Shown one piece after another: positions 1 through 44,122 of a stretch of 44,122 nucleotides of DNA. The stretch lies in assembly GCA_964503115.1 (NCBI GenBank), contig CAZDAF010000001.1:1-44122 (forward strand). Reading direction: 5' to 3'. The notes under the pieces were generated by a model. The model made no database searches. It saw only the letters and a list, made by a program, of their open reading frames with translations, and was not told the origin of the DNA. The stretch comes from an uncultured bacterium (GTDB lineage Bacteria; RBG-13-61-14; CAYWKU01). Numbering within the stretch: the first letter of the stretch is position 1; the number at the start of each line of letters is the position of its first letter. The position numbers and the translations under genes are program-made.

Positions 1-86
1 TTCACTGAAATGATCCGAGTAAGCGTAACTTCCAGAGATAGAGCGGAGATTGAAATTAGAAATATGCCCAAATAAATTCGCTTCAT
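1..86 (-). CDS. Partial CDS (N-terminus only) of a predicted membrane protein that continues past the left edge
   Basis: The reverse strand reads ATG (84-86) and then MKRIYLGIFLISISALSLEVTLTRIISV, a hydrophobic helix. An AAGGG lies about 7 nt upstream. It is too short to appear in the ORF track. No family is assigned. Confidence 0.35.
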   Translation of the reverse strand, partial: MKRIYLGIFLISISALSLEVTLTRIISV

Positions 87-124
87 TCAAATACCCTTCA
101 GTCGGTAAATAATAACAACTGGAA

Positions 125-430
125 TTATGCGGCAAGCCGCCCTTTCAGACAATTATAAGCCGCATCTGCGGTTTGGCAAACTTGATCAAGCGTCATTTCA
201 CCCGCCAGATAAGTCATAAGCGTTTTTTCTGCAATAACTAACGGGAAAAAACAGAGGCATTGATCCCTCTCAGAAATTTCACGAAGCATAAGCACACTCG
301 CATCAGAAATAATCTTCGGTCCCTTGAAATCGATCATAATCAAGCGGTTAATTTCCGGCTTGATCACCCCTTTTTCAGCTTCACCGGCATCATGCATCGT
401 ATTTTCTCCCGAACATCGCGTTTTATTCAA
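125..430 (-). CDS. Hypothetical 101-aa protein
   Basis: Open frame lying 38 nt upstream of the left-edge membrane-protein start on the same strand. I recognise no confident motif. The segment IDFKGPKIISDASVLMLREI only loosely resembles STAS or transposase N-terminal segments. Confidence 0.35.
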   Translation of the reverse strand: MNKTRCSGENTMHDAGEAEKGVIKPEINRLIMIDFKGPKIISDASVLMLREISERDQCLCFFPLVIAEKTLMTYLAGEMTLDQVCQTADAAYNCLKGRLAA

Positions 431-571
431 TTATGTCAGCATGGTACCGTCAGGCCAAGTTTATTTTTCGGTTTTTTACCGCACAATCTAGGATTGATCA
501 TAACCTTATCTACACTGTATTGCCAAGTATGCGTATGCAGGTTACTGCGAAATGTGGCGCCCGTATGTGCT

Positions 572-595
572 GACAATGGGCTTAAGCCCATTGTC
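572..595. repeat. Perfect 24-bp palindrome GACAATGGGCTT/AAGCCCATTGTC in an intergenic region
   Basis: Read directly from the sequence: the two 12-nt half-sites are exact reverse complements. No T-tract follows on either strand, so it is not a classical terminator. It sits between the divergent ORF 125-430 (-) and the gene at 759 (+). Confidence 0.9.
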
Positions 596-758
596 TATAG
601 ACTGTCCATGCGGAGGCGGCGTTACGTAGCGCCGGCGCTCTTGCCGGTATTTTGACGTTTTATTCCATGATGTGGTAAAGTAACAGACCGTTGAATGTGG
701 CGGAAAAATGAAAACCTAACCCCATAATTAAATCCACGTTGCAATGCAGGAGGTAAGA

Positions 759-1598
759 ATGCAAAACAAGCTTACACAAATGCTTGGGATCGAATACCCG
801 ATAATTCAGGGCGGGATGATGCATATAGCAGGCGCCGAACTGGTGGCGGCCGTATCAAACGCCGGTGGTCTGGGCACACTCGGCCAGCGTGTTAACGTCG
901 ATGACTGGCACGAGCAAATCAAGAAGACGAAGGAGTCGACCGAAAAGCCCTATGCCGTAAACCTGCCCATGCATGTGAACGAACTCGAAAAGAGAATCAA
1001 CATAATCATAGATGAAAGGGTACCGGTAGTGGTCACGGCAGCGGGGAACCCGGCGAGCGTCATGGAGACTTTGAGAGCGGCGGGTATGAAGATCATGCAT
1101 GTGGTGGCGTCCATCGATCAGGCCCGGAAGGTGGGAGATCTGGGGGTGGATGCTATTGTTGCGGAGGGTGGAGAGAGCGGTGGTATGGTGGCCAGGGATC
1201 GGGTGTCGACTACGGTGCTGGTTCCTGCGGCGGTGAATGCGGTGAAGGCGCCGGTGGTGGCTGCGGGTGGGATCGCGGATGCGAGGGGACTCATCGCCGC
1301 GATGGCGTTCGGTGCGCAGGGCGTGCAGATGGGCACCAGGTTTATTGCCACGCCGGAATGCGATGCCAATGAAGAGTGGAAAAACGCTATTATCAAGGCT
1401 AGAGACACCGACACTCTGGTGGTGCCGAGAGGACCGGCTCAAGGACGAATGCTGAAGGAAGAAATACTGCCGGGAGTGATGGCGGGAGTTGTTGTGGGCA
1501 TGATAAACAAGATCGAAAACGTGAAGGAAATTATCGATAATATGGTGAAAGAGGTGGAACCGGCACTCAAAAACATCGAGGAGCAGTTACGGAAATAA
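759..1598 (+). CDS. NAD(P)H-dependent flavin oxidoreductase, nitronate monooxygenase / FabK-like enoyl-ACP reductase II family
   Basis: Motifs IEYPIIQGGM, VSNAGGLGTLG, IVAEGGESGGM, VVAAGGIADARG and GVQMGTRF are typical of the NMO/FabK TIM-barrel family. An AGGAGG at 748-753 sits 5 nt before the ATG at 759, so the track start at 744 is probably too early. Confidence 0.85.
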   Translation: MQNKLTQMLGIEYPIIQGGMMHIAGAELVAAVSNAGGLGTLGQRVNVDDWHEQIKKTKESTEKPYAVNLPMHVNELEKRINIIIDERVPVVVTAAGNPASVMETLRAAGMKIMHVVASIDQARKVGDLGVDAIVAEGGESGGMVARDRVSTTVLVPAAVNAVKAPVVAAGGIADARGLIAAMAFGAQGVQMGTRFIATPECDANEEWKNAIIKARDTDTLVVPRGPAQGRMLKEEILPGVMAGVVVGMINKIENVKEIIDNMVKEVEPALKNIEEQLRK

Positions 1599-1638
1599 TA
1601 TACATAAACTCGAATACTGTCGAATGAAAGGGAAAAAT

Positions 1639-2661
1639 ATGAAAGCCGCTTTTGTTAAGCCCGGGGCCGATTTGGAGGTGTCCGAATGCCCGACCCCCGA
1701 ACCCGGTCGGGGGGAAGTGGTCGTCAAAATAGCTTACTGCGGAATCTGCGGCTCGGATATCCATTTGTTGGAAGCGGGTGTGCTGCCGGCAGGGAGTATT
1801 ATCGGTCATGAACAGTCGGGCCATGTCGAGACAATCGGCGACGGTGTGGAGGACTGGAACGAGGGAGACCCGGCGGTGGTCATCCCCTATAATCCCTGTT
1901 TATCCTGCGAACCGTGCAGAAACGGACATGTCCAGCTTTGCAATGACGCGGGTAAGCGCAGCTATGGGCTGGGAGCAAACCCCGGCGGGTTCGGACAATA
2001 CATGCTGGTAAAGTCATCGATGCTGTTCAGGGTTCCGGAAGGGTTGGATATGAAGACGGCCGCGTTGACCGAGCCGTGGGCAGTGGCGGTGCACGGAGTT
2101 AACATGCTGGATTCTAAAATCGGTTCTGTCGGACTGATAATGGGGGCGGGGCCGATTGGCTTGCTGTGTATTTACGCGCTGAAAATGGCGGGCGCGGCAG
2201 GTATTTATGTTTCCGAGCCGGATAAATACCGCGCGGATAAAGCCGAGGCGGCGGGAGCGGATGCGGTTATTGATCCGACGGCTAACGATCCCGGTATTGC
2301 GATCCGGCAAATGGCCGGGCGCGCGCCGGATTATGTAATCGACTGCGCCGGTACCGAATCTTCAACGCAAAGCGCCGCTTCAATCGTAGGCACACGCGGG
2401 CAGGTGCTGGTGCTGGGAGTCCATTTAGGCAGCGCGAACCTGATACCTCCCGTGTGCATTATGAAAGAAGTCCAACTCAATTTCGGTTTCGGGTACAATT
2501 TTCGCGAATTCGCCGACAGTCTTAAGCTTTTAGCCAGAGGGGCCGTCGATCCCGAAATAATTATCAGCGACGTGATACCGCTCGGCGAGATCGACGGAGC
2601 CTTCAAATCGTTAAAGGAAACGGGACATTCAAAAATCCTGATTGATTGCCAGGATGTATAG
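1639..2661 (+). CDS. Zinc-dependent alcohol/polyol dehydrogenase (MDR superfamily)
   Basis: Contains CGICGSDIH, GHEQSGHV (catalytic Zn), CLSCEPCRNGHVQLC (structural Zn) and a GAGPIGLL Rossmann motif. Start chosen at the ATG at 1639 (MKAAFV), after AAAGGGA. Confidence 0.85.
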   Translation: MKAAFVKPGADLEVSECPTPEPGRGEVVVKIAYCGICGSDIHLLEAGVLPAGSIIGHEQSGHVETIGDGVEDWNEGDPAVVIPYNPCLSCEPCRNGHVQLCNDAGKRSYGLGANPGGFGQYMLVKSSMLFRVPEGLDMKTAALTEPWAVAVHGVNMLDSKIGSVGLIMGAGPIGLLCIYALKMAGAAGIYVSEPDKYRADKAEAAGADAVIDPTANDPGIAIRQMAGRAPDYVIDCAGTESSTQSAASIVGTRGQVLVLGVHLGSANLIPPVCIMKEVQLNFGFGYNFREFADSLKLLARGAVDPEIIISDVIPLGEIDGAFKSLKETGHSKILIDCQDV

Positions 2662-2699
2662 CTGAATTTTTACTGCCAAATAAAGGGAGAAATAAAACC

Positions 2700-4325
2700 A
2701 TGAGAAAGGATTTTCGATTACTCGGTTTGATTGCGGTTTTTGTGACGTTGTGGATATCGGCGGCGTTTGCGGAGGAAGTGTGCCGGGTGCCGATACGCAC
2801 CACTGAAGGGCCGGTGATCGGCATGGAAGTTGAGGGACTGGAAGTTTGCGCCTATAAGGGCATTCCATACGCCGCTCCGCCGGTGGGAAAGCGCCGCTGG
2901 CGCTCGCCCGAGCGCGCTCCTCAACGATCCGAAGTTTTTGAGGCGACCGATTTCGGGCCGGAATGCAGCCAGGTAGGTATGGGCGTTCCGTTTTTCGCCA
3001 AGGGAGGTTATAAACCCGAGCAGAGCGAGGACTGCCTGCATATCAACATCTGGAGGACGAAAAAAAGCAAGTTATTGCCGGTAATGGTATGGATTCACGG
3101 CGGCGGATTGACCGCCGGATCGGGAAGCGAGCCCATGTACAACGGCGACAAGCTTGCGGCCCAAAAGGGCGTGCTGGTAGTAAGCTTCAACTACCGGCTT
3201 GCCGCTTTCGGATTTTTGGCTCACCGCGATCTGTCGAAAGAAAACCCTCGCGGCAGTTCCGGCAACTACGGCCTGCTCGACCAGATCGCTGCGCTCGCAT
3301 GGATCAGGGAGAACATCATAGCGTTCGGCGGCGACCCGAACAACGTCACGATATTCGGCGAATCCGCCGGAGGTTGGAGCGTCTGCAATCTGCTGGCCTC
3401 GCCGCTTGCGAGGGGGCTTTTTAATCAAGCTATCATTCAAAGCGGCGGATGCGATACCACGTTGACCATGGAAAAAGGGTTTGCCGATGGAGACGAATTC
3501 GCCGAACAACTCGGTTGCTCGGCCGAAGAAGTTCTCTCATGCATGCGCTCAAAACCGGCGGATAAAATCGTCAAAATCGTGGGCAATCGATGGGAAGATA
3601 TGGACAACATCGGCTTGAAACACTTGGATAACGTCTGGGCGCCGCACGAAGACGGCTGGGTGTTGAATGAAACTCCGATCAAAGCCTTGAAAAGTGGCAG
3701 ATACAACAAGGTACCGTTAATGGTCGGAACGAATCGATTTGAAGGCAAACTGTTTGCACTCAACACCAGCTATTTCTACAGAATGACGAGAAAATCAAAG
3801 GTAAAAAAAGCGTTAAGAAAATCTCTCGGAGAAACATTGTTGCCGCTCTTTGAAAAACTTTACCCATACCGAAAATACAGCCGCTCGATTGAGGCATTGA
3901 TTGATGCGAAAGGCGATCTGGTGCTGGGGTGCAAGTGCTTCGATGCGGCAGAGGCTTCCGCCGATCACCGGCCGACTTACTATTATCGCTTCGATTACGA
4001 CGATCATCGTTTATCCAACCTGTTGGACGCCGCTCACGGTTTGGAAATCCCATTCATTTTCGACGGTCTTGATCGCCCATACGTCAAGTCGCTATATTCG
4101 GGCGGACAGAGGAAACGGGCGCGGCCGTTGGTAAACGCCATGATGAGCTATTGGACGAACTTTGCCGTAAACGCCGACCCCAACGGACCGAATCTGTTGA
4201 AATGGCCCGTCTACGACCGGGCCGAAAGGAAACGAATGATCCTCGACTTGCCTCAGCGCGTCGAGCAGACGGATATAGTCGAAAAGTGCGAATTCTGGAA
4301 AACGCATGGCCCCAATATCAAATAG
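2700..4325 (+). CDS. Secreted type-B carboxylesterase (para-nitrobenzyl esterase-like)
   Basis: Signal peptide MRKDFRLLGLIAVFVTLWISAAFA. Motifs EDCLHINIW, WIHGGG and the GESAGG nucleophile elbow. AGGGAGA lies upstream of the ATG at 2700. Confidence 0.85.
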   Translation: MRKDFRLLGLIAVFVTLWISAAFAEEVCRVPIRTTEGPVIGMEVEGLEVCAYKGIPYAAPPVGKRRWRSPERAPQRSEVFEATDFGPECSQVGMGVPFFAKGGYKPEQSEDCLHINIWRTKKSKLLPVMVWIHGGGLTAGSGSEPMYNGDKLAAQKGVLVVSFNYRLAAFGFLAHRDLSKENPRGSSGNYGLLDQIAALAWIRENIIAFGGDPNNVTIFGESAGGWSVCNLLASPLARGLFNQAIIQSGGCDTTLTMEKGFADGDEFAEQLGCSAEEVLSCMRSKPADKIVKIVGNRWEDMDNIGLKHLDNVWAPHEDGWVLNETPIKALKSGRYNKVPLMVGTNRFEGKLFALNTSYFYRMTRKSKVKKALRKSLGETLLPLFEKLYPYRKYSRSIEALIDAKGDLVLGCKCFDAAEASADHRPTYYYRFDYDDHRLSNLLDAAHGLEIPFIFDGLDRPYVKSLYSGGQRKRARPLVNAMMSYWTNFAVNADPNGPNLLKWPVYDRAERKRMILDLPQRVEQTDIVEKCEFWKTHGPNIK

Positions 4326-4438
4326 AAATATTGATCGTCGAGCCTTCAAACACTGATGGGTTCATGTTTACCGGCATTAATGTTGCGTATTTCAGGCACG
4401 CCGGTTCAAAGCTTATACCTCTTCTTCCGGGGTGTTTC

Positions 4439-6598
4439 ATGGATGTGAAAAGGATAAGCGCAATCATTGTCTTTCTGCTTTGCCTTCCCGTCTTGAGTTT
4501 GGGCGCTTCCCCCTTGCCCGAGGTTAACCGGGGGCATTTGCCCAAACTGTTGCACAAAACGATCAAGCTCAGCGACGGCAAGATGAGTGAAGCACCGCCG
4601 GAGTCCTACGAATGGGAGTGGACCGGTGCGGTGCTTATGATCGGGCTTGCCGAAATGTTCGAGCTTACCGGCGATAAGCGTTATCTTGCCTACATAAAGA
4701 GGTGGGCGGATCATCACATCAAACGGGGATATACCCTCTCGAAAAGCGACCAGGTGGTGCCGGGGTTATTACTGATAAAATTATACCGGGCCACGTCGGA
4801 GTCGCGTTACATCGATCATGCCGAGCGTATAGGCCGCTATGTTACCGAAGAAGCTTTACGCACCAACGACGGAGGGCTGGTGCATTTCGGGCCGATGGGC
4901 GGCAAGTCCATGTGGATCGACAGCCTGTTTATGCTGTGCCCGTTCCTGGTCGAACTCGCCAAAATCACCGGCGAGGAAAAGTATCTGGACGAAGCGGTGA
5001 AGCAATCCCTCATCATGTACGGTCATCTCCAGGATCCCCAAACCGGGTTGTGCAAGCATTACTGGGATGAAACAAAAAACAAGACGAACACCGACCATTG
5101 GCTGAGAGGAAACGCATGGGCGCTGGCCGCTAATGCGATATTGCTGGAAGCGCTGCCGAACAACTACGACGCGGAGTCTCGCGCGCGACTGCTCGAACAT
5201 TTCCGAAAGCATGTCCACGGCATCGCAACCGGGCAGGACGAAAGCGGCTTGTGGCACACCGTTCTCGACAATCGCGAAACCTACCTTGAAAGCTCGGGCA
5301 CGGCGCTTGTCGCATTTGCGATTTTCAAGGCTGTGGACGCCGGTCTTATCGATCCCGCTTATTTGCGGCATGCGCGCCGGGCACTGCGCGGGCTGATGGA
5401 TTACGTGCGCATCCATCCGGACGGATTTTGCACCATTGACGACGTCAGCCTTGGCACCCGACCCGGCAATGCCGCATATTACAACCAGGTCACACGGGCC
5501 GAAAACGTGCCCTATGGAGTGGGCGCATTCGCAATGGCCGTCGGGGCGTATTGCAATAACGAGCGTTACGAATACGATCCGGCGACAATGCGTGTCGAGG
5601 ACGGCTGGGAAGAATTGCGATGGGGTCGAATCGACAAAGCCCAAAAAGCTATGATCGAGGCTCTTGAACTCGATCCGAATAGCGTGCCGGCGCACTTCGG
5701 CGCAGGTTTTGTAATTTTCGCAGATACGTTAACAACGCTTATTGAAGCGGTGACCGACATGTCGGTGGAGGCGAGAGGGGTGACACCTCCAAAGCTTCAG
5801 CGGCGTATGGTAGAAGAATTTGCGCCGGCTTTCGGCAAAGTCTCCGGGCACTTCGGCAAGGTGGAAGCGGACGAAAAATTCACGCAGGTTACCGAGAGGC
5901 TGATATTTTTGGGCGGCACGTCGTTCGGCTATATCCAATGGGACGTTGCCGAGGTTTATATGCTTGACGCCGTCGCCGGGTTTCTCGAGGCGGCGTTCTA
6001 CTTTATCGGCTCATACGACATAGACGGCCCGCCGGTGCTTATCGTTCGCAGGAAATTCGGCAAGATCGTTCGCGACAAATCATATCCGCATTTTTTAACC
6101 CTTAACGATAAGTCCGGCGAATTGCTGCCCAAGTCGCGGGCCGCGCTGGCCAAGTGTTTTTCCAAAATCAAGGCCATGGTCGAGAATCTCGAGCGACGCG
6201 AAAAGAACTATCCGGGCCGACTTATTACCCTTGACCTGCTCAGGTTGCGCGGCACGTTAAGCATCCCCGGAGTTGTCGAGCCGCAACCGCCCACGGCGCT
6301 TGTGTCGAAGAACATAATCATCCGGGAGCTACTGAAGTTCGTCGGCAGGAACGTCCCCGAGAAACTCCCCGGCTGGATGGAAAAAGCCCGTTATTCCCTG
6401 CTTGAGAACCGAACGGTCCCGATAACAAAAAAAATCGGTATAAACCTCGCAGTACCGTTTGACAACCCGAAAGACCTGCGTGACCTATTCCCCAAACACA
6501 AACCGGACGGCTCGGGCGCCTACCCCGACCCGACCCTCGGAGGATTGCTGCCGGGCATGACAAATAAAACATTGAACCGGTTAATGAATCTGTTATAA
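4439..6598 (+). CDS. Secreted GH105/GH88-like unsaturated (rhamno)galacturonyl/glucuronyl hydrolase domain fused to an uncharacterised C-terminal region of about 350 aa
   Basis: Signal peptide MDVKRISAIIVFLLCLPVLSLGA. The N-terminal half has WEWTGAVLMIGL, DSLFMLCPFLVEL and WLRGNAWALAA, typical of the YteR/UGL (alpha/alpha)6 fold. The C-terminal half has one TPR-like stretch (AQKAMIEALELDPNSVPAHFG) and is otherwise unrecognised. The track ORF begins at 4151 but overlaps the esterase gene there. Confidence 0.7.
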   Translation: MDVKRISAIIVFLLCLPVLSLGASPLPEVNRGHLPKLLHKTIKLSDGKMSEAPPESYEWEWTGAVLMIGLAEMFELTGDKRYLAYIKRWADHHIKRGYTLSKSDQVVPGLLLIKLYRATSESRYIDHAERIGRYVTEEALRTNDGGLVHFGPMGGKSMWIDSLFMLCPFLVELAKITGEEKYLDEAVKQSLIMYGHLQDPQTGLCKHYWDETKNKTNTDHWLRGNAWALAANAILLEALPNNYDAESRARLLEHFRKHVHGIATGQDESGLWHTVLDNRETYLESSGTALVAFAIFKAVDAGLIDPAYLRHARRALRGLMDYVRIHPDGFCTIDDVSLGTRPGNAAYYNQVTRAENVPYGVGAFAMAVGAYCNNERYEYDPATMRVEDGWEELRWGRIDKAQKAMIEALELDPNSVPAHFGAGFVIFADTLTTLIEAVTDMSVEARGVTPPKLQRRMVEEFAPAFGKVSGHFGKVEADEKFTQVTERLIFLGGTSFGYIQWDVAEVYMLDAVAGFLEAAFYFIGSYDIDGPPVLIVRRKFGKIVRDKSYPHFLTLNDKSGELLPKSRAALAKCFSKIKAMVENLERREKNYPGRLITLDLLRLRGTLSIPGVVEPQPPTALVSKNIIIRELLKFVGRNVPEKLPGWMEKARYSLLENRTVPITKKIGINLAVPFDNPKDLRDLFPKHKPDGSGAYPDPTLGGLLPGMTNKTLNRLMNLL

Positions 6599-6655
6599 TC
6601 GGCAATTCTTCATAAAACGGGGTAGCACATCCATGAGAATGGCCGTGAATAATCT

Positions 6656-7741
6656 CTATTCGAAATGCAGCGCTCTCTCGAAATCGCTTGGATTTGTTGC
6701 AGCGGCCTTTGCGACATCAAGTTCAATTTGTCCGGCCTTGTAGAGTTCGGAGAGATGCTGATCAAAACCGACCATGCCGTACTGGTCGCGGCCGCTTTCG
6801 ATGAATTGTTTCATCTCGCTGATCTTTTCGGGGTCGCGTATACATTCCCGAACAGATAGGGTGGTTCTCATGATTTCAAGGGCGACCACCCGCCGGCTGC
6901 TACCGCCCTTGCAAGGCAAAAGCCGCTGGCTGACGGAAGCGCGAAGTGTGTCGGCAAGCCTGAGTCGAACCATGTTCTGCTCGTCGGCGGGAAAAACGCT
7001 CATCAGGCGGTTAACGGTTTTGGGAGCGTCCTGGGTGTGAACGGTGCTTAAAACCAGGTGACCGGTTTCCGCAGCTTTTAGGGCAATATCTATGGTTTCA
7101 TAATCGCGCATTTCCCCAAGAAGTATGACGTCCGGGTCTTCGCGCAAGGCACTGCGCAGGGCTGTGGAAAAACTTTCGGTGTCGGCGCCGATTTCCCGTT
7201 GACTTATGCTCGACTTTGCATCTTTGTGTAAAAACTCTATGGGATCCTCGATAGTCAATATGTGCCGAGTGAATTTGTTGTTTATGTATCCTATCATTGC
7301 AGCCAGTGTCGAGCTTTTTCCGCTTCCCGTAACTCCGGTGACCAGTATAAGTCCGCGTTCTTCTTCGCAAATATTGGCCAGAACCGGCGGCAGGCCCAGA
7401 TCCTCAAAGCTGGGTATACCATAAGGTATTACGCGTAATATACATTCCAACGTGCCGCGCTGCTTGAATATATTGACGCGAAATCTTCCAACGTCACGGA
7501 TTGAATATGAACCGTCGTATTCCTTTAATGTGCCGATCTGTTCCCTGGCCTGTTCATTGGCAATGAGCAGAATGGCCGCGTTGCGGGTATCTTCGGGCAT
7601 CATACGGGGGGCTTTGACCTCCTTGAGGTCACCACCCATTCTGAAGACCGGCGGAGCGCCTACTTTAAGGTGTATGTCCGATGCTCCGGCCTTGACCGCC
7701 GCCGCCAGCAACTGGTCGAGAAATTTCTGGTCCACCTTCAT
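6656..7741 (-). CDS. pilT: Type IV pilus retraction ATPase PilT
   Basis: Contains ASDIHL, Walker A GVTGSGKSST, LGEMRD, the TGHLVLSTVHT His box and a PilT-typical C-terminus. GGAGG lies upstream of the start. Confidence 0.9.
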   Translation of the reverse strand: MKVDQKFLDQLLAAAVKAGASDIHLKVGAPPVFRMGGDLKEVKAPRMMPEDTRNAAILLIANEQAREQIGTLKEYDGSYSIRDVGRFRVNIFKQRGTLECILRVIPYGIPSFEDLGLPPVLANICEEERGLILVTGVTGSGKSSTLAAMIGYINNKFTRHILTIEDPIEFLHKDAKSSISQREIGADTESFSTALRSALREDPDVILLGEMRDYETIDIALKAAETGHLVLSTVHTQDAPKTVNRLMSVFPADEQNMVRLRLADTLRASVSQRLLPCKGGSSRRVVALEIMRTTLSVRECIRDPEKISEMKQFIESGRDQYGMVGFDQHLSELYKAGQIELDVAKAAATNPSDFERALHFE

Positions 7742-7818
7742 AACCTCCCACGTCCGAGAAATGGAATATTAAAAGAAATTATATCCGTATGAACACGGCA
7801 TACCGTGCCCATACTTAA

Positions 7819-8316
7819 TTAAAATACACCATCTGCCGAAATGCCGTGCCGGTGCAACGCGCCGGACGTTTTCCGCAGCCTTTCCGACAGCACCCGGCAG
7901 AAACTTCTGTATATTTTCAAAGCCAGGCTTTCGTTTTGAGTAAGAAGTTCTTCGAACTCGGTACGATGGATAACGACCAGTTCCATGTCGGTTTGGGCCA
8001 CCACGTTTGCGCTGGTCAACGAGTCCTCGATAAGGCTCATCTCTCCGAACATTTCCCCATGATCGAGTATGGCCAACTTTTCGCCGGTGTCCTTCTCGCC
8101 TTTGTATACTCTCGCCTGGCCTTCTTTGATGAGATACAGCGCTTGGCCGACGGAATTTTCTTCTATTACCTTGTCTCCCGCCGGCCTGTGTTCCGAATGG
8201 CAAATCTCGATAAGCGCGCCGGCTTCGTTGAAATCGAGATTTCTAAAAAGAAATATCTTCTGCAGCAGATCGGTTGCGCCGGAATCGCCTTCTTCCATAA
8301 ATTCAAACTCGACCAT
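7819..8316 (-). CDS. Stand-alone cyclic-nucleotide-binding (cNMP) domain protein with no DNA-binding domain
   Basis: Contains LFRNL...EGQARVY...FGEMSLI...SANVVA, the typical CAP/PKA-type cNMP beta-barrel. It is 165 aa with no HTH. GGGAGG lies 5 nt before the ATG. Confidence 0.8.
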   Translation of the reverse strand: MVEFEFMEEGDSGATDLLQKIFLFRNLDFNEAGALIEICHSEHRPAGDKVIEENSVGQALYLIKEGQARVYKGEKDTGEKLAILDHGEMFGEMSLIEDSLTSANVVAQTDMELVVIHRTEFEELLTQNESLALKIYRSFCRVLSERLRKTSGALHRHGISADGVF

Positions 8317-8594
8317 AAAAACCTCCCATCCAAGTCAGCCTGGCTCCAAGAAATTCCAATATTTCCCTAAATAAGTATCACTTTTGAGTGCTTTATGTCA
8401 AGTCACCGGGGGCATGCACTGTAAATGTGCAGGGAGGAGGCATTTTTATATAGTCTCAAGAGCGAAATTATTCGGTAGTTTCTTTGAAAAATTTACAATC
8501 CGCTCTTTTAATCGGCCTCTTATATCGAGAACTCGAATTCAGGGAAATGTCCGGTTTGACGGCCCGGACGCACTTTGCTATTTTTCCGATCACA

Positions 8595-9734
8595 ATGGGG
8601 CCGGGGAGTAAAAATCGTTACGAAGTAATCATTGTGGGCTGCGGTATTGCCGGGGCTTCGTTGGCATATTTCCTTACCGAACGGGGCGTGACCGATGTGC
8701 TTATTTTGGAGCGCGAGGAGCAGCCGGGGTATCACGCTACAGGCCGCAGCGCCGCCGTTTTGGTCGAGCTTGACCCGATCTTTTCAATTTTTCAGTTGAA
8801 AGCGTTAAGTGCGGCTTTTTTGCGCGATCCACCCGACGGTTTTTCCGAATACCCGCTACTCGATCGTTCGGGCATACTGGTGATGTTCCGGAAACCGATT
8901 TGGAACGCTATTAAAGAATTATCGAAGACCTGGGAGCAGGCGGGAGTCAGCCTGCAACTGCTTTCGCCATCAGAGGTGCTGGATCGTATCCCGGTCGTCT
9001 CTCCCGATCATTTCGACGGCGGCGTGTGGCTTCCCGAAGACGGCCATATAGACGTTCACGAGCTTTTGTCCGGTTACCTTCGCCATGCCCGGCGCCGTGG
9101 CGCCGAGTTGCGCTGTAACGTCGAGGTTCGGGGAATACGCGTCGAGCGCGGCAGGTGCTCCGGAGTCGTCACAAACGCCGGAGAATTCCAATCTCGATGG
9201 GTGGTTGACTCAGCGGGCGCCTGGGCGGGTAAAATCGCAAAGCTCGCAGGCGCCGCGCCCATCGAGATTACTCCCAAGCGCCGCACGATTATCACCTTTG
9301 CCGGGCCGGTTGACATCGATACGAGCACATGGCCTCTGGTGGCGAACCTTTCGCATGAACTCTATTTCTCGCCGGAGTCCGGCGGCATTTATGCAAGCCC
9401 GATGGACGAAGACCCGATGGAACCTTGCGACGCTCATCCTGACGAATTGGTTGTCGCAATGACAATCGACCGCATTGAAAAACTCGCCCCTCGCCTTGCT
9501 CCGAAATCCATACGCCGCAAATGGGCCGGCCTGCGGACGTTCGCCCCGGATCAGGCATTCGTCGTGGGCGAGGATCCGCTGGTCAAAGGCTTCTTCTGGC
9601 TGGCGGGCCAGGGCGGTTCCGGCATCGAAACCAGCCCCATCGTCGGGCAAATCGCCGCCGACCTGATTATCGACGGCCGTACGGATAAAATCGATTCGAG
9701 TATCCTGTCCCCGATGCGGTTCGAGAGCCGGTGA
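8595..9734 (+). CDS. FAD-dependent oxidoreductase (DAO / glycine-sarcosine oxidase-like family)
   Basis: Contains the VIIVGCGIAGASLAYFL dinucleotide motif, then HATGRSA and GQGGSGI near the C-terminus. The start is uncertain: the track gives a TTG at 8484, and I prefer the ATG at 8595 (MGPGSKNRYEVIIVG) by family N-terminus length. Confidence 0.8.
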   Translation: MGPGSKNRYEVIIVGCGIAGASLAYFLTERGVTDVLILEREEQPGYHATGRSAAVLVELDPIFSIFQLKALSAAFLRDPPDGFSEYPLLDRSGILVMFRKPIWNAIKELSKTWEQAGVSLQLLSPSEVLDRIPVVSPDHFDGGVWLPEDGHIDVHELLSGYLRHARRRGAELRCNVEVRGIRVERGRCSGVVTNAGEFQSRWVVDSAGAWAGKIAKLAGAAPIEITPKRRTIITFAGPVDIDTSTWPLVANLSHELYFSPESGGIYASPMDEDPMEPCDAHPDELVVAMTIDRIEKLAPRLAPKSIRRKWAGLRTFAPDQAFVVGEDPLVKGFFWLAGQGGSGIETSPIVGQIAADLIIDGRTDKIDSSILSPMRFESR

Positions 9735-9768
9735 TGGCGGGGGCCTGATTGGGGAGAAAAAATAGTTT

Positions 9769-10527
9769 TTATTTTCGCACCCGGTGCGGTTCAAACAAGC
9801 GGCTTTTGAAGATGCCCCGGCTGTGAAGCAGGTAAGTTAACACAACCCTGAGCACTCCCAGACCGTACTTGACGCTCGTTAGAAAACTGACGCTCGATGA
9901 ATCTTCGGCGTATCGAGTTCGAACGGGTATTTCCTTGAAACGCAGCCCCGCATCGAGGCATTGCACGATAATTTCGTTGTCGAAAACAAAATCGTTCGAG
10001 TTGGATTTATAGTTGACGCTTTCGAGCGCACGGCTGCTGAAGGCTCGGTATCCCGTGTGGAACTCGCTGAACGAAGTGCCGAGCGCCTTGTTTTCGATCC
10101 ATGTGAGGGTTTTGTTGAATATATACTTGTAAGCGGGCATCCCGCCCGCAATCGGATCGCCGAGCATACGGCTGGCAAGCACCACGTCCGCCTCGCCGCC
10201 CCGGATGGGTTCGACCAGGTCGGGTATTATGCGCGGGTCGTACTGGTAATCGGGATGAAGCATCACGACGATCTCGGCGCCCATCGCCAGCGCGTGGGTG
10301 TAGCATGTTTTCTGGTTGGCGCCGTAGCCGAGGTTTTTGGGGTGCTCGATGACCTCGAGATTCAAATCGCGGGCGACGTCGGCGGTATCGTCGCTCGAAG
10401 CGTCATCCACCAGCAGAACGGCGTCGCAGCTTCCTTCCGGTATGGCGTGGCATGTCTTGGCGAGCGTTTGCGCCGCGTTATAAGCGGGCATGACCACCAC
10501 TACTTTCGGACTTGTTTCTTCGACCAT
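9769..10527 (-). CDS. GT2-family glycosyltransferase, polyprenyl-phosphate sugar synthase (DPM1/ArnC)-like, soluble form
   Basis: Contains VVVMPAYNAAQTL, LLVDDASSDDT and the HPDYQYDP (DxD-like) region. It is 252 aa with no C-terminal TM helices. Confidence 0.85.
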   Translation of the reverse strand: MVEETSPKVVVVMPAYNAAQTLAKTCHAIPEGSCDAVLLVDDASSDDTADVARDLNLEVIEHPKNLGYGANQKTCYTHALAMGAEIVVMLHPDYQYDPRIIPDLVEPIRGGEADVVLASRMLGDPIAGGMPAYKYIFNKTLTWIENKALGTSFSEFHTGYRAFSSRALESVNYKSNSNDFVFDNEIIVQCLDAGLRFKEIPVRTRYAEDSSSVSFLTSVKYGLGVLRVVLTYLLHSRGIFKSRLFEPHRVRK

Positions 10528-10602
10528 TTTTCGCTCGAACTCAGAGGCAATCTATCAGAAAATTGAATAAAGAGCAAGGGGAGAGGGCACGGTGAAATAC
10601 CG

Positions 10603-11496
10603 CTATTTTCCCACATGCTTGGTAATAAATGTATTCAAACCGTTGGTATACTGCTTTCCCGACGTTATAAAGCCGTCATTATGCATACCTGAAATTTCTA
10701 GAAATGCCTTTGGTTCATTTGCTGAATCGAACAGGCGGCGCCCATGGCTATATGGCACTATTTCGTCATCCCGGCTATGAATAATCAATATCGGACATTT
10801 CACTTGCCGAACATACTCGACGGTATTGTAGTTATAGCGCGCAATCAGCTTTACCGGAAGGTATGGGAAATGTTTGGCGCCAATATCCCGAAAAGAGGTG
10901 AATGCGGATTCAACAATAAGTGCTTTGGGGTTGTGTCCTTTTGCAAGCCACGAGCCGATAGCTCCCCCGAGAGACCGCCCAAGAACAATAATCTCGTCCG
11001 GTGATACCTTTTGGTTTCGCACAAGATATCGCCATGCCGCTTCCGCGGCGAGATATGTCCCCTGCTCCGTTGTCTTTCCCTCACTTTGGCCATATCCGGG
11101 ATAATCGAAAATAAAAGTACCGAGGCCAAGTCGTTGAAATACCTGAACAGAATCCAGATAATATGATATATTTGCCATATTGCTGTGGCAAAACAATATC
11201 ACTCCCTTGGGTTTTTCAGAGGGAATCAACCATCCGTTAAGCTTAACTCCATCCCCCATTTCAAAATGTACGTCTTCATAAGAAAGACCAACGTGGTCAG
11301 GCGTATTGATAATTTCACTTACCGGCCTATAGATATAAACAGATTGGAAGAAAAAGAGAAAAATCATGAGGCCCACATAGACTCCTGCCATAATCCGGAT
11401 AGCCGAAAAGAGTAGACGCCTGTGTTTTTTACGAACTTCTTTCAAACCATTTTTCTTATAAAGGATAATCGCAACGATGCACGACCGTCTTGACAA
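10603..11496 (-). CDS. Membrane-anchored alpha/beta hydrolase (BEM46/ABHD13-like serine hydrolase)
   Basis: An N-terminal TM helix (GVYVGLMIFLFFF), then ILFCHSN, the GRSLGG nucleophile elbow and the IHSRDDEIVP/H catalytic region. The start is either the TTG at 11496 or the ATG at 11391. Confidence 0.8.
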   Translation of the reverse strand: MSRRSCIVAIILYKKNGLKEVRKKHRRLLFSAIRIMAGVYVGLMIFLFFFQSVYIYRPVSEIINTPDHVGLSYEDVHFEMGDGVKLNGWLIPSEKPKGVILFCHSNMANISYYLDSVQVFQRLGLGTFIFDYPGYGQSEGKTTEQGTYLAAEAAWRYLVRNQKVSPDEIIVLGRSLGGAIGSWLAKGHNPKALIVESAFTSFRDIGAKHFPYLPVKLIARYNYNTVEYVRQVKCPILIIHSRDDEIVPYSHGRRLFDSANEPKAFLEISGMHNDGFITSGKQYTNGLNTFITKHVGK

Positions 11497-11512
11497 TGGC
11501 AGTCTGTATAAT
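11490..11512 (+). promoter_or_regulatory. Possible promoter elements upstream of tRNA-Met (TTGACA and TATAAT, non-canonical spacing)
   Basis: TTGACA at 11490-11495 and a perfect TATAAT at 11507-11512. They are only 11 nt apart, so the two cannot form one sigma70 pair. The -10 element alone would place the transcription start about 35 nt before the tRNA. Confidence 0.25.
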
Positions 11513-11553
11513 TACCTTGAAAACATAGGTCGCAAAGACCTTTAATTGTTTTA

Positions 11554-11627
11554 GGCGGTGTAGCTCAGGTGGTTAGAGCATACGGCTCATATCCGTAGTG
11601 TCGTGGGTTCGACTCCCTCCACCGCCA
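11554..11627 (+). tRNA. tRNA with CAT anticodon (elongator tRNA-Met; lysidine-modified tRNA-Ile2 not excluded)
   Basis: It folds by eye into a cloverleaf. The acceptor stem is GGCGGTG/CACCGCC, the D arm is GCTC..GAGC, the anticodon stem is TACGG/CCGTA with loop CTCATAT, and the T arm is GTGGG TTCGACT CCCTC. Positions 1 and 72 are paired, so it is not an initiator tRNA. Confidence 0.85.
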
Positions 11628-11630
11628 TAG

Positions 11631-11659
11631 GCGGCGCAAATTACAAGCGCCGCTTTTTT
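11631..11659 (+). terminator. Rho-independent terminator after tRNA-Met
   Basis: A 7-bp GC stem GCGGCGC/GCGCCGC (11631-37 and 11647-53), a 9-nt loop, then TTTTTT (11654-59). The hairpin also abuts the stop codon of the convergent FGE-like gene. Confidence 0.6.
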
Positions 11660-12546
11660 CATTTAGTATCGGCCACGCACCTGAACCCGCCGCTATCGTC
11701 GGCTTGAAAGGTTCTTCTATATCCTCTCCGCCATGTAGTGGCCGCTTCCCGGCCCAAGGCCCAAGAGCCGCCTCGGACGGTATATGCATGCCACTCGGGG
11801 CGTAAATCTTCAGGAATGGACTTGTAAGATTCCGGGCCTTTGGGGTTGCGTTTGGGAGAGCGGGGGTAGTAATACGGCCAGTATATGTCCCACGTCCATT
11901 CGTATACGTTACCTGCCATATCGTAAACGCCGTAGGGGCTTTTATCCTCGGGAAAACTGCCCACCGGAGCGGTTCGGGCATATCCGTCCGATGCGTCCTC
12001 CCACGGAGATTTAGCAAGTCCGTGATTGGTTTTTTTCGGATCCCACTTGTTCCCCCATGGGTATTTCCTGCCGTCTTTACCGCGCGCGGCCTTCTCCCAT
12101 TCGGCTTCAGTCGGCAATCGCTTGCCCATCGTCCTGCAATAACGCTTTGCCATTCCGCGCCTTACGCAAACTACCGGGTGATCGGCCAACTCCAACGGGT
12201 ATTCGTGGTTCTCATTCCAAATCTTGGGAGGGGAGACGCCTCTCTCAACCTTCTGGCAGTTTGGGCCCAAAGGAGTTTTCTTTCCTCGAAGATGGTCACG
12301 TAAATCAATGAAGTTCTTGTAATCCGCATTGGTCACTTCATATTTATCTATTGCGTAAGCATCAAGGTACACGCGGTGTGGAGGTTGATGCGAAAAGTGT
12401 CCCTCTTTGCTTCCCATTGTGAACCATCCGGCGGGAATAAGCACCATATTGTCCGGGATTTCATTGACCGCATCGATGGATTCATAGGGAAGAATCGCCA
12501 GTACCAACGCGGCTAATACCAATTTACTTACATTACCTTTCATCAT
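11659..12546 (-). CDS. Secreted formylglycine-generating-enzyme (SUMF1/EgtB/PvdO) family protein
   Basis: Signal peptide MMKGNVSKLVLAALVLAILPYESIDA. Motifs MVLIPAGWFTMGS, HRVYLDAYAIDKYEVTN, GNVYEWTWD and VRGGSW. GGAGGAGG lies 2 nt before the ATG at 12546 (about 5 nt from its first GGAGG), so the track start at 12591 is probably too early. Confidence 0.85.
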   Translation of the reverse strand: MMKGNVSKLVLAALVLAILPYESIDAVNEIPDNMVLIPAGWFTMGSKEGHFSHQPPHRVYLDAYAIDKYEVTNADYKNFIDLRDHLRGKKTPLGPNCQKVERGVSPPKIWNENHEYPLELADHPVVCVRRGMAKRYCRTMGKRLPTEAEWEKAARGKDGRKYPWGNKWDPKKTNHGLAKSPWEDASDGYARTAPVGSFPEDKSPYGVYDMAGNVYEWTWDIYWPYYYPRSPKRNPKGPESYKSIPEDLRPEWHAYTVRGGSWALGREAATTWRRGYRRTFQADDSGGFRCVADTK

Positions 12547-12606
12547 GTCCTCCTCCCGTTTCAGCGTATCATATTTCCGCTTTACATTCAAATCCCTTCC
12601 TCGGGA

Positions 12607-13830
12607 TTAAAGTATTCTCTTAAGAAAATCGTTATATTTTTCCCCCACCTGCGACCACAGACAACCCGCCTCGACGAACTCCCGGGCGCGCATGCCCAGC
12701 TCTCTTCGCTCGTCGGAGTTGTTTACGGCCCAGCGCATGACTTCAAGTATGTCATCCACCTCCGACGGCCCGCAACTTATTTTTTTTACCACCTCGTCGG
12801 GGAACTCGCTGAAAGTTTCCGCATCCGTCACCACGCATGCGCGGCCCGCAGCCAATATCTGCATAAGGGACTGTGAACTCGATCCATAAACGGGTTTGCG
12901 AAGATTCAGGCACAAATCGGCACTGAATAAATATAGCCGGATTTTTTCCATAAGCACGAAGGACGCATCAATTAGAACTCGATCCCCTAGATTCCTTTGC
13001 GCCACCGCACGGTCTATATCCAGGTCGGGGCTGCGAGGGCCGACGAGCAACAGCATTGCGTCGGGCGCCTCTGTCACGAACCGGGCCCATGCGTCGAGAA
13101 TAGGCTCGATCCGTTTGTGCCGTTGGATGTAACCGAAAACGAGCGCGACGAAGGTATGCGGTTTGACGCCCTTTTCGTTCAGGCCGAGCGATTCGCGTGC
13201 CGCATCGGCGGGCATTTGGGCCGGAGCGGGTTGCACTGCAAGAGGCACCGTCATTATCGGGCACTCTGCGCCCGCGCGACGCACGGCGTCGGCCACCCAT
13301 CGGCTGTGAGTGATTATGCCCCGAGCGCAGCGCACCACTCGCCTTAAAAATGTAAAATAGTTCCGTTTAGACTCTTCGTCGAGATAAAGATTGTGAAGTA
13401 TACGCTGCGAAAATTTTCCACCGCCTTCCTTCAACGGGGCCATCATGCGCCTGACACCGTCCGCCCCTTCGTTCCGCAGAAAATCCGCCCAGAATTTCGC
13501 TCTCGATTTCCCCTCCCAGTACGAGATTACCATATCGTACAGCGTCGAGTCGTGAAGTGTTATCACTCCTCCGTGCCGGAGTATGTCCGGGTACATGTAG
13601 GCGTGCATCGGGCCGTTGGATGCCTGAAAAAGCGCGATATCCTCTTCGCCGCGAAACAGCTCGCGGTTTCTTACTTCGCCCAGGTCTTCGACAGCTTCCG
13701 GGCGATAGTCGCCATCTATGTAAAAGACGATTTTCCAGTTATCGGCCAATTGCCGGGCAAGATTGTCTGCATAATGCGCCACACCGCTCGGTAGAGGACT
13801 CAACGGGCTGAAAAACGCCAGTGTCTTCAT
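12607..13830 (-). CDS. GT4-family (GT-B fold) glycosyltransferase
   Basis: The N-terminus MKTLAFFSPLSPLPSGVAHY is typical of GT4 donors. The C-terminal half has a GT1/GT4-like nucleotide-sugar binding region (SSSQSLMQILAAGRACVVTD). Its ATG overlaps the upstream stop (ATGA at 13827-13830). Confidence 0.75.
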   Translation of the reverse strand: MKTLAFFSPLSPLPSGVAHYADNLARQLADNWKIVFYIDGDYRPEAVEDLGEVRNRELFRGEEDIALFQASNGPMHAYMYPDILRHGGVITLHDSTLYDMVISYWEGKSRAKFWADFLRNEGADGVRRMMAPLKEGGGKFSQRILHNLYLDEESKRNYFTFLRRVVRCARGIITHSRWVADAVRRAGAECPIMTVPLAVQPAPAQMPADAARESLGLNEKGVKPHTFVALVFGYIQRHKRIEPILDAWARFVTEAPDAMLLLVGPRSPDLDIDRAVAQRNLGDRVLIDASFVLMEKIRLYLFSADLCLNLRKPVYGSSSQSLMQILAAGRACVVTDAETFSEFPDEVVKKISCGPSEVDDILEVMRWAVNNSDERRELGMRAREFVEAGCLWSQVGEKYNDFLKRIL

Positions 13831-16502
13831 CGGCCCGCCGATTCGGTGTAGATTTGCAGCAGCTTCTCGATGTGGAAGCCCTTGGCGTACCGTTCCATAG
13901 CATGCTGCCGGTGGTTTAATCCCATGGTTTTTCTCAGAGCGGGGTCTTTCGCCAGCCTGTCGATTCTTATGGCCATAGCGCGTGTGCGGCCTCGAGGAAC
14001 CAGATCGCCCCCTTCACCGTCGACGAGCCATTCGCCGACCGCGCCGACGTCAAACGCCACCACGGGCCTCGCGTGCGCCGCCGCCTCGACGCCGACGTAT
14101 CCAAACGGCTCCGGCCAGATACTGGTAAAAACCACCGCATGGCACTTACGGTACTCGAGCTCCATCCGTCGAGGAGTAAGTTGTCCTGCGAATTCGAGCC
14201 GGTCAATCAATTCGAGTTCCACCGCTTTGCGTCTCACAAAATCTTCGGCCGGGCCGGTACCCGCCATCACGGCGGTCCATTCGGATTTGAGGTGATACAG
14301 TGCTTCGAGAAACAAGTCAGGCCCCTTGTCCGGCACCACCATTCGCCCCGCCCACAGTATCCGCAAGGGAATTTCATCGTCCGGCTCGTTGAAATCTTCT
14401 GGAAACTCGACGTAAAGGGGCAAAACATCGACACTGCCGGCATCGATTCCGTTAGCGATAAGCTCCGAAGCCATAAACCGGGTGGTGGTGATAATCCGGG
14501 GCATTTTGCGCGCCGCATCGATCCCGTCGAGCACGTGGCCGAGCCGCGACATTAAAAGCAGAGGCCGCCTGCCAAGCACCATACAGCCTCCATCGAGCAA
14601 CTTGTCTATACATGCCCACCCGGCGGGCAACGAGCAGACGCGGCCGCATGTCCACATGCGATTCATCGATGGGCAGGTCAGGTTGTGATCGTGGACGGTT
14701 CTTATAGTGGGCGCCAGTTCTGCGCAGATATCCATTATCCGAGCGGGCCCGACGTTGTGGATATGTATCAGGTCGGGCTTGAAATCTCGCGCGGCGGCTT
14801 TGATGTCTCGCCGCATATCGCTAACAGGAACGGGATCCCATAACCCGCGAACGCGATACCGCTCGAAATCCATGCCTTCCCAATCGCCGGCCTCATCAAA
14901 CGCCCACGCCACCTTGACGTTGCGACCTGCAAGTTCGTCCGAAATGTCCCGTATATATCGCTCCGTCCCGCCCGCTGCGCCTCCGTGATCGTTGACCATC
15001 AGGATGCGCATGCTTTCAGCGGATTTTGCTTTAGCTTGCGGTTTTAAAGCAGGCGACGACGCCGGTAACCTTCGCCTCGCTTCGTGCGCCGCAGTTTTCG
15101 CTAACGTCACCGGCACTGCCAGGAGAGTCCGGGCATCGCGAGCCACATCGCGCAGCCATCCTTTCCGGTCGTGTTGCAGACGCAGCAATCTTATAGCCCT
15201 GCGCCGCCGGGATTCGCTTATATCGGGAGCAAGAAGCAGGTGGTATAAACCCTGCCTGACGTGCACCGTACGGTATGCTTTTACCATGTCGCTTGCGGAA
15301 TATCCTTCGAGCTCGAAAATCGGTTTCGGGCTCGTCCCGAAATGCCGCGTGGTGCGCCAATCGTCGAGAAAGCGGCCTTCCTTTTGTATTACGTCCCATA
15401 CCTTTGTGCCGGGATAAGGCGCCAGGATGTTGAAATGCGCCCAGTCGAGACCGAGAGTTTTTGCATAGTCGAGGCTCGCCACCGTGCCTTCGTAAGTGTC
15501 GCCCGGCAGGCCGATGATAAAGTAACCTCCGACCCGCAGCCCAATCTCCTTCGATATATGTACGGCACGCTCGATATCGGCGAGCTTTTCGCCTTTTCTC
15601 AATGAAGTGAAAATCTCCGGGTTCCCCGTTTCCACGCCGAATATCACCGTATGACACCCTGCCACCGCCATTGCTTCCAACAAATCGGGCGTCACGCGGT
15701 CGGCACGGATGCCGTTCGGGCAACTCCATCGCATGCCCAGCTTCCGGTCGATTATAAGCCTGCAAATTTCTCCGGCGCGCTCCACGTTGTGAGTAAAAGT
15801 GTCATCGAGTACATCGAACTCCGGGAATCCCCACTTGTCCCTGGCGCGCTCGAGTTCGTCCACGACACTTGAAGGGGATCGGTATCGCCACTTGCGCCCA
15901 CTGACTTTGCCTACCGAGCAATAAATGCATCCATGCGGGCAGCCACGGCTCGTGACAAGGGGGTAATGATGATCGAGCAGTTTGCTGCCGACGAACCGGT
16001 CAAAGCTCGGAAAGGGAAGATCATCGAGGGCCATGGGTAATTCCGCCGGAATGCAACGCGTTCCACCCGCCGAGCGGAATATCAGGCCGTTTATTTCCGG
16101 AAAATCTCCCTTACCGTCCCATTTTGCCGGCAATTCCGGCAAGCTCACTTCCGCGTCTCCGGCGATGGCGGCATCAATTTGAGGCACTTGCGCCAACAAC
16201 TCCTCGCCATAGAGCGTCACGTGCGGCCCGCCCGCAATTATGGGCGTGTGTTCAAATGCGGACTTAAGAACTTTCGATACATGGACGGAGGAGGTATAAG
16301 TGGCCGTTTTTATGCTTAACCCGAAGTATTCCGGCCGGTGCCGCTCGGCGATGCGCAGCAGGTTTGCGTCGCTCGGGTCGCCGTTGACCATATCGAGCAC
16401 AAGGTGGTCTATACCTGCCGCTTCGAGCGCGCCCGATAAATACGCGAGTCCCGCGTTTATGCCCGCCTGCTCGCCGGGGGGGTCTATGAGCAATATTCTC
16501 AC
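13827..16502 (-). CDS. Fusion protein: B12-binding-domain radical SAM enzyme (aa 1 to about 480) plus GT4 glycosyltransferase (aa 498-891)
   Basis: The N-terminus MRILLIDPP...IAGGPHVT is a cobalamin-binding Rossmann-like domain, and TSRGCPHGCIYCSV is the CxxxCxxC radical SAM cluster motif. An A/K/P/S-rich linker follows. MRILMVNDHGGAAGGTERY at aa 498 looks like a native GT4 N-terminus. SIWPEPFGYVGVEAAAHARPVVAFDVGAVGEWL is the GT4 EX7E region. It has a GTG start overlapping the upstream stop (GTGA). Confidence 0.85.
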   Translation of the reverse strand: MRILLIDPPGEQAGINAGLAYLSGALEAAGIDHLVLDMVNGDPSDANLLRIAERHRPEYFGLSIKTATYTSSVHVSKVLKSAFEHTPIIAGGPHVTLYGEELLAQVPQIDAAIAGDAEVSLPELPAKWDGKGDFPEINGLIFRSAGGTRCIPAELPMALDDLPFPSFDRFVGSKLLDHHYPLVTSRGCPHGCIYCSVGKVSGRKWRYRSPSSVVDELERARDKWGFPEFDVLDDTFTHNVERAGEICRLIIDRKLGMRWSCPNGIRADRVTPDLLEAMAVAGCHTVIFGVETGNPEIFTSLRKGEKLADIERAVHISKEIGLRVGGYFIIGLPGDTYEGTVASLDYAKTLGLDWAHFNILAPYPGTKVWDVIQKEGRFLDDWRTTRHFGTSPKPIFELEGYSASDMVKAYRTVHVRQGLYHLLLAPDISESRRRRAIRLLRLQHDRKGWLRDVARDARTLLAVPVTLAKTAAHEARRRLPASSPALKPQAKAKSAESMRILMVNDHGGAAGGTERYIRDISDELAGRNVKVAWAFDEAGDWEGMDFERYRVRGLWDPVPVSDMRRDIKAAARDFKPDLIHIHNVGPARIMDICAELAPTIRTVHDHNLTCPSMNRMWTCGRVCSLPAGWACIDKLLDGGCMVLGRRPLLLMSRLGHVLDGIDAARKMPRIITTTRFMASELIANGIDAGSVDVLPLYVEFPEDFNEPDDEIPLRILWAGRMVVPDKGPDLFLEALYHLKSEWTAVMAGTGPAEDFVRRKAVELELIDRLEFAGQLTPRRMELEYRKCHAVVFTSIWPEPFGYVGVEAAAHARPVVAFDVGAVGEWLVDGEGGDLVPRGRTRAMAIRIDRLAKDPALRKTMGLNHRQHAMERYAKGFHIEKLLQIYTESAGR

Positions 16503-19024
16503 AGTGGCGTCACCTCGATTTCCACTTCGATTTTCTCGCCGCCTGCCTCGCTGAACCAGACTATTTTTCGGTCCAACATATCCACAATGATTTTATACTT
16601 GCCGGGAACGGTGGGAGCGCGCGCCTTCAGGCTGACTTTCGCAGTCTCTCCGGGGGGAACGGACCTTTGCAGAAACCCGTAATTCAAGAGAGGCGCTTTG
16701 TCGGGATCGAGCTTATTGCCGGCTTCGTCAAACCAGTCATAAATGGAAAAAGTTATAACTCCTCGAAAATCGCCATTGGTGTCGAACCGACGCGCGCGCC
16801 ACAGGGTGTTACCTACGTTTTTAACGACCGCCTTGACTTCAAATTCCTCCCCGGCTTTTAGCCGTTGTGGAACTTCGAGCGTAATAAACTCCGCTTTGAG
16901 CAGGTCGGGAACGGTGCTGTCCGGGTAGTCTCCGATTTCCTGCCTAAATTTGATCTCTCGATGAAATTCGTCCGATCCCCGGATGGAAAAATTCACTATC
17001 CATTCATAATCCCCCTCGGATTCCGGCGCTGTGAAATTGAACGCCACCCATTGCTTTTCGCCGGGATCGAGCATGATTAAACCACGCAGGCGCTTGGATT
17101 GCTTTGATTTGTCGTGCGCGCCGCTTACCTTTGCAGTCGCCCCGAAATCGGCAAGCTCGAAGAAATAAACCGGCATATCACCCACGACGGAAAGACATAT
17201 CTCGACGTGGAATTGCGCTCCGGGCCTGACTCCGACAGGCACAAAGACTTCCTTAATTTCAAGACCTTCCCACTTGAGACGTCGCTCTTTATCGACCGGG
17301 TCGGGTACCTCGTACACGATGTCCGGACCTAACCGCTCGACCTCCGGGAGAAAAGTTCCCACCCGGCGGGCAAACCCGGCCGTATCGAAATTGTCATCCC
17401 ACTCGTATGAACCCGTATGTAACACAACGTATTTGACGCCAAGATACCTGAGTATGTTCACCGTCGCGCTCGAAGGGAATGCCGCCAGCGATTTGATCAC
17501 GTGCCTGCTGGTGTGAGGCAAAAATCCGGATCTGCCGTTGATGATATTTTTCCAGTGGTACGTCGAGTAATACATGTACTTGAAACCGAGAGGATCGCCG
17601 TCGCCCCATTTTTCTCTCGGCAATACGATTAAACTTGGCAGTTGGGGAATTTCGGCAATGGCGAAATCGTCGGGCTGCTTCGCCAGCCACCTGTAAACCC
17701 GGGGGACGGTATCTCCGCTTTTCACCTCATGATACGGAATCGGCGAGGAGTAAAATTCGGCGATAACCAACGCCGGAACGGCGAAAACCCATATCACCTT
17801 ACGGGAGCGACTCCTGATACGTTCCGACACGCGCATCATGCCGTATGCCGCCAGTATCGCCATTCCCATTTCGACCACGTATGCGAACCGCGATGGCACC
17901 CGCAGCGCTCCGAAACCGGGCAGGTAATATGCCGCCATGTACGGCAGCGGCACCGGCAGGCGATGCCAGCAGATATGCAACCACGGCCCCAGTGAAAAAA
18001 CGAACGCTACCGCCGCTACCCACAGGTAGGTTTTCTGCTCGCGCTCGAGTCGGCGCTTTGAGCGTGAGAACAGCCCCAAACCGGCCAATATAAGCACGCT
18101 TATACCCAGAAACAGGCGGTTTTCGTTCGGGTATGGGCTGTATCGATTCTCCAATTGGTACGTGATCCCTCCCCACAAGCGGTTCCAGGGCGGCGCCCGG
18201 AAATAATCCAGCGGATCCGCCGACATGCTTTCCGCTTCCGCGATGGTTCTCACCAACCCTTGCGATCTTGCTACCCGGTAATAAGGCGGCATCGTCGGCG
18301 CAATCATCAGAGCCACAAGCAGGCCCGCGCCTGTCAATCGAACCCAAAGCGCTTTGTCGAGCCTGCCACGGGCACGCACAAGTTCCACCATAAACACCAT
18401 TCCCACCGCCAGGCCGCCCGTGGCGGCAAGGTAGAAGCTGGACAAAGCATGAAGCCCGAAAAAAAGCCCGAAAAAAAGCGCATCGCTCCAGCGCCGCTCG
18501 TCCATCGTTCGGTGGAAAAACAATAACGCAAAGGGCAACCATTGAGAAGTCAGAAGCTGCGATTCGTGGCCCAGTTGACTGAACCTCCACGGGCAGTAAG
18601 CGTAAATGATTCCCGCGACCAGCGCTGCGGTGAAATTGCCGGTAAGACGGCGCGCCAGAAGAAACATACCCAGTCCGCCAAGCGCAAAACTGACGTAAGT
18701 TACTGCGTTGTGCGCGAAAATCGGGTTCGACGTAATCAGTAAAAACGGAGCGGCCAATATCGACGACGCAAGCAGGTGATCCGAGTACGCCAATGCGTTA
18801 TGATTGGGCCAGAAAATATTCGCGTCCCACAAACCGCCGAGCCCGGTGGTCAGTTTGTGAACGTCCCAGGCAAGTATCCATGTGTGGAGGAGGCCGTCCC
18901 AGCGGTCGTGCATTATGTTTCCCATGTTATAAGATATGGGCGCATACATAATAAAAGTCAGAAGCGCGAAAAAAATCGCCGCCACAACGGCTTCCAGCCA
19001 CACTCTCGAACGGTTCGCCGACAT
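16499..19024 (-). CDS. Large polytopic membrane protein, GT-C-fold (ArnT/PMT/YfhO-like) candidate glycosyltransferase with a C-terminal Ig-like/CARDB-like extracytoplasmic region
   Basis: The first 430 aa or so are multi-TM, with an early acidic/aromatic loop (HDRWDGLLHTWILAWDVHKL...WDANIFWP...YSDH) typical of GT-C-like proteins. The C-terminal 400 aa or so contain beta-rich repeats such as GEEFEVKAVVKNVGNTLW and PGETAKVSLKARAPTVPGKYKIIVDM. The exact family is not resolved by eye. Confidence 0.65.
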   Translation of the reverse strand: MSANRSRVWLEAVVAAIFFALLTFIMYAPISYNMGNIMHDRWDGLLHTWILAWDVHKLTTGLGGLWDANIFWPNHNALAYSDHLLASSILAAPFLLITSNPIFAHNAVTYVSFALGGLGMFLLARRLTGNFTAALVAGIIYAYCPWRFSQLGHESQLLTSQWLPFALLFFHRTMDERRWSDALFFGLFFGLHALSSFYLAATGGLAVGMVFMVELVRARGRLDKALWVRLTGAGLLVALMIAPTMPPYYRVARSQGLVRTIAEAESMSADPLDYFRAPPWNRLWGGITYQLENRYSPYPNENRLFLGISVLILAGLGLFSRSKRRLEREQKTYLWVAAVAFVFSLGPWLHICWHRLPVPLPYMAAYYLPGFGALRVPSRFAYVVEMGMAILAAYGMMRVSERIRSRSRKVIWVFAVPALVIAEFYSSPIPYHEVKSGDTVPRVYRWLAKQPDDFAIAEIPQLPSLIVLPREKWGDGDPLGFKYMYYSTYHWKNIINGRSGFLPHTSRHVIKSLAAFPSSATVNILRYLGVKYVVLHTGSYEWDDNFDTAGFARRVGTFLPEVERLGPDIVYEVPDPVDKERRLKWEGLEIKEVFVPVGVRPGAQFHVEICLSVVGDMPVYFFELADFGATAKVSGAHDKSKQSKRLRGLIMLDPGEKQWVAFNFTAPESEGDYEWIVNFSIRGSDEFHREIKFRQEIGDYPDSTVPDLLKAEFITLEVPQRLKAGEEFEVKAVVKNVGNTLWRARRFDTNGDFRGVITFSIYDWFDEAGNKLDPDKAPLLNYGFLQRSVPPGETAKVSLKARAPTVPGKYKIIVDMLDRKIVWFSEAGGEKIEVEIEVTPL

Positions 19025-19190
19025 GAACTTAAATTACCACAAACCGCCGCTGCCCAAAAGCGGCGTATAACCGGAAGACCTTCCGGGCAGGTCATAGGGA
19101 CATAACCCCGCCCTTGTAAAGTACGCATTCTCTGACTATGCTGAAAATTAGAGCTTTGTTTAAGTACCCTCGAAAAAGGAGGTCAATGCT

Positions 19191-19556
19191 ATGGAACTGG
19201 ACGTTTTTTCTTTTGTAAAGACGGTCACCAGGTACGGCTATGCGTTCGAGATGACTTTTAAGTTCAGGGGAGAGGTTGCTCCTTACGAGATTGAGTTCTT
19301 CGCCGGAGAACTGGACGCCGCCCTGAAAAGCAAGAAATGGCCCATCGCGCAGGTTTATAACTGGGATCTTGCGCGGGGTTTTCTCGTGCTGCCGATAGTC
19401 GACGTTAATGACGAAGGGATCAAAAAGCGCGCTACGGCGATGAAAGAACTAATAGACACGGCGCTGGCGAGAGCTAACGAGCGGATAGAAAAATTTGACA
19501 CGGAACTCAACCCCGTCATCGATGCATACAAGGAAATCTTTTCCGCACAGAGCTAA
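19191..19556 (+). CDS. Hypothetical 121-aa protein, no recognisable family
   Basis: A strong AAGGAGG lies 8 nt before the ATG. The composition looks like real coding sequence, with a predicted helical C-terminus. It sits directly upstream of paaK on the same strand. Confidence 0.55.
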   Translation: MELDVFSFVKTVTRYGYAFEMTFKFRGEVAPYEIEFFAGELDAALKSKKWPIAQVYNWDLARGFLVLPIVDVNDEGIKKRATAMKELIDTALARANERIEKFDTELNPVIDAYKEIFSAQS

Positions 19557-19643
19557 TCTTCATACACCGCAAGCCACGTTACGCCGGGGTAAAACGCCGC
19601 CTACCTTTTCAAAAGAGAGCTTTGATATTATTATTTAAGCGTC

Positions 19644-20927
19644 TTGATATGGAATAAAAAATACGAATGCATGTCGCGGGACGAGCTTGCGCAGTTGCAG
19701 CTTGAAAGGTTGCAGTCAACGCTCAGCCGGGTGTCGAAAAGCGTTGGATTCTACCGGAAAAAGTTTGCGGAAATGGAGGCGAACCCACAAGCGGTCACCT
19801 CGCTCGAAGACATCCGGTATTTTCCCTTCACGATAAAGGCCGACCTTCGAGACAATTACCCTTACGGCATGTTTGCCGTGCCGCTTCGGGACGTTGTGCG
19901 GATTCACTCGTCCAGCGGCACTACCGGCAAGCCCACTGTGGTGGGGTATACGCGGAACGATCTGGAGAACTGGTCGGACCTTTGCGCTAGATTTATCACC
20001 GCCGCCGGCGTCACCTCGGACGACATTGTGCAGGTAAGCTTCGGATACGGCTTGTTTACCGGCGGATTCGGACTGCATTACGGCGCGGAATTGACCGGAG
20101 CGAGCGTCATACCCGCCTCGAGCGGCAACAGCCGCCGCCAGACACTTATCATGCAGGATTACAAGACCACCGCGCTGGTTTGCACACCTTCTTATGCTTT
20201 GCACCTCGCGGACGTCATGGAAGATATGGGAATCAATCCCCAGTCGCTATCGCTCAGGTGGGGGCTGTTCGGCGCCGAGCCGTGGAGCGAGAAGATGAGA
20301 GCCCGCATACAGGAAAAACTGCCCATTACCGCTACTGACAATTACGGTCTGAGCGAGGTGATGGGCCCCGGCGTGGCAGGCGAATGCCTCGAGCAGAACG
20401 GCATGCATGTGCATGAGGACAACTTCCTCATCGAGATAGTCGATCCGGAAACGCTCGAACCGCTCCCGGAGGGCGAAACCGGGGAATTGGTTATCACCAC
20501 CCTGCATAAGGAAGCGCTCCCGCTCATAAGATACCGCACGCGCGACATCACCAGTATCGTTCCGGGCGAGTGCGCTTGCGAGCGAACGGGAAGACGGATA
20601 CGGAAAATTCAAGGCCGGTCGGACGATATGCTTATCATCCGCGGCGTGAACGTTTTCCCCAGTCAGATCGAGGAAGTGCTCTTCGAAATCGAGGGCACCG
20701 AGCCTCACTATATGCTTATTATCGACCGGAAAGACAACCTCGATTATCTCGAAGTGCACGTTGAGGTCGGCGATATGATTCCGCAGCAATCGAATATCGT
20801 CGCCCGGATTCGCAGCCGAATACAAAGCGTTTTGGGCATCGGTGTCGAGGTTAGACTGGTAGAACCGAAATCACTGGAGCGCTTCGATGACAAGGCCAAA
20901 AGGGTCATTGATAAAAGGGAATTTTAA
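19644..20927 (+). CDS. paaK: Phenylacetate-CoA ligase family (PaaK-type aryl/acyl-CoA ligase)
   Basis: The N-terminus [24 protein letters not shown], the AMP-binding motif SSGTTGKPT, then YGLSE, and a C-terminal [19 protein letters not shown] start at 19644. Confidence 0.9.
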
Positions 20928-20965
20928 ACTCGATACGAAAAAATTTTTTGAAAAGAGGTGTGTTC

Positions 20966-22093
20966 ATGGCGTCCGTAACGGTTGAAGAGGTCGGCGGCGG
21001 AAAAGATCGAAAGGATTTCTTGAATCTGCCCTGGAAGTTGTTTCACTATCGGAACGACATTAACTGGGTTTCGCCTCTCAAACTCGAAAATATGTACAGG
21101 ATGAGCAAGCGGTTCAACCCTTTTTTCAAAAACGCTCGGGTTAAATATTTCCTTGCTCGGCGCGACGGCCGGGTTGTGGGGCGCATCAGCGCGCACGAAA
21201 GCTACCGGTTTAACGAATTCCAGAAAACCAAGTGGGGCTTTTTCGGCTGGTTCGAAAGCGATGACGACCCGGAAGTGGCCGCAGCGCTGTTTGATAGCGC
21301 TGAGAAGCAGTTGAGAGAATGGGACATGGAAGCTTGCCTCGGGCCGTTCAATTTTACTACAAACGACGAATGCGGGCTGCTCATCGACGGATTCGACACC
21401 CCGCCCATGATAATGATGACGCACAATCCGCCCTATTATCAAAAACTCGTCGAAAATCTCGGCTACGAAAAGGCGCAAGACCTTTTCGCTTACCGGCTGG
21501 ACGCCACTCAACCCGTCCCCGAAGGAGTGGCCAAGATCGCCGATCGAGTACGTTCGAGGCCGGACGTTACTTTCCGCAGTTGGGACCTCAAGCGCAACCT
21601 GCGCCGCGAGATGGAATATTTCCTCGAAATATACAACGCTGCATGGAACCGCAACTGGGGTTTCGTGCCGCTCGATCGGGAGGAATTTTTCAGCCACGAG
21701 CTCGAATTCCGCTACCTGCTCGACGAAGAAGTGGCTTTCATGGCCGAAGTCGAGGGGAAACCCGCCGGATTCGCGCTATCGTTACCCAACCTCAACGAGC
21801 CTATCGCGCACATGAATGGCAGGGTTACGCCGTGGAGCATTATGCGCTTCATTAGGGAAAAAAAGAACATCCAGGGCCTTCGCGTTTTCGCCTTGGGGGT
21901 GAAGCCCGAATACCGCCGCGTCGGCATCGGGGCGGTTTTCTATGTCGATACCCTTGTTATAGCCAGGCGGCGTGGGTATAAATGGGGAGAAATGAGCTGG
22001 ATACTCGAAAGCAACGACGCAATGAATCGAGCCATCCGCACTATGGGCGGAAAAGTCTACAAAACGTACAGAATCTACAAGAAAGACTTATGA
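20966..22093 (+). CDS. Uncharacterised GNAT-fold N-acyltransferase-like protein (about 375 aa)
   Basis: The pattern DRKDFLNLPWKLF..D.NWVSPL...FNPFFK.A....FLARRDGRVVGRISA...FGWFES.DD and a C-terminal YRRVGIGAVFY (acyl-CoA binding-like) match a widespread, unstudied GNAT-annotated family as I recall it. AGAGG lies 6 nt before the ATG at 20966. Confidence 0.6.
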   Translation: MASVTVEEVGGGKDRKDFLNLPWKLFHYRNDINWVSPLKLENMYRMSKRFNPFFKNARVKYFLARRDGRVVGRISAHESYRFNEFQKTKWGFFGWFESDDDPEVAAALFDSAEKQLREWDMEACLGPFNFTTNDECGLLIDGFDTPPMIMMTHNPPYYQKLVENLGYEKAQDLFAYRLDATQPVPEGVAKIADRVRSRPDVTFRSWDLKRNLRREMEYFLEIYNAAWNRNWGFVPLDREEFFSHELEFRYLLDEEVAFMAEVEGKPAGFALSLPNLNEPIAHMNGRVTPWSIMRFIREKKNIQGLRVFALGVKPEYRRVGIGAVFYVDTLVIARRRGYKWGEMSWILESNDAMNRAIRTMGGKVYKTYRIYKKDL

Positions 22094-22304
22094 AGAAATA
22101 TTTAACACCACGGTTCTCGACGACAAATGAAGTCGGCGAAGCCGTGGATATTTAAGAAACGGTGCCGCTACGCGTTTGCAAATTTCTTCATTTCATGTTA
22201 GTTATAAGGCGTTTATTGTTTTTTTAAATTTTCGGCAAGTATTTTTTTTGAGTCTCAAGCTGTGCAAGTCACGATAATTTAGTGTGGCAATAAAGGGAAA
22301 TGGC

Positions 22305-22571
22305 ATGAAATATTGGAGGGCTCCTCTTGACTTGGGTACCATCCAGGCAACTAAGGGCAAGATAGTCATAGTCGAAGAGCGCTGCAAGGGGTGCGGATTT
22401 TGCGTCGAATATTGCCCGCGCGGCGTGTTGCGTATGTCCTCGTCTTTTAACGTAAAAGGGTACCATCCTCCCGAAGTGGTAGATGAGTCTCTTTGTGTGA
22501 ATTGTCATTTTTGTGAAGTTATCTGTCCGGAATTCGCAATTTTCTCGGTAGAGGCCACCGAGGCGGCTTAG
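22305..22571 (+). CDS. korD: 2-oxoacid:ferredoxin oxidoreductase delta subunit (2x[4Fe-4S] ferredoxin)
   Basis: Contains CKGCGFCVEYCP and CVNCHFCEVICP. AAGGGA lies 6 nt before the ATG at 22305. Substrate specificity (Kor, Vor, Por or Ior-like) cannot be read from the sequence. Confidence 0.8.
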   Translation: MKYWRAPLDLGTIQATKGKIVIVEERCKGCGFCVEYCPRGVLRMSSSFNVKGYHPPEVVDESLCVNCHFCEVICPEFAIFSVEATEAA

Positions 22572-22715
22572 ACGCCAAATTAAGATAACAATCTTTTCAT
22601 TACGGCCTTTCGCGAGGTTGCGGTTTAGTATAAAACTGCCGGGATCAAAGCATGATTCATCATTATTTGGCCCGGGAAACGAGACGATGAAACGACTGGA
22701 AACCGACTGAGGTAT

Positions 22716-23879
22716 ATGAAAGTGGCCGGTAAGACGGTATTGACGGGAACTCATTTCATGCACGGCGATCACGCATGTTGCGAGGGCGCCCTTGCGGCGG
22801 GATGCCTTTTCTTCGGCGGCTATCCTATAACGCCTGCGACCGAGGTTGCCGAGCGTATGTCGCGGCGACTGCCGGAAATAGGGGGCATTTACATCCAGAT
22901 GGAGGACGAGTTGGGCTCGATCGCCGCAGTGCTAGGCGCCAGTTGGGGCGGTACGAAGGCTATGACCAGCACTTCGGGGCCGGGATTTTCGCTCATGATG
23001 GAAAACATCGGCCTTGGCGTTTGCACCGAGACCCCGTGCGTTGTCTGCAACGTGCAACGAGCCGGGCCCAGTACGGGCCTGCCCACTCTGGCCGGCCAAG
23101 GGGATATGATGCAGGCTCGATGGGGGTCTCACGGACATTACGAGATAATCGCCCTTTCGCCATCAAGCCCGCAGGAGATGTTCGATTTCACCATCAGGGC
23201 TTTTAACTTAAGCGAGCAATTTCGTATTCCGGTCTTGATCATGTCCGACGAAGTGGTCGGTCACATGCTCGAACGCGTAGTGATCCCTCCCGAGAATGAG
23301 ATCGAACTCATCAAGCGCCGAAAACCGAAAGTATCTCCCGATCAGTACCTGCCATATAAGGCGGATCCCGACTGGATAGCGCCAATGGCCGACTTCGGAG
23401 ACGGGTATCGTATGCACATAACCGGCTTGACTCACGACGAAAGAGGCTACCCGGTCATGGACGCCACTACGCAGGAGAATATGATAACCAGACTGGTACG
23501 AAAAATTCGGGATAATACGGATAAAATAATCGATTACGACACTTTCGAACTCGACGACGCCGAAGTGGTCGTGGTAGCGTACGGCATCAGCGCGAGGTCT
23601 GCGAAGCGTGCGGTTCGCGATGCTCGACAAAAGGGTCTTCGTGCCGGCTTTATCAAGCTGAACACCGTCTGGCCTTTCCCTGAAGAGTTTATCCGCGACG
23701 TGGCCGGTAATGTACGGGCCATGCTCATGCCGGAGATCAATTACGGCCAGATGGTTCTCGAGCTCGAGCGTTGCGCTCAAGGCCGCTGCATGGTGCGGCT
23801 GGTGCAACATGCCGGTGGGGGCATCATCCCTCCCGGCTCCATCGTCGACGCCGTCGAGACCGCGCTAAAGGAGTCATAA
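22716..23879 (+). CDS. korA: 2-oxoacid:ferredoxin oxidoreductase alpha subunit
   Basis: Contains GYPITPATEV, TSGPGFSLM and the QRAGPSTGLPT motif typical of OFOR alpha subunits. About 387 aa. Confidence 0.9.
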   Translation: MKVAGKTVLTGTHFMHGDHACCEGALAAGCLFFGGYPITPATEVAERMSRRLPEIGGIYIQMEDELGSIAAVLGASWGGTKAMTSTSGPGFSLMMENIGLGVCTETPCVVCNVQRAGPSTGLPTLAGQGDMMQARWGSHGHYEIIALSPSSPQEMFDFTIRAFNLSEQFRIPVLIMSDEVVGHMLERVVIPPENEIELIKRRKPKVSPDQYLPYKADPDWIAPMADFGDGYRMHITGLTHDERGYPVMDATTQENMITRLVRKIRDNTDKIIDYDTFELDDAEVVVVAYGISARSAKRAVRDARQKGLRAGFIKLNTVWPFPEEFIRDVAGNVRAMLMPEINYGQMVLELERCAQGRCMVRLVQHAGGGIIPPGSIVDAVETALKES

Positions 23880-24772
23880 TGAGCGCCAGAAAAAGCAAAG
23901 CTATCACGCATCCTCAGGACGAACTGCTTCGTACCGACCGCATTCCGCACATATGGTGCTCCGGCTGCGGTATCGGGACGGTTTTCAGTTGCGTAATAGC
24001 GGCGATACAGAAATCCGGGTATCCGCTGGACGATGTGTCGATGATTTCCGGCATCGGCTGCACCGGGCGAATGGCGGGCTACATTAAGCTCGATTCGTTC
24101 CATACCACCCACGGCCGCGCTATTCCCTTTGCCACCGGGCTGAAGCTGGCTCGACCCGAAAGTCGCGTCTTGGTCGCATCGGGAGACGGCGACCTGTTGG
24201 CCATCGGCGGCAACCATCTTATACATGCCGCGCGGCGCAATATAGACATCACCGTCATCTGCGTCAATAACCTTAACTATGGCATGACCGGCGGACAGGT
24301 TGCCCCAAGCACGCCGTTCGGAGCGAAAACCGCCACCACACCTATCGGTTCACCTGAAGAACCTTTTAATTTTTGCGCGCTTGCCGCCGCTTGTGGAGCG
24401 GTATACGTTGCGCGCTGGACATCGTTGCATATTCGCAGGCTCACGGATTCGATTTCCGAGGCGATGCAAAAACGCGGATTCAGCTTCGTCGAAATACTTA
24501 CCCCCTGTCCCACATCGTTTGGCAGGCGCAACAAAATGCGAAATGCGCTCGACATCGTTAAATTTTACCACGAGCATTCGGTCATACGAAACGATATCGA
24601 CCCTAAAGAGGCAACTCTTGATTTCAGCAGAAACCTGGTAATGGGTAAGTTCGTGGATATTGAGCGGCCCACATTCCTGGATAATTACAGCCTGATAAAC
24701 AGGCGGGAACTTGGAGACTGGCCCAATCTGGAAGAAAAAGTCGCCGTGACCGGGAAAAGGATATCAAAGTAG
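23879..24772 (+). CDS. korB: 2-oxoacid:ferredoxin oxidoreductase beta subunit (TPP-binding)
   Basis: Contains WCSGCGIG, the GIGC cluster/TPP region, GDGD, and NNLNYGMTGGQ. The ATG overlaps the korA stop (TAATG). The track ORF starts earlier, at 23771, inside korA. Confidence 0.9.
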   Translation: MSARKSKAITHPQDELLRTDRIPHIWCSGCGIGTVFSCVIAAIQKSGYPLDDVSMISGIGCTGRMAGYIKLDSFHTTHGRAIPFATGLKLARPESRVLVASGDGDLLAIGGNHLIHAARRNIDITVICVNNLNYGMTGGQVAPSTPFGAKTATTPIGSPEEPFNFCALAAACGAVYVARWTSLHIRRLTDSISEAMQKRGFSFVEILTPCPTSFGRRNKMRNALDIVKFYHEHSVIRNDIDPKEATLDFSRNLVMGKFVDIERPTFLDNYSLINRRELGDWPNLEEKVAVTGKRISK

Positions 24773-24776
24773 AGCC

Positions 24777-25367
24777 ATGACGGATAAAACCGAAAAGGAA
24801 ATACTTATTACCGGCTTTGGCGGCCAGGGTATTATCCTCGCGGGGAATATCATGGGCAAAGCTGCGGCGCTATACGACAATAAACACGCCACCATGACCC
24901 AAGCCTATGGTCCCGAGGCTCGCGGGGGAGCTTGTTCGTCACAGGTTATGATAAGCGACGAGCAAATACTATATCCATACGTCGAGCGGCCACGGGTGCT
25001 GATCTGTATGAGCCAGGAAGGATATTCCAAAAATGTATCTTCACTGGATTCCGGCGGACTTCTAATTTGGGATACCGACCTCGTTCAAACCGATGATCCC
25101 GACCCGAGTTGGATTACCTGCCATATCCCGGCTACTCGTTTCGCAGAGGAGTTGGGCAACAAAATGATGGCCAACATTGTGATGCTGGGTTTTGTGTCTG
25201 CTGTGAGTGATCTGGTGAGTGTCGAGTCTTTTCGTAAAGCTGTCTTGGATTCCGTGCCACCTCACACAAAGGACAAAAACGTTGCGGCATTCGACCGGGG
25301 TCGCGAGTACGGTGAGGCTATCCTTAAAAGCCGGGCCAAGCAGGACGAAAACCGGCAGGAAGGATGA
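24777..25367 (+). CDS. korC: 2-oxoacid:ferredoxin oxidoreductase gamma subunit
   Basis: ILITGFGGQGIILAG and YGPEARGG are typical gamma-subunit motifs. Confidence 0.9.
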   Translation: MTDKTEKEILITGFGGQGIILAGNIMGKAAALYDNKHATMTQAYGPEARGGACSSQVMISDEQILYPYVERPRVLICMSQEGYSKNVSSLDSGGLLIWDTDLVQTDDPDPSWITCHIPATRFAEELGNKMMANIVMLGFVSAVSDLVSVESFRKAVLDSVPPHTKDKNVAAFDRGREYGEAILKSRAKQDENRQEG

Positions 25368-28300
25368 CGACCGCGGCGAAAATGGACGGCCCTGAAAAAG
25401 CCGTTTTGATAGTAGGGCCAGGCTACGGGGCGTTAAAAGTGGCCGAGGACCTTGCTCAGTCCGGCATCCCTGTGGTATGGGTGACACGAGCTCCTCACTT
25501 CCTCGAGTTGCCCGGTGGCATCGAGACCCTCGCGGAGTGGCCGGATGACCTTAATTTCCAGTTCAGGCCTCTATATCTCCGCGTGACCCGACATTCCCTG
25601 GTCACTCCCCTCACCCGGGCTCGAATAGAATCCATCGAGCGCATTCAAGACGACTATCGGGCCAATATAGTCCAGGATCCCATGTATGTGGATTACGACC
25701 TTTGCACCGGGTGCGGCCGGTGTATTGAAGTTTGCCCGCTCAACGAGTCCGAACAGCCTCCCCTGACGCGAACCCCCGCCTATTGCCCTTCGCGAGCCCT
25801 CGATCTTGACAAGCGTAAACTAAGCCGGTGTCGGGAGAGTTGCCCGCTGGGAGTTAACGTGCAGGCATATATGGCGCTGACGGCACAGGCGCGTTTTGAT
25901 GAAGCGCTTGCCGTGATAAAGGACGACAATCCTTTGCCCGGCGTTTGCGGCCGGGTTTGCCATCACCCTTGCGAGGAGTCGTGCCGCCGCGCCGAATTGG
26001 ATCAGGCGGTGGCCATACGGGACATCAAGCGTTTTTTGGCCGACCACGAAGCGCGCGGGCGGCAGCCCCGGCTCGATATTCCCGATAGTCCTCGCAGACC
26101 CGAACGTGTGGCGGTGATCGGCTCGGGGCCGGCGGGATTGACCGCCGCGCATTTCCTCAACCGGGCAGGTTTCCCGGTTACGATATTTGAGGCTATGCCT
26201 GAACCGGGGGGAATGCTGCGAGCCGGGATCAATGCATTCCGCCTCCCCAGACCGGTGTTGGATGCGGAAATAAAAGCCATTGTGGACGCTGGAGTCGAGA
26301 TATGCACCGACGTGATGGTAAGTTCCATTGATAACCTTTTTAGTGAAGGATTTCGGGCGGTGCTCCTTTGCACCGGCGCCCATCGCGATCTTCGCCTGAA
26401 TATACCGGGTGAGGATGCCGAGGGAATATTCGGCGCGGTTGAAATGCTAAAAGATTTCAACATTCGACAAAAAGTAAAGATTGGGGAAGACGTCGCCGTT
26501 ATAGGCGGCGGTAATTCCGCCGTGGACACCGCCCGGACCGCTATAAGGTTAGGGGCCCGGACAGTTACCATTTATTACCGCCGAAAGCACGAGGATATGC
26601 CGGCGGAGGAATTTGAAATCACGGCGGCCCAAGAAGAAGGAGTTCAAATCGAGTACTTGACGGCACCGGTTCGCGTGATTGTCGAGGAGGGAAAAGTTAC
26701 GGGACTCGATCTCACGCGCATGCGCCTGGGAGAAATCGACTCAAGCGGGCGCGGTCGACCGGAACCGATAGAAGGTTCGGAGTTCTCAGTAAAGGCGAAC
26801 ACGGTGATTGTCGCCATTAGTCAAGAACCCGACCTGGAGGAGACCGGTTTAGGTGGTGAGTTCGAGAAGGGCCGTGGCGGAAGGGTTATAGTGGATGAGC
26901 GCTGTTCCACATCCCGCAAGGGGGTTTTCGCAGCGGGCGATGTGGTTACCGGCCCTTCTACCGTAATCGGTTCAATGGCCGATGGCCGGATGGCGGCCGG
27001 GCGTGCAATAGAATATCTCACTGGCGAGCCGTCGGCATTCGTCAAGCTGTCGGCTGAGTCCCGTGGAGTCGGGGATTATCTGGATATTTCGGAGGATACC
27101 CCTCGCCAATGGCGCCCTGAGATGGCGCAACGGCAACCGAAAGTACGGTGCCGCGACTTCGAGGAAGTGAGTTTCGGACTCACCGCCGAGCAGGCGGTTG
27201 CCGAAGCACAACGTTGTATTCAATGCGGTTTGTGTTGTGAGTGTCGAGTTTGCGAGACCGCTTGTGCCGAAATAGGGGCAATCGACCACTTTCGGCCCAC
27301 CCGAAGTATTGAGGTTTTAAGCCCCGGCATAGTCGTCGCCGACGCCGATGAGATGCCCCAAAAAAACGATCTCGGAGATGAGCGGATTTACCGGTTAGGC
27401 GACTTCCAGCACACAACAGATCTCATGAATGTGATGGTAGCCGGCAGTGCTGCCGCCGGTCAGGTCATGGCCCATGCGGCGGTGCTTAGGACGGAGGTTG
27501 TTCCCGAGGAACCCAAGCCGCCGGAAATATCTGAGGAGTTGCGACTGGGAGTTTTCGTCTGCACCTGTAACGGAACCATGGCGCCTTCCGGAGCGCTCGA
27601 GCGTATCCGCGAATTGGTCGCCGACGTGCCGGGGGTTGAACACTGCGAGTTAATTTTCTCGGCCTGCCACCCTCGAGGTTCCGACCAGATAGCGCGCGCC
27701 GTGAAGGAACACCGGCTGACACGGGTCATTATGGCCTCATGTATATGCTGTCCGCTCGATTTTCATTGTATATCATGCAACGATCAGAGGACCCGCGCCA
27801 AAAAGCATCTTTTCGACCGGTTGGGCCTTTCAAGAAGCGATTTCGATATGATCAACATCAAGGATCATCTCCATCCCGAAGGAAAATCAGAGGACGAAAT
27901 TGTGGAGCGAGCTCGCTATCTCCTGCGCGGGGCTTTCATACGGGCCCGTTTCCTGGGCCCATTGCGACAGGGAACCACGGAAATCGGGAGTCGTATTCTC
28001 ATTCTGGGCGGATCGGAAGTGGGTATCAGTTGCGCCCTCAACCTGGACAACCAGGGGTTTCGCGTGCGGCTGGTTCATCGCTGCCGAATTAAGGATGGCC
28101 CCGAACCGCCCAAGTCGGTCTTGAAAAGACCGGTTGACCTGACTCAAGGCCGATCCATCACTCACGTCGAGGAGGCCGTGATCGAGGAAATCCGCGGAAA
28201 TGTGGGTGATTTCACGGTAATACTGGGCGAGGAAGGGCCGCAGCACAGATGGAGGGCCGACATCATTTGCCTGACCGACGAGCACTTGCTGCCCCTGGCC

Positions 28301-28735
28301 GTTCACGAGCATATGATGGGTCTTAAGAAGCTTTACCGTTACGACTTCGCTTTCTTCCATACTCCCCAGTTGGGTTTGTACCGGGTGATGCCCAGGACTT
28401 TGAAAAGAGTGACCGCTTTCGAGGCCGGCGCCGCCCTGGCCGCGCAGGTGGCCAGAGCTACGGCAGAGGCATTTATGAAAGATCACGAACTGAGCCCCCG
28501 GGTGGATCCTGAGCTATGCCGCGGATGCGGGCGCTGCGCCGATATATGCCTGTTCGACGCCATTAAGATGGTCGCTGATGCTCAGGGCGTTTTTACAGCT
28601 GAAGTATTGCGCTATAACTGCGTCGGATGCGGAGGATGCGTGGGCCGTTGTCCTGTAACGGCCTTGAATATGCCGTATTTCTCCAACCAGTTGGCAGAAG
28701 AAATAATGGTGGGCACTCTCGCTGGAGAGCGTTGA
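25364..28735 (+). CDS. Giant HdrA-like flavoprotein with an inserted GltD/NfnB-like NAD(P)H module (HdrL-type), 1123 aa
   Basis: The N-terminus has an HdrA-like dinucleotide fold (VLIVGPGYGALKVAEDL) and CTGCGRCIEVCP. About aa 150-550 are GltD-like: CPLGVNVQAY..., GRVCHHPCEESC, VAVIGSGPAGLTAA, VAVIGGGNSAVD and VFAAGDVVTGP. Then come CIQCGLCCECRVC, an HdrA-type segment LGVFVCTCNG...ASCICCP...INIKDH, a second Rossmann-like motif ILILGGSEVG, and a C-terminal 2x[4Fe-4S] pair (CRGCGRCADIC and CVGCGGCVGRCP). Its start overlaps the korC stop (ATGA). Confidence 0.8.
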   Translation: MTTAAKMDGPEKAVLIVGPGYGALKVAEDLAQSGIPVVWVTRAPHFLELPGGIETLAEWPDDLNFQFRPLYLRVTRHSLVTPLTRARIESIERIQDDYRANIVQDPMYVDYDLCTGCGRCIEVCPLNESEQPPLTRTPAYCPSRALDLDKRKLSRCRESCPLGVNVQAYMALTAQARFDEALAVIKDDNPLPGVCGRVCHHPCEESCRRAELDQAVAIRDIKRFLADHEARGRQPRLDIPDSPRRPERVAVIGSGPAGLTAAHFLNRAGFPVTIFEAMPEPGGMLRAGINAFRLPRPVLDAEIKAIVDAGVEICTDVMVSSIDNLFSEGFRAVLLCTGAHRDLRLNIPGEDAEGIFGAVEMLKDFNIRQKVKIGEDVAVIGGGNSAVDTARTAIRLGARTVTIYYRRKHEDMPAEEFEITAAQEEGVQIEYLTAPVRVIVEEGKVTGLDLTRMRLGEIDSSGRGRPEPIEGSEFSVKANTVIVAISQEPDLEETGLGGEFEKGRGGRVIVDERCSTSRKGVFAAGDVVTGPSTVIGSMADGRMAAGRAIEYLTGEPSAFVKLSAESRGVGDYLDISEDTPRQWRPEMAQRQPKVRCRDFEEVSFGLTAEQAVAEAQRCIQCGLCCECRVCETACAEIGAIDHFRPTRSIEVLSPGIVVADADEMPQKNDLGDERIYRLGDFQHTTDLMNVMVAGSAAAGQVMAHAAVLRTEVVPEEPKPPEISEELRLGVFVCTCNGTMAPSGALERIRELVADVPGVEHCELIFSACHPRGSDQIARAVKEHRLTRVIMASCICCPLDFHCISCNDQRTRAKKHLFDRLGLSRSDFDMINIKDHLHPEGKSEDEIVERARYLLRGAFIRARFLGPLRQGTTEIGSRILILGGSEVGISCALNLDNQGFRVRLVHRCRIKDGPEPPKSVLKRPVDLTQGRSITHVEEAVIEEIRGNVGDFTVILGEEGPQHRWRADIICLTDEHLLPLAVHEHMMGLKKLYRYDFAFFHTPQLGLYRVMPRTLKRVTAFEAGAALAAQVARATAEAFMKDHELSPRVDPELCRGCGRCADICLFDAIKMVADAQGVFTAEVLRYNCVGCGGCVGRCPVTALNMPYFSNQLAEEIMVGTLAGER

Positions 28736-28736
28736 C

Positions 28737-29159
28737 ATGGAAAAGATCAATTTACTGGGAATCTGCTGTAACTGGAGTCCTTACGCATGCTACAATGCCG
28801 CGGGAATGGCCAAGATGAAGATGCCGCCGAACTTCCGGCTGATACGTGTGATGTGTATTGGCCGGATTAACCAGGCCATGATCCTGAGGGCCTTCGAGTT
28901 TGGGGCGGACGGTGTGATACTTCTCGAATGCAAAGACGAGGACTGCCGCTACGGGCCCGGGCCGGAAGTCGGTCATGTCAACGTACAGCGGGTGCGGGAG
29001 ATTCTGCGTCTTCTCGGCATCGGTCAGAAGCGGTTGGTGGAGCGCAGCTTTTCCGCACACGAAAAAGAGGAGTTGGTCAAGGCGCTTTGGGATTTTGCCG
29101 AACTCATCGAGTCCATGGGGCCGAACCCGGCCAAACCCCGCCAGGAACGGGTGGTGTAA
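28737..29159 (+). CDS. mvhD: MvhD/FlpD-type hydrogenase iron-sulfur subunit (methyl-viologen-reducing hydrogenase delta-like)
   Basis: The MvhD signature is LLGICCNWSPYACYNAAGMAKMKMPPNFRLIRVMCIGRIN...GADGVILLECKDEDCRY. It starts 1 nt after the hdrL-like stop. Confidence 0.85.
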   Translation: MEKINLLGICCNWSPYACYNAAGMAKMKMPPNFRLIRVMCIGRINQAMILRAFEFGADGVILLECKDEDCRYGPGPEVGHVNVQRVREILRLLGIGQKRLVERSFSAHEKEELVKALWDFAELIESMGPNPAKPRQERVV

Positions 29160-30352
29160 TGCCTCTCGACGATCCCAGGATCGATCGGATAATACGGGAG
29201 TATTCGCTGTACCAGTGTCTCGAGTGCGGCAAGTGTTCGGCATCCTGCCCGCGCCTGCTTGCCGGGAAAGAGTACTCTCCCCGGCTTTTGGCTCACAAGC
29301 TCATCGCCGAACGGGAGGACGAGGCATTTATCGAAAACTCCGTGTGGGAGTGTCTTACTTGCGGCCTTTGCGAGGAGCGTTGCCCTTCGGGGGTCGAGTT
29401 CAGTCGTTTTATTCTCGAGATGCGCGCCTTGCTGGCCGAATCCAAGGGGCTTAAGGGATACCGTGCCCACGATGGGGCCTTGCACTCATGGATGAGGATG
29501 ATGACCTCGCCCGACCTCGAGCAAAACCGCCTGGACTGGGTGGACCCGGAACTTCGGGTGGCGTCTGAAGGCCCCATAGCTTTTTTCACCGGCTGTGCGC
29601 CGTATTTTGACGTGTTTTTTTCCGGTATCGAGGTGGATACTCTCTCCATTGTGCGGGATAGTATAAAGTTGCTCAATTTCCTGGATATCGAACCGGTTCT
29701 TTTAAAGGATGAACGCTGTTGCGGACACGACCTGTTATGGACGGGAGATATCGAGAACTTCGAGATACTTTGCAAACTGAATTACAACGAGTTTAAAGCC
29801 GCAGGCGTCGAAGAACTGGTGGTTTCGTGTCCCGAAGGTTTCCATGTGTTGAGTGAGCACATGCCGAAGGTGATTCCCGGTTTCGACATCAAGGTGACAT
29901 TACTTATCGACTTGCTCGAGCGCGAGATACGTAAAGGCGGTAAGGCTTTCCAGCCGTTTAAGCGAAGAGTTACCTACCAGGATCCGTGCCGTTTGGGACG
30001 CATGTCCGGCAGATACGATGGACCACGGGCGTTGCTTTCGATGGTTCCCGATTTGAAGTTACGTGAGATGGAAAACTCGGGCCGAAGCGCCATATGCTGC
30101 GGCAACAGCGGCTTTATCAATTGCGACGCCTATTCGAAGCGAATACAAGTACAAAGGCTGCGTGAGGCGAAAGCCACCGGCGCGGACCTTCTCGTTACGG
30201 CATGTCCTAAATGCATGATCCACCTGACATGCGCCATGTCGGATCCCAACAAGCGCGGGTCATTGAAAATGGAGATTCGAGATCTTGTGAGCGTACTGGC
30301 CGATCATATCGAATATTCCGAGGGAGAAGAATTTATAAAAGGCAGGAAATAA
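29159..30352 (+). CDS. HdrC/HdrB fusion (HdrD/GlpC-like): 2x[4Fe-4S] domain plus two CCG domains
   Basis: Ferredoxin motifs CLECGKCSASCP and CLTCGLCEERCP. The CCG domains contain ERCCGHD and AICCGNSG...TACPKCMIHL. The ATG overlaps the mvhD stop (TAATG). The track ORF start at 28928 lies inside mvhD and is rejected. Confidence 0.85.
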   Translation: MPLDDPRIDRIIREYSLYQCLECGKCSASCPRLLAGKEYSPRLLAHKLIAEREDEAFIENSVWECLTCGLCEERCPSGVEFSRFILEMRALLAESKGLKGYRAHDGALHSWMRMMTSPDLEQNRLDWVDPELRVASEGPIAFFTGCAPYFDVFFSGIEVDTLSIVRDSIKLLNFLDIEPVLLKDERCCGHDLLWTGDIENFEILCKLNYNEFKAAGVEELVVSCPEGFHVLSEHMPKVIPGFDIKVTLLIDLLEREIRKGGKAFQPFKRRVTYQDPCRLGRMSGRYDGPRALLSMVPDLKLREMENSGRSAICCGNSGFINCDAYSKRIQVQRLREAKATGADLLVTACPKCMIHLTCAMSDPNKRGSLKMEIRDLVSVLADHIEYSEGEEFIKGRK

Positions 30353-30435
30353 GGCCTTTAAAAAACTAAAGGGCAAAGTAAATTTCCGCCCGAGTTTTGT
30401 TTTTAAATTCGCTCTCCTGCGAATTTCTTATTATG

Positions 30436-30444
30436 TGCTATAAT
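30436..30444 (+). promoter_or_regulatory. Candidate extended -10 promoter element (TGcTATAAT) for the small-ORF/glgC operon
   Basis: A perfect TGnTATAAT lies about 75 nt upstream of the ATG at 30518, after a weak hairpin that follows the hdrCB stop. There is no good -35 element. Confidence 0.35.
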
Positions 30445-30517
30445 ATAAGCGGTTGGGAGGACGGCTGTCCGCCTCGTCATAAATATATAAACGGCTTTTC
30501 GACGAAAGGGGATAGAA

Positions 30518-30760
30518 ATGCCGTGCGTTTACTTCCGGCCCGTTACGGACCCTAAGCGCAAGGCTACCACAGGCGTAGTCGGTTATTGCGCGGGTTATTC
30601 CGAGCAAAAATTGCGAATACCCAGCCTGGCGGAATATCAAAAACACTGCTCGACGAACGAACAAACCGGCTGTTCCGTTTTTAATTTCCGCACCAAGCGG
30701 AAATTGCCCGACGTTACGGTTAAAACCGTCCCTGAACCGAAAGTCGAAACAGTTGAATGA
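30518..30760 (+). CDS. Small 80-aa cysteine-containing hypothetical protein
   Basis: AGGGGA lies about 6 nt before the ATG. There are four Cys residues (C3, C24, C44, C52), a basic patch and a Lys/Pro/Val/Glu-rich tail. No family is recognised. Confidence 0.5.
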   Translation: MPCVYFRPVTDPKRKATTGVVGYCAGYSEQKLRIPSLAEYQKHCSTNEQTGCSVFNFRTKRKLPDVTVKTVPEPKVETVE

Positions 30761-30781
30761 CCGAGGAAAACTGGAAATTCG

Positions 30782-32011
30782 ATGAGAATCCTATCCGTTA
30801 TATTGGCCGGAGGTGAAGGGAAGCGCCTGTATCCTCTAACCCGTGACAGGGCGAAGCCTGCCGTACCTTTCGGCGGCAGATACCGGATAGTGGATTTCGT
30901 ACTTTCCAACATGGTCAACTCCGGCTTTATACGCATCAAGGTATTAACTCAATTCAAATCGCATTCACTGAACAATCACATCACCCGTTACTGGTCGTTG
31001 GCGCCAACGCACGACCTTTTCATCGAGCTTGTTCCGGCGCAGATGCGAGTCGGGCCATGGTGGTACAAGGGTAGCGCCGACGCAATATATCAGAGCCTGG
31101 ACATCATCACCGCCGAAAACCCCGACTACGTCTGCGTATTCGGTGCAGACCACGTGTACCGCATGGATTTGAGACAGATGCTCGATTTCCACATGGAGCG
31201 GGAAGCCGAGCTTACCGTTGCGGCGATACCGGTGCCCGCCAAGAAGGCTTTGGGGTTCGGAATAACCGAGGTGGATCGAGAGGGAAGGATGGTCGGTTTC
31301 GAGGAAAAACCCGCCAAACCTAACGAAATACCCAATCGCTCCGGTTGGGCCCTGGCCAGCATGGGCAACTACATTTTCAACACCGATGCGCTGGTCAAGG
31401 AAATAGTGAGAGACGCCGAAGATGAATCAAGCGCTCACGACTTCGGCCGCAACATTATAACCTCGATGTTCGAGCGATATCCGGTATATGTCTACGACTT
31501 CAGTACGAACGTGATACCCGGCGACACCGACCGGGAGCACGGCTATTGGAAGGACGTCGGCGATATCGATACTTACTGGAAGGCTCACATGGACCTGGTC
31601 AGTGTCACTCCGACGTTCAACCTTTACAATTACAAGTGGCCCATCGGGACCGGTTATCTACACTTGCCGCCGGCGAAGTTCGTATTCGCGAACGAGAAGA
31701 AGCGCCGGGTGGGCATAGCTACGGATTCGATGGTCAGCGAAGGTTGCATCATCAGCGGCGGGCACATCAACCGAACCGTACTCGGCCCGAAAGTGCGCAT
31801 AAACAGCTTCGTTCATGTTACGGACAGTGTTCTTATGGAAGATGTGGAAATAGGGAGATACGCTCAGATAAGAAAAGCGGTGATAGATAAACACGCCTAT
31901 ATCGCCCCGGGCGTCAAGATAGGATACGATCTTGAACATGACCGGAAGCGTTTCACCGTAACTCCCGGCGGCGTAGCGGTGATACCGCGCAAGAGCGTGG
32001 TGGAGAAATAA
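30782..32011 (+). CDS. glgC: Glucose-1-phosphate adenylyltransferase
   Basis: Contains [44 protein letters not shown], and a C-terminal left-handed beta-helix region. Confidence 0.9.
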
Positions 32012-32063
32012 CTCTGTCGACTTCCTCCGGGCGGCCGGATTTTCGGAGAGGTTATATTCAATT

Positions 32064-34307
32064 ATGAGCAAGTTACGGCTGGTTTTGTTATGGCATATGC
32101 ATCAGCCTTTTTATACGGATCCGTGGTCCGGGGTTATATCCATGCCATGGGTGCGCCTACACGCCTCGAAGTCCTATAACGACATGGCTGTGGCTATCGA
32201 GCGGCGCCCGGTGAAGGTGGTTGTAAACTTTTCGCCCTCCCTCCTCCTTCAACTCCACCGGCTTGCCGGCGGCGCGACCGATATATTTTTTGACATCGCC
32301 GCAAAACCCACGGACGCCTTATCCGAACAGGATCGAGCTTTTATACTTGATAACTTCTTCGCCGCAAATTCCGAAACCATGATAAAACCCCACGCCCGAT
32401 ATCTTGCCCTGTGGGAGAAAAGGCGCAGCGAAGGATGGCATCCCGGAGTGGAGTGCCATGACGACTACACTACCAACGAACTGCGCGATCTTATCGTATG
32501 GTTTCATCTCGCATGGACAGGATGGGCGGCGCGCGAGGAATACAAGGAAATCGAGGAAATCGAGAAGCGCGGGTGGGATTTCTCCGAAGCGGACAAGGAA
32601 ACCGTGCTGAATGTCGGTCTCGATATTGTTCAAAACCTGTTCGGCAGGTGGAAGGCGCTTTCGCAATCCGGCAAGGTCGAACTTACGACAACTCCGTTTG
32701 CGCATCCCATACTGCCGCTCCTGATCGACACCGAAACGGCACGCCGATGCATGCCGGGGACGAAGCTGCCCGAACCTTTCCGATTTCCCGAGGATGCTCG
32801 AGAACATGTCCTTCTGGCGCGTGAGGTGTATCGAGAGGTGTTTGGGATTTATCCGAACGGAATGTGGCCCAGCGAGGGTTCCGTATCGCCGGAGATAATT
32901 CCCATTTTGAAGGAAGCCGGGTTCCAGTGGCTTGCGACCGACGAGGGCATCCTGCAAAGGACGTTTGGCATCGAGCATCTTAACCGGCGGCATTTTCACC
33001 CCTACCTGGCGACGTATCGTGGAGCGGAAGTGTCGGTTTTTTTCCGTGACCGCAACTTAAGCGACCTCGTGGGTTTCGATTACAGCAAGCTTCCCGAAAA
33101 GGATGCCGCCACCGATATGCTCAACCGCCTTCACAATTCGGCCTCCGCAACCGCCGCGTGGGAAGATCCGGCAGTTGTCACAATTGCGCTGGACGGCGAA
33201 AACCCATGGGAACATTACAAGCAAGGTGGGGAGGAGTTCCTCGATACACTATACAGCGGCTTGGCCGAAGCGGCGGACATCGAAACAGTGCTGCCGGCCG
33301 AATGGTTGCGCGATCATCCTCCTCGTAACACCATTGATAACCTATATTCAGGGTCGTGGATAAGATCCGACTACAGCATTTGGATTGGCAATCAGGAGGA
33401 AAACGACGCTTGGAATGCTTTGCTGGCAACCCGGCGGGATTATGAGGATATGATAGATACATTCCCGGATATGCCGGACATTGAGAATACCGGGCTTTTG
33501 GGCTTTTTCGCCGGATTGCCGGCGTATATAGGGCCATCTATGGCAAGATCGGAGCTGTTCGCGGCTGAGGGGAGCGATTGGTTCTGGTGGTTTGGAGATG
33601 ATTTCACTTCCGACAACGACGAGGAATTCGACCGCGTATTCAGGTCGCATCTGACTAATGTTTATCGCTTCCTGGGGCATGCTCCTCCGGAAAAGCTTGC
33701 GGAGCCTATTCTCCAGCCTCATCCCGTCCGGCCGGACTATGAGCCCGTGGGATTCCTTCATCCTACCATCGATGGAAAGGTTACGGAGTATTACGAGTGG
33801 AACGACGGCGGTATGTATACCGTTCGGGCCGTTGGCGGCACTATGTACACCCGGGAGATATACCTCGAGCGGATATATTACGGCTTTGACGCGCACCGAT
33901 GGTTCCTTCGGCTCGACCGCCGCGAAAAGGCATGGAAAGTCGAGGAAGGCGCCGCCGGCGACGATTCGCCCCTGCCCGATTGCGTTATTATCGAAGGGCT
34001 TGTCGGGGAAGAAAAATCCTTTCGCATAGAAGTTCCAGCGCACCCCGCTCCCGTTTTGCCTTGCCGCCTTTATCTGCCCGACAGAGAGCACCCGGAACTG
34101 ATATCACCCCTGGCAAAGGCCGCCGCATACAGCTGCATGGAAATGTTGATTCCATTCAGAGTTCTCGATCTCGAACCCGGAATGGAACTTAAATTCGCAA
34201 TCCTGCTCGAGCGGTTCGGGAGGGAGCTTGATCGGTATCCTTCGGCGGGATTTCTCCGCTTCGAGGTACCCGACGCGGATTTTGAGAGGAGAATGTGGAG
34301 CGCTTAA
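32064..34307 (+). CDS. GH57-family glycoside hydrolase, long (about 750 aa) form of unassigned specificity
   Basis: GH57 region I is LLWHMHQPFY. The nucleophile region is MWPSEGSVS, and the acid/base region is ALDGENPWEH. GSDWFWWFGDD is also present. Confidence 0.85.
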   Translation: MSKLRLVLLWHMHQPFYTDPWSGVISMPWVRLHASKSYNDMAVAIERRPVKVVVNFSPSLLLQLHRLAGGATDIFFDIAAKPTDALSEQDRAFILDNFFAANSETMIKPHARYLALWEKRRSEGWHPGVECHDDYTTNELRDLIVWFHLAWTGWAAREEYKEIEEIEKRGWDFSEADKETVLNVGLDIVQNLFGRWKALSQSGKVELTTTPFAHPILPLLIDTETARRCMPGTKLPEPFRFPEDAREHVLLAREVYREVFGIYPNGMWPSEGSVSPEIIPILKEAGFQWLATDEGILQRTFGIEHLNRRHFHPYLATYRGAEVSVFFRDRNLSDLVGFDYSKLPEKDAATDMLNRLHNSASATAAWEDPAVVTIALDGENPWEHYKQGGEEFLDTLYSGLAEAADIETVLPAEWLRDHPPRNTIDNLYSGSWIRSDYSIWIGNQEENDAWNALLATRRDYEDMIDTFPDMPDIENTGLLGFFAGLPAYIGPSMARSELFAAEGSDWFWWFGDDFTSDNDEEFDRVFRSHLTNVYRFLGHAPPEKLAEPILQPHPVRPDYEPVGFLHPTIDGKVTEYYEWNDGGMYTVRAVGGTMYTREIYLERIYYGFDAHRWFLRLDRREKAWKVEEGAAGDDSPLPDCVIIEGLVGEEKSFRIEVPAHPAPVLPCRLYLPDREHPELISPLAKAAAYSCMEMLIPFRVLDLEPGMELKFAILLERFGRELDRYPSAGFLRFEVPDADFERRMWSA

Positions 34308-36406
34308 AACTAGCCTTTTGCGTGCATAATCATCAGCCCGTGGGGAACTTCGATTGGGTGTTTTCCGAGGCGGCCGAAAAATGTTACATGCCGTTCCTGG
34401 AGGTGATGAGCGGTCATCCCTCGATCAGGTTCAGCCTTCACACCTCAGGCCCTCTTATCGAGTGGATGGACGAAGGCGCTCCTCAATATCACGATCTTGT
34501 TCGGCGTATGGTCGCCGGCGGGCAACTGGAACTGGTCGGCGGGGGGTATTACGAGCCCATTCTTCCGATATGGCCCAAGGAGCATGCTGTTGCCCAAGTT
34601 CGGCTGATGCGGCACGAACTCGAACGACGCTACGGAGCCGAAGCGCGGGGTATGTGGCTTGCCGAGAGGGTTTGGGACCCTTCCCTACCGCAGTTATTGG
34701 CCGATGCGGAAGTGGATTACACCGTGCTCGACGACTCCCATTTCCGATACGCGGGCCTGACCGAGTCGCCGATCACGGGCCACTACCTCACCGAACGAGC
34801 GGGAGAAACGCTGACCGTATTTCCTATATCCAAAGAGATGCGCTATCTCGTTCCCTTCAAGGAGCCCGATGAAATAATGGATTTCCTCAAATCGGTGGCC
34901 GAAAAGCATCCCGGAGGGACTATTACTTACGCCGACGACGGGGAGAAGTTCGGAATATGGCCCGGGACACATGACTGGGTTTACAAAGAAGGGTGGCTCG
35001 ATCGCTTCCTCGAAGCGCTCGACCGGGCTCGAGATTGGCTTGAGGTGATACCTCTTTGCGCGGCGCTTCGTTCCCCTCCGAAAGGCAGAATATATCTGCC
35101 ATGCGCCAGTTATGAGGAAATGATGGAGTGGGCGTTGCCTTCCGAGGCCATTTTGCGCTATGAAGCGGTTCTGGGCAAAATTAAAAAAGAGGATCTATTG
35201 GAAGAAAGCAATCCTTTCCTGCGCGGTGGATTCTGGGACAATTTCCTGGTTAAATACCCCAAGAGTAACCTGATGCACAAGCGGGTGCTTTTCGCCGCCG
35301 CAGAAGTTGAAAAACACCTCGGTCCTCCCACCGACATCGACAAGCTCGGCCCGGCATGGCGGAACATCTTCCGCGCTCAATGCAACTGCGCATACTGGCA
35401 CGGGCTCTTCGGCGGCACATATCTGAACTATCTACGCCATGCTATATGGAAAAACCTGCTCGAAGCCGAAGCCGCAGTGATGAAAGAAAAAATCTCCCAA
35501 GTGCGGGTATCGACAGTTGATCTGAACATCGACGGTAAAAAAGAGGCAATCGTTTGCGACGGCGTTTCTCAATGGGGCTTTACGAAGACCGGGGCGGCAT
35601 GTTTCCTCATGGAAAGCCTCAACGGCGCTTTCGCTTTCCACAACACCATGGCCAGACGGCCCGAAGCTTATCATAAACTCAAACAAAAACCCGGTGGGGT
35701 CACCGATCACGGAGCCGACCACGTTCCCGCGTCCATACATGAAATCGACGCCGTAGTAGAAGAAAAACCGGCCTACGACCGCTTGCCCAGGTTTTCTTTT
35801 ATGGATCATTTCTTTCCCATCTCGACCGGTATAGACAATTTTATCGGGTCTACCTGGACCGAGATAGGCGATTTTGTGGAAAACGACTGGGAGGAAGAAT
35901 ATAAAGTTGATGGCGATTTGGCGGTTCTGACATATCGGAGAGAGGGCAATGTATCGAACGTGCCGGTAAGCGGCACAAAGGAATACCGATTTCACGTCAA
36001 TTCGGGTCGCGTCGATGCCCGGATTCGCTTCGATCCGAAAGATCCCTGGCCGCAGGGTTCCTATGGCCTGGCTTTCAACTTTACCCTGTTGGCGCCGGAT
36101 GCGCCCGACCGTTATTATCTCTTCGATGGTCTCCGGCCGTCGGACGCTCGTATGATCAGCGTTGACGCTATCGATGGGATCGAGCAATTCGGCGCAGTGG
36201 ACGAATACGAAGGTGTGGCACTCGAGTGGGATTTGGACAAAGCCATGGAAATATGGCGAGCACCGGTAATGACGCTTTGCCGTTCCGAAAGCGGCTTCGA
36301 AAAAATGTACCAGGGATCGTGGCTGATGGCGCTGCTACCGTTACCATCTTCCACCGATCCCATCGACTTGCGGGTCGCATTGAAAATCAAATCGAAAGGA
36401 AAGTGA
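34295..36406 (+). CDS. GH57-family 4-alpha-glucanotransferase/alpha-amylase-like protein
   Basis: Contains FCVHNHQPVGNF, MWLAERVWD (nucleophile Glu), and YADDGEKFGIWPG (acid/base Asp). The C-terminal beta-rich domains resemble the Thermococcus-type enzyme. It has a GTG start and overlaps the upstream gene by 13 nt. Confidence 0.85.
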   Translation: MERLKLAFCVHNHQPVGNFDWVFSEAAEKCYMPFLEVMSGHPSIRFSLHTSGPLIEWMDEGAPQYHDLVRRMVAGGQLELVGGGYYEPILPIWPKEHAVAQVRLMRHELERRYGAEARGMWLAERVWDPSLPQLLADAEVDYTVLDDSHFRYAGLTESPITGHYLTERAGETLTVFPISKEMRYLVPFKEPDEIMDFLKSVAEKHPGGTITYADDGEKFGIWPGTHDWVYKEGWLDRFLEALDRARDWLEVIPLCAALRSPPKGRIYLPCASYEEMMEWALPSEAILRYEAVLGKIKKEDLLEESNPFLRGGFWDNFLVKYPKSNLMHKRVLFAAAEVEKHLGPPTDIDKLGPAWRNIFRAQCNCAYWHGLFGGTYLNYLRHAIWKNLLEAEAAVMKEKISQVRVSTVDLNIDGKKEAIVCDGVSQWGFTKTGAACFLMESLNGAFAFHNTMARRPEAYHKLKQKPGGVTDHGADHVPASIHEIDAVVEEKPAYDRLPRFSFMDHFFPISTGIDNFIGSTWTEIGDFVENDWEEEYKVDGDLAVLTYRREGNVSNVPVSGTKEYRFHVNSGRVDARIRFDPKDPWPQGSYGLAFNFTLLAPDAPDRYYLFDGLRPSDARMISVDAIDGIEQFGAVDEYEGVALEWDLDKAMEIWRAPVMTLCRSESGFEKMYQGSWLMALLPLPSSTDPIDLRVALKIKSKGK

Positions 36407-36412
36407 TCGCTC

Positions 36413-38152
36413 ATGTCTGAAGGTTATATCGCTTTTGTGCTGCACTTTCACTTACCGTGGGTGCTGGGGCATGGCCGATGGCCCCATGGTGAAGACTGGT
36501 TGAATGAAGCGGCCGCCGAGTGTTATCTGCCGCTTTTGAAAACTTTCACCAGGCTGGCCGAAGACGGTATCGATGAATGTATCACTATAGGGCTTACGCC
36601 TGTGCTGTCCGAGCAGCTATCCTCGACTTATTTCCACGAACAGTTTTCCGCCTATCTGGATCGCAAGATGGACTCTGCGGCAGAGGATTTGCGTCGCTTT
36701 GAAAAAGAAGGCCGCTCCGAGATGGCCGCTCTTGCGGTGATGTGGCGCGATTTCTTCGAGGACCTCAAAGGATATTTTACGGAATCCATCAAGGGTGACA
36801 TGATGGGGAAGTTCCGTTCCCTTCAGGACAGTGGTGTGATAGAAATCATCACCAGCGCCGCTACGCACGGTTTTTTACCTCTCATTGCCGAAGATGGTGC
36901 TATAAAGGGCCAGGTATGGTCGGGAGTGGAAACCTATAAGCGGCGATATGGGGTGGGGCCTCGAGGGTTCTGGCTGCCGGAGTGCGCTTACCGGCCAGGA
37001 CAAAGTAACTGGATGGAACCGGCGGGCCGGGTGCGGCAACCGAGATACCGTGCCGGCATCGAGTCGTTTTTGCGCAGCGCCGGTATCGAATACACGCTGG
37101 TGGATTCTCACATGATAATGCGCGGCGCTCACCACGGCCCCGCGCGATGGCGCCCATACGTAGGCGCATCGGGGGACCCTTTCAGGAAAAAGTTGCGCGA
37201 CGGATTGCCGCCGCCTATTCCGAGATTGGGTGCCGGGACTGTTGAAGACGGTCGGTCTCCATACCGCCCTTACGAGCTTGTGGGCTCGGCGGATGAAGAC
37301 GACATAGGCGTTTGCGTTTTCGTGCGGGATCCTCGCACCAGCCTGCAGGTTTGGAGCGGCCAATGGGGATACCCGGGAGACGGCCGTTATCTCGAGTTCC
37401 ATAAAAAGCACTGGCCCGGTGGGCACCGATACTGGCGGGTAACCGACCCGAAGGCCGATTTAGGGGACAAACAGGTATACGAGCCGGCATGGGCCGAAGA
37501 CGCTCTCGGTTTGCAAGCCCATCATTTCGTCCAACTGGTTAAGGAAGTAGTCGCTTCCGCCTCAGACCGTACCGCCGTCCCGCCGGTGGTTGTTTGCCCA
37601 TTCGACGCGGAGTTGTTCGGACACTGGTGGTTTGAGGGCCCGCGATGGATCGAGGCTGTCGTGCGCAGCTTCGCCGCCGACCCGGAGGTAAAACCCGCCA
37701 CACTGGGAAGTTACCTCGACAGCTTCCCGCCTTCCGAGCGAATAGCTTTGCCGGAAGGATCTTGGGGGGACGGCGGCGACGACCGCGTCTGGCTCAATCA
37801 GGACACAACCTGGACATGGGAAAAGGTCTACGAGGTTGAGCGACGGACGGCGGAACTGATTCGCACCGTTTCTTTCCCAAACGACGATTTGAAACGCGTA
37901 TTGTTTCAACTTGTGAGAGAACAATTACTGCTCGAGGCAAGCGATTGGCAGTTCCTCATAACTACCGGAACGGCACGCGACTATGCTGAAGAAAGATTGA
38001 TGATCCACTACCGCGATGCAATCAGGCTGTTGGAGATGGTGCAGTCCACTATGTCCACCGGAAGGATAAACGAAACCGACGGGGTGGAACTTGAAAGTAT
38101 CGAGCGGCGTGACGCCTGCTTTAGTGCGATAGACGCCGATTGGTGGAAATAG
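36413..38152 (+). CDS. GH57-family 1,4-alpha-glucan branching enzyme-like protein
   Basis: Contains FVLHFHLPWV, FWLPECAY (nucleophile Glu) and CPFDAELFGHWWFEG (acid/base Asp). The helical C-terminal domain (EASDWQFLITTG) is typical of GH57 branching enzymes. Confidence 0.85.
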   Translation: MSEGYIAFVLHFHLPWVLGHGRWPHGEDWLNEAAAECYLPLLKTFTRLAEDGIDECITIGLTPVLSEQLSSTYFHEQFSAYLDRKMDSAAEDLRRFEKEGRSEMAALAVMWRDFFEDLKGYFTESIKGDMMGKFRSLQDSGVIEIITSAATHGFLPLIAEDGAIKGQVWSGVETYKRRYGVGPRGFWLPECAYRPGQSNWMEPAGRVRQPRYRAGIESFLRSAGIEYTLVDSHMIMRGAHHGPARWRPYVGASGDPFRKKLRDGLPPPIPRLGAGTVEDGRSPYRPYELVGSADEDDIGVCVFVRDPRTSLQVWSGQWGYPGDGRYLEFHKKHWPGGHRYWRVTDPKADLGDKQVYEPAWAEDALGLQAHHFVQLVKEVVASASDRTAVPPVVVCPFDAELFGHWWFEGPRWIEAVVRSFAADPEVKPATLGSYLDSFPPSERIALPEGSWGDGGDDRVWLNQDTTWTWEKVYEVERRTAELIRTVSFPNDDLKRVLFQLVREQLLLEASDWQFLITTGTARDYAEERLMIHYRDAIRLLEMVQSTMSTGRINETDGVELESIERRDACFSAIDADWWK

Positions 38153-38183
38153 GACTATTCATGTTGCATGGAGGCGAGGAAAT

Positions 38184-39188
38184 ATGCCGGAATTGAGAAA
38201 AGATCCCATCGTGGGACGGTGGGTGATTATCAGCACGGAGCGATCCAAACGGCCGCGCGATTACAATATCTCAACAGCGCGTGTGAGCGAGGTAGGTTTT
38301 TGCCCGTTTTGTCCCGGGAACGAGGCGTCCACGCCGCCGGAGGTATTGGCCTATCGTGATGCGGACTCTTCGCCGAACAGTCCCGGGTGGAGCCTGCGCG
38401 TTATTCCCAATAAGTTCCCCGCTCTTAAGGTGGAGGGTGATATTGAAAGAGTGGGGGAAGGCGTCTACGACAGGATGAGCGGCGTCGGCGCCCATGAGGT
38501 TATTATCGAAAGCCCGGATCACAACAAAACGATGGCGGACCTGTCACTGGAAGAAATGGGAAACGTCATGTTGGCCTTCCGGGAGCGTATCGTGGATCTC
38601 AAGCGGGACTCGCGCCTGAGATATATCCTTATTTTCAAGAATCACGGCGCGGCCGCCGGCGCCAGCCTCGAACATACTCACAGCCAGCTTATAGCGCTGC
38701 CCATTATACCGAAAAACGTCGCCGAGGAGTTGGCGGGCACCAAGAATTACCACGACCTGAAGGAACGGTGCATTTTCTGCGATATGATACGCCAAGAGGC
38801 AAGGGACGGAGACCGCGTTGTTTTGGAAAATGAGAACTTCCTTGTTATCTGTCCTTACGCGCCGCGATTTCCGTTCGAGACGTGGGTGTTGCCTAAAAAG
38901 CATTATTCAAATTTTGAGATGTTGCCGGAAGAGGAGCTTCAAAGTCTCGCGAGCATCTTGTCCAGAACGTTGAAGAAACTCGCCGTCGGCCTCAACGGGC
39001 CTCCCTACAATTTCCTCCTGCATACCGGTCCGACCAACACCGACAAGGACACTTCCCACTATCACTGGCATTTTGAAATAATGCCTACCTTGACCAAGGT
39101 AGCCGGATTTGAATGGGGTACGGGGTTTTACATCAATCACACCCCGCCGGAAGATGCAGCGGCATACTTGCGGAGCCTCGAGGAATGA
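38184..39188 (+). CDS. galT: GalT-family nucleotidyltransferase (galactose-1-phosphate uridylyltransferase / possible ADP-glucose phosphorylase type)
   Basis: Contains LRKDPIVGRWVIIS, the Zn site CPFCPGNE and the active site EHTHSQL (HxHxQ). GGAGG is upstream. Confidence 0.85.
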   Translation: MPELRKDPIVGRWVIISTERSKRPRDYNISTARVSEVGFCPFCPGNEASTPPEVLAYRDADSSPNSPGWSLRVIPNKFPALKVEGDIERVGEGVYDRMSGVGAHEVIIESPDHNKTMADLSLEEMGNVMLAFRERIVDLKRDSRLRYILIFKNHGAAAGASLEHTHSQLIALPIIPKNVAEELAGTKNYHDLKERCIFCDMIRQEARDGDRVVLENENFLVICPYAPRFPFETWVLPKKHYSNFEMLPEEELQSLASILSRTLKKLAVGLNGPPYNFLLHTGPTNTDKDTSHYHWHFEIMPTLTKVAGFEWGTGFYINHTPPEDAAAYLRSLEE

Positions 39189-39829
39189 GCGACGTTGTTT
39201 TTTCCGTTTCCGGCGGGCTTTACGCTATACTTGACGACTCCATTGTTCCCGGGGGAGATTGGTCCGGGGCGGCCAGGGATCTCCTGGTTGGAGGAGCCCG
39301 CGTGATTCAGATTCGAGCTAAGAGCATGGAGGCGGGTGACATGCTCCGCGCGACTCGAGCTGTCGCGGCTCAATGCAGGGACTTCGGCGCAACTTTTATA
39401 GTTAATGACCGTGCGGATGTCGCTCTGATCTCCGGCGCGATGGGTGTACATGTGGGGCAGGAAGATTTGCCGGTGCATGCATGTCGAAAGGTTCTGGGCG
39501 ACCGGGCCATAATCGGCGTTTCGACCCACTCGATGGAAGAAGCCGGCGCCGCTATCAATGACGGCGCCGATTACATAGGCTACGGCGCAATATACCCGAC
39601 GGACACCAAGGGCAAGGGGGTCGCTGCTCGAGGAGTTGAATCGCTTGCGGCGATAGTGAAAACGGCGCCCATTCCAGTGGTGGCTATCGGCGGCATAGGG
39701 CCGGAGAATGTCGCAGCGGTGAAAGCCGCCGGTGCGAGTGCGGCGGCGGTTATCAGCTCGCTGGCCGCCAATGGCGATTTGAAGGAAGGAGCGGAATCCA
39801 TGATCCGCGCATGGGAGAATGCAAAATGA
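39185..39829 (+). CDS. thiE: Thiamine-phosphate synthase
   Basis: Contains LYAILDD, VIQIRAK, FIVNDRADVAL, GVHVGQEDLP, IGVSTH, YIGYGAIYPT.TK and VVAIGGI. Its start overlaps the galT stop (ATGA). Confidence 0.85.
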   Translation: MSDVVFSVSGGLYAILDDSIVPGGDWSGAARDLLVGGARVIQIRAKSMEAGDMLRATRAVAAQCRDFGATFIVNDRADVALISGAMGVHVGQEDLPVHACRKVLGDRAIIGVSTHSMEEAGAAINDGADYIGYGAIYPTDTKGKGVAARGVESLAAIVKTAPIPVVAIGGIGPENVAAVKAAGASAAAVISSLAANGDLKEGAESMIRAWENAK

Positions 39830-40608
39830 CACAGCCGAGGTTACTGGTAATATCCGCGCTCGACCCTTCCGCCGGGGCGGGCATGCTTATGGACTTGAAA
39901 GCAGGTTGCGCGGCTGGAGCACAGGTGGTCGCCGCCATTACGGCGATAACGGTGCAGGGCCCTAAAGGAATCCGGGCGGTGCATCCTGTCGATAGCGACC
40001 TATTGGCCGCACAACTCGAAACGTTAGCGGACGAATTGCCGCTGGGAGCGGTAAAGATCGGCGCCCTTGCGAGTGAGGATAACGTCAATGAGGTGGCACG
40101 ATTCTTGCGCAAAGTGCCACAGTTGCCGGTATTGCTCGATCCGGTGATAAAACCCTCTCGAGGCGTGCAGCTTTTACCCTCCGGCGCAATAACCGCTTTA
40201 ACGCGCAAACTGCTGCCGGTGGCGACCGTGGTCACCCCCAACCGTCACGAGGCTGTAGAGTTGACTGGTATCGAAGTATCGGACGAAAAATCGATGGTGG
40301 CCGCAGGCAGGGCATTGGTCAGGTTGATGCGAGGCGGTGACGACGGGTGGGCGCTTATAAAAGGTGGCCATCTCGATGGCCCGCCGGTTGACGTACTGGT
40401 GGGAAGAGACATAATTCGCCGGTATCGCGGCAAGAGGCGTCCCGGAGAGTTCCGAGGCACGGGCTGCGCGCTGGCAAGCGCTGTCGCAGCCAAGATGTCG
40501 CTCGGCATGGAAGTTCCCGAGGCGGTCGCTCGAGCGCGAAGAATGCTCATAAGGTGGATGGACAAAGCGGCCATTATCCCGGGTAAGCCCACTTGTCTCC
40601 ATCCTTAA
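39826..40608 (+). CDS. thiD: Hydroxymethylpyrimidine/phosphomethylpyrimidine kinase
   Basis: Contains VISALDPSAGAGMLMDLKA, ITVQ, VKIGALAS, VLLDPV, TPNRHEA, IKGGH and the GTGCALASAVAA anion-hole motif. Its start overlaps the thiE stop (ATGA). The alternative start is at 39811. Confidence 0.85.
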   Translation: MTQPRLLVISALDPSAGAGMLMDLKAGCAAGAQVVAAITAITVQGPKGIRAVHPVDSDLLAAQLETLADELPLGAVKIGALASEDNVNEVARFLRKVPQLPVLLDPVIKPSRGVQLLPSGAITALTRKLLPVATVVTPNRHEAVELTGIEVSDEKSMVAAGRALVRLMRGGDDGWALIKGGHLDGPPVDVLVGRDIIRRYRGKRRPGEFRGTGCALASAVAAKMSLGMEVPEAVARARRMLIRWMDKAAIIPGKPTCLHP

Positions 40609-40620
40609 CGGGAAAAAACT

Positions 40621-41175
40621 TTGAAAAAGGTTGGAGTCATAGCGGATACCCACGGTAATCTTGATCCCAATGCCGTTGAAATATTTCAGGGCGCCGACCT
40701 CATCCTCCACGGGGGAGACATCGGATCCATCGAAGTTATCAACTCTCTCGAAGAAATAGCGCCCGTGGTCGCCGTGAGCGGTAACCACGAGGACGAGCGG
40801 ACGGCCGTTTACGACTGGATTACGACGGTCGAGGTCGAGGGAATAAAAATAGCGCTGACTCACCGCTTCTTTCCCCTGAACATGGAGCAGGTCGTCAACA
40901 TGCCACCGGGATGGCAACGGATAATGGGAGTGGACGGTGTACGGGTCCTGGTCTTCGGCCACAGCCACGAACCGCTTTGCTCGGAGGGAGGAGGCATACT
41001 TTATTATAACCCCGGTTATGCCGGGCCGGACATGACGGAACCACTCCGCACCGTCGGGGTACTTTACATCGACGGCGGGGATGTTTGTGCGAAAACCTAC
41101 TTCCTGTCGCCGCCGCCGCGGCCCGAATACCTGGATAAGGCCTTGACTTTTAAGCTTTCCGCCGAAGTTGAGTGA
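40621..41175 (+). CDS. YfcE/MJ0936-family metallophosphoesterase
   Basis: Contains VGVIADTHGN, ILHGGDI, SGNHE and FGHSHEP. TTG start. Confidence 0.8.
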   Translation: MKKVGVIADTHGNLDPNAVEIFQGADLILHGGDIGSIEVINSLEEIAPVVAVSGNHEDERTAVYDWITTVEVEGIKIALTHRFFPLNMEQVVNMPPGWQRIMGVDGVRVLVFGHSHEPLCSEGGGILYYNPGYAGPDMTEPLRTVGVLYIDGGDVCAKTYFLSPPPRPEYLDKALTFKLSAEVE

Positions 41176-41309
41176 GCCGTTTTGGGTATTTGACATATGG
41201 GATGAAGGATATCAGCCTATAAAAGTTACAGAAATTTCTCATTATACGGAGTCTAAATGAAAGCCTCGTGAAAAATCCATTTTTCGGGAGGATTATCAAA
41301 GTTTAGAAA

Positions 41310-42464
41310 ATGTCTGTGTCTAAGATATTAGGGTATCTTTTTAAGGGGCAAATACCGCCACCAGGTTATTTATCCGATCAAGTACTCGATGCTCTGGCCG
41401 GTTTCAGCAGTTATCGAGCGCGTCGTTCCAGGCTGAGCACCATCGAACGACTGATAACCACTATGAGGCACAAGGAGCCGGATCACGTACCCTGTGCGCC
41501 ATTGCTGGGTGGAGTTTACAGGCAGCTTACCGGTGTTTCGTTTTTCGACTTTTCAACTAAAGCTGATGTGGCTATTGAAGCGGGCTTGCTCGGAGCGGAT
41601 ATGATAGGCGGTGACGTTTTGCTACTTGGGCTGGACCTAACAGTCGAAGCATCCGATTTCGGACAAGCCACCATATACCCCGAAAATTCCACCGCACACC
41701 CCGATTATTCAAATCCGCTTATTCGAGATCACACTGATTACAGGAAATTAAAGAAAATTGATATTAAAAACGCACCGCGCATGCAGAGAGTTATCGAGAT
41801 GGCCCGCAGAGCGATCAGGGAAAAAGGTCTCACGGCGGTGTTTGTTCCCGTAGTTTCCAGTCCACTGTCGGTACTCGGGATGATGAGAAGCGCGGAGGAG
41901 GTTTTCAAGGATTGTGTACTCTACCCGGCGGACGTGATGGCTGCCCTGGAGACGGTCACGGCGGTGCTGATTGATTACATTAACGCACTATGTGATACCG
42001 GGTTGATCATAATAGCGCCCGATATGTTGTTCGCAGCAAAAAGTGGGATTGGAAAGGAAATCTGGGAAAAAATTGAGGGCCCGTTTGGCAGAGAAATAGC
42101 CGATGCGATCCATCGACGAAAATGTTTAGTGGCTATACACAACTGCGGCGATGGCCCGTATTTCGATTCCATGATGCGCTTTATGAAACCCGAGGCAATT
42201 TCTTTTGCAAGATTACCGGACGACTGCAAAACCAGGAAAGAACTCAAAAAGCGATATGGCGATCGGGTTATTTTAATCGGTAACGTAGAGACTTCAATTC
42301 TCTACCGCGGCACTCCTCATGAAGTAATGGAAGAATGCAAAAAAGTCATAGACGACCTTGCCGATGGAGGCGGCTTTATTCTGGCCCCCGGGTGCGAATA
42401 TCCACCAAACGCCAATCTTTTAAACGCCATCATTATGGTTCAAGCGGCACAGATTTACGGGTGA
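41310..42464 (+). CDS. Uroporphyrinogen-decarboxylase (URO-D) family protein, MtaA/CmuA-like corrinoid methyltransferase candidate
   Basis: Length and pattern (EPDHVPCAPLLGG..., FDFSTKADVAIEAGL..., IHNCGD..., NVETSILYRGTPHEVMEECKKVID, GGFILAPGCEYPPNA) fit the URO-D TIM-barrel family. It is adjacent to a corrinoid protein. Confidence 0.75.
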   Translation: MSVSKILGYLFKGQIPPPGYLSDQVLDALAGFSSYRARRSRLSTIERLITTMRHKEPDHVPCAPLLGGVYRQLTGVSFFDFSTKADVAIEAGLLGADMIGGDVLLLGLDLTVEASDFGQATIYPENSTAHPDYSNPLIRDHTDYRKLKKIDIKNAPRMQRVIEMARRAIREKGLTAVFVPVVSSPLSVLGMMRSAEEVFKDCVLYPADVMAALETVTAVLIDYINALCDTGLIIIAPDMLFAAKSGIGKEIWEKIEGPFGREIADAIHRRKCLVAIHNCGDGPYFDSMMRFMKPEAISFARLPDDCKTRKELKKRYGDRVILIGNVETSILYRGTPHEVMEECKKVIDDLADGGGFILAPGCEYPPNANLLNAIIMVQAAQIYG

Positions 42465-42471
42465 AGCGGAA

Positions 42472-43134
42472 GTGGAAATGGAAGACAAACAGAAATTACT
42501 TACCGGCCTCGAAAAGGCCGTCCGGGAGCATAACTCTGAGGAGTTAAATAGGTGTTTGGGCGCAGCCTTTGAAACCGCCATAGTTGAAGATGAATTGCGG
42601 CTGGCGCTATTCCGTGGATTGGAACGTCAGCGGCGCAGAATGATGACCGACGATGTGCCGGTTCCGCATTTTCTGCTTTCACTTGACACTGTCCATGAGG
42701 GTTTTAAGAGAATTTCGTTGCATCTTGGAAGAGAACCCGGACATGGAACTCCGCTGGTTATAGGTGTAGTTGAAGGGGATCCACACGATCTGGGTAAAAA
42801 CATCATTGCCAAGGTTTATGAAGCAAGCAGTTATCGAGTTTACGATCTTGGTCGTGAAGTTTCAGTGGATGCCTTTATTCGTAATGTACAAGAAAAAGAG
42901 GCAAAAGTCCTTGCACTGTCGGCCATGATGTCAACTACCATGGCGATGATGCCGGAAATCATTCGCCGCGTAAAGGAAGAAACGCCCGGCACGGTTATCA
43001 TGGTTGGCGGAGCACCACTGGACACGGCTCTCGCCAAAAGTTTCGGGGCGGACGGTTACGCAGAGTCCGCCGTTACGCTTCTGGAACAGACTGAGGCCGC
43101 CATCGAGAGGGTTTCAGCCGGTGAACCATGGTAA
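42472..43134 (+). CDS. Cobalamin-binding corrinoid protein (B12-binding cap plus Rossmann domain, MtaC/MtbC/MetH-B12 type)
   Basis: Contains the DxHxxG motif (GDPHDLGKNI), then SAMMSTTM and MVGGAP. The start is either the GTG at 42472 or the ATG at 42478. Confidence 0.85.
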   Translation: MEMEDKQKLLTGLEKAVREHNSEELNRCLGAAFETAIVEDELRLALFRGLERQRRRMMTDDVPVPHFLLSLDTVHEGFKRISLHLGREPGHGTPLVIGVVEGDPHDLGKNIIAKVYEASSYRVYDLGREVSVDAFIRNVQEKEAKVLALSAMMSTTMAMMPEIIRRVKEETPGTVIMVGGAPLDTALAKSFGADGYAESAVTLLEQTEAAIERVSAGEPW

Positions 43135-43823
43135 TAGTCGAGCCGGTTCTAAATACCGATAATCTTACCAAGCTCCGTAACAACGTACTTTCCAAACTGG
43201 GCTATGATGATAATTTTGCGGAAAACAGCGATGTGAAGTGTCTGGTGGATAAATCCATTCAGACGCTCACAGGCGACATCGAAGCGAAGGGTGTATATCG
43301 TTTTGTGCCGGCAGCCGGGGTGAAGAAAAATGAAATCGCGTTCGAGAACGGCAGTATTAATAGTCACATGTTCGCCCGGTTGGTTGATCGCTGCGGGGGG
43401 AAGAAATTTATTGTGTTTATGATAGCTACCGCGGGTGAGGAATGGAAGAAGAATTTAACACCCGGCGATTCCATTTATCTTCAAATGGTATTCGATACTT
43501 TGGGTTCGGAGCTGGCTGAAGTTGTAGCCGATATGGTGGAGGAGCGGTGGAGAGAGGAAGCGGATCAACGTGGCCTCATGGCCAGTTGGAGATTCAGCCC
43601 GGGTTATTGTGATTGGGACTTAAAAGAGCAGAACGTGATATTTAAAATGCTGGATGCGGATAAAATAGGGGTTAAGCTCAGCCCTCATTACGTGATGACG
43701 CCCTCGAAATCCGTTTCCGCGATAGCAGTAATGGCCGATAATGTTCCCGTGCTTGCGCCTTGCAGCTTTTGCGCAAAGGATTGCATTTGGAGAAGGTTGC
43801 CCCAAAATCAACCGACACCATAG
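43128..43823 (+). CDS. Stand-alone methionine-synthase-type (MetH) activation/reactivation domain-like protein
   Basis: Contains LSKLGYDD near the N-terminus, FDTLGSELAE, RFSPGYCDWDL.EQ..IF.MLDADKIGVKLS....MTPSKSVSAIAVM and a terminal CSFCAKDC. This matches short 'vitamin B12 dependent methionine synthase activation region' proteins as I recall them. It overlaps the corrinoid gene by 7 nt. Confidence 0.65.
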   Translation: MVIVEPVLNTDNLTKLRNNVLSKLGYDDNFAENSDVKCLVDKSIQTLTGDIEAKGVYRFVPAAGVKKNEIAFENGSINSHMFARLVDRCGGKKFIVFMIATAGEEWKKNLTPGDSIYLQMVFDTLGSELAEVVADMVEERWREEADQRGLMASWRFSPGYCDWDLKEQNVIFKMLDADKIGVKLSPHYVMTPSKSVSAIAVMADNVPVLAPCSFCAKDCIWRRLPQNQPTP

Positions 43824-44067
43824 AAAAGCACTAACTTAAGTGAAGAAATAGAAACGTTAAAAAGCATCAACGCTCGATTTTCAAACAAGAAGCGCCTGTA
43901 GGGAAATGAGTCGTGGGAAAACGGATACTTTGCGCGAACGGTCGGTGATCGCATGACTTGCCCTTTCGTCGCCTTTTATCCCGGGCATTACTCCTTAAAT
44001 TCCCTTTTTTAGTTGGAATTTGTGGTATTGTTTGCAGGTAGTGGCGGTGGAGTGGATATGTAAATTG

Positions 44068-44122
<55 letters not shown>

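Follow-up and report, generated by a model that had tools for sequence, protein, structure and literature searches.

A candidate envelope glycoconjugate operon that couples a GT-C membrane glycosyltransferase to a radical SAM-GT4 fusion

Four minus-strand genes at positions 11,659 to 19,024 of a 44,122-nucleotide stretch of DNA from an uncultured bacterium (the window) encode a GT-C-fold membrane glycosyltransferase, a radical SAM enzyme fused to a GT4 glycosyltransferase, a GT4-like protein, and a secreted protein of the formylglycine-generating enzyme (FGE) fold. What do these proteins make together? A preliminary description of the sequence had proposed an undescribed envelope glycoconjugate system. 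The operon is real and represents an uncharacterised variant of the lipid-linked biosynthesis of envelope glycoconjugates. Its product is most likely a previously uncharacterised glycolipid or glycan of the cell envelope that carries a chemical modification. The features of the locus are collected in Table 1.

Table 1. Features of the operon and its flanks, with positions in the window.
Feature	Positions	Strand	Basis
Divergent intergenic region upstream of the GT-C gene; presumed promoter region	19025..19190		sequence, ORF table
GT-C-fold membrane glycosyltransferase, 841 aa, DUF6311 / PTPS_related / PMT_2 type	16499..19024	-	Pfam, AF2, Foldseek
Cytoplasmic B12/radical SAM::GT4 fusion, 891 aa	13827..16502	-	Pfam, AF2, Foldseek
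GT4-like GT-B protein, 407 aa, without EX7E glutamates	12607..13830	-	Pfam, orthologue alignment
Signal-peptide-bearing FGE-sulfatase-fold protein, 295 aa; last operon gene, this subclade only	11659..12546	-	Pfam, alignment
tRNA-Met (CAT), convergent with the operon, marks its 3' boundary	11554..11627	+	Rfam (64.6 bits), ARAGORN
Membrane-anchored alpha/beta hydrolase, 297 aa	10603..11496	-	Pfam Hydrolase_4 and Abhydrolase_1
Soluble GT2, 252 aa, resembling polyprenyl-phosphate-sugar synthases; candidate donor-maker for GT-C	9769..10527	-	NCBIfam

The chaining of the four genes reported in the preliminary description is confirmed by the ORF table and the junction sequences. The GT-C gene (ATG start) ends in CTG-TGA and the fusion gene (GTG start) opens with GTG-AGA, which gives a GTGA overlap at 16,499-16,502. 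The fusion gene and the ATG-started GT4-like gene share ATGA (ATG-A) at 13,827-13,830. The fourth open reading frame extends over 11,659-12,591, and its start is most plausibly the ATG at 12,546, which follows the ribosome-binding site GGAGGAGG and lies 60 nt beyond the stop codon of the GT4-like gene. The intergenic region upstream of the GT-C gene is bordered by a plus-strand 121-aa ORF without a family match that begins at 19,191; no consensus sigma-70 site is called within this region, and an Rfam scan finds no riboswitch or other match there. Pfam bears out all four domain assignments and, across essentially all larger ORFs of the window, the reported absence of a flippase, Wzy/Wzz, an ABC exporter, and a sulfatase; an initiating phosphoglycosyltransferase is likewise not found. 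As flippase, exporter, and initiating phosphoglycosyltransferase are all absent from the window, the genes for essential steps must lie elsewhere.

The GT-C protein matches PTPS_related and PMT_2 of the GT-C clan above the Pfam cut-offs and is assigned to PF19830 (DUF6311) in precomputed annotation. Among 13 close orthologues, PTPS_related is matched by all, PMT_2 by 11, and YfhO by seven. Its AF2 model (pLDDT 94.6, pTM 0.91) has AftD as the top Foldseek match in the PDB (E 3e-11), followed by STT3, OST-A, DPY19, AglB, ArnT, PglB, and AftA; the identity to AftD is 12%, without sequence-level orthology. A transporter identity, which had been named as fatal to the proposal, is rejected by the GT-C fold of the model. 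D43 in the first extracytoplasmic loop is conserved in 98% and R375/R379 in 97-99% of 67 homologues, while a WWDxG motif is absent. Arg/Lys-rich loops at ~320-331 and ~397-409, which precede the last transmembrane helices (sequence and AF2 helices), place R375/R379 and residues ~426-841 outside the membrane. The extracytoplasmic region consists of an alpha/beta domain and tandem Ig-like beta-sandwich domains (residues ~585-841), the latter matching N_BRCA1_IG with 25.8 bits, slightly under the cut-off of 28.

The fusion carries a B12-binding domain (aa 14-124), a radical SAM core (aa 183-345) with the motif C188-x3-C192-x2-C195, a helical linker, and a retaining GT4 (aa ~498-891), and is matched by B12-binding, Radical_SAM, Glyco_transf_4, and Glycos_transf_1 in Pfam. 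The CxxxCxxC cysteines, the EX7E glutamates E798 and E806, and the GT4 N-domain cysteines C610, C623, C631, and C640 are invariant in 10 orthologues. Judged by these motifs, both halves are intact, a class-B (B12-domain) radical SAM enzyme and, fused to it, a retaining GT4. In Foldseek, the N-terminal half of the AF2 model (pLDDT 93) resembles MgmA, TsrM, AprD4, CysS, TokK, and OxsB, the closest solved structures at only 16-21% identity. The C-terminal half resembles BshA and MshA most closely (TM 0.8), then HepE and PimA. The B12-like domain of such enzymes need not bind cobalamin, as known from AprD4. The best curated family for the radical SAM half is HpnJ (161 bits, far under the cut-off of 578), a putative hopanoid glucosamine ring-contraction enzyme (PMC13459092). 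Every radical SAM family score lies far under the equivalog cut-off, so these scores assign no particular reaction. In related radical SAM enzymes, the fusion partner is a GT2, class-I methyltransferase, or FkbM domain. The literature searched contains neither a characterised radical SAM-glycosyltransferase fusion nor a mention of DUF6311, in agreement with the description of the system as undescribed.

The third protein shows weak GT4 matches (32-33 bits). In seven of seven orthologues, PVYGSSS...Q is invariant at the usual EX7E site and both glutamates are missing; the protein may be non-catalytic. The earlier count of two GT4 modules is an overstatement. In the locus L005/L006, the counterpart of this protein is joined to the C-terminus of the fusion to form a 1325-aa rSAM::GT4::GT4 protein, which ties the third gene to the core. 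Neither the fusion nor the GT4-like protein has a hydrophobic segment, and the proposed split into cytoplasmic and extracytoplasmic steps is supported by this and by the outward placement of the GT-C C-terminal region.

The FGE-like protein combines an FGE-sulfatase match of 187 bits with a hydrophobic, signal-like N-terminal segment, and the SUMF1/FGE-family fold and secretion proposed earlier are retained. Aligned with human FGE, the protein has L in place of C336 and A in place of C341, and the orthologues in L001 and L003 carry identical replacements. With both catalytic cysteines replaced, it is an FGE-fold protein, and an identity as formylglycine-generating enzyme is rejected. Its gene occurs only in the closest subclade of three genomes (window, L001/L002, L003); it is missing after the GT4 gene in the 64%-identical L089 and from more distant loci. 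The protein appears to be a lineage-specific periplasmic accessory that possibly binds glycans. The co-encoding of a secreted protein in three genomes, together with the PMT_2 match and the structural likeness to STT3, PglB, and DPY19, could also point to a PMT/DPY19/OST-like GT-C enzyme that puts a modified sugar on secreted proteins, possibly the FGE-like protein itself. Such protein glycosylation is very unlikely, as the GT-C protein has no WWDxG motif, most core-bearing loci lack the FGE-like gene, and nothing points to an acceptor protein.

The GT-C and fusion genes are adjacent in all eight loci with a fusion at least 44% identical to that of the window (window, L001/L002, L003, L004, L005/L006, L007, L089, L090; identities of 44-64%). 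The GT4-like gene comes next in six of them and is fused in a seventh. This order recurs on metagenome and MAG contigs that are independent and differ in their flanks, which exceeds what chance would give. The 4-nt overlap between GT-C and fusion genes is found in five of seven relative loci examined, that between fusion and GT4-like genes in four of the five with a separate GT4. The conserved core comprises three genes (GT-C, rSAM::GT4, GT4-like), not four; the synteny expected for the whole operon holds for this core, but the FGE-like gene is confined to the closest subclade. Among 1.84 billion representative proteins, only four match the fusion over its whole length. As no radical SAM gene lies near 79 of 80 wider GT-C relatives (metagenome loci), the coupling is clade-specific.

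A soluble small-molecule pathway (glycoside, compatible solute, thiol cofactor, or aminoglycoside-like natural product) with an incidental GT-C neighbor is suggested by the closeness of the GT4 half to BshA and MshA and by the resemblance of the radical SAM half to AprD4, which acts on an aminoglycoside. It is hardly credible given the GT-C adjacency in eight of eight clade loci with conserved start/stop overlaps, and other natural-product genes are absent nearby; PADLOC finds no defence-system membership of the operon.

Radical SAM relatives are located in polysaccharide loci, namely L014 (epimerase, GT2, GT4, nucleotidyltransferase, carbamoyltransferase, GT-C relative), L093 (Wzm and Wzt_C), and L008 (WecA-like gene). 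The form closest to the preliminary description would be a Pgl/O-antigen-like block transfer, in which the GT-B enzymes and the radical SAM enzyme build a polyprenyl-pyrophosphate-linked oligosaccharide and the GT-C protein, as a polymerase, ligase, or transferase, moves the whole glycan extracytoplasmically to a lipid, polymer, or protein. The WecA-like gene would fit this route, as would STT3, PglB, and AglB among the GT-C structural matches, the GT4 enzymes PglA and WlaC (which extend Und-PP-linked glycans) among the sequence matches, and a Polysacc_synt_C fragment immediately upstream of the GT-C gene in L005. In L109, a full-length, 38%-identical GT-C lies beside a Wzx-like flippase, GT4s, a GDP-mannose dehydratase, and a WbaP-like initiating transferase, with no obvious Wzy. 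The missing WWDxG motif argues against block transfer, and the window, L001, L003, L089, and L090 contain no initiating transferase or Wzx. Moreover, the nearest families (PMT_2, PTPS_related, YfhO) and AftD use monophosphate-linked single sugars as donors. This route is therefore possible but doubtful.

Two features at the 3' side, the tRNA-Met and the GT2 gene, had been overlooked. L001 and L003 carry the same antisense tRNA between their FGE-like and GT2 genes. The best NCBIfam matches of the GT2 are AglJ (E 1e-23), PpgS polyprenyl-phospho-GalNAc synthase (9e-22), and Dol-P-hexose transferase (8e-15), all far under the equivalog cut-offs. GT2 enzymes resembling polyprenyl-phosphate-sugar synthases are the usual donor-makers for GT-C enzymes, and a PpgS/AglJ-like GT2 is the most informative neighbor that such an enzyme can have. 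Its position beyond the tRNA makes the gene a separate transcription unit. Orthologues at the equivalent position in L001 and L003 are 80% identical, compared with 50-63% for the operon proteins, and the proximity may reflect shared ancestry rather than function. The GT2 is conserved next to the operon in three related genomes only and is not adjacent to the core in L005, L089, and L090; a similar GT2 lies near seven of the 80 wider GT-C relatives, in one case (L140) overlapping by 4 nt. The hydrolase encoded between tRNA and GT2 has a hydrophobic N-terminal segment (aa 27-56) and no counterpart at this place in L001/L003 or in other loci; it probably stands outside the system.

The PpgS/AglJ-like GT2 and the compactness of the module among housekeeping genes would also suit a Gtr-like decoration, in which an envelope polymer that already exists receives a single side-chain sugar through GT-C and GT2. 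The fusion and GT4-like proteins would then modify the polyprenyl-phosphate-linked donor before it is flipped, like ArnD or pentofuranose epimerases, and no acceptor would be built. Three-component systems with donor-altering auxiliaries and a GT-C C-terminal CBM are documented (PMC11127046). Decoration alone is nevertheless unlikely: the modification of a monosaccharide donor needs no two GT-B domains, most loci have no GT2 beside the core, and Pfam finds no GtrA or MATE-type flippase in the window.

We put about even weight on the preferred reading, a self-contained module for a modified lipid-anchored envelope glycoconjugate with cytoplasmic rSAM/GT4 steps followed by an extracytoplasmic GT-C step. 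It builds on the folds, motifs, topology cues, synteny, gene fusion, and rarity described above, from which we infer substrates, step order, radical SAM reaction, and final product. The glycan-related surroundings of relatives in L014, L093, L008, and L109 also speak for it. At the cytoplasmic face, the GT4 half of the fusion would use a nucleotide sugar to glycosylate a lipid-linked acceptor, which would be a membrane lipid or a saccharide on polyprenyl-(pyro)phosphate. The radical SAM half, of B12 type, would then alter the added sugar by radical chemistry at an unactivated carbon, most likely by C-methylation, with an HpnJ/Cds-like ring rearrangement or an AprD4-like dehydration as alternatives. 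The divergent GT4-like protein would act in the neighboring step, where it would add a second sugar or be a non-canonical partner. Once the intermediate has been flipped, the GT-C protein would carry out the extracytoplasmic glycosyl transfer with D43 and R375/R379, the C-terminal Ig-like domains holding the glycan. Its donor is most probably a polyprenyl-monophosphate sugar, as the nearby GT2 would make.

Parts of this module have known counterparts. The FGE-like protein shares its secreted fold with FGE (SUMF1), pFGE/SUMF2, PorK/GldK, and PvdO; unlike for SUMF1, the catalytic cysteines are lost and no sulfatase is present in the window, which recalls the non-FGE members pFGE/SUMF2, PorK/GldK, and PvdO. 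Like the class-B cobalamin-dependent enzymes GenK, AprD4, TokK, MgmA, and OxsB, the radical SAM half begins with a B12-type Rossmann domain and continues with a CxxxCxxC core; none of those enzymes is glycosyltransferase-fused or GT-C-linked. In the HpnI-HpnK-HpnJ pathway of bacteriohopanetetrol cyclitol ether and with the archaeal calditol synthase Cds, a glycosyltransferase attaches a hexose to a membrane lipid, and the proposed next step is a rearrangement of the lipid-bound sugar by a radical SAM enzyme (PMC13459092). HpnJ is the curated family that the radical SAM half matches best, at a score far under the cut-off. However, neither pathway has a radical SAM enzyme fused to a GT4 or coupled to a GT-C protein, and no hopanoid genes are found in the window.

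Three-component extracytoplasmic systems include GtrA/B/C, CsbB-GtcA-YfhO, ArnC-ArnE/F-ArnT, and GT136 pentofuranose (Kelly et al. 2024, PMC11127046). The combination of a GT-C protein bearing a C-terminal carbohydrate-binding module with auxiliary enzymes that alter the lipid-linked sugar is established (PMC11127046), and none of the systems described in that paper includes a radical SAM enzyme. The operon likewise has a GT-C-fold transferase, whose C-terminal, extracytoplasmic region is a beta-sandwich, and a nearby synthase-like GT2, and its putative sugar-altering auxiliaries thus have precedent. In contrast to these systems, it lacks a flippase gene in the window, and its conserved partners are the B12-rSAM::GT4 fusion and the GT4-like protein instead of a GT2, which here lies across the tRNA gene and is missing from most loci. 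Nor do we know of a radical SAM member in other three-component systems. Mycobacterial PIM/LM/LAM and arabinan assembly (PimA/PimB' GT4s, Ppm1/PpgS GT2, PimE/AftD-type GT-C) differs by the low identity to AftD, by the radical SAM domain found here, and by the hosts, which are uncultivated anaerobes and probably diderm (YhdP gene in L003). The enzyme classes are shared, as both combine a pair of cytoplasmic GT-Bs and a polyprenyl-P-sugar GT2 with a GT-C that has a large periplasmic domain. AftD matches best by structure, the GT4 matches include PimA, and PpgS ranks second among the GT2 families. By analogy, the logic of the module would resemble both PIM/LAM assembly and three-component periplasmic glycosylation.

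The 841-aa GT-C-type membrane protein, the 891-aa fusion of a radical SAM and a GT4 domain (rSAM::GT4), the 407-aa GT4-like protein and the 295-aa FGE-like protein are encoded by consecutive minus-strand ORFs, an operon that very probably specifies an envelope glycoconjugate module. The GTGA and ATGA stop/start overlaps read from the sequence in the preliminary description are present in the junctions. The 60-nt gap reported there before the fourth gene results when translation starts at the ATG at 12546, which is most plausibly the start of the FGE-like gene; a GGAGGAGG ribosome-binding site precedes this ATG, and the resulting product is 295 aa long and hydrophobic at its N-terminus. The FGE-like gene is directly followed by an antisense tRNA-Met, as it is in the related contigs L001 (14866-14939) and L003 (15140-15214), where the tRNA likewise precedes a GT2 gene; the operon therefore ends at this point. 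A minus-strand ORF that overlaps the tRNA (11565-12017) is probably spurious. The scan for promoters and terminators is uninformative: eight promoter-like sites were found versus 8.0 expected from shuffled sequence, terminator-like sites showed a modest excess (21 versus 12.8 ± 3.6 expected) with most of them inside coding regions, and none marks either end of the operon. No riboswitch or other RNA in the operon leader was matched in Rfam. Divergent from the operon lies a 121-aa ORF (19191-19556, plus strand) with a good ribosome-binding site and no match in Pfam or NCBIfam, followed by a PaaK-like phenylacetate-CoA ligase.

Features of the operon and its downstream neighborhood
Feature	Position	Strand	Remarks
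GT2 gene	9769-10527	-	252 aa; beyond tRNA and alpha/beta hydrolase
Membrane-anchored alpha/beta hydrolase (Hydrolase_4)	10603-11496	-	between tRNA and GT2; in the window only
tRNA-Met (CAT)	11554-11627	+	antisense to operon
FGE-like ORF	11659-12591	-	from ORF table
GT4-like gene	12607-13830	-	407 aa; from ORF table
rSAM::GT4 gene	13827-16502	-	891 aa; GTG start; from ORF table
GT-C gene	16499-19024	-	841 aa; from ORF table

The linkage of the GT-C and rSAM::GT4 genes, on which the proposal of a functional unit had depended, is retained in relatives. The GT-C gene lies directly upstream of the fusion gene in L001/L002 (61% identity of the fusion), L003 (63%), L089 (64%), L007 (54%), L004 (53%), L005/L006 (52%) and L090 (44%), usually with the 4-nt overlap kept, and the flanks of these loci are unrelated. 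The GT4-like gene follows in six of them. In L005/L006 it is fused on, and the resulting 1325-aa rSAM::GT4::GT4 protein links the three activities as a Rosetta-stone fusion. Synteny does not extend to the proposed four-gene unit: the FGE-like gene is found in the window, L001/L002 and L003 only, is missing after the GT4 gene in L089 and elsewhere, and is an add-on to the three-gene core in the closest subclade. At 36-37% identity (L008, L094), the neighbors of the fusion are other GT4s, an epimerase and a WecA-like gene, and no GT-C is visible.

The fusion is rare. Approximately ten full-length relatives were found in a set of 5.8 billion clustered proteins; of 1.84 billion representatives searched exhaustively with HMMER, only four matched end to end; and scanning the GTDB species representatives with the fusion alignment gave nothing above 42% identity. 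A representative of the split, stand-alone rSAM (P0343) sits on a 1.6-kb contig, which is uninformative about its gene context. The dependence between GT-C and rSAM is one-way. When JGI metagenomes were scanned with the 13 close GT-C orthologues, an rSAM of the fusion's family was near only one of the 80 wider GT-C relatives, and full-length GT-C paralogues exist as single genes or tandem copies too. In L091 (4670-9699), two tandem DUF6311-type paralogues overlap by 4 nt, and no rSAM is close by; the paralogues P0124 and P0128 likewise share one 12.5-kb contig.

The domains assigned to the 891-aa protein beforehand were all recovered by Pfam (B12-binding, 62.8 bits; Radical_SAM, 77.2; Glyco_transf_4, 48.8; Glycos_transf_1, 85.6). 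The radical SAM cysteines C188, C192 and C195 (CxxxCxxC) and the GT4 glutamates E798 and E806 (EX7E) are invariant in ten orthologues. In the predicted structure (pLDDT 93), the N-terminal half is similar to MgmA (9ccb), TsrM, AprD4, CysS, TokK and OxsB, which are class-B cobalamin radical SAM enzymes, and the C-terminal half (residues ~498-891) resembles the retaining GT4 enzymes BshA, MshA, HepE (TM ~0.8 for these three) and PimA. Judged by sequence and model, the protein is an intact two-enzyme fusion of a class-B radical SAM enzyme and a GT-B-fold GT4 with EX7E. A segment of the GT4 N-domain (residues 604-640, encoded at 14583-14693 on the minus strand) contains an HDH motif and four invariant cysteines (C610, C623, C631, C640), and the same cysteine pattern recurs in the stand-alone GT4 relatives P0348, P0374 and P0462. 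Either a structural zinc ion or a cluster may be bound in this region, where model confidence drops (pLDDT ~75).

Among curated families, HpnJ (TIGR03471) scores best for the rSAM half, ahead of ApyD, BchE and several methylases. Membership in HpnJ was rejected, as the score of 160.9 bits is far under the equivalog cut-off of 577.6 and hopanoid gene context is missing (no shc or hpn in Pfam scans of the window ORFs). With the best family so far below its cut-off, similarity does not reveal the reaction. Contraction of a lipid-bound hexose to a cyclitol is the role proposed for two radical SAM enzymes, HpnJ and archaeal calditol synthase, and most B12-type members are annotated as methylases (PMC13459092, a review). 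For the window enzyme, C-methylation is slightly favored over an HpnJ-like rearrangement as the putative reaction. The sequence of this half comprises a B12-binding domain and an rSAM core, and cobalamin use is putative; AprD4, a close structural match, has a B12-type domain, yet cobalamin is reportedly not used by it. Consecutive genes at 41310-43823 (plus strand) code for a URO-D/MtaA-like methyltransferase, a B12-binding corrinoid protein and a Met_synt_B12 activation-domain protein. Corrinoid-dependent methyl transfer evidently operates in the host, and a cobalamin supply for the rSAM would be consistent with this.

The third gene had been described as a second GT4 module. Its Pfam GT4 matches are weak (32-33 bits), and the EX7E motif is absent: its position is taken by PVYGSSS-x-SL-x-Q, which has no glutamate, in all seven orthologues. 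The protein is strongly conserved even though it lacks the canonical glutamates, and it is best described as a conserved, predicted non-canonical GT-B protein. A defense role was considered owing to a weak “GT4-conflict” Pfam match and was dismissed after a PADLOC scan, in which the sole match was the generic one of the rSAM to PDC-M51A (51 bits) and the other five proteins gave none. For the fourth protein, the assignment to the SUMF1/FGE family stands at the level of the domain (FGE-sulfatase, 187 bits in Pfam) and fails at the level of function. Leucine and alanine replace the copper-binding catalytic cysteines C336 and C341 of human FGE, also in the L001 and L003 orthologues. The missing cysteines rule out a role as an FGE or in sulfatase maturation. 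The protein is instead comparable to FGE-fold proteins such as pFGE, PorK/GldK or PvdO.

The preliminary call of a GT-C protein with an Ig-like region is borne out by Pfam, which places PTPS_related and PMT_2 above their cut-offs and detects the Ig-like region. The sequence had no match in a PDB sequence search, even at E ≤ 1. An AlphaFold (AF2) model built on 67 homologues (pLDDT 94.6, pTM 0.91) was compared with the PDB by Foldseek. The membrane part matched mycobacterial AftD (E 3e-11), followed by yeast and human STT3, DPY19, AglB, ArnT, PglB and AftA, and the C-terminal β-sandwiches matched Ig-like domains of the RbmA, transglutaminase and alpha-2-macroglobulin type. The GT-C fold, together with PTPS_related in 13/13 close orthologues, answers the question whether the protein might be a transporter: it is not. 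PMT_2 and YfhO are found in 11/13 and 7/13 of these orthologues, respectively. PF19830 (DUF6311) is listed for the window protein and its orthologues in the precomputed annotation, but was recovered in 0/13 orthologues by a Pfam-A rescan even at E ≤ 1; evidently, the Pfam copies behind the two results are not the same.

In the GT-C protein, D43 is 98% conserved in the 67 homologues and sits in the loop that follows the first helix; among the 13 close orthologues, D40 does not vary. The conserved acidic residue thus belongs to the first extracytoplasmic loop, which in the model connects helix 2-26 to the loop helices 43-60. R375 and R379 are conserved to 97-99%. Loops rich in Arg/Lys (about 320-331 and 397-409) come just before helices of the model, and by the positive-inside rule the R375/R379 loop and residues 426-841 are predicted to lie outside the membrane. 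An STT3-type oligosaccharyltransferase (STT3/PglB/AglB) is ruled out by the lack of a WWDxG motif, neither WW nor WWD occurring anywhere in the 841 residues.

Beyond the antisense tRNA, which separates it from the operon, the GT2 best matches AglJ, the mycobacterial polyprenyl-phospho-GalNAc synthase PpgS and a Dol-P-hexose transferase, at 54-84 bits versus cut-offs of 325-375. Polyprenyl-phosphate-sugar synthases of this class make the donors for GT-C transferases. The gene keeps its position in L001 and L003 at 80% identity; as this is above the identity of the operon proteins, shared ancestry could explain the adjacency. GT2s of the PpgS/AglJ-like kind also adjoin 7/80 of the wider GT-C relatives, one (L140) with a 4-nt overlap. 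The outward R375/R379 loop and the nearby GT2 point indirectly to a polyprenyl-phosphate-linked donor, which the GT-C protein may use on the outer face. The alpha/beta hydrolase was set aside as a fifth component, having no counterpart in any related locus; it looks like an insertion next to a tRNA gene.

The earlier reading that the window contains no flippase, Wzy/Wzz, ABC exporter or sulfatase was upheld by Pfam scans of nearly all other sizeable ORFs, in which an initiating phosphoglycosyltransferase was also absent. Neither a dedicated flippase (GtrA, GtcA, MATE or ArnE/F type) nor the parts of a Wzx/Wzy- or ABC-type locus (initiating transferase, flippase/exporter, polymerase/chain-length regulator) were found in the window, whose other ORFs belong to central metabolism, glycogen, thiamine and corrinoid-methyltransferase genes. 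A glycogen/alpha-glucan cluster (30782-39188, plus strand) encodes GlgC, three consecutive GH57 proteins (one 4-alpha-glucanotransferase-like, one branching-enzyme-like) and a GalT/HIT-type uridylyltransferase; GlgC has relatives at 82% identity, and the nearest from named taxa, Anaeromyxobacter and Thermodesulfobacteriota, are at ~63%. An anaerobe-type electron-transfer module (22716-30352, plus strand) consists of three 2-oxoacid:ferredoxin oxidoreductase subunits, after which come a 1123-aa Fe-S flavoprotein and a CCG-domain (HdrD-like) protein, and a partial tRNA gene (44069-44122, plus strand) is cut by the window end.

Distant relatives do occur in Wzx/Wzy- or ABC-type polysaccharide loci (L109, L093, L008). 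Relatives of the rSAM are repeatedly fused to GT2 (P0014, P0018, P0028, P0034, P0076), FkbM methyltransferase (P0061) or class-I methyltransferase domains (L014, 9920-12154; L093, 16869-19028). Among the matches to the rSAM half (P0012-P0031 and others), many are ~750 aa long, with ~250 C-terminal residues that have no Pfam match. The L014 locus from Omnitrophota combines an epimerase, a GT2, the rSAM::methyltransferase, a GT4, a second rSAM, a GT-C relative, a nucleotidyltransferase and a carbamoyltransferase, and L093 carries Wzm and Wzt_C. In L109 (9929-20127), a full-length GT-C (38% identity) stands at the head of genes for a Wzx-like flippase, a methyltransferase, two GT4s, a GDP-mannose dehydratase and a WbaP-like initiating transferase. 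These fusions and contexts place both families in lipid-linked envelope glycan biosynthesis. L109 has no recognizable Wzy, a hint that this GT-C family may stand in for a polymerase or ligase there. The main rival explanation for the window operon, less probable but still tenable, is that the GT-C protein transfers a pyrophosphate-linked oligosaccharide as a block or polymerizes it.

Beyond what is shown (folds, motifs, topology cues, linkage and rarity), cytoplasmic radical editing followed by GT-C transfer is the best-supported model, with putative substrates, radical reaction and product, but it is much less certain than the general role in making an envelope glycoconjugate. The fusion and the GT4-like protein would assemble and radically edit a lipid-linked saccharide at the cytoplasmic face. 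The GT-C protein would then perform the extracytoplasmic transfer, most probably from a polyprenyl-monophosphate sugar, and its Ig-like domains may serve as a glycan-binding module. A more specific version appears unlikely: here the fusion would put a sugar on a membrane lipid and radically convert it to a carbocyclic (calditol- or cyclitol-ether-like) or C-branched head group, which the DUF6311-type GT-C would extend outside. If this is true, uncultivated anaerobic bacteria would possess an envelope glycolipid of a new, acid- or glycosidase-resistant class, and the fusion would be the first enzyme that physically couples a glycosyltransferase with a sugar-editing radical SAM domain.

Antibiotics, together with two lipid head groups (the hopanoid cyclitol ether and archaeal calditol), supply most of what is known about radical SAM chemistry on sugars; to our knowledge the radical enzyme of neither head group has been reconstituted. 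In the window operon, the radical enzyme and the glycosyltransferase that presumably provides its substrate form one polypeptide, which is translationally coupled to the membrane enzyme that would use the product. The rSAM substrate can be guessed, as it should be the GT4 product, and the three core proteins can be co-expressed, which makes for an unusually well-defined entry point into radical sugar chemistry and an attractive module for radical SAM and glycolipid enzymology. Such work would give the DUF6311-type GT-C family its first function, and the module would be a sign of an as yet unknown envelope component in anaerobic lineages that have received little study.

The literature found makes no mention of DUF6311 and contains no relevant rSAM-glycosyltransferase fusion; nor does it describe a B12-radical SAM enzyme joined covalently to a GT4, the strict pairing of such a fusion with a DUF6311-type GT-C, or a degenerate GT4 as partner. 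The enzyme classes and the overall logic of the module, by comparison, are already known. Three-component systems include GT-C enzymes with a C-terminal CBM as well as auxiliary enzymes that modify the lipid-linked sugar (PMC11127046). These Gtr-type systems are a precedent that fits the model, although their flippase is not in the window. The PIM/LAM pathway is a second precedent that fits the model of cytoplasmic assembly followed by GT-C transfer.

Follow-up and report, generated by a model that had tools for sequence, protein, structure and literature searches.

An in-frame fusion of a B12-binding-domain radical SAM module and a GT4 glycosyltransferase in uncultured bacteria

The Arn pathway follows the ArnC/ArnD/ArnT logic, in which a polyprenyl-phosphate sugar is synthesized, tailored, and then transferred by a GT-C enzyme. 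In hopanoid cyclitol ether formation (HpnI/HpnK/HpnJ) and with the calditol synthase Cds, glycosylation of a lipid is followed by radical SAM (rSAM) rearrangement of the sugar; the proposed substrates of HpnJ and Cds are glycolipid head groups, whose sugar ring they would contract after glycosyl transfer (PMC13459092). Among solved rSAM enzymes, MgmA (QCMT; PDB 9CCB) is the cobalamin-dependent glutamine C-methyltransferase of methyl-coenzyme M reductase, whereas AprD4 (PDB 6FD2) is a 1,2-diol dehydratase of apramycin biosynthesis that works on the sugar paromamine. AprD4 and ArsL fall within the similarity networks of B12-dependent rSAM enzymes, yet bind no cobalamin (reviewed in PMC12931638).

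Here we analyze a 44,122-nt stretch of DNA from an uncultured bacterium (hereafter the window) in which one gene encodes an rSAM module joined to a GT4 glycosyltransferase. An earlier note, made from the letters of this DNA, knew of no characterized enzyme with this architecture; databases and literature likewise yielded no characterized enzyme, solved structure, or paper with an rSAM-GT4 build.

The fusion gene and its homologs

The gene occupies 13827..16502 on the minus strand, from a GTG start at 16502 to a stop codon at 13827-13829. Read directly, it is the single uninterrupted 891-aa frame that the note had described, with no internal stops, and a Shine-Dalgarno-like GAGGTGA (16510..16516, minus strand) lies 7-14 nt 5' of the GTG. 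The note had also singled out an internal ATG (15009-15011, minus strand), encoding Met498 and opening a native-looking GT4 N-terminus (MRILMVND), and had judged a real fusion likelier than two genes partly for want of a Shine-Dalgarno sequence there. Both observations hold, as the 25 nt 5' of this ATG (AGCTAAAGCAAAATCCGCTGAAAGC) contain no Shine-Dalgarno-like motif.

Homologs bear out the same judgment. Nine further protein clusters have the same four-domain build at 36-64% identity and 100% coverage; in eight of the nine, the position of Met498 is occupied by Leu or Ile, and in all six siblings whose junction could be located, the codon at this position (CTT, CTC, CTT, ATA, CTA, TTA) is not a normal start. 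The note took a stop or frameshift in siblings as the mark of two separate genes, but none of the eight sibling genes examined has an internal stop, and in the ten clusters a variable stretch of linker, about 45-80 residues long, is read through in frame and free of stops. In homolog P0007 the downstream GT4-like protein (GT4', below) is itself joined in frame, producing a triple fusion.

We considered whether two adjoining genes had been merged in error during sequencing or assembly, or whether an internal start produces a separate GT4 protein. Such an artifact would fit the ATG at aa 498 with its native-looking continuation, as well as P0128, a 393-aa "stand-alone" homolog (60% identity) with a stop called 10 codons upstream. 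However, the contigs of P0128 open on the Nextera adapter AGATGTGTATAAGAGACAG, which itself contains the stop, so we rejected P0128, the one apparent split sibling, and regard it as a fragment. The stop-free frame of the ten clusters, the non-start codons in siblings, and the presence of a Shine-Dalgarno motif at the true start but not at the internal ATG all argue against two genes, as do calls of the identical 891-aa protein on at least seven contigs from NCBI, ENA, Logan, and JGI assemblies, which may have raw data in common. The artifact is thus effectively refuted, and a real in-frame fusion, kept by selection, is strongly supported.

The fusion is conserved within a small group of uncultured bacteria, with four end-to-end matches among 1.84 billion representatives. 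Databases also contain at least three further rSAM-GT4 fusions of independent origin, so the architecture is rare rather than unique. In a Rosetta-stone pattern seen in a rough neighbor-joining tree, the rSAM family has been fused independently to GT4 at least three times and to GT2 at least twice, and additionally to an FkbM methyltransferase.

Domains, motifs, and the question of cobalamin

All four Pfam domains named in the note score above their gathering thresholds (coordinates of these domains and of their motifs are on the minus strand). The N-terminal half contains a Rossmann-type B12-binding domain (aa 14-124, 16131..16463; PF02310, 62.8 bits, cut-off 32.1) and a Radical_SAM core with a partial TIM barrel (aa 183-345, 15468..15956; PF04055, 77.2 bits, cut-off 29.5), in which CPHGCIYC (aa 188-195, 15918..15941; C188, C192, C195) is the CxxxCxxC motif that binds the [4Fe-4S] cluster. 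A C-terminal extension (aa 346-479, 15066..15467), including a long helix at 446-478, is modeled by AlphaFold at a pLDDT of about 90-98; the YDR-type tail of the module also occurs in stand-alone relatives. The modules are joined by the Ala/Lys/Pro/Ser-rich linker that the note had seen (aa 480-497, LPASSPALKPQAKAKSAES; 15012..15065), which differs in sequence and length among homologs and contains the lowest pLDDT of the model (66). Beyond it lie the acceptor-side Rossmann domain of the GT4 half (aa 498-700, 14403..15011), with a GGxE motif (G511, G512, E514) and the Glyco_transf_4 match (aa 511-695; PF13439, 48.8 bits, cut-off 28.5), and the donor-side Glycos_transf_1 domain (aa 715-866, 13905..14360; PF00534, 85.6 bits, cut-off 26.4).

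The CxxxCxxC motif is invariant in 105 of 105 aligned clade members, and G289 and E291 of a GVE motif are invariant too. In the GGPH of the B12-binding domain, G91 and G92 are present in 105/105 members, P93 in 100/105, and H94 in 103/105. Both glutamates of EX7E (E798-PFGYVGV-E806, 14085..14111) are found in 10/10 fusions, among which R720 and K726 of a GRxxxxKG motif are also invariant. Given these invariant motifs, both the class-B-type rSAM module and the GT4 (GT-B fold) module look catalytically intact. The GT4 half further contains a His/Cys-rich insert (H604-D-H-x3-C610...C623...C631...C640, 14583..14693) that is invariant in 10/10 fusions; H604, C610, C623, and C631 are invariant in 12 stand-alone GT4 relatives also. 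The insert marks a GT4 subfamily, and it is a possible metal site. AlphaFold models the entire 891-aa chain with a pLDDT of 94 and a pTM of 0.80, the latter being the sole basis on which we infer packing between domains. Foldseek matches the N half to MgmA, TsrM, AprD4, CysS, TokK, and OxsB, and the C half to BshA, GlgM, HepE, and MshA.

Cobalamin binding by the fusion protein is putative; a B12-binding domain call is no proof of cobalamin use, for AprD4 has a domain of this kind and binds no cobalamin. The domain could be a Rossmann remnant free of cobalamin, as in AprD4, with the rSAM half acting on a sugar by redox-neutral or dehydrating chemistry rather than by methylation, a reading that we consider somewhat unlikely. 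It draws on AprD4, an aminoglycoside-sugar enzyme, which ranks second among solved relatives by sequence (6.4e-21) and is one of the leading Foldseek matches; on the network positions of AprD4 and ArsL described above; and on two extra cysteines, C247 and C283, which are near-invariant (93/95 and 92/95 non-fusion clade members) and could serve as hydrogen-atom donors, a role that cysteine has in some rSAM epimerases. Weighing against it are the PF02310 score well above cut-off, the essentially invariant GGPH of the 105 clade members, and cobalamin-containing MgmA as the top structural match; moreover, the models of B12-family HpnJ and BchE align from residues 17-63 on, whereas the AprD4 model aligns only with the core (183-379). 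Possible chemistries for a cobalamin-free enzyme include 1,2-diol dehydration to a deoxysugar, or epimerization. The window also contains a corrinoid methyltransferase set (41310-43823), which makes cobamide use by the organism plausible.

The glycosyltransferase cassette and a proposed function

Immediately upstream, overlapping the fusion gene by 4 nt, is a gene for an 841-aa GT-C-fold membrane glycosyltransferase of family DUF6311 (16499..19024, minus strand). Its product has a DRWD motif after TM1, two C-terminal Ig-like domains, and Pfam matches to PMT_2 and PTPS_related (PF19830 in homologs); its structure model (pLDDT 94, pTM 0.91) resembles STT3/PglB, DPY19, ArnT, and AftA in Foldseek (TMt 0.40-0.49). 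This GT-C gene accompanies the fusion in 8 of the 10 clusters. Downstream, with a 4-nt ATGA overlap, is GT4' (407 aa; 12607..13830, minus strand), a GT4-like protein missing both glutamates of EX7E. Translational coupling links the fusion gene to both neighbors; overlaps of 4 nt on both sides recur in loci L001 and L089, while L088 and L092 have the upstream overlap only. The final gene of the co-directional run encodes an FGE-sulfatase-domain protein whose N-terminus has a hydrophobic, signal-like segment (11659..12591, minus strand), and beyond it lies a 252-aa polyprenyl-phosphate-sugar-synthase-like GT2 (9769..10527, minus strand) resembling AglJ, PpgS, and Dol-P-hexose transferase; in L001 and L089 the former is conserved after GT4' and the latter close to the cassette.

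We propose that the fusion protein is probably a bifunctional cytoplasmic enzyme in an assembly line for a cell-envelope glycan (or glycolipid). The GT4 half would transfer a hexose from a nucleotide sugar to an acceptor anchored on the inner membrane face, polyprenyl-phosphate-linked or lipid. Tethered to it, the rSAM half would reductively cleave SAM, and the resulting 5'-deoxyadenosyl radical would take a hydrogen from a sugar of the same intermediate, which would thereby be modified. GT4' may extend the intermediate or act as a scaffold, the GT2 would make a polyprenyl-phosphate sugar, and the GT-C enzyme, working on the outer face with a lipid-linked donor, would attach the product or decorate it. 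Fusion would keep an oxygen-sensitive tailoring step beside glycosyl transfer, so that the lipid-linked intermediate need not be freed. Context, namely the 4-nt overlaps with two glycosyltransferase genes and the repeated fusion of this rSAM family to GT4, GT2, and FkbM partners, supports the assembly line suggested in the note but does not prove it. For radical SAM chemistry on sugars, AprD4 with paromamine and the proposed head-group reactions of HpnJ and Cds set a precedent. As counterpoints, the two nearest solved relatives differ (a B12 methylase and a B12-free diol dehydratase), simple membrane glycolipids are likewise products of GT4 enzymes (PimA- and Mgs-type matches), and P0300, a close stand-alone rSAM relative, has no adjacent glycosyltransferase.

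The protein reaches no curated family cut-off (HpnJ 161/578, ApyD 154/750, MgmA-type 100/360), so the chemistry is not transferable by homology. Cobalamin-dependent C-methylation may be the reaction of the rSAM half, a tentative assignment that falls somewhat short of an even chance; ring contraction or rearrangement would be unlikely, as would dehydration or epimerization without cobalamin, and we give some other reaction a similarly small share.

Ring contraction features in one alternative to the assembly line. Here a membrane lipid would receive a hexose or hexosamine from the GT4 half, and the rSAM half would convert that sugar to a carbocyclic polyol, such as a cyclitol- or calditol-like ether. 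HpnJ is the top-scoring NCBIfam model (4.9e-47), the proposals for HpnJ and Cds are of this kind, and the lipid glycosyltransferases PimA and MGlcDAG synthase are among the GT4 relatives; if true, the product would be an acid- or hydrolysis-resistant head group. We nevertheless find this quite unlikely: the HpnJ score falls far below its cut-off, shc, hpn, and other hopanoid genes are absent from the window, and the conserved partners are GT-C and further glycosyltransferases, with distant members in Wzm/Wzt loci, which points to assembly of a polymer or oligosaccharide and not of a single head group.

Those distant loci are L090, with a divergent ortholog (37% identity), and L091, with the independent rSAM-GT4 fusion P0011. 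Both are polysaccharide loci that encode Wzm and Wzt (with Wzt_C) beside the fusion, along with more GT4s and rSAMs, and L091 additionally encodes a B12-rSAM fused to a class-I methyltransferase. They would fit a chain-terminating or capping enzyme in a polysaccharide pathway that depends on an ABC transporter: the last sugar would come from the GT4 half, and the rSAM half would install a cap read by the carbohydrate-binding domain of Wzt, with WbdD-type terminators as functional analogs. We hold this to be improbable, as the window and the six closest relatives have a GT-C transferase near the fusion instead of Wzm/Wzt, and nothing indicates a terminal position of the modification. Initiating phosphoglycosyltransferase and flippase genes, like Wzm/Wzt, were not found within the window.

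Comparison with known systems

MgmA is the best match to the N half by both sequence (1.8e-23) and Foldseek (6.1e-25, TMt 0.72), and the two share a Rossmann B12 domain, an rSAM barrel, and CxxxCxxC. However, identity is only 22%, TIGR04014 scores 100 where 360 is required, and MgmA is a single module of about 420-450 residues that acts on a protein side chain, has no glycosyltransferase, and occurs in another genomic context. AprD4 (Foldseek 4.7e-22, TMt 0.73) has a sugar substrate and a B12-like N-terminal domain, but uses no cobalamin, aligns through its core only (NF033070, 81 against 500), and is a soluble secondary-metabolite enzyme with no glycosyltransferase fused. The Hpn and Cds systems share the proposed logic but use separate proteins; HpnI is a GT2 whereas the fusion has a GT4, and the window has GT-C and further GT4 partners in place of hopanoid or tetraether genes.

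The C half shares its GT-B fold (TMt 0.72-0.81), EX7E, and GRxxxxKG with the retaining GT4 enzymes BshA, MshA, HepE, PimA, and GlgM, although at 14-19% identity and with scores below the cut-off for every NCBIfam GT4 model; it differs from these enzymes in the fused rSAM module and in the His/Cys-rich insert, which is shared only by a small uncharacterized GT4 subfamily. The cassette as a whole recalls the ArnC/ArnD/ArnT-type and PpgS/GT-C-type periplasmic glycosylation systems, in which a GT2 synthesizes a polyprenyl-phosphate sugar, a lipid-linked sugar is tailored in the cytoplasm, and a GT-C transferase acts on the outer side. In contrast to those systems, the GT-C here is an uncharacterized DUF6311 protein with similarity at the level of fold only, and the tailoring enzyme would be an rSAM module fused to a GT4.

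Integrity of the fused reading frame

The earlier note had described a single 891-aa frame joining a B12-binding radical SAM (rSAM) enzyme to a GT4 glycosyltransferase. The ORF list gives just such a frame at 13827..16502, running without interruption from a GTG start, with the one new detail that it lies on the minus strand. All that the note had described is present, and direct reading of this strand located three of its motifs: CPHGCIYC (nt 15918-15941, aa 188-195), Met498, whose internal ATG opens MRILMVNDHGG (15009-15011), and the EX7E region EPFGYVGVE (aa 798-806, nt 14085-14111). All four domains exceed their Pfam gathering scores: B12-binding (PF02310; aa 14-124; 62.8 bits vs a cut-off of 32.1) and Radical_SAM (PF04055; aa 183-345; 77.2 vs 29.5) in the N-terminal half, and Glyco_transf_4 (aa 511-695; 48.8 vs 28.5) and Glycos_transf_1 (aa 715-866; 85.6 vs 26.4) in the C-terminal half. 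The linker between the modules (aa 480-497) has the Ala/Lys/Pro/Ser-rich composition ascribed to it.

The alternative, two separate genes with the second starting at the internal ATG, had been disfavored from the outset, and comparison with homologous proteins counts further against it. As proposed, the 25 nt before the internal ATG contain no Shine-Dalgarno-like motif; GAGGTGA precedes the GTG start. A search of 5.8 billion clustered proteins returned nine other clusters (P0002-P0010) with the same domains, aligned over the whole query (100% coverage) at identities of 36-64%. No internal stop occurs in eight sibling genes, and the linker differs in length and sequence across the 10-sequence alignment of fusions yet is never broken. 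The Met498 column holds Leu or Ile in 8 of the 10 aligned sequences, and in all six siblings where the codon aligned with the internal ATG could be located (CTT, CTC, CTT, ATA, CTA or TTA), it is not a normal start codon. The siblings have no GGAG- or GAGG-type motif ahead of this position, with a weak AAGG in three of them only. In one sibling (P0007, 1325 aa), the GT4-like protein encoded downstream is also joined in frame, making a triple fusion, and gene calls on NCBI, ENA, Logan, and JGI contigs, which may share raw data, include the identical 891-aa protein. The preserved frame, the aligned codons, and the lack of conservation at Met498 thus bear out one gene over two, and the fusion is real and kept by selection.

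Several apparent exceptions were set aside. P0128, a 393-aa protein sharing 60% identity with the GT4 half, resembled a split-gene sibling with a stop 10 codons upstream, but this stop is an artefact, since it lies inside the Nextera mosaic-end adapter AGATGTGTATAAGAGACAG that opens both source contigs (L085 1-19 and L086 1-19) and recurs as its reverse complement at both 3' ends. Adapter sequence in these short public contigs accounts both for the spurious in-frame stop and for the gene call that made P0128 look 'stand-alone'. Another seemingly stand-alone protein, P0330, is a probable fragment of a P0009-like fusion, and the full-length matches at loci L007, L010, and L025 are joins of neighboring genes. 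A promoter and terminator scan gave no convincing signal near the junction; promoter-like sites were at background (8 found vs 8.0 expected) and terminator-like sites about 2 standard deviations above it (21 vs 13.6 ± 3.7). Rfam found no riboswitch upstream of the operon, and the window contains no detected rRNA gene.

The two halves and their predicted packing

Catalytic signatures are intact in both modules. All 10 fusions and all 95 other members of the rSAM clade retain C188, C192, and C195 of the [4Fe-4S]-ligating CxxxCxxC motif, and the predicted partial TIM-barrel matches MgmA, TsrM, AprD4, and TokK at a Foldseek probability of 1.00, placing the protein in the radical SAM superfamily at the level of domain and predicted fold. 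The Rossmann-type B12-binding domain that precedes the core matches the cobalamin-containing structures 9CCB, 6WTE, and 7KDY, and the domain layout is that of class-B (cobalamin-dependent) enzymes. Cobalamin use does not follow from this layout, as AprD4 and ArsL demonstrate that a B12-binding domain alone is not sufficient for it (PMC12931638), and the MgmA paper offers no cobalamin-binding motif that can be transferred to the fusion sequence.

Other positions are invariant or nearly so across the 105 clade members, namely GGPH (91-94), G289/E291, R206, D233/D234, R266/D268, and K303. Three additional cysteines (within 15468-16502, minus strand) are widely kept among the 95 other members, C247 in 93, C283 in 92, and C261 in 73, and are not conserved in MgmA; they could form an auxiliary site or serve as hydrogen-atom donors. 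A further set, H284, T285, D353, W354, H356, H414, and Q417, distinguishes the GT4-fused clade and supplies candidate substrate-specificity positions.

The C-terminal half likewise belongs, by domain and predicted fold, to the retaining GT4 family. Its two-Rossmann GT-B fold matches BshA, HepE, MshA, and GlgM (TMt 0.72-0.81); all 10 fusions keep E798 and E806 of the EX7E motif and the basic donor-phosphate ligands R720 and K726, and G511-G512-x-E514 is retained. Among the specific GT4 models of NCBIfam, none attains its cut-off with this half. A His/Cys-rich insert in the GT4 N-domain (H604...C610...C623...C631...C640; aa 604-640, 14583-14693, minus strand) is invariant in the fusions and could be read as a fusion-specific Fe-S or Zn site. 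However, 12 stand-alone GT4 relatives (P0128-P0144) that adjoin no rSAM gene share the same invariant H/C3 core, so the insert marks a GT4 subfamily and not the fusion; that subfamily may carry a metal site.

AlphaFold2 modeling from a 100-sequence alignment yielded a mean pLDDT of 94, with a sole dip, to 66, in the linker. The pTM of 0.80 for two modules suggests that they pack together in a defined way. Foldseek searches of the PDB matched the N half to MgmA (9CCB), TsrM, AprD4, CysS, TokK, and OxsB and the C half to BshA, GlgM, HepE, MshA, and PimB', and found no chain spanning both (TMq at most 0.41).

A glycosyltransferase cassette and its possible product

Translational coupling links the fusion gene to two further glycosyltransferase genes, with a 4-nt overlap on each side: upstream with an 841-aa gene (16499-19024) and downstream with a 407-aa GT4-like gene (12607-13830), both on the minus strand. 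The upstream product has weak matches to PMT_2 (28.1 vs 26.1) and PTPS_related, and its homologues match DUF6311. Its model (pLDDT 94, pTM 0.91) has two C-terminal Ig-like domains and resembles STT3, PglB, DPY19, ArnT, and AftA (E 1e-7 to 1e-5), and a DRWD motif, whose second Asp (D43) is near-invariant, follows TM1. The STT3/PglB-like model and this motif together identify it as a predicted GT-C-fold membrane transferase of the uncharacterized DUF6311 family. Full-length relatives occur on the same contigs as the fusion in 8 of its 10 clusters; in more distant DUF6311 relatives, F5/8 type C (discoidin) domains replace the C-terminus. The downstream GT4-like protein reads PVYGSSSxSLxQ at the EX7E position, with neither Glu, in all five orthologues (the window, L001, L003, L088, and L089), and is possibly a GT-B partner of non-canonical or non-catalytic type.

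Beyond these genes lie a secreted-looking FGE-sulfatase-domain protein, a tRNA-Met (CAT; 11554-11627, plus strand), and, past the tRNA, genes for an alpha/beta hydrolase and for a GT2 of 252 aa whose closest resemblance is to AglJ, PpgS, and Dol-P-hexose transferases. The order GT-C, fusion, GT4-like gene, FGE, GT2 is repeated in the syntenic loci L001 and L089, where the GT2 directly follows the FGE gene. Polysaccharide loci of the Wzm/Wzt(+Wzt_C) kind, which include additional GT4s and rSAM genes, house both the most divergent orthologue (locus L090) and an independent rSAM-GT4 fusion (P0011, locus L091), and P0009 (locus L004) is surrounded by GT4s, an epimerase, an AsnB-like enzyme, and a WecA-like transferase. 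The L091 region (16869-19028) also encodes a SPASM rSAM and a 719-aa protein in which a B12-rSAM is joined to a class-I methyltransferase, and L090 encodes a 458-aa B12-rSAM and a 445-aa rSAM (16389-19125). In the 44-kb window itself, gene annotation shows no Wzm/Wzt genes and no flippase, initiating transferase, or exporter. A weak Pfam GT4-conflict match of the fusion (20.7 vs a cut-off of 26) raised the idea of a defense system, which found no support: PADLOC gave only a generic rSAM-core match to the candidate PDC-M51A (51 bits) and no matches in the neighbors.

Three genes in a row elsewhere in the window (41310-43823, plus strand; corrinoid proteins at 42472-43823) encode a URO-D-like methyltransferase, a B12-binding corrinoid protein of 220 aa, and a Met_synt_B12 activation-like protein and look like a corrinoid-dependent methyl-transfer system, which implies that the organism uses cobamides and that a cobamide is plausibly available to it. 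Also on the plus strand are an alpha-glucan cluster (30782-39188), with a GlgC-like nucleotidyltransferase, a GalT/HIT-like gene, and three consecutive GH57 genes, one with 4-alpha-glucanotransferase and one with branching-enzyme C-domains; a possible electron-bifurcating or heterodisulfide-type module (22716-30352), in which a three-subunit 2-oxoacid:ferredoxin oxidoreductase is followed first by a 1123-aa fusion of ferredoxin domains with a Pyr_redox_2 flavoprotein and then by an HdrD-like CCG/Fer4 protein; and a second tRNA truncated by the window end (44069-44122).

In the pathway that we envisage, the GT4 half would add a hexose to a membrane-anchored acceptor at the cytoplasmic face, and the rSAM half would form a 5'-deoxyadenosyl radical and alter a sugar of the same intermediate. 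The downstream GT4-like protein might extend this intermediate or act as a scaffold, the GT2 would supply a polyprenyl-phosphate sugar, and the GT-C would work on the outer face. For the chemistry of the rSAM half, C-methylation is the possibility that we weigh highest, at a little short of even; ring contraction is unlikely, and cobalamin-free dehydration or epimerization is unlikely to the same degree. As a whole, we propose only tentatively, and with some doubt, that one polypeptide hands a lipid-linked sugar directly between GT4 and cobalamin-dependent rSAM sites, that a C-methylated or carbocyclic sugar would thereby arise during envelope glycan assembly, while the intermediate is still lipid-linked, and that the DUF6311 GT-C would deploy the product on the cell surface.

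Relatives, significance and known systems

The rSAM-GT4 architecture is rare but not unique. A rough NJ tree groups the rSAM domains of P0001-P0010 (the window's fusion and its nine sibling clusters) as one clade, sister to a GT2-fused clade, and places separate fusions to GT4 (P0011, P0039/P0306, P0400), GT2 (P0076), and an FkbM methyltransferase (P0061) elsewhere. Profile search of 1.84 billion representatives gave only four end-to-end matches (P0002, P0007, P0008, P0010), and the 80 loci returned from species-representative genomes were all stand-alone paralogues (26-42% identity) with no orthologous fusion among them. Stand-alone rSAM relatives, of which P0300 is an example, abound in DPANN archaea, Bathyarchaeia, Omnitrophota, Desulfobacterota, and Dehalococcoidia, frequently as tandem copies. 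Three relatives are giant proteins (P0301, P0304, P0329; 2096-2633 aa) with 5-6 separate rSAM-profile matches each, that is, several B12-rSAM modules per polypeptide. Four others (P0064, P0071, P0073, P0081) carry intein domains (PF14890, plus PF14528 in P0081), and inteins thus appear to be inserted in B12-rSAM genes.

Among radical SAM enzymes the cobalamin-type class is the largest, and to our knowledge most of its members lack a known substrate. The conserved covalent attachment of a glycosyltransferase offers a Rosetta-stone clue that the orphan clade tailors glycans or glycolipids, an assignment backed by the repeated GT4, GT2, and FkbM fusions and by residence in polysaccharide loci. 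If the proposed handover is true, this large B12-rSAM clade, widespread in the five lineages named above, would consist of glycan-tailoring enzymes. With the substrate-making and substrate-modifying steps on one protein, the fusion provides an entry point that is tractable by experiment. The cassette also supplies a first functional context for DUF6311. Should the product be a C-methylated or carbocyclic envelope sugar, uncultured anaerobes would have a new kind of cell-surface modification, one that might serve as a biomarker.

The note's claim to novelty stands, in that our literature searches found no characterized enzyme with this architecture and no paper on it or on DUF6311, and the PDB and NCBIfam hold no solved structure or model that we could find with both halves. 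Papers returned on Xanthomonas and on conflict systems had no bearing on it. HpnJ, a proposed sugar ring-contracting enzyme (PMC13459092), is the best curated model for the rSAM half, and the fusion scores far under its equivalog cut-off (TIGR03471; 160.9 bits vs 577.6); the window's gene annotation includes no hopanoid (hpn/shc) genes. The nearest solved relatives of this half are MgmA (9CCB), a B12 methylase, and AprD4, a B12-free sugar diol dehydratase, and here too the fusion falls below the cut-offs (MgmA/QCMT, TIGR04014, 100 vs 360 bits; AprD4, NF033070, 81 vs 500 bits). Judged by these profiles, it is not a member of HpnJ, MgmA, AprD4, ApyD, BchE, or any named GT4 equivalog. Set against these known systems, the fusion is a new combination of known parts, informative mainly as a functional link.

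Follow-up and report, generated by a model that had tools for sequence, protein, structure and literature searches.

A conserved gene cluster linking a 2-oxoacid:ferredoxin oxidoreductase to a putative electron-bifurcating Hdr-like module in an uncultured bacterium

In class II benzoyl-CoA reductase, BamE has been described as an HdrA dimer, fused and permuted, which feeds a hard-wired catalytic module with low-potential electrons and routes those of high potential via the HdrD-like BamD, which reduces ETF (bioRxiv 10.64898/2026.04.10.717634). For tubeworm symbionts (Endoriftia), a direct OGOR-Hdr complex has been proposed (PMC6315080, PMC11636981), and hypotheses of like kind have been published for korABCD within Hdr-Flx operons. 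The cluster type considered here has been named ‘HdrAL/POR (Sfum_0012-0018)’ in S. fumaroxidans (PMC5947623), and was not detected in the sole proteome study naming it. An earlier reading of the present DNA from its letters only (the sequence-only reading) knew of no characterised complex between a 2-oxoacid:ferredoxin oxidoreductase (OFOR) and a heterodisulfide-reductase-like (Hdr) module; in the literature we found mentions in passing and no biochemical study of this cluster type, but the gene association itself is known and has not gone unnoticed.

The window (the whole stretch of DNA analysed, 44,122 nt, from an uncultured bacterium) encodes all seven members of such a cluster, korD-korA-korB-korC-hdrL-mvhD-hdrD, on the + strand at 22305-30352, as identified by open reading frames, Pfam, NCBIfam, and reading of the sequence:

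22094-22304, + strand: AT-rich intergenic region 5' of korD, a 211-nt gap after a GNAT gene
22305-22571, + strand: korD, OFOR delta subunit, 2x[4Fe-4S] ferredoxin (88 aa; Fer4 families)
22572-22715, + strand: korD-korA spacer (144 nt)
22716-23879, + strand: korA, OFOR alpha subunit (387 aa; POR_N and PFOR_II)
23879-24772, + strand: korB, OFOR beta subunit, TPP and [4Fe-4S] (297 aa; TPP_enzyme_C)
24777-25367, + strand: korC, OFOR gamma subunit (196 aa; PF01558 POR)
25364-28735, + strand: hdrL, multi-domain Fe-S flavoprotein (1123 aa)
28737-29159, + strand: mvhD, MvhD/FlpD-type [2Fe-2S] adaptor (140 aa; PF02662, 123 bits)
29159-30352, + strand: hdrD, HdrCB fusion with two cubane motifs and two CCG domains (397 aa; CCG, Fer4_8)
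30362-30426, + strand: two hairpins 3' of hdrD, with a U-rich run after the second

The gene order and the overlapping or nearly overlapping junctions are exactly as the sequence-only reading described them. The korA and korB genes share TAATG (1-nt overlap), the korB start ATG overlapping the korA stop with an AAGGAG site upstream; korB and korC are 4 nt apart; korC and hdrL share ATGA (4-nt overlap); hdrL and mvhD are separated by 1 nt; and mvhD and hdrD share TAATG. Only korD and korA are set apart by a real spacer; this has no significant RNA structure (z = -1.6), gives no match in an Rfam search, and varies in length among relatives, some of which have overlapping genes and others a gap of up to about 140 nt. 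The operon probably starts within 22094-22304, where TTGAGT-19 nt-GATAAT was spotted by eye and was not accepted by the consensus scan. It probably ends at the hairpins at 30362-30426, beyond which a gap of 430 nt precedes glgC; as shuffled sequences fold about as well (z = -1.8, not significant), these hairpins are no more than terminator-like. At the korC/hdrL junction, a scan for promoters and terminators gave no candidate of either kind on the + strand; over 19000-31000, counts of such sites are not above shuffles.

By family assignment, the Kor proteins are a four-subunit OFOR of the KGOR type. KorA scores 577 bits against NF006412 (‘2-oxoacid:acceptor oxidoreductase subunit alpha’; cut-off 411), and its PDB matches are led by P. 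furiosus 1yd7 (421 bits), followed by 2-oxoglutarate synthase 8ys5 (286 bits); the best NCBIfam match of KorC is NF006323 (207 bits, cut-off 235). KorB has the GDG...NN motif and invariant Cys27, Cys30, Cys61, and Cys210 (67 homologues), and KorD carries the CxxCxxCxxxCP motif twice, with 8 of 8 Cys invariant (68 homologues); its best NCBIfam matches, OGOR_delta and OorD, are both under cut-off. Judged only by family scores, in which the OGOR-specific models fall below their cut-offs, 2-oxoglutarate/succinyl-CoA is the most likely substrate couple.

HdrL has more than 4500 homologues, the best 120 of which are of equal length and share 60-70% identity, and its AF2 model is only moderate (mean pLDDT 68.7, pTM 0.49). 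The following parts are distinguished:

25364-25783, + strand: HdrL residues 1-140, Rossmann start (GPGYGA), beta-meander, and first half of a split ferredoxin domain (C114-C124)
25784-27211, + strand: residues 141-616, NfnB/GltD-like module with 2x[4Fe-4S], FAD, and an NAD(P)H site
27212-27523, + strand: residues 617-720, remaining half of the split ferredoxin domain (C618-C634), followed by the end of the first TrxR-like unit (YRLGDF)
27524-28081, + strand: residues 721-906, HdrA N-terminal Cys-cluster domain and degenerate second Rossmann start (GGSEVG)
28496-28693, + strand: residues 1045-1110, C-terminal 2x[4Fe-4S] ferredoxin domain (Fer4_7, Fer4_21)

Residues 1-140 align with HdrA 209-260 and with bacterial HdrA2 153-286; residues 617-720, with the insertion removed, with HdrA about 300-337; residues 721-906 with HdrA 2-182 (five solved Hdr complexes); and residues 1045-1110 with the C-terminal ferredoxin domain of HdrA (557-643), with 8 of 8 Cys invariant. 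The intervening module scores 360 bits against the NfnABC large subunit (9bov_A), with strong matches to StnC (8oh5_C) and NfnB (4ylf_B); the top Foldseek matches are 9bov_A, StnC, and NfnB proteins (37-41% identity), the bifurcating NfnABC and StnABC large subunits being nearest. This module is intact: it has both cluster motifs and two Rossmann motifs and, past the second of these, a YRR stretch that aligns with NfnB and that we take to be a sign of NADPH preference; the nucleotide is probably NADPH. These alignments indicate that HdrL combines two partial copies of HdrA, and that the NfnB-like NADPH/FAD module has been inserted into the ferredoxin domain. HdrL is not simply the HdrA-type flavoprotein with a GltD-like input of the earlier description: its scaffold is a rearranged double HdrA, the module sits inside the ferredoxin domain, one Rossmann motif is degenerate (although G882, G883, S884, and G887 are invariant across the family), and the Cys/Sec motif is missing, NFQFRPLYL standing where HdrA has DCSxC/U-ILxPKM. 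Because of the missing Cys/Sec motif and the degenerate Rossmann motif, which count against bifurcation in HdrL, its bifurcating flavin is regarded as putative.

MvhD retains Cys11, Cys18, Cys40, Cys65, and Cys70, each conserved in 70-71 of 71 homologues, and its contact with HdrD is supported by mvhD-hdrD fusions in three separate lineages (loci L003, L082, and L086). HdrD has no membrane helix (maximum 19-residue hydropathy 1.2) and best matches the CCG part of 9ojn_A in the PDB, then HdrC. Cofactor sites are intact and conserved in KorD, KorB, MvhD, the HdrL ferredoxin domains, and the HdrD family, in which 59 of 61 members have 5+5 CCG cysteines; in the window, Gly227 (GGT) replaces one of these. 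The parts named by the sequence-only reading (OFOR, HdrL, MvhD, HdrD) are all present, but the usual system has an eighth gene, encoding a selenocysteine HdrA2-type HdrA-MvhD fusion (65 of 67 related loci), which is missing from the window. Its product would probably provide most relatives with a second, canonical HdrA flavin; the complex encoded here would either operate without HdrA2 or use a copy encoded elsewhere. Because this gene is missing and one CCG cysteine is lost, the window copy may be atypical or impaired.

Related loci were sampled from 76 species-level genomes (among them Syntrophales, Desulfarculales, Spirochaetota, Poribacteria, and Actinomycetota), which span five or more named phyla or candidate phyla and include many anaerobes. 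Every one of the 76 loci having long enough flank contains the seven genes in identical order, with no member missing, and the median distance from stop to next gene is 2-8 nt at the five junctions other than korD/korA (66-69 loci). At greater distance, each of four full-length HdrL relatives (about 30% identity; 28-35% over the C-terminal half) likewise has OFOR genes upstream and MvhD/FlpD and CCG proteins downstream. The co-occurrence survey proposed in the sequence-only reading therefore places the linkage well beyond this genome and upholds the OFOR-Hdr cluster as a unit. Because flanking genes vary from locus to locus, the conserved unit is the cluster itself. Pairwise distances correlate as strongly between KorA and HdrL (r = 0.87) as between KorA and KorB (0.80). 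Given this conservation, the similar distant layouts, and the co-varying distances, a functional link between the OFOR and the Hdr-like bifurcation module appears well founded, rather than due to chance.

We infer, with moderate confidence, that the seven gene products form one soluble multi-subunit redox complex in which NAD(P)H, the 2-oxoacid/acyl-CoA+CO2 couple, and a high-potential acceptor are coupled by flavin-based bifurcation. HdrL would provide the bifurcating core, its two partial HdrA units forming a scaffold like that of BamE, with the NfnB-like module in its ferredoxin domain binding FAD and NAD(P)H, probably NADPH. KorDABC would exchange electrons with this core, rather than with free ferredoxin, via KorD and the HdrL ferredoxin-like domains; such direct docking is putative, as Kor-Hdr subunit fusions are absent from the 66-69 loci. 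The high-potential branch would run through the MvhD [2Fe-2S] cluster and HdrD (two cubane clusters and CCG-domain clusters) to a putative acceptor A. The sequence-only reading had suggested a disulfide; A may be a disulfide, but need not be, and on the model of class II benzoyl-CoA reductase it could instead be a protein, ETF for example. The predicted reversible net reaction is 2 NAD(P)H + acyl-CoA + CO2 + A(ox) <-> 2 NAD(P)+ + 2-oxoacid + CoA + A(red), most likely with succinyl-CoA and 2-oxoglutarate. Of the two directions we lean to the reductive one, where reductive carboxylation would be driven by the low-potential electron that bifurcation releases.

Non-bifurcating NAD(P)+-linked 2-oxoacid dehydrogenases offer a different, rather unlikely model for the cluster. 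In phenylglyoxylate:NAD+ oxidoreductase (PadEFGHI), PadH passes electrons to NAD+, and the KGOR of Azoarcus is NADP+-dependent. By analogy, the NfnB/GltD-like part of HdrL would hand OFOR electrons to NAD(P)+, leaving MvhD and HdrD as a thiol-based redox switch or minor side branch. The OFOR and GltD-like combination is indeed the cluster core, the NfnB-like module, with its NAD(P)H site, is better preserved than any other part of HdrL, the HdrA-like parts appear degenerate, and the window has a weakened CCG motif and no HdrA2. However, MvhD and HdrD occur at every locus with conserved ligands, and because of such conservation they and HdrA2 are hard to explain as accessories; transfer of electrons at about -500 mV to NAD(P)+ would be wasteful, and unusual in the energy-limited syntrophs that dominate the distribution; and KorA, KorB, and KorC reach only 52-69 bits against the Pad models (NCBIfam cut-offs 300-700).

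Of similarly low probability is the co-transcription of two separate enzymes, KorDABC and HdrL-MvhD-HdrD(-HdrA2), coupled solely by diffusible ferredoxin, with the Hdr complex coupling ferredoxin, NAD(P)H, and a high-potential acceptor in the manner of Nfn or Flx-Hdr. To our knowledge, four-subunit OFORs with a delta subunit normally use free ferredoxin, and KorD is an ordinary two-cluster delta subunit; co-inheritance implies shared function, not contact, and the lack of Kor-Hdr fusions fits separate enzymes. Against this, gene order and the overlapping korC/hdrL junction persist at about 30% identity, and the conserved unit contains no ferredoxin gene; the solved analogues of the scaffold also hard-wire their low-potential output. 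Far less probable is an aryl- or acyl-2-oxoacid synthase, in which a CoA ester (phenylacetyl-CoA or similar) from the upstream PaaK would be reductively carboxylated, as the sequence-only reading had suggested. A paaK gene (543 bits, TIGR02155 cut-off 646) and a GNAT-domain gene do lie directly upstream on the same strand, and in one distant relative (L083) the upstream genes include one for an ADP-forming acyl-CoA synthetase and a GNAT gene; yet paaK and GNAT genes adjoin the cluster in none of 80 related loci searched, the 211-nt AT-rich gap precedes korD, and KorA scores only 73 bits (indolepyruvate model) and 69 bits (phenylglyoxylate model), versus 577 for the general Kor-type alpha-subunit model, so that the proposed PaaK role is unsupported.

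The favoured model, a single bifurcating complex, has its nearest counterparts in class II benzoyl-CoA reductase and the Hdr-Fwd complex, both of which are solved. In Nfn, the NfnA partner forms the high-potential branch; the absence of NfnA from this cluster counts against the model. Outside its NfnB-like module, HdrL aligns piecewise to HdrA, in agreement with what has been described for BamE; in both class II benzoyl-CoA reductase and Hdr-Fwd, with their similar scaffold, the low-potential output is hard-wired.

The seven genes korD-korA-korB-korC-hdrL-mvhD-hdrD lie on the forward strand of the window, and encode a four-subunit 2-oxoacid:ferredoxin oxidoreductase (OFOR; KorDABC) followed by Hdr-like proteins. 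The following features were assigned using Pfam and NCBIfam models:

22305–22571, + strand: korD, two-cluster ferredoxin subunit (delta), 88 aa
22716–23879, + strand: korA, POR_N and PFOR_II domains (alpha), 387 aa
23879–24772, + strand: korB, TPP-binding subunit (beta), 297 aa
24777–25367, + strand: korC, POR gamma domain, 196 aa
25364–28735, + strand: hdrL, Fe–S flavoprotein, 1123 aa
28737–29159, + strand: mvhD, FlpD domain, 140 aa
29159–30352, + strand: hdrD, two cubane motifs and two CCG domains

The tight junctions described in the sequence-only reading were all recovered: korA/korB and mvhD/hdrD each share TAATG, korC/hdrL share ATGA, and hdrL and mvhD are 1 nt apart. The korB–korC gap is 4 nt, and the only real spacer in the cluster is that between korD and korA (144 nt). 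A scan of the + strand identified no promoter- or terminator-like site at the korC/hdrL junction, and regional counts of such sites did not exceed those in shuffled sequences. The 3′ side of hdrD has two hairpins, and then a 430-nt gap to glgC. Neither the korD–korA spacer nor the cluster tail folds significantly better than shuffled sequence, and neither matches an Rfam family; a regulatory RNA or attenuator in the spacer or upstream was dropped on these grounds. An open reading frame at 30518–30760 (+ strand; 80 codons, four Cys) was considered as a thiol carrier, but it lacks a Pfam match as well as conservation at any related locus, and it is unlikely to be a real gene. Near the cluster, no gene for a thiol cofactor or carrier is conserved.

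Upstream of the cluster (19671–22093, + strand), the window encodes a PaaK-family aryl-CoA ligase (543 bits vs. a PaaK cut-off of 646), then a 375-aa weak-GNAT protein; at the distant locus L083, this upstream place is taken by genes for an ADP-forming acyl-CoA synthetase and a GNAT protein. Downstream (30782–39188, + strand) is a glycogen/alpha-glucan set, with a glgC-like nucleotidyltransferase, a GalT/HIT-family protein, and three GH57 proteins (one amylase/4-alpha-glucanotransferase-like, one branching-enzyme-like). On the reverse strand (13827–19024), an 891-aa fusion of B12-binding radical SAM and GT4-type glycosyltransferase, which is an unusual domain combination, overlaps an 841-aa PMT_2-like membrane protein by 4 nt. 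Genes for a URO-D/MtaA-like methyltransferase, a B12-binding corrinoid protein, and a methionine-synthase activation domain protein (41310–43823, + strand) look like a corrinoid-dependent methyltransferase system. A carboxylesterase, a GH88 protein, and an FGE-sulfatase-modifying enzyme (2646–6598 and 11659–12591) suggest a degrader of sulfated polysaccharides; similar neighbors (COesterase, FGE-sulfatase, PMT_2, and T2SSE) occur at the related locus L088. The window also encodes tRNA-Met (CAT; 11554–11627) and a second tRNA clipped by the window end (44069–44122).

KorDABC has the subunit sizes and order of the four-subunit KGOR/Oor type, and its TPP motif and every Fe–S ligand are invariant. 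KorA matches PF01855 (229 bits), PF17147 (71 bits), and NF006412 (577 bits vs. a cut-off of 411); KorB matches PF02775, and has a GDG...NN motif as well as Cys27, Cys30, Cys61, and Cys210, which are invariant across 67 sequences. The gamma (KorC, PF01558) and delta (KorD) subunits are separate proteins, the latter with eight invariant Cys for two [4Fe–4S] clusters. The next best models are those specific for OGOR, which do not reach their cut-offs (alpha 388/579, beta 263/364, delta 62/125), and solved structures rank in the order P. furiosus 1yd7, OGOR 8ys5, OGOR 6n2n, StOFOR, POR, and oxalate OR. Indolepyruvate and phenylglyoxylate models score only 52–73 bits, far under cut-off, by which an indolepyruvate or phenylglyoxylate (Pad) OFOR was ruled out. 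Judging from these sequence comparisons, 2-oxoglutarate/succinyl-CoA is the likeliest candidate for the couple of the OFOR.

HdrL residues 141–616 constitute an intact NfnB/GltD-like module (PF14691, PF07992), with two [4Fe–4S] motifs and FAD and NAD(P)H Rossmann folds. The module scores 274–360 bits against NfnB, NfnABC, and Stn chains in module-wide alignments, gives Foldseek matches at E = 1e-36 to 1e-45, and is closest (37–41% identity) to the NfnB-type part of the large subunits of bifurcating NfnABC/StnABC. A YRR stretch in HdrL aligns with the same residues of NfnB, and presumably binds the 2′-phosphate of NADPH. An NfnA-type partner ([2Fe–2S] and a second FAD) is absent from the window cluster and from the conserved neighbors. 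Outside this module, three pieces of HdrL align with HdrA, but out of order:

HdrL 69–124 and 618–660: HdrA beta-meander and inserted ferredoxin domain
HdrL 720–906: HdrA N-terminal cluster domain and start of the FAD domain
HdrL 1016–1110: HdrA C-terminal ferredoxin domain

In an alignment to bacterial HdrA2, HdrL 12–142 corresponds to HdrA 153–286. The N-terminal Cys-cluster domain and the inserted and C-terminal ferredoxin domains of HdrA are all present in HdrL; the inserted one is split, and these alignments place the NfnB-like module inside it (cluster motifs C114–C124 and C618–C634). HdrL has no complete TrxR-like FAD domain with GxGxxG and DCSxC/U-ILxPKM, only two partial units. The first has GPGYGA and YRLGDF, which makes FAD binding plausible, and NFQFRPLYL replaces the DCSxC/U-ILxPKM of HdrA; the second has a GGSEVG that is invariant but degenerate, and lacks a GD motif. 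HdrL scores far below the curated models for HdrA2 (172 vs. 1100 bits) and HdrA (98 vs. 1300–1400 bits). The AF2 model of whole HdrL is of moderate quality (pLDDT 68.7), with poorly modeled Fe–S domains, and Foldseek recovered from it the NfnB-like part only. Thus, of the initial description of HdrL as an HdrA-type flavoprotein with a GltD-like input, the HdrA-derived domains and the NfnB/GltD-like module hold, whereas HdrL fails the HdrA models and has no full TrxR unit.

MvhD matches PF02662 (123 bits vs. a cut-off of 22), and its Cys11, Cys18, Cys40, Cys65, and Cys70 are kept in 70–71 of 71 sequences. HdrD has two cubane motifs (CxxCxxCxxxCP; Cys20–30 and Cys65–75) that are invariant across 61 sequences, and no hydrophobic segment; among solved structures, it is closest to the CCG region of 9ojn_A (a 1042-aa 'iron-sulfur-binding reductase'), followed by HdrC. 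Both CCG motifs have five Cys each in 59 of the 61 family members. In the window HdrD, the second CCG motif is complete and the first has four of five Cys, with Gly at residue 227 (codon GGT, 29837–29839), a replacement common to the window and the related locus L024 only. The Gly may be a sequence error, or it may reflect the true loss of a cluster ligand, to which the change of Cys to Ser in BamD would be a parallel.

HdrL has thousands of homologs, of which the best 120 are of equal length and 60–70% identical. A scan with an HdrL alignment, covering one genome per species, yielded 76 loci: about 21 in Syntrophales/Syntrophaceae; about 13 in Desulfarculales, including cultured Desulfocarbo indianensis SCBM and strain Dcd-1; and the remainder in other Thermodesulfobacteriota/'Deltaproteobacteria', Actinomycetota (Gaiellales, Thermoleophilia), Spirochaetota, Poribacteria, and Adiutricales. 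Candidatus Abyssubacteria was added by protein matches. Using the window proteins as tblastn queries, the order korD-A-B-C-hdrL-mvhD-hdrD was found wherever the flank was long enough, apart from fragmented matches on three contigs (L076, L077, and L079); gene calls in the source databases agree with this order. The median distance from a stop codon to the next gene is 2–8 nt at all junctions except korD/korA (66–69 loci). Pairwise distances are strongly correlated between KorA and HdrL (r = 0.87) and between KorA and KorB (0.80), which indicates that the cluster is inherited as one unit. In an exhaustive search using the HdrL-specific C-terminal half, the Kor-linked family forms one cluster at 50% identity. 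Distant full-length HdrL relatives (28–35% identity) have OFOR genes upstream and FlpD and CCG genes downstream in all four cases that were looked up, so that the association is old rather than a local accident. The linkage noted in this genome is therefore conserved well beyond it.

The flanks, on the other hand, vary between loci. At nine Syntrophales loci (L012, L013, L014, L016, L023, L058, L062, L064, and L078), a divergent aldehyde dehydrogenase (lactaldehyde/succinate-semialdehyde-like, under cut-offs) is encoded upstream of korD on the opposite strand, and an MFS transporter and a nitroreductase-like gene are downstream; this arrangement is specific to the lineage. A Syntrophaceae MAG encodes a second four-subunit OFOR, in the order gamma-delta-alpha-beta, directly upstream of korD (L004:3702–6730, on a contig common to L026), and locus L086 has a second korD-korA-korB set downstream.

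Most relatives possess an eighth gene. Of 67 loci with enough downstream sequence, 65 have a gene of about 810 codons directly 3′ of hdrD, in which the motif TxPTMDCSI-U-ILGPKM includes an in-frame TGA for selenocysteine; examples are L001:15247–17685, L002:15001–17418, and L039:14023–16413. With TGA read as Cys, the product passes the HdrA2 model (1209 vs. 1100 bits), which identifies it as a canonical HdrA fused to MvhD. Distant families carry this gene too, as does L088, in which HdrL is 67% identical to that of the window and the neighbors are alike. Only the window and locus L003 (Abyssubacteria) are without it, and no HdrA2 remnant was detected downstream of hdrD in the window, even at E = 10. 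Hence, the parts list originally drawn up for a bifurcating Hdr-like complex is complete for the window, but these seven genes represent a minority form of what is usually an eight-gene system. The seven-gene form may provide a natural minimal version suited to reconstitution.

The best-supported reading is that the whole cluster encodes a single complex, because it is a conserved unit with intact cofactor sites, and because class II benzoyl-CoA reductase offers a close architectural parallel, to which the methanogen Hdr-Fwd assemblies among the PDB matches can be added. In such a complex, NAD(P)H would enter at the NfnB-like flavin, the OFOR would be the low-potential arm, and MvhD and HdrD would be the high-potential arm. 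Complex formation and bifurcation are predictions, as are the identity of the bifurcating flavin, the direction, the substrate, and the acceptor. The reductive direction is weakly favored, given that hard-wired bifurcation drives difficult reductions, and that a relative of Syntrophus has been inferred to form 2-oxoglutarate reductively from succinate. A disulfide is a plausible acceptor in view of the intact 5 + 5 CCG Cys of the family, but it is not the only conceivable one, since BamD passes its electron to ETF. As a tentative and more specific proposal, which we regard as possible rather than probable, the complex might be a ferredoxin-independent, NADPH-driven 2-oxoglutarate (2-oxoacid) synthase, in which an NfnB-type flavin, usually together with an HdrA-type flavin, would provide coupled bifurcation sites and deliver the low-potential electron straight into the OFOR. 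If so, it would join Hdr-Fwd and class II benzoyl-CoA reductase as the third hard-wired 'redox booster', and would be the first of them to serve C–C-bond-forming CO2 fixation; it would also account for the ability of energy-limited anaerobes, such as Syntrophales and Desulfarculales, to produce 2-oxoacids with no strong ferredoxin reductant.

The cluster could instead encode an OFOR that is simply linked to NAD(P)+, similar to PadEFGHI, a phenylglyoxylate:NAD+ oxidoreductase that combines a four-subunit-type OFOR with a GltD-like NAD-binding flavoprotein. We consider this unlikely: PadEFGHI lacks MvhD, HdrD, and HdrA parts, and Pad models score 52–69 bits here vs. cut-offs of 300–700. It is similarly doubtful that the Kor and Hdr proteins are two separate enzymes coupled via free ferredoxin, a reading to be weighed against the conservation of the cluster as a unit; it is consistent with the finding that none of the 66–69 loci has a Kor–Hdr gene fusion, only MvhD–HdrD fusions having been found. 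MvhD is fused to HdrD in three separate lineages (L003, L082, and L086). An aryl-2-oxoacid synthase fed by PaaK, for which the adjacent ligase gene had been taken as a cue in the sequence-only reading, is highly improbable, since tblastn detected paaK, the GNAT gene, or glgC adjoining the cluster at none of 80 related loci.

The single-complex reading matters because Hdr-like complexes abound in anaerobic bacteria, but a partner reaction or acceptor is known for only a few of them; here, the OFOR is a clear partner, invariably encoded next to the Hdr-like proteins across dozens of lineages. Were the wiring direct, NAD(P)H (ca. −320 mV) could drive reductive carboxylation (ca. −500 mV) without free reduced ferredoxin, or, in reverse, 2-oxoacid oxidation could lift high-potential electrons to NAD(P)H. 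Either would be relevant to how syntrophs and complete-oxidizing sulfate reducers assimilate carbon and maintain redox balance, and the combination of NfnB-type and HdrA-type parts in HdrL is relevant to modular evolution among bifurcating enzymes. The hypothesis is directly testable in cultured hosts, such as Desulfocarbo indianensis and Syntrophobacter fumaroxidans. The system is real and deeply conserved, and the idea has precedents.

Among the closest of these is the class II benzoyl-CoA reductase Bam[(BC)2DEFGHI]2 of Geobacter metallireducens, which likewise has a large two-unit permuted HdrA subunit (BamE), an MvhD-type protein (BamF), and an HdrBC/HdrD-like protein (BamD), with the low-potential electron hard-wired to a catalytic module. 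BamE has been described as 'a fused HdrA dimer' that shows 'extensive domain permutation' and has the bifurcating FAD in just one TrxR unit; it bifurcates electrons to the hard-wired catalytic module and to BamD, which reduces ETF (bioRxiv 10.64898/2026.04.10.717634). HdrL agrees in its anatomy with this published description of BamE. The two systems differ in output (OFOR vs. the tungsten enzyme BamBC), in NAD(P)H input (the NfnB-like insertion in HdrL vs. BamGHI), in the adaptor (140-aa MvhD with Cys and without HTH vs. long, Sec-containing, winged-HTH BamF), and in the CCG protein (both motifs intact in the HdrD family vs. a disrupted distal cluster in most BamD homologs). A BamDEF-like row of genes was observed at L085:4098–15331, a locus with a distant HdrL relative: two FrhB/FdhB-like genes, a CCG protein, a 1016-aa double-HdrA (the HdrL relative), a 257-aa FlpD+HTH protein (BamF-like, seen only at this locus), a second double-HdrA (1011 aa), and another FlpD.

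The methanogen HdrABC-MvhAGD and Hdr-Fwd/Fmd supercomplexes (PDB 5odc, 7bkb, 8rvu, 9sw6) share with the cluster the N-terminal domain and the inserted and C-terminal ferredoxin domains of HdrA, an MvhD adaptor, HdrC/HdrB-type clusters, and the idea of passing low-potential electrons directly to a CO2-reducing enzyme. HdrL differs from methanogen HdrA in its domain order and in lacking the Cys/Sec motif, and the cluster includes no hydrogenase or formate dehydrogenase. We know of no CoM-S-S-CoB metabolism in the bacteria that host it. The NfnAB, NfnABC, and StnABC transhydrogenases (PDB 4ylf, 5jca, 9bov, 9n5u, 8oh5) have the same NfnB-type module as HdrL 141–616, with both [4Fe–4S] clusters, FAD, NAD(P)H site, and YRR; NfnAB-type systems have an NfnA partner, whereas here the cluster has none and the module is inserted in an HdrA-type ferredoxin domain. 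By description, archaeal HdrA9-11 of ANME-1 have an NfnB-like insertion of about 500 residues at this same position, but belong to Hdr clusters of methane metabolism, and an OFOR is not described alongside (PMC9012536).

Among bacteria, the definition of HdrL comes from Desulfobacterium autotrophicum: a large fusion of HdrA and glutamate synthase, with mvhD as the next gene (Strittmatter et al. 2009, PMC2702500). The window protein agrees with this definition, as it is large, joins HdrA- and GltD-like parts, has an NAD(P)H site, and is encoded 1 nt ahead of mvhD, but the D. autotrophicum HdrL loci are described as adjoining dsr, fdh, and other genes rather than an OFOR (PMC2702500). Membership of the Flx-Hdr family was ruled out, because the cluster has no flxA/flxB/flxC and no separate hdrA/hdrB/hdrC. 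The reductive TCA clusters of Endoriftia tubeworm symbionts and Thioflavicoccus mobilis have hdrA and hdrBC on either side of korABCD, and also contain flxABCD; for Endoriftia, direct bifurcation to OGOR was proposed and co-expression shown (PMC6315080, PMC11636981). Those autotrophic Gammaproteobacteria have flxABCD, separate hdrA/B/C, and tfrAB vs. a single HdrL and fused HdrD here, the Hdr parts being likened by description. The 'HdrAL/POR (Sfum_0012-0018)' of S. fumaroxidans comprises seven Hdr-like and OFOR genes, for which a proteome study detected no protein and proposed no mechanism (PMC5947623); by gene count and description, it is very probably the same cluster type. Thus, the gene association had not gone unnoticed (PMC5947623, PMC6315080, PMC11636981), but the original remark that such an OFOR-Hdr complex is uncharacterized stands, as a full-text literature search found no biochemical study of one. 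Compared with these systems, the cluster appears from its sequence to be a widespread, uncharacterized variant of the modular bifurcating enzymes, of which the window would represent an unusual minimal form.
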